From: Azolla caroliniana
Lineage: Eukaryota > Plantae > Polypodiophyta
Assembly (NCBI GenBank): GCA_043228905.1
Contig: JBHGNT010000008.1
Coordinates: 12,710,001-12,774,000, forward strand
Reading direction: 5' to 3'
DNA length: 64,000 bases
Part shown: positions 1-64,000 of the stretch, piece by piece
Layout: every line of letters begins with the position of its first letter
How positions within the stretch are numbered: the stretch's first letter is position 1
The notes under the pieces: generated by a model
Told to the model about the DNA's origin: nothing
Database searches by the model: none
The model's input: the letters and a program-made list of their open reading frames with translations, nothing else
Translations under genes and position numbers: made by a program

Positions 1-1224
1 TGCCGGTTCTCATCGCTTTGACTCCCCATGTTTCCGAAGGGTCCGGAGTTGCTGTCGGCATCACTTCGGTGCCTTCTTCCTTGATCTCGTCGGCCGCCTC
101 CATTGCGCGCCGACTCGCCTCGTCCTCACGTCCAGGGGGCCTATCTCCCTCCGTGTACAGCATTCTGTTGTCGGTGTGCGTGCTTGTAGACGCACCCGCG
201 TGGTTCTCCTCTACCAGGAGCATTGAGTGTAAGTCGAAAAAGGACGGCGTATTCTCCCGGGTACACACAGCCGTTCGGAACGCTCCGAACTTCAACGCCA
301 AACCTCTGAGAAAGATCTGGACCATCTCACTCTCCTCGATGTTCACCTCTATGGTGGCGAGGGAGTCGCAGATATCCTTGATCTTCGAGGTATAGTCCGC
401 CACCGACAAGTCGCGTTGTCGTAGGTTTCTCAACTCTTGTCGGAGCTGAAGCTTCCTGGCTGTGGTGCTCGCGGCGAAAATCTTCTTCAGATTTTCCCAC
501 GCACCCTTCGGTGTCTTTGCATCCCGAACATAGCTCAATAGTTGTTCGCCCACACACGACGCGAAGCAGTACAATACCCTGCTCGCCGATTGCTCCCACG
601 ACGGGAAGTCTCTGTGTGTCGATTCGGGTGCCGCGTCATTAGCTCCTTTGACATAACTCCAGTAGCCATGCCCGAGCAGGTACTGGTGCATCTTGTAGGA
701 CCAAGACGTATAGTTGGTTCTGTGGAGCTTCTCTGTTGGAAGCGAGCTCGCCATGCCTCTATCCATCGTTCTTCTCGTTCTTCTTCGTCAAGCTGTGTCG
801 GCTGCAGAGAGGTTCTTAACCCTCGCGCTCTGATACCATGTAAAAAGTAGCGTGCGGAAGCAGGTATGAAGACCGAACAGAAGGAAGGAAACTCAGGTTC
901 AATGGAGAGCTTGGGCTTGCACGGCATACGCAGGAGAGACAGAGAGAGGAAAACAAAAAACTATATTCAATAATAATACTCAGTTTGTACATAAGACGTG
1001 CTCAGTGAACACTTTTATACAAGCCCTAGAAGGACTGACCGAAGAACTGACAGTACTTCAATGCTCATCAAGAGCTCCTACACTAACTCCCAAATATATT
1101 CCTCACGGAATATCTTTCCTAACGACTTCCCGGTTTACGCACTCGGCCTAACCGATCGGTCCCAACCGATCCGGTCCTCGGCTTCTTCAGCCGATCCGGC
1201 CGATGTTGAGCTTGTCTCTCAACA
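1..1224 (-). mobile_element. 5' part of a Ty1/copia element (family A relative): 5' LTR 839-1224, tRNA-iMet PBS 827-838, gag running off the window start
   Basis: Reverse-strand LTR begins TGTTGAGAGACAAGCTCAACA, like the LTRs at 3068 and 8392. PBS TGGTATCAGAGC. gag is highly similar to 3611-4400 (MASSLPTEKL...). Confidence 0.9.
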
Positions 1225-2670
1225 CAACCATTACAAAGAATTTGGTCTCCATCAGCCAAATTGTTGAGCAAGGAATGTAGGTTTGATTTAATCAAGGTTG
1301 TTGCTTCAACAAGAAAGAGGGTCGACTCATTGCTCGTGGACGAAGAGAGGGCAAATGTTCATTCTCGACTCGCACAAGATGAAATCGGCCATGTTCGCAA
1401 AAGGCACCAAAGCAGACCCCGACATTGAGTTGTGACACAAGAGGATTGGCCACATGAACCTCCAAAATCTCAAGGAAGTGCAATCGAAAGGAGTTGTGAT
1501 CGGACTCCCAACCTTCGGTAAAGAGAAAGAGATTGAAGGCTTATGTATAGCCTACCAATTCAGTACACAACATCGGCACTTGTTTATGAAGGAGTGGAAC
1601 GTGAGTAAAGGCCTATCTATTGGATGTAATTCATTATGATGTATGGGGACTAGCTCAGATGGCTACATTTGCAGATGTCGATACTACGTTACCTTTATCG
1701 ATGACTTCTCTAGGCACACATGGATCTACCCCATGCGGCAAAGAGCGAAGTGTTTGGACACTTCCAAAAATTCAAGAGTGGAGTCGAAAAGCAAACTGGT
1801 CAACATGTACGATGTCTTCAGTCTGATGGAGGAAAAGACTACTTCTCCAAAAACATTTCGGCTTTTCCTCGGAAAGAAGGAATTTGGCAAGAGTTTTCGT
1901 GTCGACATACGCTACAACAGAACGGAGTAGCCGAACAAAAGAATCGGCGCATCCTCGAAGTAGCACAGGCCAGGCTTAACGAGAAGCACATGCCGAAGTC
2001 GTACTGGGCAGAAGCTGCCAACACAACCATCTACGTAATGAACCGATGTGCAACATCTGGCATGCATGAGGTTACCCTACACAAGAAGTTTTTTGGAAAG
2101 AAGCCGGATCTATCACATGTTTGGATATTCGGCTCCACTGCATACGTGCACATCCCTGACGAGAAGCGACAAAAGCTCGACCCGAAGTCTGAGAAATGTA
2201 TGCTCATAGGATACTCATTGGAGCAAAAGAGGTACAAGTGCTATAAGCCCTCGATTCAGAAGGTTCGTGTGAGTCGAGATTTAGTCTTGGAAGAATCAGC
2301 ATTATGGTACGAACCCAAGCCGACTCCTCCCGAATTATTTCTAGTCGATCCGGAATACGCCGAACAAGAGATAGAAGATAGAGATCAACTCGAACACATG
2401 TTCGAAGAAAGTTCGATTACAACAAGGATTAGTGGGCCACAAGAGCCCCCGAGTGATCAAAGCACATCTCGGCCTAGTCCAAAGATGGACATAGGCAAGG
2501 CGAAAATGCGAGAGTATGAAGACGATCAATTCGACGACAACAAATCGACTCACTCCCTCGACAATGAGTTTGGTGGCTTCAATGTACCTATCATGAGGAC
2601 ACTTGGCATAAAGAAAGCCATTGCCACGACAAATGAAAAACTTCGTCGCTCCACCTCTGAGAAGAATCCT
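1225..2670 (+). pseudogene. Degenerate copia pol fragment (GAG-pre-integrase and integrase core), family A-like
   Basis: Split ORFs give TITKNLVS, IHYDVWG, YYVTFIDDFSRHTWIY, SDGGKDY, QQNGVAE, KLDPKSEKC. Stops and frameshifts present. Confidence 0.85.
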
Positions 2671-3067
2671 ATTAGCTTGAATCGCGTCGACCTTGACTGG
2701 TGACGGTCTCCGGTCATAGGGTCCATACAAATGTCTGACTACCAATATCTCTTCTTGTCTGAATGCCGATTTCTCTCCGGAGAGTGTTAAGTTAACATCT
2801 TCTAACTTCTATAGCACTTTCTCATAGTCGTGAATATGGTCGACTACAAACTTACGATATCCCCGATCATCCATATTCTCATCCTTTTCTTCCACCGCAC
2901 ATCTTTTCATTGGAATGTCATCTAGGAATGACATTGTTATCTCTGGGATGCAGTCTCGGAGCACCTTGTTCATCGCATTCATCACATGTGCAACCAAGTT
3001 TGTCGCTCTTTGTAGTAGCATACACATCCGGACTAATCCTATCGGTGTCCGCATTGTAGTGATATCT

Positions 3068-6000
3068 TGTTGAGAGACAAGCTCAACATCGGCTGGATCG
3101 GCTGAAGAAGCCGAGGACCGGATCTGTTGGGACCGATCGGTTAGGCTGAATGCGTAAACCGGTACGCAGACCGATGCGTAGGTAGGGCCGGATCGGTGTG
3201 TAAATCGGGAGGTCGTTAGGAAAGATATTCCGTGAGGAATATATTTGGGAGTTAGTGTAGGAGCTCTTAATGAGCATTGAAGTACTGTCAGTACTTCGGT
3301 CAGTCCTTCTAGGACTTGTATAAAAGTGTTCATTGAACACACATATGGATAGAGTGTGGTGAATAGAGATTGAGTACCTTTTTTGAATATAGTTCTTGTT
3401 TTTTCTCTCTCTCACACTCTCTCTATCTCTCCCGCGTATACTGCGTAAGCTCAAGCTCTCCATTAAATCTGAGTTTTCTTCCTTCTGTTCGGTCTTCATA
3501 CTTGCTTCCGCACATTACTTTTTACATGGTATCAGAGTGTGAGGGTTGAGAACCTTTCTACAGCCGACACAGCTTGACGAAGAAGAACAAGAAGAACGAT
3601 GGATAGAGGCATGGCGAGCTCGCTTCCAACGGAGAAGCTCGACAGAACCAACTACGCGTCTTGGTCCTACAAGATGCACCAGTACCTGCTCGGGCACGGC
3701 TACTGGAGTTATGTCGAAGGAGCTAATGATGCGGCACCCGAATCGACACACAAAGACTTCCCGTCATGGGAGCAATCGGCGAGCAGGGTATTATACTGCT
3801 TCGCGTCGTGTGTGGGCGAACAACTATTGAGCTATGTTCGGGATGCAAAGACACCGAAGGGTGCGTGGGAAAATCTAAAGAAGATTTTCGCCGTGAGCAC
3901 CACAGCCAGGAAGCTTCAGCTCCGACAAGAGTTGAGCAACCTACGACAACGCGACTTGTCGGTGGCGGACTATACCTCGAAGATCAAGGATATTTGAGAC
4001 TCCCTCCCCTCCATAGAGGTGAACATCGAGGAGAGAGAGATGGTTGAGATCTGTCTCGGAGGTTTGGCGTCGAAGTTCGGAGCGTTCCGAACGGCTATGT
4101 GTACTCGGGAGAATACGCCGTCCTTTTTCGACTTACACTCAATGCTCCTGGTAGAGGAGAACACGCGGGTGCATCTACAAGCACGCACACCGACAACAGA
4201 ATGTTCTACATGGAGGGAGAATGGCCCCGTGGACGTGGAGGAAGAGGTGAGTCGGCGCGCAATGGAGGCGGCCGACGAGATCAAGGAAGAAGGCACCGAA
4301 GTGATGCCGACAGCAACTTCGGACCCTCTGGAAATAGGGGGAGTCGAAGTGATGAGAACCGGCAAGGGAAGGCCATCGCGGAGTGCTGGTACTGTGGAAG
4401 GAAAGGCCACAGGGAAAGTGAGTGTTGGAAGAAGCGCGCCGATTCGGAGAGAACCGGTTCCGGAAACGGCTCCGGACATACCGACAAGGGAAATCGGCAG
4501 CGATCGCACTACGCCGAAGACTCCAGGAGAGCCGGAGAAGGGTCTGCCTTCGTGACGAGACATGAAGCAAACTCAATGAAACGGACCACCCCGAGATCGT
4601 ACGAGGTGTGGTACGTAGACTCCGGCGCGTCAAACCACATGACGAGCCATAAGGAGTGGTTCTCGTACCTTGAAAAACCGATACAACCTGGAGTAGTTGC
4701 AACTGGAGACGACACTCCGCATCCGATCGCGAATGTCAGAGAAGTCCCCCTTAGCCATGTCAGGCAGAAAGGGAAACTCATGAACGTGCTGCACGTTCTG
4801 ACAATCACGAAGAACTTGGTCTCGGTCGGACAGATCGTCGACCAAGGGATGGAGGTTCAGTTTACACACCTCGGGTGCTTCATTGAGGAAGAAGGCCGTG
4901 TGATTGCGCAAGGGCGCAGAGACGGGAGGATGTTCATCCTCGATTCCACTGATGGTGGCACCGCAATGTTCACGAATGGACAAAAATCCGAGTCGGACAT
5001 TGACTTGTGGCACAAGCGGATAGGCCACGTCAACTACCAGCGGCTTCAAGATCTGCAATCAAAACAGGTAGTGTTCGGATTGCCCAAATTTAGTGGCCGA
5101 AAGGCACAAATTTGTGAAGCCTGCCAGTTCAGGAGCCGGAACAAGCTCGACCTTATACACTCCGATGTATGGGGGCCGGCACAATACGTTAGTCTTGGCG
5201 GGAGCCGATATTTCGTCTCCTTCATCGACGACCACACGCGGCACACGTGGATCTACCTCATTGAGAGGAAGAGTGAAGTCTTCGATTGTTTCCGGAACCT
5301 CAAAGGGTTCGTGGAAACGGAAACGGGACGAAGGATCAAGTGCCTGCGGTCGGATGGAGGGAAAGAGTATTTTTCTGGTCAATTCAACGGATATCTACAA
5401 CAAGTGGGAATTCGGCGCGAATTCAGTTGTAGATACACGCCGGAGCAGAATAGCGTGGCCGAGAGGAAGAATCGGTCAGTTGTGGAAGCAGCACGGGCAA
5501 TGCTGGAGGAGAAGAGCTTGCCCAAGTTCTACTGGGCTGAGGCGGTAAGGACCGCGGTATACATCTAGAACCGGATCGGAGACAAAGTGTCGGCGCACGA
5601 GCAATATTTCGGAACGAAGCCGAACTTGCGACACTTGAGGGTGTTCGGTAGCATTGTGTATATGCATGTACCGAAGGAGAAATGGAGGAAGTTGGACACA
5701 AAGGCCGAGAAATGCATCTTGGTCGATTACTCGGACGAGCAGAAGGGTTATAAGTGCTATAACCCTCACACCAAACAAGCGCGTGTCAGCCGCGATGTTG
5801 TGTTTGACGAGTCCGCGTCCTGGTACCAGCCCCCGACTCCGAACCCCGACTCCAATCCGAGCTCTGACAATGAGGTCAGAGAGGCCGAGATGCCTCCGGA
5901 TGAGCCCGAAATCGAGACCCGCGAAGAGAGTCCGATTTCACTCTGTTTAAGTGGACCGATTGGACGACTGAGTCGGTACGATCAGTCCGATGAAGAGCCG

Positions 6001-8850
6001 GCGAGTAGTGGAGACTCGGCCATGCATTCCCCGCGCAGGAAGCCAAGGAGACGGCTTACGCGCAAAGAGAAAGGGAAGAAGAAGGTGTCGAATTCCGGCA
6101 CGGATAGGAACGAGTCAGACCGACGCGAGTCCGACTCCGAGGGAACCGGTGACGGGTCTTTAAAGGTGAAGTCTCTGTCGACTGAGAAGGCCTCGACATC
6201 GGCTAATGTGAGATTACGCCGATCTACCTACTAGAAGAACCCTATTTTGCGGTTCGGATACAACGAGTACATGGCGCATCATTATGCGTACATGACCCGT
6301 GTAGCGGAAGTGCGTGAGCCGGAGAGCTACGCAGAAGCGGCTAAAGACGCGAATTGGCGTGCCACGATGGAGGAAGAGATGCACGCATTGGTAGAGAACG
6401 AGACTTGGGACCTGGTTGACGCACCAACAGGGGTAAAACCGATCTGGTGTAGGTGGGTGTACAAGGTCAAGTACAACACCGATGGCTCGGTCAACCGGTA
6501 CAAGGCTCGGCTAGTGGCAAAGGGCTACGCGCAGAAACACGACATCGTCTACGATGAGACATTTGCGCCGGTCGCGAAAATGACGATCATCTGTGTTTTG
6601 CTCGCAGTAGCTGCGGTGAAGGGGTGGCAATTACATCAGATGGATGTAAAGAATGCATTCTTGCAAGGTGACCTTGAGGAACAGGTGTACATGGTACAAC
6701 CCCCCAGATTTCACTCCGGAACGAACTCCTCGGCAGTATGCCAACTGAAGAAGTCCCTTTACGGACTAAAGCAAGCCCCGCGTGCCTGGAATGCGAAGAT
6801 CACACAACAACTGCGTCGGATGGGCTTCGTCACGTCAAAATTGGACTCGTCCCTGTTCATCTGGAAATGTCGACTCGGACCGGTTAGTATTTTACTAAAT
6901 GTTGATGACTTGGTCATCACCGGCGCCGACCTAGGTGAAATCGATCGCGTGAAGCTCAAGCTTGCGGCATCGTTCGACATGAAGGATCTGGGGGACCTTC
7001 ATTACTTCCTCGGGATCGAAGTGATGCGTACCCCCGAAGGCATATTAATCAGCCAACGTCATTACGTGCTGAGTATGCTCTTCAAATTCGGGATGGCCGA
7101 CTGTAAGTCCGTCTCGACTCCTCTGGACAGAACCGTCAAGCTTCGTCCCGATACGGGAAAGGTATGCGACCCGACGAGGTTCCGACAAATTGTCAGAAGC
7201 CTCATATACTTGACCATCAGCCGACCCGACCTCAGTTATCCGGTCGAAGTGATCAGTCAGTTCATGGCGCGACCTACCGAGGAGCACCTCCAATGTGCGC
7301 AACGCATACTTCGGTATGTCAACGACACTAAGGACCGGGGACTGCTATATCAGACCAGTGCAGCCGCGCAGTTAGTCGGCTACACCGATGCTGATTGGGC
7401 TGGCAACGCCGCCGATCGTCGATCCACGTCCGGATACGCGTTCTCCCTCGGGAGTGCCGCGATCGCGTGGAGCAGTAAGAAGCAGCCGACAGTTGCACTG
7501 TCGAGCACCGAAGCTGAGTACCGAGGAGCGGCTGTCGCGACATGCGAAGCCATATGGTTGAAGCGGCTACTTAAGGACCTGCAAGAGGAGGTGTCAGATC
7601 CAACGACGATCTACTGCGACAACCTCAGCAGCATCCAGCTCGCGAAAAACCCCGTTTTTCACACACGGACCAAGCACAATGAGGTGCACTACCATTTCGT
7701 CCGTGAGCGTGTCCTTTCCGGTGAAGTCGAACTTCAGTACGTTCCGACGGATCGGCAGACTGCCGACATCTTCACCAAGCCTCTTGGTCTGGATAAGTTG
7801 CGGCAATTCTCAGGTGCGCTCTGATTGCGTCACCTCGACGTGCCAAACTTGAGGGGGAGAACAGTCTCGAACGACCAAGCAAGGCAGTAGGAAAAGAGCA
7901 GAGACCACGACACCACCGAGTTGGTTGACTCGGTTGTCGGGTTTGACTTTGGATGGGCTGAAGAGGCCGAGGGCGTACCCGCGGAAAAGTTCGGAAGCGG
8001 ACAGAAGGGGAGCAGCCGAAGGAGAGATCCTAAGCCAACCATGCATGGGGAAGATGACGCCATCGAGGGCGAGAAAACCGAAGACAAGTTGGAGACAGCC
8101 AACTCGGACGAGAGCGAAAACCGATCGGAGGTAGCCGAGTCGGTTCGGATGTTTGATTCAGATACGCTGAATCAACCGAGGCCCAAGCGGAAGAAAAGGC
8201 AGAAGAAGAAGCGTCAACACCGCAACATCAGAAGAGCTGATAAGGGCCACATGAGCAGACAAGCCGACCGGAAGAGTCGAAGCGCGCGGAGTCGAACAGG
8301 TCGTGGAGCGCGAGCGAGGCGTGAAGCTAGGAGGAATCGGAGCTGTGAGCCCGAAGATCCCGAAGAGCCTCAAGTTGAGCTTGAGGGGGAGTGTTGAGAG
8401 ACAAGCTCAACATCGGCCGGATCGGCTGAAGAAGCCGAGGACCGGATCGGTTGGGACCGATCAGTTAGGCTGAATGCGTAAATCGATACGTAGTCCGGTG
8501 CGTAGGTAGGGCCGGATCGGTGCGTAAACCGGGAGGTCGTTAGGAAAGATATTCCGTGAGGAATATATTTGGGAGTTAGTGTAGGAGCTCTTAATGAGCA
8601 TTGAAGTACTGTCAGTACTTCGGTCAGTCCTTCTAGGACTTGTATAAAAGTGTTCATTGAACACACATATGGATAGAGTGTGGTGAATAGAGATTGAGTA
8701 CCTTGTTTTAATATAGTTCTTGTTTTTTCTCTCTCTCTCACTCTCTCTGTCTCTCCCGCGTATACTGCGTAAGCTCAAGCTCTCCATTAAACCTGAGTTT
8801 TCTTCCTTCTGTTCGGTCTTCATACTTGCTTCCGCACATTACTTTTTACA
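3068..8850 (+). mobile_element. Full-length Ty1/copia element (family A), inactivated
   Basis: 459-bp TG..CA LTRs at 3068-3526 and 8392-8850. TSD TATCT. PBS TGGTATCAGAG 3527-3537. PPT GAGGGGGAG 8383-8391. Confidence 0.97.
3611..8397 (+). pseudogene. Copia gag-pol (gag, CCHC, PR, INT, RT, RNase H, C-terminal extension) broken by stops and a frameshift
   Basis: CWYCGRKGHRESEC, WYVDSGASNHM, SDGGKEY, QMDVKNAFL, NVDD (YVDD mutated), YTDADWAG, ADIFTKPL in successive ORF pieces. Confidence 0.93.
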
Positions 8851-11640
8851 TATCTTGACTCTCCATGGCTAGTTGGAATTGGTCATACCCAGAGTATAGG
8901 TCTCCGGTGGAGTATATCGCGCATCCGGCAAAGGCTTCCACAAATTTATCCACTATCGGACTGACTCCGGAGTCTGAATCGTGACCTTGTTCAGCAGTTG
9001 CAAATTTTGAATGAACCGGAGTGACCCACTCTTCTTCGGAATCGTAAACCATCGATTTGAGTATGGGGCATTTGATGGCTCTAGAATCCCCATCTCCACC
9101 TTCTCCTTGAGCAAGTCAAGTATTTTCGGAATATACACCCGTGGCACCAGAATCGGCTTCAGGTTCCACGACACATGTTCAATCTTGAAGATCACCATCG
9201 GCTCCACTTTCTTCAGATCGACACACCCTATCTCTCTTGATGTGAATGCAAATGATTTTCCATGCTGCTCCAACATCTCACGAAATCTTTCTTCTTCCTT
9301 TGGTAACAGGAACCTATCTCCACCGATCCAAAGTTCCATAGACTTTCGATATCCATAGACTTTCGAAGTGTTGGATCTCCCAAAACTTCTTTCCTCTTTT
9401 GTTCACTATTGGAAGGTAATGGTCCCGTAGATGGTTTCATCATCTTTTCTGTGGTCTTGTATTTCGTATGTACCATTGCTTCTTCTTTGCGGAGCACATC
9501 CAGCCCCATTTTCGCAATAATCTTGTACATCTTGACCAATTCCACCGGAACTACCTGATCTCCTTGGCTATTCTCTTCCACAAGCTCTTCAAGTCGTTGT
9601 AGTGTGCTCCCATAGAACACTTCTTCGACTACTCCCATGATTTCTTCATCCTCTTTTATGATTGATGCAGACTGTAGCTCATCCTGCATCTTCTGGAGTT
9701 CTTTCTTCATTTCTCTGGTCACGACCATGTACGTAGATGCCCCATTTGGACTGATTCGCACTTGTTTCGCTCCGAGAGTTTTCTTCCTATGTGGGGTATC
9801 AGGGCTTCTCGGACTATCACTTCCCCACTCTGCAACAGTCCGCTTTAAAAATCCATTTATGTTTGGGACAAGAGCTCTATCTTGTTCCTTTCGTGATTCG
9901 ATGGCACAGTTAGGAATTGGATGGTTTTCCCTCCGCCTTGGCTCCGAATCTGTACCAATGCCGCTCTGCTATCTAGCACCTCTGTTTCCATCCGTGAAGC
10001 CGTGATATAGGGTTGCCCGAGGATCACGGAATGTGAGACCTCATCTTGCCCAAAGAAATTTTGGTCAATCTCCACATCTCCGATCTTCACTGTCACATCT
10101 GGACAAGCCACAAATAGGTCTTCCATTGCTTTAGTGGTTGCCTAGATCTTCCATCCATGATTGGTGTTAATAGGCCACTTCCCCTTCCAGTAGAACTCCA
10201 TGGACATCAGATTGATCTCTGATCCATGATCAATCAATGCAACTATGAGCTCTTTGATGTTTCCAATTGGGACCGGAGTCTCCGTAGTTGCTTGTGCCCA
10301 GTGTGACTTTGTGTAGTGAGAGTTTGGAACATCATCCTCCACTTCCATGTCATTCATTACAGTATTCGCATTCACCCTTGGAGCGTTCGATTCTTTTGTA
10401 GCTTGCCTCTTTCTCTTCACGAGGTCCACGAGGAGATCGTGGAACTCTTTCTTTGCTATTCCGAGCAATTCACGGAGAGAAAATTCCACCAGACTGTCAA
10501 GGATTCTCTCTTTGAGCACCTTCTTTAGATTTGTCAGTTGTTCGATATTCAACACGAGTTTGAATGCTAGAATCGTTTTCCCTTTTCCTTTTCTTTCGGA
10601 ATTCCAGCTCTCTGGTGTCTTCGATGGTCCGACCGCATCATCCATGCGTCGTCGTTTCTCATCTACATACACCTCATGTAATTGGCATAGGGCGTAAACG
10701 CTATTCTTGTCTATGGGGCACTACCATCTTGTAGCCTCTCGGATGCCTTCCACAGTGCTTCGGATCTCATCAGAGTCAGTTTTCTCGGAGATTTCTAGCA
10801 CTTCCATCCAAAAAGACGACTTCGCTCTAGATGTCTCTCGCACACGTATTCCTGCGGTAGTCGCATAGTTGCTTTTTGCTGCAATCTCCTCCTCTAGGAC
10901 CTTCTTCATGCCACCCTTTCAGAAGTTCAGTCGAAGTGGCTTCCAGGAGTCCATCGAATGGATCCAATTTCCCTCATAGTAGATGAGATCCCGTCTTAGA
11001 GCCTCCTTCTACTCATTGCAATCTTTCCGATAATGTTCGGTGCTATCGCACCATTTGCATCGACGGTCCATATACTTCGACCTCGTGGGATGGTCTTCTG
11101 ATTTCTTCACCATGGAAATCTTGAGATTTTCCATCTCTTTCAGCAATTGCTCGATCGTGGTCACATCGATTCCCTGGTTGGTCGTAGTCTCCCAAGGTCG
11201 TTGTTGGTGATCTTCCAATCCGTATCTTGGTCTCAAGATTAGTTTTGAAATTCTCTTTTCTTGACTACCGAGCCATTACCCCTCTTTGTGTATCGCGCAA
11301 CGATGTCCCGCATGTTTTCCCATGTATTGGTGAGGCCACTCTCAATAGTCGTATCCTCTAAGTACTCCAAGATCTTTCTGGTCCCGGACGTCCACAGCTC
11401 GTAAGAACGTGATCACTGTGTCTGGTGCGATGATAGCTTGATCTCTCGCAGACAACCTCCCGAATTGACTTTCGAATGCCAAAAACACATTGAGGACCTT
11501 CTGTCATGAATAGTACTAAGGCAGAGAGGGAATTAGTACTAAAGAAGAGAAGTACTATTAGTACTAAGAGGACGGGACTGCATAAGATTCCCGAGAGAGA
11601 GAGAGAGATGATGATAACAACTAATATATTATGTGAAGGA

Positions 11641-14600
11641 TGTTAGAGGTTGGCGCTTTCCAAAACCTTCACCTCTCGGCCACAACCGAGGAAACACGAA
11701 TCAATGCAGTAGTAAATCGAAAACACAGAGAGAGACTCGAATGCACAGGGTTTAACGTGGAAAACCCTAGACGGGAAAAACCACGGGAGTGCAAGACTCC
11801 AACTATCACTATACGCAGGGAATGTACAATGGCGAGCTGCAAGGCGATGACCTTGAGCTCGCTGTCCTCGCCACAGGCGGCGGTATTACACAGAGGCGTC
11901 GATCTCTTCCTTTCTCTCTCTCTCTCTCTCACTCTCTCTCTCTCTCGGCTGCTCTCACTTCGCTCCCACTAAGTAGAAAACAGAAAAATGAGCAACAACA
12001 TCAAAACTGTTTGCCCTAAGTCATATTTATACACATATGACTTTCGGGCTATTTACAAATATAGCCTCAAGGGCCCTTGGCAAACATATTCATAAATATA
12101 TCCCCGCATCCGGATCTCTCTCCGGGTACATTCATCATCCGGCTCCGTAGCCGGGGTCTTCATCATCCGGATCCGGAACCGGGTCTTCATCATCCGGCTC
12201 TTCGTTCCCGATTCCCGGACATCCGACCATCCCATCCGGAGGGACCGTAATCCCAACAAACTCCCCCTTCACTTCGGCATGGGATGTCTTTCCAGTCCGA
12301 CCCTCTTCCGGCACGCTTCCAGCTTGTCGTGTGTGAGCACTTTGGTCAGCATATCTGACCCGTTCTCGTCCGTGTGGATCTTCGTCAACACGAACTCCTG
12401 GTCTTCTATCCTTTCCCGGATCCAGTGATATCTTCGCTGGATGTGCTTCGTCCGGGAGTGATAGGCCGCGTTCTTCGCAAGGTGGATGGCACTCTGACTG
12501 TCGCAGTAGAGTCGGTACTCCTCCTGCCGGATACCGAGCTCTCTAATGAAGTCCTTCATCCATATTATTTCCTTGTCGGCTTCAACAGCCGCCATGTACT
12601 CCGCCTCCGTGGTTGACAACGCAACCGTCTTCTGCAGCCTCGACTGCCACAAAACAGCTCCCCCTGCATACGTCATCACATACCCTGATGTGGACCGGCT
12701 GGTATCTGCATCAGCCGACATATCCGAATCGGTAAAGCCGTCGAGTTCAGGCTTACCGGAGCCGAATCGGAGGCACACGTTTGCCATGCCCTTCAGGTAT
12801 CGGAGTATCCACTTGGCCGCGTTCCAGTGCTCTTTGCCGGGATTGCTCATGTACCGGCTCACCACTCCGACTGCATATCCTATGTCCGGTCTTGTACACA
12901 CCATTGCGTACATCAAGCTTCCGACGGCAGAGGCATATGGTACTTTCATCATGTCCTCCTTCTCAGCCTTTGTCTTGGGGCTTTGCTTGCTAGACAACTT
13001 GCAGTTTGCCGGGAGGGTGGTCCCGACCGGTCTTGCTTCCGACATGTTGAACCGGTGAAGCACCTTTGTCACGTACTTCTCCTGTGACAGCCACAACTGC
13101 TTCTTCTTCCGGTCCCGGATGATGTGCATCCCTAGTATTTGCCTCGCCGGACCCAGGTCCTTCATTGAGAAGGTTCGGTGAAGCGCTTTCTTCAGCATCC
13201 GTATCTTGACCTGGTCCCGTCCGACGATCAACATGTCGTCCACGTACAGGAGGAGTATTAGAAAGTCTCCTCCTTCGAACTTCTTCACAAACACGCAGTG
13301 ATCGGACTGCGTTTTGTGGTACCCTTCGTCGGTCATGAAGGAGTCGAACTTCCGGTACCACTGCCGGGGAGCCTGCTTTAGTCCGTAAAGGCTCTTCTTC
13401 AACCGGCATACCAGGTGCTCCTTCCCTTTCTTCTCGAATCCTTCCGGTTGCTGCATGTAGATCTCTTCTTCGAGGTCACCGTGAAGGAATGCCGTCTTCA
13501 CATCCATCTGTTCTACCTCGAGGTCCGTGCTTGCCGCTATGCTCAACACCGTCCGGATGGAGGTCATCTTCACTACCGGGGCAAATATCTCATCGAAGTC
13601 AACGCCCTTCTTCTGCTGGAACCCCTTCACCACGATCCTGGCTTTGTATCTCGGGGGGTTTCCGGCATCTCCCGGTTTCAGCTTGAACACCCACTTGTTT
13701 CGAAGTGCCCGCTTTCCTTTCGGCAACTCCACAAGTTCATATGTGTGGTTCTCATGCAGGGAATCCATCTCCTCCTGCATGGCACTTAACCACCTGCGGC
13801 TATGGGTGTCAACCTTTGCTTCTTCAAAACTCTCCGGCTCCCCCTCATCGGTTAGCAGCACGTGCTCTGGTTCCGGAAATCTCCGGGGGGCCCTTCTCTC
13901 TCTTAGAGGATATCTCCGTTCCGGAGCTTCGGTAACCGGCTCCTCCGTTTCCTCTTCATCCGAATCCATTTCGGGATCGGGACCGGTTCCGGTATCAGTT
14001 TCATCTTCCTCGGCCGGTTCTGTTTCTTCACCATCTTCGGCCGGATCCTCGAGTGCTAACCGGTCCCTTGCCGGTCGGGACTCCTCCTCGTAGAGTTGAT
14101 CCTCACCGGTCGACTTGGAGCTCTTCATCTTCTTCTCCGACTCCCAGTCGGCGAGTGTCTTGTCCTCCATGAAGATGATATCACGACTCCGGAATATCTT
14201 TTTGTCGACCGGGTCCCATACGCGGTAGCCGAACTCATCATCGCCGTAACCGAGGAATATGCATGGCCGGGTCTTTGGATCTAGCTTTCCTCTCCAGTCC
14301 TTTGCCACATGCACATATGCGAGACACCCGAACACCTTCAGATGCCGGTAGGATACTTCCCTACCGGTCCACACTCTCTGCGGCGTGTCTCCGTCCAAAG
14401 GTACTGAGGGTGATCTGTTTATCACGTATGTCGCCGTCGACATTGCCTCAGCCCAAAACCCCTTGGGTAATTTCGCATGCGCCAGCATACTCCGGACCCT
14501 CTCCATTATGGTCCGGTTCATCCTCTCGGCCAGCCCGTTCAGTTCCGGCGTCTTCGGCACAGTAAACTCGAGCCGGATTCCCTTCGAGCGACAATACTCC

Positions 14601-16991
14601 TTGAACTGCCCCTGGTATTCCCCTCCGTTATCCGCTCGTATCGCTTTCAGCTTCTTGCCGGTTTCCCTTTCCACTCTCGCGTGGAGTTCTTTGAAAACGC
14701 ACAACACTTGGTCCTTTGTCTTCAACGGTGCCGTCCACAGCTTCCGGCTGTGGTCATCAATGAATGTCACGAAGTACTGGGCTCCGCCATGTGACTTCGT
14801 TTCTACTTGACACACGTCAGTGTGCACCAACTCCAATGGTGCGCTACGTCTCGTCGGTGGCCTTGAGTGGAAGGAGGTTCGGTTCTGCTTACCGGCCAGG
14901 CAATCAGTGCACTTCTCCAGGTGCACGTGCTTCACTAGAATAAGGTTGTCTTCTGCAAGCCTCTTCATCCCCTTTTCACTCATGTGGCACAGTCTCTTGT
15001 GCCACAGCTCACCGGCAGTGTCGGCTGCCACGTTCAACTCCTCCGGACACAACCAGGCATTCATAAGGTACAGTGTGTTGACTTTCCGGGCCCGAGCCAC
15101 TATCAGGCTCCCCTTGTTGAACTTCATTACGCAGTTCCGGATGCTACCTGTGTAGCCTTCATCGTCTAGCCTCCCGGCCGAAATCAGGTTCAATTGAACC
15201 TCCAGAACGTGTCGGACATCCTTCAGCAACATTTTGCATCCGGTCGAGGTTGTCAACCACACGTCTCCTATGCCGGCAATCCGGCACGTACCTTCATTTC
15301 CCATCCGAACACAGCCATGCTCACCGGCTGTGTAGGATGAGAAGTATCTTCTTTCCGGGGTCAGGTGGAACGACGCTCCGGAATCGACCACCCAGGTAGT
15401 CTCGTCGCCGGCAATGTTTAGTTCACCTTCTTCGGTGATGAGCATGATCTCCTCTTCACTTGCCGCGAGTGCCGTCGTTCCTTTCCGGTCCTGCCCTCGC
15501 CAATCCAAACCATTCCAGTCCGTGGCTCCCCGGTAAGCACCGTTCCGTTCCGAAGACTTCTTCGAATCGGTATCGTCGGCTCCGTTGTCTTTTCGGTAAT
15601 GCCGACAATTCTTTCGGAAGTGCCCCGGCTTCCCACAGTGGAAGCATGTGGGCCTTCCTCTTGATTGCGATCGGGTCCCCGACTTCTCCCGTCTTTGCGG
15701 ATTCCGGTTCCGTTGTCTTCCCCGATCCGATTCGGTAAGCAACATCTTCGGATCGGAGGCCGGTTCTTTATCTCTCCGATGCGCTTCTTCGTTCAGAATG
15801 CTTGTCTTTACCGTTTGTAGGGACAAGTTATCTTCGGTGCAGGAGGTGCTGAGAGTCACCACCAAGTTCTCCCAGCTTTCCGGCAATGTACACATCAGGA
15901 TGATGGCTTGCATTGCATCCTCCAACGGGAACTTGATCGCCGCAAGCTGGTTCACGAATCCCATGAACATGCTTACGTGTTCCACCATACTCTCGCCGTC
16001 CCGGTACTTGAGGTTCACTATCTTCCTCATCAGGGAGGTCCGGTTCAACGCATTCTTCCTCTCGTAGAGGCCCGACAGCTTCCGCCACATCTCATATGCG
16101 TTGGTGTCGTTCGCCACATGTTGTAGAACGCTCACGTCGACGTATTGCCGAATGGTTGCAACGGCCTTCCGGTTCAGAAGCCTCCATTCCGTCTCAAGTA
16201 CCCCCTTGGGTATTTCCGACCTGTCGATCGGTTCATACAGGTCCCGAACAATGAGCAGATCCTCCATCTTTATCTTCCAGTCGGCGTAGTTCTGCGCATT
16301 CAGCACCATCATCCCCGGCTGCCCGCTGCTACCGCCTTCCATTTTCTGCACTGCAGTCGCTCTGATACCAGATTGTTAGAGGTTGGCGCTTTCCAAAACC
16401 TTCACCTCTCGGCCACAACCGAGGAAACACGAATCAATGCAGCAGTAAATCGAAAACACAGAGAGAGACTCGAATGCACAGGGTTTAACGTGGAAAACCC
16501 TAGACGGGAAAAACCACGGGAGTGCAAGACTCCAACTATCACTATACGCAGGGAATGTACAATGGCGAGCTGCAAGGCGACGACCTTGAGCTCGCTGTCC
16601 TCGCCACAGGCGGCGGTATTACACAGAGGCGTCGATCTCTTCCTTTCTCTCTCTCTCTCTCTCTCACTCTCTCTCTCTCGGCTGCTCTCACTTCGCTCCC
16701 ACTAAGTAGAAAACAGAAAAATGAGCAACAACATCAAAACTGTTTGCCCTAAGTCATATTTATACACATATGACTTTCGGGCTATTTACAAATATAGCCT
16801 CAAGGGCCCTTGGCAAACATATTCATAAATATATCCCCGCATCCGGATCTCTCTCCGGGTACATTCATCATCCGGCTCCGTAGCCGGGATCTTCATCATC
16901 CGGATCCGGAACCGGGTCTTCATCATCCGGCTCTTCGTTCCCGATTCCCAGACATCTGACCATCCCATCCAGAGGGACCGTAATCCCAACA
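11641..16991 (-). mobile_element. Full-length, apparently intact Ty1/copia element (family B, Tnt1/Tork-like)
   Basis: 618-bp LTRs at 11641-12258 and 16374-16991, about 6 transitions by eye. TSD AAGGA at 11636-11640/16992-16996. PBS 16359-16370. PPT 12259-12268. Confidence 0.98.
12269..16351 (-). CDS. Intact copia Gag-Pol polyprotein, 1360 aa
   Basis: Single ORF with CFHCGKPGHFRKNC, WVVDSGAS, HHCC and DDE integrase, YVDD, FTDSD and SDMLTK. Confidence 0.97.
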   Translation of the reverse strand: MQKMEGGSSGQPGMMVLNAQNYADWKIKMEDLLIVRDLYEPIDRSEIPKGVLETEWRLLNRKAVATIRQYVDVSVLQHVANDTNAYEMWRKLSGLYERKNALNRTSLMRKIVNLKYRDGESMVEHVSMFMGFVNQLAAIKFPLEDAMQAIILMCTLPESWENLVVTLSTSCTEDNLSLQTVKTSILNEEAHRRDKEPASDPKMLLTESDRGRQRNRNPQRREKSGTRSQSRGRPTCFHCGKPGHFRKNCRHYRKDNGADDTDSKKSSERNGAYRGATDWNGLDWRGQDRKGTTALAASEEEIMLITEEGELNIAGDETTWVVDSGASFHLTPERRYFSSYTAGEHGCVRMGNEGTCRIAGIGDVWLTTSTGCKMLLKDVRHVLEVQLNLISAGRLDDEGYTGSIRNCVMKFNKGSLIVARARKVNTLYLMNAWLCPEELNVAADTAGELWHKRLCHMSEKGMKRLAEDNLILVKHVHLEKCTDCLAGKQNRTSFHSRPPTRRSAPLELVHTDVCQVETKSHGGAQYFVTFIDDHSRKLWTAPLKTKDQVLCVFKELHARVERETGKKLKAIRADNGGEYQGQFKEYCRSKGIRLEFTVPKTPELNGLAERMNRTIMERVRSMLAHAKLPKGFWAEAMSTATYVINRSPSVPLDGDTPQRVWTGREVSYRHLKVFGCLAYVHVAKDWRGKLDPKTRPCIFLGYGDDEFGYRVWDPVDKKIFRSRDIIFMEDKTLADWESEKKMKSSKSTGEDQLYEEESRPARDRLALEDPAEDGEETEPAEEDETDTGTGPDPEMDSDEEETEEPVTEAPERRYPLRERRAPRRFPEPEHVLLTDEGEPESFEEAKVDTHSRRWLSAMQEEMDSLHENHTYELVELPKGKRALRNKWVFKLKPGDAGNPPRYKARIVVKGFQQKKGVDFDEIFAPVVKMTSIRTVLSIAASTDLEVEQMDVKTAFLHGDLEEEIYMQQPEGFEKKGKEHLVCRLKKSLYGLKQAPRQWYRKFDSFMTDEGYHKTQSDHCVFVKKFEGGDFLILLLYVDDMLIVGRDQVKIRMLKKALHRTFSMKDLGPARQILGMHIIRDRKKKQLWLSQEKYVTKVLHRFNMSEARPVGTTLPANCKLSSKQSPKTKAEKEDMMKVPYASAVGSLMYAMVCTRPDIGYAVGVVSRYMSNPGKEHWNAAKWILRYLKGMANVCLRFGSGKPELDGFTDSDMSADADTSRSTSGYVMTYAGGAVLWQSRLQKTVALSTTEAEYMAAVEADKEIIWMKDFIRELGIRQEEYRLYCDSQSAIHLAKNAAYHSRTKHIQRRYHWIRERIEDQEFVLTKIHTDENGSDMLTKVLTHDKLEACRKRVGLERHPMPK

Positions 16992-18895
16992 AAGGATAAG
17001 TCTAAAATGGCTAAGAGGCTTAAGACTGGCGTTGAACCAATTTGGTTCAACATAATGCCTAGTGCCTTCTTTTATAGTGTTCTCAAGAGTAATCCTGAAG
17101 CTTCTAGAATGTTCCAGAGAAATCTATAATATATATTCATTTCCTATAATAAAACGTAAATGAAAATAATATTCTACGTATTACAATAGATGGGCTAATG
17201 GTCAAGAGCTCGACCCATATAACATAAGGTGATGGGTTCGAGGCTTGCCATATCATGACACTATCTCCCCCTTAAGCCGACGAGTGGAACGAGTCGGCGC
17301 TAATTGCAGACCGGGTTTGTCCGGATACTTTCGATGGAACTCAGCAAGAAGATCATGAGCATTGGCGACATGCTCGATGGGTTCCCAAGGACGTTCACTC
17401 GGACTATAGTCAAGCCAATCGACCAAATAATAAAGTTTGTTGCGAACAAATTTAGAGTCGAGGATGGCAGCAACTTCATAGTCCGGGTCGGTGTCTAACT
17501 CAAGTGGGGGCGACGGTGGTGTAACATGATCGGGAAGAGTGTTTGCTTTATAAGGTTCAAGAAGAGAACTAAGGAAGACCAGATGTATCCGAAGATGCGG
17601 AGGAAGATCAATGCGGAACGTGACATCATTAACCTTACCAATAATACGGAAAGGACCGAGTCGGCGATAATCCAACTTCTCGCACGGTCGAGGATTGGTA
17701 GGTAGCTCCGGGGTGTCGATCACCGACCAACGAGGATGAGAACTGGTATAAGCGTAGAATGGGGAGACTCGAGTCGAGGAGTGAACAACATTATTATACG
17801 CAAACTCCGCAAACTAGAGAATCTCGGCCCAATCGTCTTGTTGATAACTCAAGAAACACCATAGATATTGCTCCATCGTTTGGTTTGTTCGTTCCGCCTG
17901 CCCATCGGTCTGAGGATGGTAGCCGGAGGAGAGGTTGCAAGAGACCTTGAGCATCTTGAACGGATGCTGCCAAAATTTGGAGACAAATTGCGGTCCTCGA
18001 TCATTGATGATACTGTCTGGGAGGCCATGATGCCAAAATACCTCACGCATGACAAGGGCGGTGGTTTCCTCGCTAGTGATGGCCTTAATACACGGCACAA
18101 AATGTGCCATCTTCATATATCAATCGACGACGGTTAAGATAGCATCGAACCCCTTCGAGTCCAGCAGATCTGTGATAAAATCAAGACAAATAGATTGCCA
18201 CGGCTTACATGGAATCGGTAAGGGTTCCAACAAGCCATATGGATGGTGTCGTGGCATCTTTGCTCGGTAGCGAGCATCACAGGTCCGAACGTAGTCGTCA
18301 ACAAAACGTCGCATATGGGGCCACCAAAAGGATCGTTGAATTATATCCAACGTCTTAGTGCTACCGAAATGTCCCGCCATATGGGTGTCATGACAACTTT
18401 GGACGATTTGAAGGCGATAGGAGCAATCGGGGACATATACAAGCTTTTTAAAGAATAACAAACCATCATGATATTCGAATTGTCGGTAGTCCATACCTGG
18501 TTGTTGAGACTGGGAACAGGATGCCCAAGAGGTATCAATGTGCGCCAGAATGTCTTGAGCAAAATTGTCCATCTTCAAATTCGCACGTATGGTGTCGATA
18601 ATCTGGGAATCCATTGGGGTGTGAAAAATCCACGTTGTGTGCAATCGTGTTGGTCCCAAGATTACTTGTTTCCCTGGTCGATATGCGATTTTGAAATCAA
18701 AACGTGTGAGGAATTGAGCCCACCTAGCTTGTCGTCGATTTAGCACACGAGCGTTCTGGAAATAAGAAAGATTCTTGTGATCACTGAAGACGATGACCTG
18801 ATGTGGAGAGCCCTCCAAAAAATGCCGCCATTGCACAAATGAATCCACGATGGCTAATAACTCCTTGTCATGTATTTCGTAGTTGATTTCCGCAT

Positions 18896-20050
18896 GGCAA
18901 AAGCGTAGGTCCTCTTCGGTAGGGAGTGTTCTTTGGAGTGCTCCCATCGTCAACCACGAACTCGTTTTGTCCATTTCCATGACCCGATCAATGACCTGGT
19001 CTATTGTGCTGGTCCGAAAATCTATGACAGCACACACGGTTCGGAGAGGTTCCAGGAGTGCTGCCAAAAATACCGCTTTCGCATCTGCTTCTGGCGGTGC
19101 TCTAGTGAGTTGACTATGCATTGTCTAGAACTGGATAACGAACTGCTAAATGGTTTCAGACGGGTCCTCCCGTGTCGTATAAAATTGGCCAACAATCTCT
19201 CTTTGATCCACCTGCCTATGGAAGAAGTGTAGAAATCTAGTCTTTAAATCCTCAAACGTGACGATACTGCCGGGGAGGTGCTTGGAGGGCCAACGTGTCG
19301 CAAGACCCTCTAAAGTCATGCCGAATTCTGCAATTTTTTATCATTCTACCTCAGCTTCGTTCAGTCGGTGGGAGACATGATTCACCTCCCAAGCTTGGAG
19401 AAATGCGTTTACATGGGCTTCCACGTCCGGGTCATCCCGATACTTCGGATATTGGTACGGCATTATGTCGTCATCTTCTTATGCTGTTGGGGCTGGTGTC
19501 AGAACTCGCTCCTCCTCTTGGTGTTTTGTTCGAAGGTCATTTTGTCTGGAGTTTCCGGTTTTGTTGTTTCCAGGTCTGGTTTTGTTGTTGTGGGCTCTAG
19601 TTTTGTTGTTTCCGGCTCCGGTGTCGTTATGTGGTCCAACTCGTCGTCTTCTGAGTCATCCGGGGTATCATGGCTACTACGATAATTCGATTGGACCTTG
19701 TGTTCGCCGTCCGAATCCGATTCGATGGCGGAGAACGCTTCCAAACCATCGTCTCTTGTGGCAAGTGTCTACAAAATGGACTCTGCTTCCTACAGACTAC
19801 TCCGACTACTTCCTTCGTACGGGTGGTGGTTCTATTGCAATCGGAGTGACTCCTCCGCGACCCGCCAAATCACTCTGGAAAAAGACCGATTCGACCGAAT
19901 CTCCTCCGCCACCTGCTGGTAAGCCTCCCGCTTCCGCAGTCTCTCGGCGAGTCTTCTCGCTCGCTCGGCCACTAGGTCATTCGTTGTTCTATTCATCCAT
20001 TCCCCCGCTATTCACTGCACTTTTTTGTAGGAATTGTGGTCGCAAAAACT
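18896..20050 (-). pseudogene. Gag fragment of another gypsy-type element joined to the chromovirus RNase H
   Basis: Retrotrans_gag-like translation (DLKTRFL..F, AKAVFLAAL..PLR) with 21-bp repeats encoding PETTK. Abrupt switch to AEINYEIHDKE near 18895. Confidence 0.55.
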
Positions 20051-20051
20051 A

Positions 20052-22986
20052 TGTTGTCACCGGGCTAGACAAGACAGTAACACAAGGTGTCCCTTTGGAA
20101 CACTACACCAAAGGGGTGGTATGGTAAGGAATGTGCAAACCATGATACAAAACCGATCTTTCCCGGTTACTATCCGGAATGATTAACTTGATACACGCAT
20201 ATGATAATCACATTAAGCACAGAACGGTATTAACGAGATAAACAATATGTAAAGACACAACACTTCTCTATTAATTATCCGTCCTTACTTACATCGTCTC
20301 CGGATCCTTTTATAGGTATCCGACTGGGTTACAAACCGGTGTCAACCGGCAACCAACTACGAACCAGTTCAAATCCGGATCAACATACCAATTCCGGGTC
20401 CGTCCGTCCATTCTTATAATGATCATAATTTAACTAATTACAACTCCCAAAACCAACTCCCCCTTTCATACTCTGGCCTAACCGGCCAATAGATTTCCAT
20501 GGCTGATCATGCATGTTGACTCCCTGAGAGTCATTCGGTACCCGTCTTCTTCTAACATGCCGATGGAGATGAGACTCCTTTTCAGATCAGGTACATGCTG
20601 GACTTGGTATAGGGTGATCATGTTGCCATTGGGCAATTGGATGGGAACCTCTCTGGTCCCTGTGATTCTGCAGTCCTGCCCGTGCATAGTCGGACTGTGA
20701 CATTAGAGTCGGCTAAATAGTTCAAAAACCATTCAATATTAGGAGTCACATGGAATGTGGCACTATAATCCAGTAACCATGTGTGTGCATCTTGTGCACT
20801 ATAGAGGACTTCCCCGATCATTGAATCCTCTAAGGAGAGAATTTCTCCAGATCGGGTGTCGGCAACGTTGATTTGGTTGCTAACGGGAGAGTGGTCTGAG
20901 TCGGGTCATCCTCAATTCCACTCGGATCGCCTACTACTCTCTTTCCTCTTGATCGACCAACAGTCAGAAACATTGTGGCCAACATTTTTGCAATGTGAGT
21001 AGAATTCGGTTGATCGGCTAGTTTTCAACTTCGACCGTTGTCGGTCTCCCCTCGTTCTTGATCGGTTGGTGTTCCAACCGGTTCTATCGGTTTGTTCTCT
21101 TGATCGACTCAATCGGTCGATCAACTCGGTCGAGTGGTGGGCTTCTGCCCATTCATCGATGGTGAGTCCCATCGATTTTCGCCGATTGTCCCCAGTGAGG
21201 ACTTGGCCGATCGTCTCATCCAGATTTAGGATCAGTCGACTGTTGGCAATGTCGTGCCTTTCGGTGCCAGATTGTTGCATGAGTCGGGTGGGAACCGCTG
21301 GGGTTTTGGACTAGGAGGAGGAAGAATTTGAGACGAGTTTAGTTATGAATATGAATAGATTATAAGAAAGAAAGATATGAAACTCGTGAATCCCACGAGT
21401 ATAGTGTATTAATTAATGTTTAGGAAAGAATATGAATTTAGATTGCAAGAGAGAAATAGATGGCAAATTTGTGAATCCCACGAATATAATATATTAATCA
21501 ACCCTTAAAAAAACAACAACGATATACATCTTTCTCTCTTCCTTATATAGTGATTGAAGAGGCTAAACATAGCATAATGCTTTTCTAAAGTGTTCATGCA
21601 CACTAGATGTCCCTGAATAGCTTTTTCTACCATGCTTTTAATTTCTAAATATAGTTCTCATGCACTCTAAACGTGCATGAGTAACTTTTTCTTTGTTTGC
21701 GTTTTTCTTCTAAATAAAGTTTTTATGCACTCCAAATGTGCATGGGTTGTTTTTTATAAAAATTGGCGTAAATATAACTCCTATACCTATTAAAAAAATC
21801 TATGATATTTAGATCACTTATGATATGTTAGTACAATGGTAAGGTTTGGGTTTTGTTTACATGGAGGTACAGGGTTCAAATCTTGCCTTATGCATGTAAT
21901 ATATATTTTAGTATTTTCTTTTATTTCTTTATGCATACTTAATCGGATATTTCTTACATATTTCACGTAGTGTGCGAATTACACTATGACAACGTATGTC
22001 GTGCAGAATACCTCCCAACTCGCTGGCAAGCTCGATAGAAGGGCAAGGGCTTTCACTTCTTCTTCAAAGTTAATCCCTTGTTAAGAAAGTTCTGACAACA
22101 CCCGGCTGAGGGTGTTGATGTGGGAGGTAGCTGGATCGGTCTCTCTCATCTTCATGTTGAACAGTTGTTTGATCAAAATCAGTTTTGAAGATGAGGACTT
22201 TTTCTCGTACACGGCTTGTAGCTTCTCCCACAATGAGAACATTGTCGTCTCTTTTGCCATACTGAAGTAGACGTTTTTAGCCAGATGCATTCGGATGGTG
22301 GAGCGTGCAATTTCGTCTGTAGATCTCCACTCTTCGGCTGTCATCAAGGCAGGTTTTTCACTGTGTTGAATGTCGTCGACTTGTCTTCTGATGATCAGCA
22401 TGTCCTGCATCATCTCCTTCCATAGGGCAAAGTTTTTGCCATCAAATTTTATGATTTCAACTCCTGTTCCAAATGTTGAAGTCATGTTCTTCTTTGAAAG
22501 TGAGATTTTACTGACCTGGTCTTTTTCCTTTCAGCTTATCTACTATTTGTTGCCGCCGAACCACAGGTCGCTCTGATACCAGTTGAAGGGCAGATATGCA
22601 CGGAAACATAAGTGTGTGTGTGAGAGAGAGAGAGGACCTATCGTATGTGTTCAACAAACTACACAGAATAGAGGCAAGAAGATATAACAGAAGATAGACA
22701 TGGTTTAAGCTTTAATGGAAGCTTTGTTATTGCATTCGTTCTCTCTCTCTCTCTCTCTAAGACTTAATTTACAAGATGATCAAGAGGTCTACTTTTACAA
22801 CATTAGGTTATTGCTTATATACTAAAGCCCTAACTCTTTGGACGAGTTCACACTAGGATACAAATTGGAAGGAGTCGACCTTTTATGCCAACACAAATTG
22901 TCAGAATCCTAATATATCTTACAATCACCCGACCCGACATCAGCTATCTGGTCGGGGTGATAAGTTAGTTTATGCAGCGATCAACA
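20052..22986 (-). mobile_element. Deleted, degenerate copia element: gag-PR, PBS 22570-22581, candidate LTRs about 22584-22986 and 20052-20455 that do not match each other
   Basis: IKFDGKNFALWK gag start, HCKNVGHNVSDC knuckle, WLLDYSATFHVT protease, PBS TGGTATCAGAGC, PPT-like AGGGGGAGT near 20456-20464. Confidence 0.7.
21258..21995. mobile_element. 738-bp AT-rich insertion of unknown class in copia gag
   Basis: Flanked by the 9-bp direct repeat ATGTCGTGC (21249-21257 and 21996-22004). No TIRs or poly(A) seen. Confidence 0.65.
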
Positions 22987-24445
22987 GTTGAGCACCTTCA
23001 GTGCGCACATCATCTATTGAGATACGTGAGCGGCACTAAGGATAGGGGACTATTGTATCGACACAGTGTAGTCGAATAGTTAGTTAGCTATATGGATGCC
23101 GACTCGGTCGGTGATGCGTCGGATCGTCGGCCAACATCTGGCTTCATGTTTTCTCTTGGTAGCACGGTTGTTGCATGGAGCAGCAAGAAGCAGCCAATAG
23201 TGTCTTTGTCGAGCACTGAGGCTGAGTACTAAGGAGCTACCGTCGCGACCTGTGAAGCCATATGGCTTCGGCGGCTGTTGTAGGACCTCCAGATCGAAGT
23301 GCCAACTCCGATCCCAATCTACTGTGAAAACATAAGTAGCATGCAACTCGCCAAGAACCCCATGTTCGAAGTACATTATCACTTTGTGTGCGAGCAGGTC
23401 CTAAACAGTGAAGTCGAACTCTGATATGTTTGAAAGGATTGGCAGGTTGCCGACATCTTCACTCACCAAGCCACTTGGATCGGACAAGTTGCATCACTTT
23501 TCGGAGATGCTTGGGCTACACCATCTGGACAAAGTCAAGAAGGACAGAGCCGCAACCGGAGACAAGAAGAAAAAGGAAGGTGAGTTGACTGAAGAAGTCG
23601 ACACATCCGATAAAGTGAGAACGAGCGGTGACGATAGCATAGTCAAGAAGGACAGAGCCAACCAGAAGAAGAAGGCCAAGAACCAGACATGGTCTGATGT
23701 GTTAAAGGGCCTAAAGATTGAAGACAAGTTGGAGACAACCAACTCGAACAAGAGCGGGATCGAATCGGTGACAGTCGATTCAATCAAAAAGTTCGATTCG
23801 GACAAGCCGAATCAAGAGAAGGCCAAATGGACGAGAGGGCAACGAAAGTTGACGCCAACATGGAGGAGCCAATGGGTCGAGAAGCGCCAAAGTCATAGCA
23901 TCGAAGGAGCTGAGATGGGCCTTATGAGCAAACAAGCCAATTGAAGGGTCGAGGTGCGCAGAACCGAACGGGTCGTAGAAAGCGGAACCAGACGGGTCGA
24001 GGAGTACAAGCGACGCTTGAAGATGCCAAGAGAAGCCGGAAGCAAGGACCGACAATGACTGACACGATGGACCGACCTCAGGTTGAGCTTGAGGGGGAGT
24101 TTTGAGCGGACATGCTCAACATGATCTGGATCAACTGAATAAGCCAAGAGCCGAATTGGTGTTCGGATTTGAATGTAACTGGTAGGCCATTAGAGGCCTA
24201 CAATCCTACCCTATTAGATAGGCATATTTTTAGGAGTTAGTGTCAGAGCTCAGTTATGAGCATTGAAGTACTTGTCAGTAATTTTGTCAGTCCTTTTAAG
24301 GACTTGTATAAAAGTGCTCTATGAGCACATTCAATGTACATAGTCTATAGAGTATTTTGAAATAGAGTTGTCATTGTTTTGCTCTCTCTATCTCTCCCAT
24401 GTACTTTGTGTGTGTGTGATTCAAGCTTCCATTAAACCTTCTTCC
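22987..24445 (+). mobile_element. 3' part of a family-A-related copia: RNase H, C-terminal extension, PPT near 24091-24099, truncated 3' LTR from about 24100
   Basis: WSSKKQ, SSTEAEY and TKPLG motifs. GTTGAGCTTGAGGGGGAG precedes the LTR as at 8374-8391. LTR core GAGCATTGAAGTAC is shared with family A. Confidence 0.85.
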
Positions 24446-25769
24446 AACACTCGCTCTCCCAGTGGCCTTTCCAACCAAAATACCAGCATTCCATTTCACC
24501 CTTTGCTTGCCGGTTTCCGGCGCTGCCTTGACTCCCCCTGCTCGTGGAGGGTCTAGAACTGCTATTGGCATGTCAGTTATGCCTTTGTGTTTGCTCTTGT
24601 CGGTTGCCACTATTGTGTGCCGAACCACCACGTCCTCCATGTCCACGGGGCCGATCCACCTCTGTGTACAACATCCACCTCTGATTGAGTGGTTCTCGAC
24701 CCACTCGCGTGGTTTTCCTCGACCATCAGCATTGATTGCAGGTCGAACAAAGACGGTGGCTTCTCCCGGGTGCATATTGTCATCCGGATTGGCATGTACC
24801 TCTATGTTAGACCACCAAGGCAGATCTGTACCATCTCGTCCTCATCCATCGTCACATTGATGGGTCCCAAGGTGTCGCATATCTCCTTTATTTTGGTGTA
24901 GTCGGTGACAGACATATCCTTTTGCCGGATATTGTTGAGCTCTTGCCGGAGCTGCAACTTTTGGGCCGTGGTACTTGTGGCAAAAATCTTTTTCAAATTT
25001 TCCCAGGCCTCCTTCGGCATTTTCGCATCTCGAATGTAGCCCAACATTTGGTTGTGCACACAGGACGCAAGACAGTACAAGACTTGCTCCCACATCGGGA
25101 TGTCCTTGTGTGCTAGTTCGGGTGCTACTTCATTCGCTCCTTCCACATAACTCCAGTAACCGTGCCCCAACAGGTACTGGTGCATCTTGTAATACCAAGA
25201 TGCATAGTTGCTCTGATTGAGCTTTTCTGTAGGAAGTGAGCTTGTCATGTTTCTGTCCAGTTTTTCCTTTTTCTGTTCTTTACCGAGTGTTAGGTTTTGG
25301 TTTGTTTGAGCACTTGTCGGCAGTAGAGGATTCTCAACCCTCGCGCTCTAATACCATGAAAATAATAGCATGCGGAAGCTAAAAAATACAACCAGTTACA
25401 ACAAGATAGCAATAGAGAGTAAACAAAGGTTTAATGGAAAGCTCATAAAACATGTAGAGGACTCGGGAGAGACTGAGAGAGCAAAACACTAAAAAACTAT
25501 TTCAAAAAATGATACTCTTTACAAACATATGTTCTCAGTGAGCACTTTTATACAAGTCCATAAAAGGATGGTCAGAAGTACTGACAAGTACTTCAATGCT
25601 CATAATTGAGCTACTGACACTAACATCTAAAACTATGATTACCTACTACCTAGGTACGTAGGCCTCTAATGGCTTGCCGGTTCTCGTGGATCTGGCTCTC
25701 CGATCCGATCCGGACCTAGCCAATCGGTTTTCATCCGATCCAACCCACGTTGAGCTTGCTCGCTCAACA
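24446..25769 (-). mobile_element. 5' part of a family-A-related copia: LTR 25357-25769, PBS 25345-25356, gag
   Basis: ORF 24802-25248 MTSSLPTEKLNQSNYASW. Reverse-strand LTR starts TGTTGAGCGAGCAAGCTCAAC. Confidence 0.87.
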
Positions 25770-27308
25770 ATCGACTACCACAGTCACTTCCTCTTGGCAT
25801 ATTCAAGCATGCATTAGGTATAATGTGTTGGTCTTACGGGCTCGAGCCACATCATACATCCTTTGCAGTACTTCATGATGTCGTTCTGGATGCTGCCTTC
25901 ATCGTCTAGCCGACCGGCTGATATCAGATTCAATCTTACTTCTGGAACATGTCAAACATCTCTCAATACTAGTCTACACCCGGTAGACATTTCCAACCAC
26001 ACATCTCCTATGCCGACAATTTGGCATACTCCTTCATTTCCCATCTTTACAAAACCGTGGTGTCCGGCTCTATATGATGAGAAGCACTTTCGATCAGGGG
26101 TCAGATGAAACGACACTCTAGAGTCAACCACCTATGTCAATTCATCGCCGACAAGATTCACTTTGTTCTGCTCGTTGATCAACAATAGCTCCTCCTTACT
26201 TGTCGCGATTGCCGAGATGTTCTTGCTGTCCGGAATCCTCTTCGGCTGAACATCGTCAGCTCCCCCTTTGTCTTTCTGGTTGTGTCGGCAATTTTTATAG
26301 GAGTGCCCCCGCTTCCCACAATAAAAGTACATGGGCCTCCCCCTTGACTTTGACCTAGTTCCCGACTTTTCTTGTTTCTGGGGACTTCTGCTTCGACCTC
26401 TTCCCTGATTCTTGTCACCTTCCATGACTAAGGCCTTTGGGTCGGAAATTGCCTCTCTATCCTTCCGACGAGCTTCCTCATTCAGCACGCTCGACTTCAC
26501 CTTCTCCATGGATAAGTGTTTCCCTTCCAATCCAACAAATGTGTGACAACGATTATCTCCCAACTATTCGGAAGAGATCCCAACAACAATAATGCTAGTA
26601 CCTCGTCGGCGAGAGGTACTTCCAGAGAGGTGGTTTGATTTATTAGCCCTTGGAAGGCATTTAGATGCTCCGCCATGCTGGAGCCATCTTGATACCGGAG
26701 TCTCACTATTTTCCGGAACACTGAGACTCTGTTAACAACATTCTTATTCTCAAACATAATGTCGATCTTCTCCCATAGGACACCTGCCTTGTTCTCCTCA
26801 TTGAAGTTGTTGTATAGACTCGTGTCTATAAAACATCTTATGTATGTTGCCACCTTCAAATGCATGACTTCCCAAGTCGATGCATCAACCTTGTCAAGCT
26901 TGGTGGTGCTGTTGTATTGCACCAACAACCATAAATCTTTGCACACCAATATGTACCTCATCTTCGACTTCCACACAGAATAGTTGGAGCCGGTAAGTTT
27001 GAACATGCCTCCAAATGAGTCTTCCATCACTCTGATACTAGTTTGTAGGGATCGAAGCCGGCCACAACCAATTAACACACTAGTGTATGCGGGAGCAAAG
27101 ATTCAACTGACAAAAAAACTAAAAAAACACAAATACAGAGAGAAGGTATTTTAACGTGAAAGCCCTAATAGGGAAAAACCACGGGGGTCCACAAACCCCG
27201 AATTGTTCACTATATGAGAGGAATAACAAAGAACTCTCAAGCAACAACCTCGAGCTCGTCTTCTTCGCCTAAAGGCGGGTACAACAGAGATGCAACAACA
27301 CACACACA

Positions 27309-27402
<94 letters not shown>

Positions 27403-27649
27403 GACACACGCTATACAGTTACTCACTATAAACAACAACAACCTGAATTTATACTTATATAACTTTGGGTCAATTTACAAATATGGCCCAAGTAGGCGCA
27501 ACAGAAACATATTTACATATGTATCCTTTCCGGATGCCTATCCGGACTCGATCCGGATTTGGATCTAGGTTTGGTCTTTCTTCTCTTTTGGATCCAATTG
27601 ATCCAACTTGTGTTCTTCTTCCCATTTGGCGGGACCTTGTTTCCCAACA
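25770..27649 (-). mobile_element. 5' part of a family-B-related copia: LTR 27044-27649, degenerate PBS 27030-27040, gag-PR
   Basis: MFKLTGSNYSVWKSKM gag. Similar to the 12269-16351 protein (VNLVGDELT, VVDS). LTR shares GGGACC..CCCAACA end and GGGAAAAACCACGGG with family B. Confidence 0.87.
27298..27400. repeat. Compound microsatellite (CA)n(CT)n(CA)n inside an LTR
   Basis: Directly visible. Confidence 0.95.
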
Positions 27650-29103
27650 GACAGTACTAATATTGTAGAGAGACATTGGCAAATTTATCAAGTATAGTGT
27701 CTTGAGAGGAATAATAAATTTAAGCATGTCTTAATTGGGGACAATGAAACCACCACTTACATAAGAGGATTTATTATATAAAATAGGACTTGTAGAGGCA
27801 AGAAATATGTGAGTTGGGTAGATTCACACCCTATGTAAATTGTAGGGATCAAAGGTCAAGATTTAAAGAGGTCAAGAGGATATTAGAAAGGTATGTTGAC
27901 TGATAACAACACATTGCATATTGTGAATGAGGTCTAATATTGGTTTAGACTATTGAGATTGACCACTCCGATTCTATGGTACAACATCTCGCTCCAATGC
28001 TCATATTGTGATTGCGAAGACCTCAAAAGTAAATCTAAGAATTACATGGAATTCGGATGATCATTGACATGCATATACCACCCTTATGTGTGTCATTATC
28101 AAATTTATAGATCATGCGACTCAAATGTGAAAGGATGATGCCACAATGCAAGTAGGCCTAGAGTTGACACAAGAAGGAGAAGTTGACATGAATGCAGGAG
28201 TCGAAGAAAGGGAACGGAGGAAGTCAGAAGCACTTCAACTGCTTGAGCAAGCATCATGAGCAATGAAAAAGGCTGATGTTGAGCATTGTCAGCAACTCAT
28301 GGTAGATGTGTAAAATCATAGGTGGATGCAGTAGCTTCTTCCAATATACCATCTGGAGGTTGAATAAACCAGAAGCAACAAATTGGTGCAAAAGAGGAGC
28401 CACCATCAAAGTGTTGCAAGAACTTATTGGCAACTCCCCAAACAAAACCAAAACATTTTCTTTTGTGCCGGTGTCGTGAAGAAAACCGTCCACAAGCGGA
28501 ATCGGTGCGCCGGAGCGTAGGAACCAGCTCTTCATGCACGTACGCCTTATGTTGTACATAGAAGATCCTAGGTAGGTAGTTTCGGTGGGTAGGAAGTTAA
28601 TGGGAAACGGCTCCTTCCTTGCCTATAAAAGGAGGAAGACGAGAAAGGGGAAAGGGGGATCGCAAAGCAAGAGAGGACGAAGTGTTGTCGGATTGTGGGC
28701 CGAAGGCTTCTCTCTCTTCCAAACTCCATAGCTTCTTTCTGTGTAGGTTTCGGGAGGCTCGCGCTGCTCTGAGGAAAGCCTGAGTGCTTCCGGCAGCACC
28801 TCCAACCTACTCCTTTCTTTCTGTGCGTTTACGAACAGGCATCGGCATATGTTCGCCGACCTGTTCAGTTGTAACCGACTTCGTGATCTTGTTGTTTGTC
28901 TTGTTTATATATATTTTACATACATTCGCGTCTCTCTGTGTCGCTGTCGCACTCGCGTCTCTGTGTCGAAGGGCCGTGTCCCTGTGAATCTACGCTCGCA
29001 CCTTGTGGGTCTCTTCCCCTCTCCTTTTCTCTCTTGCTCTTCGGTACAAGACCCCCGAGGTCCCACCTCATTCCACGCATCCGCGAGGAATACCTCGACA
29101 TCT

Positions 29104-29121
29104 TGGTGAACCCGACGTGAA
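29104..29121 (+). promoter_or_regulatory. Primer-binding site complementary to the 3' end of cytosolic tRNA-Trp
   Basis: TGGTGAACCCGACGTGAA lies 3 nt after the LTR and is the reverse complement of TTCACGTCGGGTTCACCA, the plant tRNA-Trp 3' end as I recall it. Confidence 0.85.
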
Positions 29122-31259
29122 GGAGGCGGCAGAAGAGCAGAAGATGAAAGGGTCGGATCTTGCGGAGGCCATGGCTTCGACCGTGGATCGGATATTGAGC
29201 GCACGCGAGGGCTCCGGCGCCCTCGACAGAGCCATTGAGGCGGTCGTCGGTACGATCGGCCGGTTCAACGGAAAGGATGCCACGAAGTATTTGGCGTCCT
29301 ACGGGGCAGAAATGCTGATGCGGGACATTCCGAAAGAGAGGCGTCTTGCCGGGTTCCCTCGAGTGGCGATGCTGAGCATCCACGCGGAGGTGCTCGAGGT
29401 ACGGGCGGAGAGCCGTACCTGGGAGGAGTTCGAAGGCCGACTCCTAGAAAAATACGGGTTGGATGACGCACTCCGGCTTTCGAAACGGGACTTCATGGAA
29501 TGGGTGGAGTCCCCCGGCAAGGGAAGAAACGCGTCGGCACTCCTCCGGGAGTTCGAAGAACGCTTTGCGCGCCTTTCGGCGCTTGACCGAACCGTTCTGG
29601 ATACGAGCCGGGTCCTACTGTTCGTCAAGTCGGTGGACGAGCGGAACCGGGATCAAGTCGGCTCCTTGCTGGAAACCGAAGATGGGCTGACGACCGATTG
29701 GGCTGCGGTTAAGAGAGCCTGTGGCCGTTTCGACAAACGGCGAGAATGGGCTGACAACGGGGCGGCTGGTGCGGGCTCTGTCATAGCAAGGAGGCTTGAA
29801 CCGGCACCGCAAGGGCGAAGGGAAGAAACCCAAGAATGGCTAGAAACCGGTCCGGCTTCGACCGGCATGGTCAGTGGCTCGTCCGGAGGAGCAGCGCTGG
29901 AGGAGTTGACGCGGGCAATAAAGGATCTCCAGATCGCCCAGACTCGAAGGGAAGGCGGCAAACCGGCTCGTGACCGACGGCCGGTAGCAGGGAACAGGTG
30001 CATGTGGTGCGACGAGGTCGGCCACATCCGGAAGGACTGCGGCGATTTCGCAGAAGCGTTGAGGAACCGGGTGGTGTACCTGTGGGAAGGTCGGGTGCAC
30101 GCCGGCGACACCAGAAGGGCCCTAAACCGAAACGACGGGCGAGGAGGTATGAAGAGACTGATGGAAGAGGCAGTGGTCCGACACGTGGAGGCCATCCACT
30201 ACTCGGCGTCGGTCGGTATTCGGGTCGGGGGCAGCGAGGCCCGAAAGGAGAGCAAGGACGGGTTCTGGTCGGCAATGCTGGAAGGCCTTGCCGGCGCACG
30301 GCTAAGGAAAGACGAAACGGACCGCGCTGAGAGACGGGTCCGGGAAATAACCGGGTGGAGCAATCCGGTCGAGGAGAAGACGGGTTTCGTAGAAGCCGCC
30401 TACCGGAACTACGAGGCTCTGGTAGAAGACAAACGAGTGGGGAAAGCCGGAGCGGCCGGGCCCTCACAACGGTACGAGACCCGATTCGGGCAACGACAGA
30501 ACGATGCCGGTGGGTCCAGCTCGCAAGATAACCCCAGGAAGGGCGGATACCGACTGGGGACGGAAATAGAAAGGACTACGGACCAACGAAAGGTCCTAAA
30601 AGAACGGATCCTCGACAGCAAAGTGGAGCTGTCATTGCGAGAGGTGCTAGGGATCGCAAAGAAGGAGTTCCACGACTCCATTGTGGACCTGGTGAAACGG
30701 AAGAGGCTGTCGACGGAGACGGAACTGGAAAGGCCGGTGGAGGTGCAGATGACGCACATCGACGACATGGTGATGGAAGACGAGTGGGCGGAGAGCCACT
30801 ATTCGAGGCCACACTGGGCCCGAGCGACCACGGAGACCCCGGTAAAGATCGAAGATGTTCAGGAACCGGTGGTGGCATTGGTGGACCACGGTTCGGAAAT
30901 AAACCTGATGTCCATGGACTTCTATAAGAAGGGAAAGTGGCCGATCAACACCAAGCACGGGTGGAAGATACGGGCGGCGACGTGCGCCACTGAGGAACTG
31001 CACGGGCCTGCCCGAACGTGCGAGTCAAGATCGGCGACATCGAGATTGACCAACACTTCTTCGTACAGGAGACGTCCTCGCACCCGGTCATATTAGGGGA
31101 ACCATACATCACGGCGGCGCGAATGGAGACCAAGGTGCTGGACAACGGTTCGGCCTACGCGAGGGTCAAAAGCCAGGACGGGCGCCATTCGGTTCAATTT
31201 CTGACTGTGCGGCCGAACCACGAGAGGAACCGTGAATCCCTCGGTGGCGAGAACCGGGA

Positions 31260-31325
31260 GGATTTTTTGAGAGGGCTGCCAAGGCGTGGGGCCGAGACAG
31301 CCCGGACACTCGGGAAAGACCCCAC
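31260..31325 (+). promoter_or_regulatory. Predicted -1 programmed ribosomal frameshift signal (slippery heptamer plus pseudoknot) between PR and RT
   Basis: G_GAT_TTT, 6-nt spacer, stem 1 GGGCTG/CAGCCC, stem 2 GTGGGG/CCCCAC. The -1 frame is open into RT. Same architecture at 9791-9854 on the minus strand. Confidence 0.8.
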
Positions 31326-32233
31326 AACTGTACGATAGAACCGAAACCGAAGGAACCCTGTACGATAGGTAGGAAATTTTGTTTCTCCGACAACGGAGGG
31401 TGTATGATAGTCGGCATCGTTGGCCGAGAAAAGACAAGGGCGGAAGTGCGACTTCGAGCGTGCGGAGTTCTCGGCCCGGACGAGGAAATCAGCGGAGCCG
31501 TGGAGGCGGTCTCCTTCGACGACACCTTGGGGATGCTGAGGAAGGTAGCTGGAGAAGACCTTAACGAAGACCGGATGATACCGGTATGTTCCGAAGAGAT
31601 GTACGAAGTCATCGCGAACTTCAGTCGGGGGCTCGGGTCGGATCGGACGGCCCGAGTTAGCACGAAGTACAAGACTGTGGACCGGAAGGTAAGGCCAGTC
31701 GCGGCACCCTTACCTGAGGGCAGCGAGTCCCGGATCAGAGGGGTTGCGTCGGACCCCAGTTTGCGAGATCCGGTTTGCATAGGACACACCTTCACCGACG
31801 GAACGCTCCGGGAGCTCAAAATCGGTGGGGGCGGGTTCCTACTGCCGGCGGAGGAAGACCGGTTTCGGAGAATGCTCGGAAGGCACGAGAAAGCCTTCGC
31901 ATTCTCACCGGAAGAGATCGGGTGCGTAGACCCGACAATCGTGGAGCCGATGGTGATATTCACGGTACCGCATGTGCCGTGGAATCTCAAGCCGATTCCA
32001 GTACCGAGAGCTCACATCCCGAAGTTGATGGAGCTATTGAGGCAGAAAGTCGATATGGGCATTCTCAAACCGTCGAGTGCCCCATACTCGAACCGATGGT
32101 TTACCGTACCAAAGAAAAACGGAACATTGCGCTTCATTCAAGACCTGCACCGGTCAACAGAGTGACCATTCGGAACGCAGGAATTGGACCGACCATAGAC
32201 GAGTTCGCAGAGGCCTTCGCCGGAAGGTCGATT

Positions 32234-32867
32234 TGTTAGAAATTGACGCTTTCCAAGCCTTCGCCTCTCGGCCACAACCGAGGAAACACGAATCAATGCA
32301 ACAGTAAACGAAAACACAGAGAGAGACTCGAATGCACAAGGTTTAGCGTGGAAAACCCTAGACGGGAAAAACCACGGGAGTGCAAGACTCCAACTATCAG
32401 TATACGCAGGGAATGTACAATGGCGAGCTGCAAAGCGACGACCTTGAGCTCGCTGTCCTCGCCACAGGCGGCGGTATTACACAGAGGCGTCTACCTCTTC
32501 CTTTCTCTCTCTCTCTCACTCTTTCTCTCGGCTGCTCTCACTTCGCTCCCTCTAAGTGGAAAACAGAAAAATGAGCAACAACTACAAAACTGTTTGCCCT
32601 AAGTCATATTTATACACATATAACTTTCGTGCTATTTACAAATATAGCCTCAAGGGCCCTTGGCAAACATATTCACAAATATGTCCCCGCATCCGGATCT
32701 CTCTCCGGGTACATTCGTCATCCGGCTTCGTAGCCGGGTCTTCATCATCCGGATCCGAAACCGGGTCTTCATCATCCGGATCCGGAACCGGGTATTCATC
32801 ATCCGGCTCTTCGTTCTCGATTCCCAGACATCCGACCATCCCATCCGGAGGGACCGTAATCCCAACA
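32234..32867 (-). mobile_element. Solo LTR of copia family B inserted in the gypsy RT
   Basis: Matches the LTR at 11641-12258. TG..CA ends. TSD CGATT at 32229-32233/32868-32872. RT text AGRSI|YSVGDLYSG resumes after it. Confidence 0.96.
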
Positions 32868-35800
32868 CGATTTACTCGGTCGGTGATCTGTACTCGGGGT
32901 ACGACCAGTTCCAACTAGCCGTGGAGAGCAGAGACATTACGACGATGTGAACTCCCCTCGGCCTAGTGCGAATGTGTACCCTGCCACAAGGAGGGACTAA
33001 CTCGGTGGCCCACATGGTGAATGCAATGAACAAGGTACTGAGGGATTGCATCCCGGACATCACCATGCCGTTTCTAGACGACATCCCTATCAAAGGGTGC
33101 CCGGTGGAAGAGAAGGACGAGACAGTCGGGCCGAATGGATGCCGACGATTCGTGGCAACACACATCGACGACTGCGAGAAGGTGCTACAAAGGCTAGAGG
33201 ATCCGAGGCTCACCTTCTCCGGGGAGAAATCGGCCTTCGGGCAATCAGAAATCCTGGTGGTCGGACACCTATGTGGACCATATGGCCGGAAGCCGTCTCC
33301 GGCAAAGGTAGAAGCCATCTCCGCGATGAAGACCGACTGTAGCTCGGTTACGGAAGTTTGGAGGTTCCTGGGGGCATGCGCATTCTACCACATATGGATC
33401 CCGCATTACGCCCACGTTGCGGAGCCGCTATACGGGTTGCTGAAGAAAGGGCGAAAATTCGAGTGGCGAGACGAGCACACGGAGTCGGTCCGGAAGCTGA
33501 AGGAAGCTCTTGCGGCAGCACCGGCGCTCCGGAAGGCTGTCTACGAGAAGGGTGCCCCGGTATACATAACGGTGGATACGAGCCCGACCGGGATCGGATG
33601 GGTCGTCAACCAAGAAGACGAGGACGGCATTCGGTTCCCGATCCGATTCGGCGCGAAGGTCCTCAGTGAGCGACAGCGAGGGTACGCCCAAGTTAAACGC
33701 GAACTCTGGGGTATCGTTTCGGCAGTAAAGGCCGACAAAGACTACCTGATCGGGACAAAAGTGGTTATCGAGACGGATTTCCTGCCAATTCTCGGCATGG
33801 TTTCCGGATGCGCGACGCCGGACCTGGCGATGCTTAGGTGGATAGCGTACATCAAGTCCCTGGACCCGGAAATACGACACATTTCCAGAAAGGACAACGC
33901 CATGGCCGACATGCTTTCGAGGGCGAGGTTTGATGACGAGGGCGGTTTCGGAGGACGAAGAAGTCGGCGTGGACTTCTTCGAGGCGGCGTACGTGACGAC
34001 CGATGGGATGAGCACTCCGGCACTTAACAACTTCGACGAGAGCAAGTACGACGGCGAGTGGCTCCAGATCGGTGGATTTTTGAGGACAATGACGCCGGAT
34101 GCGTCATGGACGAGGGACGAGGCCAACCGGATCCGGAAGAAAGCATACCGATTCTTTCTCCGGGACGGATACTTATGGAAGCACCCGAAGAAGAGGAACG
34201 GCGTCCCGCTCCGGGTGGTGGCGATGAAGGAAGATAAGGAGGAGCTGCTGACGGCTTACCACGACAGCCCTTGGGCTGGTCACCGTGGAACGTGGGCCAC
34301 GTTCGAGAAGATAAAGGGGAAGTACTGGTGGTTGGGACTGTACCGGGACGTGCATCGGTTCGTGACAACTTGCGAGAGCTGTTAGATGCACTCCATAGTC
34401 CGACATCGGGACGGGCTTCACCCTACGTACCCTCCGACCATCCACTTCAAATGGATGGTAGACCTGGTGACGATGCCGATGGGAGTAGGACAGATGCGGT
34501 ATCTGGTCCTGGCTCGGGAAGATCTGACGAACCAGGTGGAAGGCCGGGCCCTTCAGAACAAAACGACTGCAGCCGTATGTCGGTTCCTGATCGAGGACGT
34601 GATATGCCGGTACGGGTGTGTCGGGAAGATCGTGGCTGATCGCGGGGAGTTGGACGCCGAAGAGGCCGAGGAGCTGTTCGACCGGTTAGGAGTCAAGCTC
34701 TCGCTTACCACTGCGTACAATCCAGAGGTGAATGGAAAGGTGGAGCGCGGACACGGACCGGTCGTCAAGGCGTTAGTTCGGGCATGCGGAGGTCAAGTCG
34801 GGAATTGGCCGCGGCTGTTGCCTTACGCGTTGTGGGCGGACCGAACTACGCACAGTTCAGTGACAGGATTCATGCAGGCAGAGCTCATGTTTGGGCAGAA
34901 GCCGATCATGCCGATGGAACGTACAATCTTCTCATGGGCAACCGTGGACTGGAGAAACGAGATGAGCCGGGAGGAACTATTGGCGGCGCGCATACGTCAA
35001 CTCGAGCGAAGGCCGAAAGACATGGAGTAGGCTGCGGAAAAGCTTCGGGAAGCAAGGATGAGGAACAAAGCCCGGTTCGACTGAACGCACCGGCTCCGAC
35101 CGAAGAAGATCGAGGAAGGCGACTGGGTGCTAGTCTATGACAGCAGCCTCGACAACCAGCACCGAGCGACACGGAAGTTCGCAAGAAGGTGGTTCGGGCC
35201 TTACGTGGTACAAAGCGCCAACGATAACGGGACGTACCATCTGGCGGAACTCGACGGCACGAGAATGGCGATACCGGTAGCTGGGAAGCGGATCAAAGCG
35301 TTCAAGAAGCGTCACGACGACGAGCCGGATCCGATTAACCTAGACCGCGACGACGAACGATCCGAAACCGAGGAAGAACCGACGGGCGGGGACTGAAGAC
35401 TGGACCGGTTTTCTCCGTCCCAACTCAATTTGGCGCATGCCGGTGGATGCGCGGTTAGGTGGGGGCGGATGTCGTGAAGAAAACCGTCCACAAGCGGAAT
35501 CGGTGCGCCGGAGCGTAGGAACCGGCTCTTCATGCACGTACGCCTTATGTTGTACATAGAAGATCCTAGGTAGGTAGATTCGGTGGGTAGGAAGTTAATG
35601 GGAAACGGCTCCTTCCTTGCCTATAAAAGGAGGAAGACGAGAAAGGGGAAAGGGGGATCGTGAAGTAAGAGAGGACGAAGTGCTATCGGATTGTGGGCCG
35701 AAGGCTTCTCTCTCTTCCAAACTCCATAGCTTCTTTCTGTGCAGGTTTCGGGAGGCTCGCGCTGCTCTGAGGAAAGCCCGAGTGCTTCCGGCAGCACCTC

Positions 35801-36487
35801 CAACCTACTCCTTTCTTTCTGTGCGTTTACGAACAGGCATCGGCATCTGTTCGCCAGCCTGTTCGGTTGTAACCGACTTCGTGATCTTGTTGTTTGTCTT
35901 GTTTATATATATTTTACATACATTCGCGTCTCTCTGTGTCGCTGTCGCACTCGCGTCTCTGTGTCGAAGGGCCGTGTCCCTTTGAATCTACGCTCGCACC
36001 TTGTGGGTCTCTTCCCCTCTCCTTTTCTCTCTTGCTCTTCGGTACAAGACCCCCGAGGTCCCGCCTCATTCCACGCATCCTCGAGGAATACCTCGACACT
36101 GGGTTACTCGAGTTACCCAAAGGAGGCAAATTATTAGAGTAAGCATAATTTATCTCAGTTGGGTTATTGGTGACTGTTGAAGGGGGTAGAACCGGGTTAT
36201 CGGTGATAGTTAAAAGGGGGACAGAGTCGGGTTGCTGGTGATAGTAAAGGGGGTAGAGTTGAGGTTACATGTGAAAGTTGAATGGGACAAGAGTGGCGTT
36301 ATTGATGATAGGGCCGTGTTGCTACTGGTGACAATAAAAGGGGGGACACCGAGGCTGTCTGTCGAATCCATCCAGGCTATCTATCGGCAACAAGGGCGCT
36401 TTTTTGGATACAAATCTCATGGGCAATGTCTGTCCGTGGCCACAGATCCCCTCCCTTGCCACGCGCGCCGGCCTCATTATGATTTGA

Positions 36488-45065
<8,578 letters not shown>

Positions 45066-46199
45066 TTGGGTGGAGAGAAGATGGTGGCAAATTTTGACTA
45101 AGCATTTATACGTAGGAATAATACCAATTTATTTCAATTAATCAATAGATGTATCAAGCTTATATTCTTTCATGTGTTTTAGGTTGAATGTATACCAAAA
45201 CACAAAAGGGAATATTGAGCACGTTCTTTGACATAAAAATGGAACTTCTGAAACAAGTCACTTGGGATGATGCATACAATGAGAGAATACGATGTATTAT
45301 TGTTCTATGAAGTCATGTAACATGATGGCCTGTGGAATACCACAAAAGAATATGGATAAACATAATACGATTCTTTGCTCTTGGCTGCTAGAAGTTCTTG
45401 GATCATGCCTTTCCTGAATCATGATTAGTTGGGATTCTGCTATTAATATCGGTGTGTGATCCATTTGAATATATTATGCATATATGGTCCTTGGCTGAGC
45501 ATTGCCACATTTCACTATCAATGGCTAGATCATGGCTCTGCATGTTCTGAAGTGGTTGCTTCTCTAGCCTCGAAGAATGTGGGGATGGTGTGGTGGGGTT
45601 TATTAGCTTGCCTTTGCTGTTTGCGAAGTATTCCATACCATGGGGTAGATAGTACATGCTAGTGTTATAGTTGGTATCTCTTCTCCCATTCTTCTCATTT
45701 TTCTAGTTCATACAGAAGAATGCCAAATTTTCCTTAACTATTTATGTTTGTCATTTGTGTAATTGGATGAGGGGGTTTTGTGTATGTTTGTTTATGCTTG
45801 AGTTCCATATCCGTAATAGTAAACAATGTGATCTTCCTTCATCATGATTATTTAGATATATATCCTAATGATATCCTCAATCTTGATGCCCTCGTGGTCT
45901 AGCATACTCAATTATAAGAAAGTTTGTTTAAATTGCTTCAAGTTAGAGAAAAAACTTTATGCATTTATGAAAGATTTGGCTTTGTTTATGTTTTCCCTAG
46001 ACTTAAAAGTGTAAGACGAAGGGCACATTATGGCTTAAAAGTGCTGTTCTCTTTTGTATGTCAACCCTTTCCATCCTCTTCTCATGCTTCTATAGCCGCT
46101 TGGACCAGTGCATAAATCTATAACCTAACACCTTGACACCTCCCACCTTGACGGACTCTTGGGGTGTGTCCGTAAACATATAGAACTCATGGTTACCTA

Positions 46200-47500
46200 C
46201 CTTGGGTCAGTGTGACTTTGAGCACTTGAACTTTGAAGCTATGCTCTTCGACTCTAGTCTAAGAGAAGTGTGTGCAATGATGGATGGTAGCTAGAGCAAT
46301 GAGATGAAGTCTTTAAAGTATAAACATGTCCAACTACGCCACCATAATTGGCCAAGTAATTTGCCAAAGTTTTGGTTGTCATGAAACCGCAAAACTAGGG
46401 TAAACTTAGTTAGGTCTTTCATGGTGTCCTCTTTATTATATACCCCAATAACATGTCATTGGAATAACCAAAATGACATGTCATTGGGTTGAGGCTCAGG
46501 CATGTCGTTTCAAATTTGCAAAATGTTCATTAATTGCATGTCATTGGAATAGCGAAAAAGATATGTCATTATTGTAAGTGTTCATTAATTGCGCATAATA
46601 CCATCAAGTACTTGATGAAGACTTGCAAAATATCTTGCTCAAAGATCTCAACAATGACTTGTTGAATGGTATTTGGTGTGTTCTAAAAGTCATCATGATG
46701 TCAATAGTTTTGGCAACCCTTCATAGATAAGCCATCTTATATAGTTTAAGTAGTACCTAGAGTGCAATCATTCAAGGCTTTGTTCATCCAATAATCAATT
46801 CATGACGTGAGCCATGAGTTGGTAGTATCTTGTCATAATGTGCACATCCTTGCCAAACTTATTAGAGTCTGCATTGTTGTAATGTCTTTGCTATCCATGG
46901 CTAACTAGAGTTGGTCATATATCGTATAGAGTTACCAATTGTGTAGATTGACCTCCCATTGAATGCAGTACTAAACTCTTTAACCCTCACGTTGCATACT
47001 ATCACCTTGTTGAAAGATTTAAGTTTTGTGTGAGGACCTATCATTGGAATAGTGAAACATCTCTTCGAATTTGGAATCTTTGTGGGCTCAAGAATCCCCA
47101 ACGTGTTAGCTTTCTCTTTCAACATTATCAGTTTTGGATATGGGTCCATGGCATTGGAGTCAACTTTAGGTTCCAAGATACGTGAAGCATTTAGAAGCTC
47201 ATAATTGGATCCAAAAACTGAGGTCAACAAACACTCTCTCTTCTTGGAAGAAAGCAAAAGTCCTCCCATGTTTTGTGAGCATCTCCTTGAACTTTGACTC
47301 CTCTTCAAATAAAAGGAACCTAGTCCCACTAACTCAAAACTTCCCTCGTGATTCATTAGTGATGGTGTGAATATTTTTCATGAGTCTTTTAGACTAGGAC
47401 CAAGTGCTACTTGTTTTATCCGTCACCAACTATCCTTCAGGACGAGGTAACCATGGGTGGGCTTCACCTTTCTATTCACCATTTTATATTGCAAGTTTAC
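46200..47500 (-). pseudogene. Very old, AT-drifted RT relic of the G1/G2 gypsy lineage
   Basis: QYKMVNRKVKP, PKLIMLKEKANTLGILEP and F-GRSIYTIG are homologous to ORFs at 31404-32900. Confidence 0.75.
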
Positions 47501-50052
47501 TTGGACCTCGTTTGCCGCAACACTTTGCCCATATTTGTTGATGGCGGTATTTCTCTCGGCTATCCCATTTTGTTGAGGTGTGTATACAGTTGACCCATAC
47601 CACATGGTGTATGGCACTTGTCCTTCTATACCTTGGTGAGGAGTTCTATTTTGTAGGTAACAAGTTGTGGCTACTACTTCTTCCCAGAATCTTGAGACCA
47701 TTCCACTCGTCTTCAACATACTCCTACCTGCATTTAATAAAGTGCGATTCTTTCTCTCGGCTATCCCATTTTGTTGAGGTGTGTATATAGTTGACTTTTG
47801 ATGAAATATACCATTTTTTCCGTTAAAGGCCTCCCACTCTTATGAAACAAACTCCCCACCATTGTCACTTCTTATTACTTTCACTTTAAGTTGTGTTTGA
47901 TTTTCAACAAAGCTCTTATATGCACAAAATGCTTTGAATGCATTTCCCTTTTGTTTAAGAAAGTTAACCATTGTGAATCACGAAGTGTTATCAATGAATG
48001 TTATAAAGTACCTTGCTCCGGAGAGTGAATTGGGAGTTATTGGTCCACATACATCCATGTGAACAAGTTGAAGTAGTTCCTTTGTCTTTGAGTTACTTAG
48101 TGGTAGTGATTTTTGAGCCATTTTCCCGTACATGCATTCTTCACAAATATCAATAGATTTAAAAATTGTGGAAGGTAAACCTCTTACCGGGTTCTGATTT
48201 TGACACAACTTTAGTGTTGGTGTATGTAGATTACCGAACCGTTACCATAAATAGGTGGGAGACACATTGTCTACTCCTTGATGTACTTCAGCAGCTAATG
48301 CTTCTCCTTGATTTGCTTTGACATCATATAGTTGCCCTTGTTTTGGACATACAATTTTTATCTCATGTTGATCATCTTGGATACATAGGGTAGCTTGATG
48401 TTTGCTGAATTTAATTGTCATTCCTTTTGCAGTAGTTTGTCCCAGGTACAAAGTATATATCTGAAATTTGTACAACACGATTACTAATGAACCTTAATTT
48501 GATATTACCTTTCCCAACTGCCACTTTTTGACCTTTGTCTCCGAAGGTGACCTTCAATGGTATTGGGAGCTCTTGATGGTTGTACAACCAGTCTTTTCGA
48601 TATGTTAGATGGTGAGTGGCCCCAATATCCAAGAACCAGGTGCTATCATCTTCATTTTGTTTTTCTTCAAGTGTGTTTGCATTATATGCTTGAATGTACT
48701 CTTCTTCATCATGTTCTCCATATTGTTCAGGTGCCTCTTCAAAAGAGTATTCTGGATTTCTATCATCTTCTTGTTGGATAACCACATTATGTGCTTGGGG
48801 TCGGTTGGAGTTCTTCTCTACTTGCTTGAGGCGACATACTTGCTCGGTATGTCCTTCCTTCTTGCAGTATCTACAGATGATTCTAAAGCTTCCATTTTTC
48901 CGTGAGTTGTTTCCATAGTATTTTTGTGCTTCACTCTTAGTGTATGTTTTATTATTAGACTCACTATTTCTTACTTTATCAGGTCTGTACCTTTGTTGGT
49001 TTGTTGGATGACCTCTTTGGAATCGATTGATGGAGACTACCATTGCGACTGGTTGATCATTATTCTTCTTTTGTCGTTGAATGTCTTCATGGCGGATCTT
49101 AATAAGTAGCTTAGACAATGTTGCGGTGCTACTATGCATAGTGATGAATGTTCCCCAAGATTTAGGGAGTTTGCTTAGCACTAAACCAATCTTGATGTCT
49201 TCTGAGATGCAATTGCTGGTGGTAGTTGCATCATCCATGACTGCCTCCCAGGTTGATAAGAAGGTAGGGACATCTTCTTCTTCTTATAAAACACACATAT
49301 TAAACAGGGTAGCTAAGGTGTGGAGTTTAGTTGTACCATCTTGAGGTTCATATAGTTCCTTCAGTTTTGCCCACATCGCAGCTGCAGATGTGAGTTTTCG
49401 AATAAATTCTGACTGTTTTTCATCTACATTTAATATTATCTCTAGTCTAGCTCTTTTATCCAGCTTTCGTCACTCATTCCATTCGTCTAACTCTTGTTTT
49501 TTAGGTTCTGGACTAGCGCCAGTTGTGATGTCGAGGAGCCCCTCAACATCAAGTAGCAACTCCATTCGAGTCTTCCAAGTTTTGTAGTTTTTCTCTGTTA
49601 GTTTGTTCAAGGTATATTTTCTGCTTGAGCTTGCCATAGTGTAGTACTAAGATTTGTTTATTTGAGATAATCTGTGGTGAGTTTTGTTGGTTATAGTGGA
49701 GTATGAGATTCAAATCGTGCAACTAAGCTCTTATACCATGTACAAGAAATTAGAACATAATGGAATGGAGTGACAACAGAGGAAGAGAGAGAGAGATATG
49801 GAAACAATGTATAACAAGGCAGATATTATTAAGAGAGGTGTATTACAATGTAAGAACCTACAATAACAACTCTCCAATGTAGTATCACTCACTGAAAAAC
49901 TAAACAATACTTCATGCATATATATATATATATACATAGAAGTAGCGGCTAGCCATTACTTCTTTGTAAACTATTGTTTTATCTTTTTGTTATTGTTCTT
50001 GTAACTGATATTTTGTCATTATCATTTGTGGGGTACGCAGGTAATCTTAACA
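47500..50052 (-). mobile_element. 5' half of an AT-rich copia element: LTR 49739-50052, PBS 49727-49738, gag-PR-INT, truncated
   Basis: CRYCKKEGHTEQVC, WFLDIGATHH, LVHMDVCGP, YTPQQNGIAER. PBS TGGTATAAGAGC. Confidence 0.88.
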
Positions 50053-50145
50053 GAGGAGGATGGGGAGGGGAGGTGTGATATTTTGGCTTTATCATTTGTG
50101 GTGTAAGCAGGTAATCTTAACAGAGGAGGATGGGGAGGGGAGGTG
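50006..50145. repeat. 70-bp tandem duplication spanning the LTR/flank junction
   Basis: TGATATTTTG..GCAGGTAATCTTAACAGAGGAGGATGGGGAGGGGAGGTG at 50006-50075 and 50076-50145. Confidence 0.9.
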
Positions 50146-50791
50146 CTCTGAGGCTCCATGAAAACCTTCTCCTACTTCGTGAACTGCTTCTGCGGCCTTC
50201 TCTTTGGTTGACTTAGTTGTGCCTAAGCCCTTCTCAGCTGCTTACTCCTGTACAACTCCAAGTTCTAGTCACTGAGGAATCCCTTGTCGTAGATCTCGCA
50301 AGCAAACTGATTTGTGGCCATCACTGTCTTGGGCGACAATCCGATCACCTCTGAAGAGGTATAGACACGTAAGAGTGTAACACGCGTCACGTTTTATGCT
50401 CGATTATAATGAAAAAAGAAACACAAGAAACACAAGAAACACACACAATGGCACAACAAAGATTACACAAGATTTAACGTGGAAAAACCCTCAATGAGGG
50501 AATCAACCACGGGACAAAAGTCCAAAACCAATCCACTATCAAGAAAGAGATACAACACAAAGTACAAGTTCTACTTCTAGATATACTAGAAATATGTAGA
50601 GATATGTAGCATAATACTACCGACAAAAATGGTACAATAATCCAAAGGGATAAGACTATCTCTCAAGCATATAGTAGAAAAGAAGAGAGAAGAAAACCCG
50701 GATAAGAATGTCCACAAGTCGAAGTAGTAGCCGTGTAGATCTCACGTTGAGTAGCGGAGATGGAAAGAAGATTAAGAGTAGATGAGTCGAG

Positions 50792-50881
50792 CACCAAGCT
50801 TCACCAAGCTCCACCAAGCTTCACCAAGCTCCACCAAGCTCCACCAAGCTCCACCAAGCTTCACCAAGCTTCACCAAGCTT
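50792..50881. repeat. Nine tandem decamers CACCAAGCT(T/C) in the copia C LTR, repeated at about 55759-55848
   Basis: Directly visible, same array in both LTRs. Confidence 0.95.
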
Positions 50882-51262
50882 CTCTATGCTTCACAATGCT
50901 TCACTCTCCTTCACGCTCTCATACTTTGTTCTCATCTCTTCCCATATATATATATCTCCTTTCCACCTTCTCTTTGTCTCTCTCAAAACAAAAACGGTCG
51001 TTTTGTTTTCTTTTACTCTTTATTATTATTATTACTATTATTATTTTCTTTCTTTACTCACTAAAAAACGTAACTTACATTTACCCTTTTAAAGAATAAA
51101 GTAAGGGTAATAATTACTAAAGAAACAAAACTTTTGTTTTGTTTCATATTACTATCTAATAATAATAATAAAAAATGTTATTAAAAAAAAACAAAACAAA
51201 ATAGTGACCGGATAATTAACAATCTCCCCCTCCGGTCACACAAGGAGAGAATTGCTTGTGTC

Positions 51263-54200
51263 TCAATTCATCTCCATTCCGGCAAGCTTGGCACATAGCT
51301 CAAGCTTCTCCCTTGGAACCACCTTTGTTAGCATGTCAGCAACGTTGTCATCAGTGTGAACTTTCTCTAGTTGCAACTTTTGCTCCTCGATAGCTAATCG
51401 TAACCAATGATACCTCACATCAATATGTTTTGTTCGTGAGTGATACATTGAGTTCTTGCTTAGGTCCATTGCACTTTGACTGTCACAAAAAACCACATAA
51501 GTTAATTGGCTCAAACCCAATTCTAAAAGAAACCTTTTCATCCAAAGCATTTCTTTGCTAGCCTCAGTTGCCGCAATGTATTCAGCTTCCGTAGTGGACA
51601 AGGCAACACACTTTTGCAATTTGGATTGCCATGATATAGCTCCCCCTGCAAAAGTAAATAAGAAACCGGATGTAGATTTTCTACCATCAAGATCTCCAGC
51701 CATGTCCGCATCTGTAAAGCCTTCAAGAATTGGTTTAGAACCTCCAAAACAAATGCACAACTTAGAAGTACCTCTCAAATACCGTAAAATCCATTTTACG
51801 GCATTCCAATGAGATTTACCAGGGTTAGAGAGATACCTACTCACTGTACCAACTGCATGTGCAATATCTGGTCGTGTGCTAACCATAGCATACATTAAAG
51901 ATCCAACCGCCGAGGCATAGGGAATCGATGACATCTCATCTCTTTCCTCCTCGGTAATTGGACAACATTTCCTACTCAATTTAAAGTGAGTGGCAAGAGG
52001 AGTACTTACTGGTTTCGAATATTGCATGTTGAACCTTTCGAGGATTCTTTCTATGTACGTTTCTTGTGAAAGCCACAATTTCTTTGATTCTCTATCACGA
52101 GTTATTTGCATACCTAAAATGTGCTTAGAAGGCCCTAAATCTTTCATGTCAAAAGTTTTAGATAACTCCACTTTTAACCTATTAATCATATTTAGGTCTT
52201 GCCCAACAATTAGCATATCATCAACATACAAAAGAAGTATAATAAAATTACCATCCTCAAATTGTTTAACATACACACAATGGTCTGCATTAGTTCTTTT
52301 ATAACCTTGATTCACCATAAAAGAATCAAACTTTTTTATACCATTGGCGCGGTGCTTGTTTTAGGCCATAGAGACTCTTTTTCAACCTACATACCAAATG
52401 TTCTTTCCCTTTCTCTTTAAAACCCTCTGGTTGTTCCATGTATATTTCCTCATCTAGGTCACCATGTAAAAAAGCAGTTTTCACATCTAATTGTTCAAGT
52501 TCAAGGTTTAAACTAGCTACCAAACCTAACACAATTCGTATTGAACTTAATTTCACAACTGGTGAGAAAATTTCATCAAAGTCAATTCCTTTCTTTTGAC
52601 CATATCCTTTTACTACCAAACGAGCTTTATATTTTATAAAGTTATCATCACCCCTTTTCAACTTAAACACCCATTTATTTTTCAAAGCTTTCCTACCCTT
52701 AGGAAGTTCAACTAGCTCAAATGTGTTATTCTTTTTCAAAGAATTAATTTCTTCATGCATGGCCTCTACCCAACTATCTTTGTCTTTAAGAGTTTGCACA
52801 TCATGAAAACTTTCCGGTTCACCGTCATTAGTGAGTAAAACATATTCAGAGCTAGGATACCTCATGGATGGTCGTCGTTCTCTAGTAGATCTCCTTAAAG
52901 GTTGATTTGCCACCTCTTGTAATGGGAGTTCCTCCCCCCGCTCAAGACCTGTCTCTGGCAAAACAACATCATTACTAGCATCATCTATAATCAACGGCTC
53001 AACAACATCCTCATGTTGCTCTTCTTGTTGTGAGGCACTCTCTTGTGTATCATCATCCATCATAGGAATTGGTTCAATATCTACTAGGTCACCATCTGAA
53101 GGGGTACATTTGACCTTTCCGCCTTGTCAATGTCCTCAATGGTTTGGTCTTCGATGAACACTACGTCACGACTCCTAATAAGCTTCTTTCCCACAGGATC
53201 GTAACACCTATAACCAAAATCATCTTGACCATATCCAATAAAAATGCATTGTTTAGATTTAGCATCTAACTTTGATCTTTCATCCTTGGGTATATGCACA
53301 AAACACTTACACCCAAACACACGTAAATAATCATAAGAGACATCTTTACCATACCATACTCTATTTGGTACATCACCTTGCAATGCGGTAGTAGGAGATA
53401 AATTAATGATATGTGCAACAATATTCAAAGCCTCACCCCAAAATGATTTAGGTAACCTTGCATCTGAGAGTAAGCACCTAACTCTTTCAACTAAGGTTCT
53501 ATTCATTCTTTCGGCCAAACCATTTAATTGGGGAGTCTTAGGAGGGGTTCTTTGATGTTTGATACCTTGCTCTCGACAATACGCATCGAAAGATCCACAG
53601 TATTCGCCACCATTATCGCTACGAATACACTTCAGTTTCTTCCCTGTTTCTCTCTCAACAAAAACATGAAACTCTTTAAAAACATCAAAAACTTGATCTT
53701 TTGATTTCAACATTCGAACCCAAAGCTTCCTAGAATGATCATCAATGAAAGTAACGAAATAAAGTGCTCCACCCATTGACCTTACCTTCAAGGGTCCACA
53801 CACATCAGAATGCACTAGATCGAGTATACCTTTTCGTCGAAGAGAAGAATGCTTAAAGGAAACCCTCTTAGCCTTCCCTGCCAAACAGTGATCACATGTA
53901 TCTAACTTCACATCTTTTAAACCTGGTAGGACGTTCTTTTTTGCTAGAAAGTCAAGTCCCTTTTCACTAATATGGGACAATCTCTTATGCCACAATTTTG
54001 AAACATCTTGATTTTCAACTGCATTGACAAAGTCAATAGAGACAGAAGCTTGCAAAAGATATAAACCATTATGACAACATTTATTAGCTTTCGCAATAAT
54101 CATAGAACCCTTACAAATTTTCCACTTACCATTTTGAGACGCATGACTATAACCCTCGTCATCTAATGTACCTGTGGAGATTAGATCCAATCTAATATCG

Positions 54201-55282
54201 GGCACGTGTCGTACTTGATGTAGAATCAGCTTGAATCCCGTGTTGGTTTGCAAGCAAATGGTTCCTGTGCCGACTACCTTTGCAAATCCATCATTCCCCA
54301 TCTTCACAACACCATAGTCACCTGGAGTGTAAGATGAGAAAAAATCCCTTCTGGACGTAACATGGTGGGAGGCACCACTATCAAGAACCCAAGTGGTTTC
54401 ATGGCTACTTATGTTAACTTCATTGTAACTTGTACATACAACAAGTAAATCATTAGAGGAAGCAACATTAACAGAATCGATATTGTCATTCACATTTTTC
54501 TTATCTTTCATGTAGTTCGACACCTTATTTTCCTTCTTCCATTTGAAACAATATTTCTTTATGTGACCTGTCTTACCACAAAAATGACAAACTAAATCTT
54601 TATATTTAGACTTTGACTTACTTCTACTTCTACCTTTGTTGTTTCGGTCATCGCTCCTCTTTTGGCTTCTTCCTCTATTTTCTGCAACGAAGGCGTCCAT
54701 GTTTGATGTTGCTCCTTGCGTCCTTCGCCGAATTTCTTCATTTAGAATTCCACTCTTCACAAGTTCCATTGTCATGCCTTCCTTAGGAGCCGCACTAGCT
54801 AGAGTAACCCTAAATGTTTCCCATGACTCGGGAAGAGTATTTAGCAACCATAAAGAAAGAACTTCTTCTTCAAACTTTATACCCATGCTAGACAATTGAT
54901 CAAAACATCCTTGAAACTCATTTAAATGATCTAAAACCGACTTATTTTCTTTATAAGTCAAATGCATTGCTTGTTTAAGTAAAAACAACTTATTGTTACC
55001 GGTTCTAGAAGCATATAAGGTTTCTAATTTATTCCACAAAGTCTTTGCATTTGTTTCATTCACAATATGATTCAAGACATTATCTCCTACCCATTGTCGA
55101 ATGAAAGCACATACTTGTTCATTTTCAAAATCCCACTCCTCATTATTTTTCTTTTCGGGTTTAATTTTTGCAAATATAGGTAAATGCATATTTTTAACAA
55201 AAAGCAAATCTTTCATTTTTCCTTTCCATTTTTGATAGTTCGTGCCATTTAAAACAACCATTGTTGATGTGTTTGCCTCCAT
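51263..55282 (-). pseudogene. Copia Gag-Pol in three pieces (55282-53084, 53063-52326, 52318-51263)
   Basis: CHFCGKTGHIKKYC, WVLDSGAS, SDNGGEY, QLDVKTAFL, YVDD, FTDAD, ADMLTK. Confidence 0.93.
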
Positions 55283-57114
55283 TTATAATCGAGCAAAAAA
55301 AAACACAACCTCCGCTCTGATACCACTTGAAGAGGTATAGACACGTAAGAGTGTAACACACGTCACGTTTTATGCTCGATTATAATGAAAAAAGAAACAC
55401 AAGAAACACACACAATGGCACAACAAAGATTACACAAGATTTAACGTGGAAAAACCCTCAATGAGGGAAACAACCACGGGACAAAAGTCCAAAACCAATC
55501 CACTATCAAGAAAGAGATACAACACAAAGTACAAGTTCTACTTCTAGATATACTAGAAATATGTAGAGATATGTAGCATAATACTACCGACAAAAATGGT
55601 ACAATAATCCAAAGGGATAAGACTATCTCTCAAGCATATAGTAGAAAAGAAGAGAGAAGAAAACCCGGATAAGAATGTCCACAAGTCGAAGTAGTAGCCG
55701 TGTAGATCTCACGTTGAGTAGCGGAGATGGAAAGAAGATTAAGAGTAGATGAGTCGAGCACCAAGCTTCACCAAGCTCCACCAAGCTTCACCAAGCTCCA
55801 CCAAGCTCCACCAAGCTCCACCAAGCTTCACCAAGCTTCACCAAGCTTCTCTATGCTTCACAATGCTTCACTCTCCTTCACGCTCTCATACTTTGTTCTC
55901 ATCTCTTCCCATATATATATATCTCCTTTCCACCTTCTCTTTGTCTCTCTCAAAACAAAAACGGTCGTTTTGTTTTCTTTTACTCTTTATTATTATTATT
56001 ACTATTATTATTTTCTTTCTTTACTCACTAAAAAACGTAACTTACATTTACCCTTTTAAAGAATAAAGTAAGGGTAATAATTACTAAAGAAACAAAACTT
56101 TTGTTTTGTTTCATATTACTATCTAATAATAATAAAAATAAATGTTATTAAAAAAAAACAAAACAAAATAGTGACCGGATAATTAACAACCTCCGCATCG
56201 GGATCTGGAGTTCCAAGAAGGTTCAGCCTCCTCTTGGCATCGACTGCGAGCTCGCCATTGCTCACGCCGGAAGAAGCACTGGCCCCGGCTTGAGCAGCAT
56301 ATTGTTATTGGGAGATCTCATATATATAAAGTGTCGCACCTACAAAGTATTGATGGAGTTGCATTTGTTGTTCCTGGGATATAACATGATTGTGTCTGCT
56401 ACTAACGTTACAAGCACTGGTGTCGATGATATGCTTGCTTTGCCTAATGCACATGTTATGTTGGACATGGTAGACGTCAGAGCCGATAAAGATTGATCCG
56501 TCATGAAGGCCACCACACTGGGAGATCCTAATGGATCAGTCTTGCTTGGGCCGAACATGTAGTGAAGGATGTAGGTGGTGCAGAACCGCTAGCCTTGGTC
56601 TTGAACAAGCTGATGCGCTCTTCTACTGCTGCTATCATTTCTTGCATTTGAATGAGCCGGGAGACAAAGTATGGATAAGGGAGAGAGGGAGAAGGCCTAC
56701 AAACAAAGGAAACGATGGTATGGTTGGCCTGAGAGAAGGACAAGGAAGCATGGTGACAAAGGGAGATGAGCGAACGGGAATTAGGGTTTCTCAGGAAGCA
56801 CGGTAAAGAATGACAATATGATAAACCTCTGCTTCAAGGGGGAAACAGGAGAAGAACCACAAAGAGGAGGTTGCCAAGTCATGTCCATCAGGCCTTGGAT
56901 CCATTAGAAACACAAGCAAGAGAAATCACTATTGCCATCGCAACTAGCTCACACACACACAGTCCACACACAAAGCACACTCTAACAAAAGAGACCGAGA
57001 GATACATAGCTAGGGGGAGAGGGAGAGAGAGAGAGAGACTTCCTCTCAAGGGAGGGTCGGTCGTTTGGGTGTGCCAGTGTTGATGGGTGGGGGGTGAAGC
57101 CATGAACGGTGTTA

Positions 57115-57982
57115 TGTAAGATTTTCCCTCCTTATGGGGGAGTCGGCTAAAAAGCCGAAATCGAGCAAGAAGCTGAAATGAGTTGGCTAGTCGAAATCGG
57201 CCGAAAAAATCGATCGAAAAGTTGAAACGAGAGTCGGCTGGTTGAAAAACCAAAATGGGATTCGGTCGAATGGAAGTCACTGAATAGAAGTTTAAACGAA
57301 TATATACATATACATAGAGAGAATCGTATAAGCTGCGTATGTATGTGGGATAACTCACTGAGAGTAAAACAGTGAGAGAGGTGCGAAAGTGAACTCTAAC
57401 GAGTAAGCGCGCGTGGGGGTGATCTATGTGTATGAGAGCATGAGAGAGTGAACAAGAGGTTAACACAGTTGTTGCTGTGAAAGAGAGTGAGCGTGTGACA
57501 TAGAGAGATATAGTGAGCTAACACAATGGTGGCTGTGAGAGTGTGAGTGATATAGCTCTGCAACTAAGTGTCAGAGGAAGCAAAGAAAGAAGGCTATAAT
57601 AGAAAAGAAAAGAAATAGAACAAACAAGCTTTGAAAGCTTTGAAGGAGATATATACCTACGAGTTAGGGTTTAGTGCACTCAGTTGAAACTGTGGTTTCA
57701 GATAACAACATGAGAGTACATCCATACCAAATCAGGTTCTATCATTCTATGATTGTATTTCTTCTTGTCTCATAGTGTAAATCTTGTTCCTCATGGTTTT
57801 TCCCTGAAATCAGGGTTCTCCACGTAAATCGTGTGCTACTTGTTTCATTCTGTTTGTGTCTTAGTATATATAAGTGGTCTACGTTTGAGTGTAATATCTT
57901 ACAAACTAGTATCAGAGCATAGGTTCTAGATGGAATGGAATGTTAGCATCAACGAAGTTCCCATTAGATGATGCTATGCAGG
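57115..57982 (+). mobile_element. Copia 5' LTR (57115-57903), mutated PBS (57907-57918) and a short gag remnant
   Basis: Termini TGTAAGAT..ATCTTACA. PBS TAGTATCAGAGC. LASTKFPLDDAMQ matches family-B gag LAAIKFPLEDAMQ. Confidence 0.8.
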
Positions 57983-59834
57983 TGTCATGAACATGGACTC
58001 GAATTTGAGCCTTGGGCTCTTGTATATATATATTTCTCCTAGAAAAACTTTAGAGTGGTAGGTAAGACTTCGTATGCAAGAATTAGTATGCTTGATATTA
58101 TAATATGTAAGACTTAGCATGAGCATGCTTATCATGCATGATTACATGTATAAAAAGGGTTGATCTCCCTTGTTAACATCAAGGAGATCAACACCAGTCA
58201 TGGAATAGATATTCTTACTCATTGTTATCAATTTCTCCATTGCTCTATCTCATCAATTTCCCCATCTCTTTATCTCCCAATTGTTCATCCATGACAGATT
58301 GATCTCCTTCTTTTTCTTCTTTCTCAATACACTATCATGTCAGAATCATCTAGCAACCTTGAGCAAATTTTGGTGGTCCTGCAAAAACTCCAACATGAGA
58401 ATGCGAACTTGCGAAACTCTGTTCAAGAACTTCAAGCAGCCACAACGGTTATACCTCACTCAATTGTTGACCCTTCTAATGTAGAACCCAATGTCAGCTT
58501 GCTAGACAAATTCGATGGAACAAGGTCGCGGTTAAGAGGCTTCATCAACCAAATCCGCCTTATTATTTGTCTTCAGCCCCGACGATATTCTGATGGCTTT
58601 TGACAAGTTGGACTCATCAACACGTTGTTGACAGGACAAGCGCAAGCCTAGTTTGCCCCTCTGGTGGAGATCTTTTCGCCTCTCTTGAATGACTTCCAAG
58701 CATTTCTTACCGAATTTGAGGCAACTTTCGGGGAGACGAAAAACGACGAGCCGCGCTCAACAAACTATATGCATTACAACAAGGAGAACGTGCGGCATCA
58801 ATCTATGCATCTGAATTTCGTCAACTTGCGTGCGATGTCGAATGGGAGGAAGAAGCCCTCGATCAATTCCGTCGAGGATTACGAGGTGAGATAAAAAATC
58901 TTTTGCTTAACTTTCCTAAGCCCACATTTGTGAATGAGGCTATTTCCCAAGTTGTGCGCTGCGATAATTGTCTCTTTGAGTTCCGGCAAGAGGAACGTCC
59001 TCACCAGATCCATCCACCTTGGCTAGTCGCTACACGAAGTTAGTTACCGTGGTTGACAACCCCGCCTCCCATGTAATCCTCCACGTCGGCTTCAACTCCC
59101 GCCATAGATTCTAGCCCCCCAATGGAGATAGATCGAATTCATTATCGACCATTGACTAACGCGCAACGACAAAATTGACGTGCCAACAATTTATGTCTCT
59201 ATTGTGGCGGCCCCGACCATTTGATTCGCTCTTGCCCAAAAAAGGGACCCCGTCAAACACTACATCGTGTGGATGGGGTTGACATTTTCTACCAAAAGGA
59301 AAACTCCAACGTCTAGTTGCAGTAGGAGCTGTGCATCTGGACCACAAGAGTCAACAATTGTGTCAAGGGCCCAATCAACGAACTTCCTCAACAACAAGCT
59401 TCACGCTTCCGATCACTCTTCAGTTTGGCTCTACCACTCTAAAGACAAAAACTTTGTTGGATTCTAGGGCTGCATCATGCTTTATTGACATCATGTTTGC
59501 ACAGGCACACAACATTCCAAGCAACAAAATAACTGTCCTGATTCCAGTTGAAGTGATCGGCGGTCAAACGCTCTCTTTTGGTGCAATCACAGATACAACA
59601 ATTCCCAATTCCCTTGAGACTCCACATAGGAGCCCACCATGAAGAAATCATTTCTAACCTCATCACATCACCTCAACCTCCTATCATCTTGGGGTTATCA
59701 TGGCTCAAGACTCACAATCCAATCGTGGATTGACGATCTCGGTCCATCGAATTCACCTCAAATTCTTGCCCACAAGGGATTACTTCCACTCTTCTTCGAG
59801 CCAATGCTCCGCCATTTTTTTGGCCGCCTACTTC

Positions 59835-60030
59835 GGTGAGGACCATGTCAACAGTTGCTCCAACTTATGTTTCGGGGAGCACTCTCATTTCTGCTCCGGT
59901 GAGGACCGCTTCAATGGTTGCTCCCACTCATGTTTCGGGGGCAAGTCCCATTTCTGCTCTGGTGAGGAACACGTTAGCAATTGCTCCCATTTCCTCTTCA
60001 GCAAGAACCATGTCAATGGTTGCTCCAATA
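59835..60030. repeat. 63-bp tandem repeat (about 3 copies) in the PR-RT spacer
   Basis: GGTGAGGA at 59835, 59898 and 59961. Confidence 0.85.
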
Positions 60031-60244
60031 GAAACAACATCGACATTTACTTCCACATCGGCCTCAGAAACAATTTCCACTCTTGCTCGGGTAAGTGATA
60101 TAGTGTTGATTGCATCCATTTCTAATTCTAAGGACATGGAGGTCATGTCCACTCTAGACACTACCCTATGTACTAGCTCTTTTCCATCAAAATACAATGA
60201 TTTCTTTGATGTATTTGAGAAGAAAAATGATGATCGCCTGCTTG

Positions 60245-60660
60245 AACATCACCCATAGGATTGTCCAATTGACCTGAAAGATGGTGCTTGTCCTCCTTTT
60301 GGCCCTATCTATAGGTTATCTGAGCCTAAACTCAAGGCCCTCAAAATATACATTGAAGGGAATCTTGCAAAGGCATTCATTCGCCACTCAAAATCTCCAG
60401 TTGGCTCTCCTATTCTATTTGTCAAAAAGAAAGATGGAATGTTACGCTTGCCTAAACATCGTCCATACGATTGTCCAATTGACTTGAAAGATGGTGCTTG
60501 TCCTCCTTTTGGCCTTATCTATGGCTTATTTGAACCTGAACTCAAGGCCCTCAAAATATACATTGAAGAGAATGTCGCAAAGGGATACATTCGCCACTCA
60601 AAATCTCCAGTTGGCTCTCCTATTCTATTTGTCAAAAACAAAGATGGAACGTTACGCCTA
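60245..60660. repeat. 210-bp tandem duplication of the RT N-terminal segment
   Basis: TTGTCCAATTGAC..AAAGATGGAA..TTACGC occurs twice, 210 bp apart. Confidence 0.92.
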
Positions 60661-61102
60661 TGTATCGATTATCGCGGGATCAATCGAGTCACTGTTTAAA
60701 ACCGCTATACACTACCTCTAATCCTCGAACTCCTCGACCAACTTCGGGTTGGGCGTATATTCTCCAAAATCGATCTCAGAGGCGCCTACAACTTGGTGCA
60801 TATCAAGATCAAAGATGATTGGAAAACAACATTTCGAACCAGGTATGGGCATTTTGAATGCATGGTAATGCCCTTTGATTTCACACAACACTCCTGCCAT
60901 TTTTCAACATATGATGAATGACATCTTCTGAGAATATCTGGACCAATTTGTGGTCATCTATCTCAACGACATACTTATCTTCTCACAAGACTACATAGAG
61001 CACACCAAGCATGTCTGACTTACCTTGTCCAAACTTCGGGAACATGGACTTTATGCGAAACCTGAGAACTATGAGTTTGATCGAACCTCAGCGGAATTCC
61101 TG

Positions 61103-61503
61103 TTGATTGCTCCCTACAATCAACATATCGTCGACGTATAGGATCAGATAGATCTTGGACTTGTCGGCCAGTTGTCGAACATACATGCGTGGGTTGGAGT
61201 CTGATCGGTTGTATCCAAGCTGTCGTATGTGGGAGTCAAATTACTGGTACCACATCCTCAACGCTTGTTTCAGGCCATATAGACTTTTCTTCAGTCTGCA
61301 TATGAGGTGATTGTCCTCCCCTGTCACCGTTAAGCCTGCAGGTTGAGACATGTATATGTCTTCTTCCATATCTTCATGTAGGAATGTCGTCTTTACGTCC
61401 ATCTGCTCGAGCTCTACATCTTCTGTCGCCACGACTCCTAGTAGGAGTCAGAGGGTGGTCATCTTGACTACTGGTGAGAATATCTCGTCGTAGTCAACCT
61501 CGT
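61103..61503 (-). pseudogene. Copia RT fragment
   Basis: DYDEIFSPVVK, EQMDVKTTFL, LKKSLYGLKQA, IYVDDM. Confidence 0.88.
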
Positions 61504-64000
61504 TGTCGTGTTGTTACAGGCGTGCGTGGAGAACGAGGCGGGACCACCAGGGCCTCGGACAGAGAAATAACCGAATGAGGGGAGGGGAAGGAAACTAACG
61601 ATGTAATTCACACACGCACGGACCCACAGAATCACAGGGATTGCAACTAGCTACAGAACGTGAGATGGAGACAGAACGAATGTTTATGCATATATAAATC
61701 AAGGTGTTACAACCGGCAAGCAAGCGAGTGATGGGCTCCGACACCTACGCACACACACACATAGAACGCGAGATGGAGGCTCTGCCGAGAGCACTCGGGC
61801 GTCCTGTGGAGCAGAGTCAACCTCCCGAAACCTACACAGAACGATTATGGAGACGACATAGGAGAGGAGAAGCGCTCAGTTCCAGTCCGGCAGCACTTCG
61901 TCCTCCACAAAACGCGATATCTTTCCCTCACTTCTCCCTCTCTTTTATAACCCAAGGAGGGAGGTTGTTACCACTCGTTACATCATGTTTATTCCCTGTC
62001 CTTTCGGACAGGGATACGCCTCGATTTCCTCCCTACCGAACGCGTACTACCTAGGATTTCGTCTCAGGCGACTTGTACCTACCTACGTACTATACAACAA
62101 AACTTGTGCCCACGTGTAAGAGCAAGTTTACGCACGTTATACCCGGTTTCCACCTAGGGACGGTTTTCTCCACGACATCCGCCCCTACCTAACCGCGCAT
62201 CCACCGGTATGCGCCAAAATCAGACTCTTGCCGGAGAAGACCAGCCCACGCTTATCCTTCGTCTCCTGGATCGGCATCCGTTCCGAGCCGGTCATTGTCG
62301 CTATCCAAGTCGCCTTTTGAAGGCCTTGATCCTTTTTCCCGCCACCGATACCGCCATCCTTGCCCCGTCGAGCTCTGCGAGATGGTAGGTCCCATTGTCG
62401 TTGGCGCTCGTAACCACATAAGGCCCGAACCACCTTCTTGCAAACTTCCGCGTTGCCCGGTGATGGTTGTCGAGGTTGTTGTCATACACTAGGACCCAGT
62501 CTCCTTCCTCGATCTTCTTTGGCCTCAATCGGTGAGTCCGGTTGAACCGTCCTTTGTTCTTTATCCTCGCCGCTCGTAACTTCTCCGTGGCTTGGTCCAC
62601 GTCCTTCGGTCTTCGTTCTAGCTGCCGAATCCGTGCCGCTAACAGCTCCTCCCGGCTCATCTCGTTGTTCCAGTCCACCGTGGCCCATGAGGAGATTGTC
62701 TGCTCCGTTGGCATGATCGGCTTCTGCCCGTACATTTGCTCTGCCGGCATGAACCCGGTTACCGAACTGTGCGTAGTTCGGTCCGCCCACAACGCATAGG
62801 GTAAGAGCCGCGGCCAATTACCGACATGGCCTCCACACGCCCGTACCAACGCTTTGACGATCGGTCCGTGTCCGCGCTCCACCTTCCCTTTAGCCTCCGG
62901 ATGTACGCCGTGGTGAGCGAGAGTTTAATTCCTAGCCGGTCAAATAGCTCTTCTGCCTCTTGCGCGTCCAATTCCCCGCGGTCGGCCACGATCTTACCTA
63001 CGCACCCGTACCGGCATACCACTTCTTCGATCAGAAATCGGCACACAACCGCGGTCGTTTTGCTCTGCAACGCTTGGCCTTCCACCTGGTTCGTCAGGTC
63101 TTCCCGAGCCAGCACCAGATACCGCATCTGCCCTACCCCCATCGGCATCGTCACCAGATCCACCATTCACTTGAAGTGAACGATCGGAGGGTAGGTCGGG
63201 TGAAGCTCGTCCCGATGTCAGACTACGGAGTGCACCTGACAGCTTTCGCAAGTCGTCACGAACCGATGCACGTCCCGGTATAGCCCTGGCCACCAGTACT
63301 TCCCCTTTAGCTTCTCGAATGTGGCCCACGTCCCGCGGTGTCCGGCCTAGGGACTCTCGTGGTACGTTGTCAACAATTCTTCCCGTTCCTCTTTCTTCGC
63401 CACCACTTGGAGCGGGATGCCGTTTCTCTTCTTCGGGTGCTTCCATATGCTCCCATCCCGTAGGAAGAATCGGTACGCTTTCTTCCGAATCCGGTTGGCC
63501 TCTTCCTTCGTCCATGTCGCGTCCGGTGTCATTGTCTTCAGGAACCCGCCGATATGGAGCCACTCCCCATTGTACTTGCTCTCGTCGAATTCGTTAAGCG
63601 CCGGAGTGCTCCCCTTTCTTGTTGTTATGTTAGCTGACCTGAAGAAGTCCTCGCCGACTTCTTCGTTATCCGAAACCATGTTGTCCTGGTCGTTGAACCT
63701 CGCTCTTGAAAGCATATCGGCCATGGCGTTATCCTTTCCGGAGATGTGCCGTATCTCTGGGTTTAGGGACTTGATGTACGCGATCCACCTGAGCATCGCC
63801 AGGTCCAGAGTCGCGCATCCGGAAACCATACCCAGAATCGGTAGGCAGTCCGTCTCGATGATCACTTCCGTCCTGATCAGATAGTCCTTGTCGGCCTTAA
63901 CTGCCGAAACGATACCCCATAGCTCGCGCTTGATTTGGGTGTATCCTCACTGCCGCTCGCTCAATACCTTTGCCCCGAACCGGATCGGGAACTGCACGCC
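61504..64000 (-). mobile_element. 3' part of gypsy G3, a close relative of G2: RH-INT, PPT 62178-62194, 3' LTR 61504-62177
   Basis: Translations closely match 33640-35396. Termini TGTCGTG..CACGACA. Confidence 0.93.

Follow-up and report, generated by a model that had tools for sequence, protein, structure and literature searches.

How does a retrotransposon whose protease and reverse transcriptase (RT) lie in different reading frames reach its Pol proteins? The question is raised by a Ty3/gypsy element in the stretch of Azolla caroliniana DNA analysed here, which comprises 64,000 nt of contig JBHGNT010000008.1 (assembly GCA_043228905.1, positions 12,710,001 to 12,774,000) and is called the window below. 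Comparison of this element with its relatives makes it very probable that pseudoknot-stimulated -1 frameshifting operates between protease and RT. The features of the element are collected in Table 1.

Table 1. Features of the gypsy element and of the second, decayed family G1, in window coordinates.
Feature	Position	Strand	Remark
Target-site duplication, left	28468..28471		CCGG, 4 bp, NCGN type
5' LTR (TG...CA)	28472..29100	+	LTR-LTR alignment
Primer-binding site	29104..29119	+	seen in sequence
gag (zinc-knuckle-like motif, DUF4100) and N-half of protease	29144..31002	+
One-base frame break within protease	31003..31008	+	this copy only
C-half of retropepsin-fold protease and ORF1 tail	31009..31266	+	last residues Asp-Phe
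Slippery heptamer G_GAT_TTT	31260..31266	+	frame of protease C-half, ORF 30994-31338
pol in the -1 frame: ~130-codon linker, then N-part of RT	31260..32233	+	broken near 32149 in the window copy
6-nt spacer	31267..31272	+	first codon TTG here, stop in 54/57 related loci
Predicted stem 1, 5' arm	31273..31280	+	core as first annotated, 31273-78
Predicted stem 2, 5' arm	31286..31291	+
Predicted stem 1, 3' arm	31296..31303	+	core as first annotated, 31298-303
Predicted stem 2, 3' arm	31320..31325	+
Nested solo LTR	32234..32867		copia family of 11641-16991; 5-bp duplication on its flanks
Remaining RT, RNase H, integrase	32868..35396	+	in several broken frames
3' LTR	35470..36098	+	purine-rich tract ahead of it
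Target-site duplication, right	36099..36102		CTGG, one transition from CCGG
G1, second, decayed family	9791..9854	-	heptamer 9854-9848, then TAA
G1 stem 1	9841-9834/9818-9811	-
G1 stem 2	9828-9823/9796-9791	-

The element is bounded by LTRs identical at 621 of 638 aligned bases, and its domains follow the Ty3/gypsy order Gag, protease, RT, RNase H and integrase. Pfam identifies DUF4100 in ORF1, followed further along by RT, RNase H and integrase. In intact relatives, gag and protease form a single ORF of about 710-760 codons. The first-pass annotation had assumed the same for the window copy, which was mistaken, as a one-base break near 31003 splits the protease. The RT ORF that it had placed at 31404-32165 has to be qualified as well: the ATG at 31404 is not conserved, and RT is broken near 32149 before the nested LTR interrupts it. 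It has these lesions, and TTG in place of a stop after the heptamer; we regard this copy as decayed and do not expect it to be functional.

Neither Pfam nor a PDB sequence search recognised the protease of the intact ORF1 proteins. In a fold search, the predicted structure of one relative, P0017 (pLDDT 81.9), matched Ddi1 and retroviral proteases with a best E of 4e-7, and on this model the domain ahead of the shift site is a retropepsin-fold protease. The active-site motif, at about 30890-30900 in the window, is D-H-G-S in most of the lineage and not D-T/S-G. Named homologues come from Physcomitrium patens and Riccia sorocarpa, the protease being 63-71% identical to P. patens proteins.

As for the lineage, the primer-binding site is putatively complementary to the 3' end of tRNA-Trp; no tRNA gene was found within the window. 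From its sequence features, the element is likely a Ty3/gypsy retrotransposon of the non-chromovirus Phygy lineage of REXdb. Like Phygy, it has a 4-bp NCGN target duplication (CCGG/CTGG here, with one mismatch), an interior filled by the coding region and no chromodomain or extra domain, as judged by the lack of such a Pfam match in four intact Pol frames. It differs in length, about 7.0 kb without the nested LTR against a listed 7656-9968 bp, a range taken from one species that makes a weak criterion. The entry for Phygy in REXdb gives the 4-bp NCGN duplication, tRNA-Trp priming and 'ND' for the ORF organisation (PMC6317226).

The window consists mostly of nested retrotransposons. A third related element lies on the minus strand at 61700-64000, where its RNase H-integrase part is cut by the end of the window; it is 81-84% alike to 33626-35311, and its own junction falls outside the window. 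The copia element at 11641-16991 belongs to the same family as the solo LTR nested in the gypsy RT; its polyprotein of 1368 aa is intact, and its LTRs are 99% alike where they were compared. Other copia elements, together with a gypsy RNase H-integrase fragment of a different kind, occupy 3068-8851, 50352-55925 and 17253-19124.

The DNA relatives used for comparison are 80 metagenome loci, the best 80 of 187, of which 79 belong to one related assembly set with many near-copies. After the protease and in its frame, exact G_GAT_TTT is present in 57 of these best 80 loci, a variant heptamer in 17 and neither in 6. The codon behind the exact heptamer is a stop in 54 of the 57 loci (TAG in 28, TAA in 16, TGA in 10), the remainder having TCG (2) or TTG (1). 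The stop directly behind the heptamer is also found in G1 and in 42 of the 43 RNA reads at 31268. In the window copy, the heptamer does lie at the place and in the phase originally proposed, and the -1 frame, described as opening upstream of it and running into RT, is open from 31236 to 32165. A stop at 31338, taken in the first-pass annotation for the end of the Gag-protease frame, is present in the window copy but peculiar to it, since the relatives stop directly behind the heptamer.

In 18 loci, Pol is open for at least 1000 codons from the site; it is in the -1 frame in 16 of them, in the -2/+1 frame in 2 and in frame 0 in none. RT, RNase H and integrase all fell in the respective Pol frame at the four loci scanned (L004, L054, L056 and L068). 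Intact L068 and L071 carry G_GAT_TTC. In five loci (L030, L033, L047, L055 and L073), the frame of RT with respect to the protease is 0 or +1; they are contigs of coverage ~2 whose -1 frame is short or missing, and we read them, from their sequences, as decayed copies with damage downstream. A protease in frame with RT, which was to count against the frameshift proposal, occurs in none of the best 80 of 187 loci.

The proteins end accordingly at the heptamer or close to it. Among the 120 homologous proteins listed, 57 end in x-Phe, 19 end five residues later and 3 in Val-Phe-x; the others comprise 20 that run on, 7 of short or odd form and 14 without the anchor. Asp-Phe makes up 59 of the 65 x-Phe endings among all 237 proteins. 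In most loci, the start of the open -1 frame is at most 1-12 codons from the heptamer. The junction combines two marks of a frameshift signal: ORF1 finishes on an in-phase heptamer of the X_XXY_YYZ type, and the ORF downstream is open in -1 from the site, with no conserved start of its own there.

A second class of junctions has an ORF1 longer by five codons and a stop inside stem 1 (L052:4288, L080:1569, and proteins of P. patens and Riccia), with heptamers that include G_GAT_TTC and G_GGT_TTT. Directly on the 5' side of the heptamer, a small hairpin is predicted in four of the eight loci folded (L004, L007, L036 and L068); one can be drawn at 31240-31258 in the window copy, and none is present in L025, L080, L054 and L056. 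According to these predictions, the hairpin is a possible upstream modulator of the slippery site.

Downstream of the site, the stems are predicted to form an H-type pseudoknot whose stem-1 core begins after 6 nt, within the 5-9 nt expected ahead of a stimulatory structure. G_GA heptamers and spacers of 5-9 nt are described as typical of -1 sites (PMC5009743). The spacer and stem positions of the first-pass annotation were all correct. Its 6-bp stem 1 is adequate as a core only, as the stem has 8-9 bp in relatives and contains a mismatch in the window copy. G1 shares heptamer, spacer and stem 2 with this copy and differs by a change from G-C to A-U at the third pair of stem 1, also as claimed. 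We scored pseudoknots with a crude stacking score of our own. By this score, no dinucleotide shuffle out of 400 reached the value of the window copy, nor did any out of 400 for G1. Ranked among all 10 GGATTTT sites of the window, the two element copies came first, at -28.8 and -32.7, followed by -21.5.

Covariation was examined in an alignment of 26 rows, picked for an open Pol frame and including the two window copies; the structure was read from the same sequences as were tested, which inflates the shuffle tests. For stem 1, both sides change in six of nine pairs and 91.9% of the cells pair, compared with 25-42% in slid registers, and 0 of 500 shuffles reached any of the measures. Because relatedness inflates the column test, the rows were cut to 12 sequence clusters and the partner arms swapped between them. 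Of 20000 permutations each, none for stem 1 and 8 for stem 2 were as good as the arms' own partners. Only partner swapping was applied to stem 2, because MAFFT left loop 3 ungapped and column counts were unsuitable. The 3' arm of stem 2 occupies different codon phases among the loci, and protein coding therefore does not explain this stem. Over the 26 rows and 12 clusters, both stems covary, in agreement with the conserved pseudoknot that the first-pass annotation had put forward for such a check.

One relative, L081, was obtained after the structure had been defined. It has the heptamer, the stop, the 6-nt spacer, stem 2 and a -1 frame of 909 codons; its stem-1 sequence is different and still pairs, with one internal mismatch, and 9 of 400 shuffles reach its score. 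This locus (CADCWO010000092.1) was the sole relative found among genome contigs, in a cyanobacterial bin, and is probably stray eukaryotic DNA there. The viral contigs searched yielded no relative. The pseudoknot finder returned no structure in five distinct sequences (L015, L019, L030, L044 and L067), and stem 1 of L049 is weak. Rfam has no family at the site, with three sub-threshold matches.

Between the shift site and a T-K/R-Y-K motif ahead of RT, intact loci have about 120-145 residues (31260-31650 in the window), and no Pfam family matches those preceding the motif. At 19 loci, picked for open frames, this linker is free of stops in the Pol frame, and each of the other frames contains 4-24. 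Its dN is lower than its dS in all 10 pairs compared; in nine of the 10, the first 22 Pol codons show less synonymous change than RT does, the exception being L004/L007. By these measures, the linker evolves as protein and not in the manner of an intron.

This bears directly on splicing, the explanation that Ogre brings to mind, where an intron between protease and RT would remove the stop (PMC6317226 describes such an intron in Ogre). Gene models of P. patens and Riccia do join the two frames: they account for 19 of the 20 run-on proteins, and most of them connect protease to Pol. They use at least five different joins, however, as expected of predictions. A CAG/GT is found at the shift site in L054 and L056 and at the start of stem 1 in L080; yet over 16 loci no donor is shared upstream of the stop, save for a GT supplied by a conserved Val codon, whose context is mostly poor. 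The non-coding spacer with splice sites that defines an Ogre-type intron between PROT and RT is absent, the linker being open in the Pol frame only and under purifying selection. The RNA data come from three poly(A) runs of a related organism, ~12% read, and represent a related family; 340 reads could be placed, for a depth of ~43 at the site. No splice joint appeared among these 340 reads, which are shallow and cover both strands, so that DNA carry-over or rare splicing may have gone unseen. The intron that had been named as a potential refutation is thus not seen, and splicing would leave the heptamer, the fixed spacer and the stems without explanation. We consider it very improbable.

Pol might also be made on its own from an internal AUG, by reinitiation, internal entry or a subgenomic RNA, with the structure serving that process or packaging. 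A Met is indeed present about 17-26 codons ahead of the conserved T-K/R-Y-K motif in 18 of the 19 loci. It lies ~100 codons past the site, though, and those codons are kept open and under purifying selection, in a frame that mostly begins close to the heptamer. Moreover, L025 has an intact Pol of 1174 codons with no Met before the motif, and no pile-up of read starts was seen in the shallow RNA data. This route is equally hard to credit. Least probable of all, to the point of being almost negligible, is polymerase slippage on the U run, by which some transcripts would gain a base and ribosomes would not shift. Most families do have a run of five or six T at the site, but the intact L068 and L071 have only three; no insertion in the T run was listed among the RNA reads at a threshold of 3 reads and 5%, and slippage of this kind needs no pseudoknot at a fixed spacer.

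The sequence comparison, which documents the frame layout, the conservation of site, stop and spacer, the covariation of the stems and the coding character of the linker, thus supports the initial proposal of a Gag-protease and a minor Gag-protease-Pol made by pseudoknot-stimulated recoding. That proposal did not include the stop immediately after the heptamer, the Phygy-like identity or the -2/+1 branch described below. In this frameshift reading, the Gag-protease frame ends at G_GAU_UUU, followed in most families by the stop codon, and RT, RNase H and integrase are in the -1 frame. The predicted H-type pseudoknot that lies 6 nt further on likely causes a backward slip of one base in a minority of ribosomes, which would yield Gag-protease-Pol. 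The RNA would fold as predicted and the Asp and Phe tRNAs would slip in tandem; the low yield would set the ratio of Gag-protease to Pol, and the protease would release RT and integrase.

One branch of the lineage appears to use the junction differently. In the sister loci L054 and L056 (support 100/99), ORF1 ends with CAG GTT TTT, one codon and TAG, the site being AG_GTT_TTT. Here the -1 frame extends for no more than 2 and 7 codons, respectively; RT, RNase H and integrase are encoded in the -2/+1 frame, which runs on for 1154 and 1101 codons. ORF1 of L056 is unbroken at 761 codons. The same predicted pseudoknot is kept 5 nt after the site (0 of 400 shuffles for each locus), with a spacer one base shorter than in the -1 relatives. 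This layout rests on the two contigs and on protein clusters: in the P0038 cluster (35), 5 of the 14 further members listed reach the end, all of them with Val-Phe-Asp. In the protease tree, midpoint-rooted, L054 and L056 fall inside a clade (100/97) with 11 proteins ending in Asp-Phe, which suggests that the branch is derived. Their placement in the Pol tree, also midpoint-rooted, is weak (77/68). P0054 and P0237, the latter from the liverwort Calypogeia fissa, end in Val-Phe-x and were considered as -2 members; they lie apart in the tree and were not counted, and by this tree the Val-Phe-x endings do not make up one clade.

The same pseudoknot probably drives a -2 shift at AG_GUU_UUU in this branch. 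RG_GUU_UUU is the arterivirus -2 site (PMC5644247), and at the HIV site the spacers that maximise -2 shifting are 1-2 nt shorter than those for -1 (PMC3458567). A +1 shift of tRNA-Phe on UUU_N would reach the same frame, which is mostly accessed by +1 shifting according to PMC5009743, and L056 offers UUU_U for re-pairing. L054 offers only UUU_G, however, and both loci retain the full AG_GUU_UUU and the pseudoknot, with the spacer shortened in the direction that favours -2. We hold the -2 route to be the probable one, +1 to be rather unlikely and any other route less likely still. It is about an even bet that one lineage with a single pseudoknot shifts by -1 at G_GAU_UUU with a 6-nt spacer and, in a derived branch, by -2 at AG_GUU_UUU with a 5-nt spacer. 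The arterivirus nsp2TF shift is similar in having AG_GUU_UUU in the right phase and a long ORF in the -2 frame, as in L054 and L056. In arteriviruses, however, the stimulator is a protein complex acting at a C-rich motif 10 nt downstream, and RNA structure is not involved (PMC5644247), whereas in L054 and L056 a covarying predicted pseudoknot lies 5 nt downstream in place of that protein stimulator.

If these readings hold, they supply the ORF layout of the lineage together with a pseudoknot-stimulated -1 signal at the protease-RT junction, and they imply an excess of protease as in alpharetroviruses. They also explain the inconsistent introns invented here by moss and liverwort gene models. 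L054 and L056 are matched natural cassettes for spacer length and site as determinants of -1 versus -2 shifting on plant ribosomes. A -2 shift in this branch would be a natural case, from a plant, of -2 frameshifting driven by RNA structure, and would put the rule that the size of the shift is set by spacer length to an evolutionary test.

The mechanism class itself is textbook; what appears new, on sequence evidence, is a plant protease/RT -1 signal and a probable switch from -1 to -2. Our literature search, largely limited to open-access papers, found no description of such a signal in plant retrotransposons, and the text of PMC7466625 on P. patens elements offered nothing on frameshift, ORF or splicing. 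The REXdb table shows no lineage with overlapping frames at the protease-RT junction; in Tcn1, Selgy and some SIRE, the overlap precedes the protease (PMC6317226). For plant elements, a 2003 survey reported in PMC5009743 had arrangements of the +1 type only. As a precedent for a pro/pol split, Dictyostelium Skipper was considered and set aside, being drawn in PMC5006619 as gag followed by PR-RT-RH-IN. The earlier generalisation that frameshifting elements shift before the protease is valid for the other plant lineages with overlapping frames, but a split after the protease is not unique. It is shared by Ogre and Retand, both plant Tat lineages, which differ from the present element in having at that junction a spacer or intron (Ogre) and an in-frame stop (Retand), as given in PMC6317226.

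The two viral parallels drawn at the outset were confirmed. Gag-Pro fusion is the layout of the alpharetroviruses RSV/ASLV, in which the protease belongs to Gag (PMC12789967; PMC5009743 has a sentence that puts it in pol instead). Access to pol in these viruses is by a -1 shift with a pseudoknot (PMC5009743), as proposed here. Unlike these, the present element is a plant LTR retrotransposon without env, with G_GAU_UUU, a stop directly behind it and a small predicted pseudoknot of two stems, no third stem being seen; the analogy is one of layout and not of membership. As for the heptamer, GGAUUUU-type G_GA sites are found in umbraviruses and dianthoviruses (PMC5009743), among them G_GAU_UUU in pea enation mosaic virus RNA2. 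These viruses have in common with our element the heptamer, the nearby stop and plant ribosomes; they differ in relying on hairpins with long-distance pairing, where a compact local H-type pseudoknot is predicted here.
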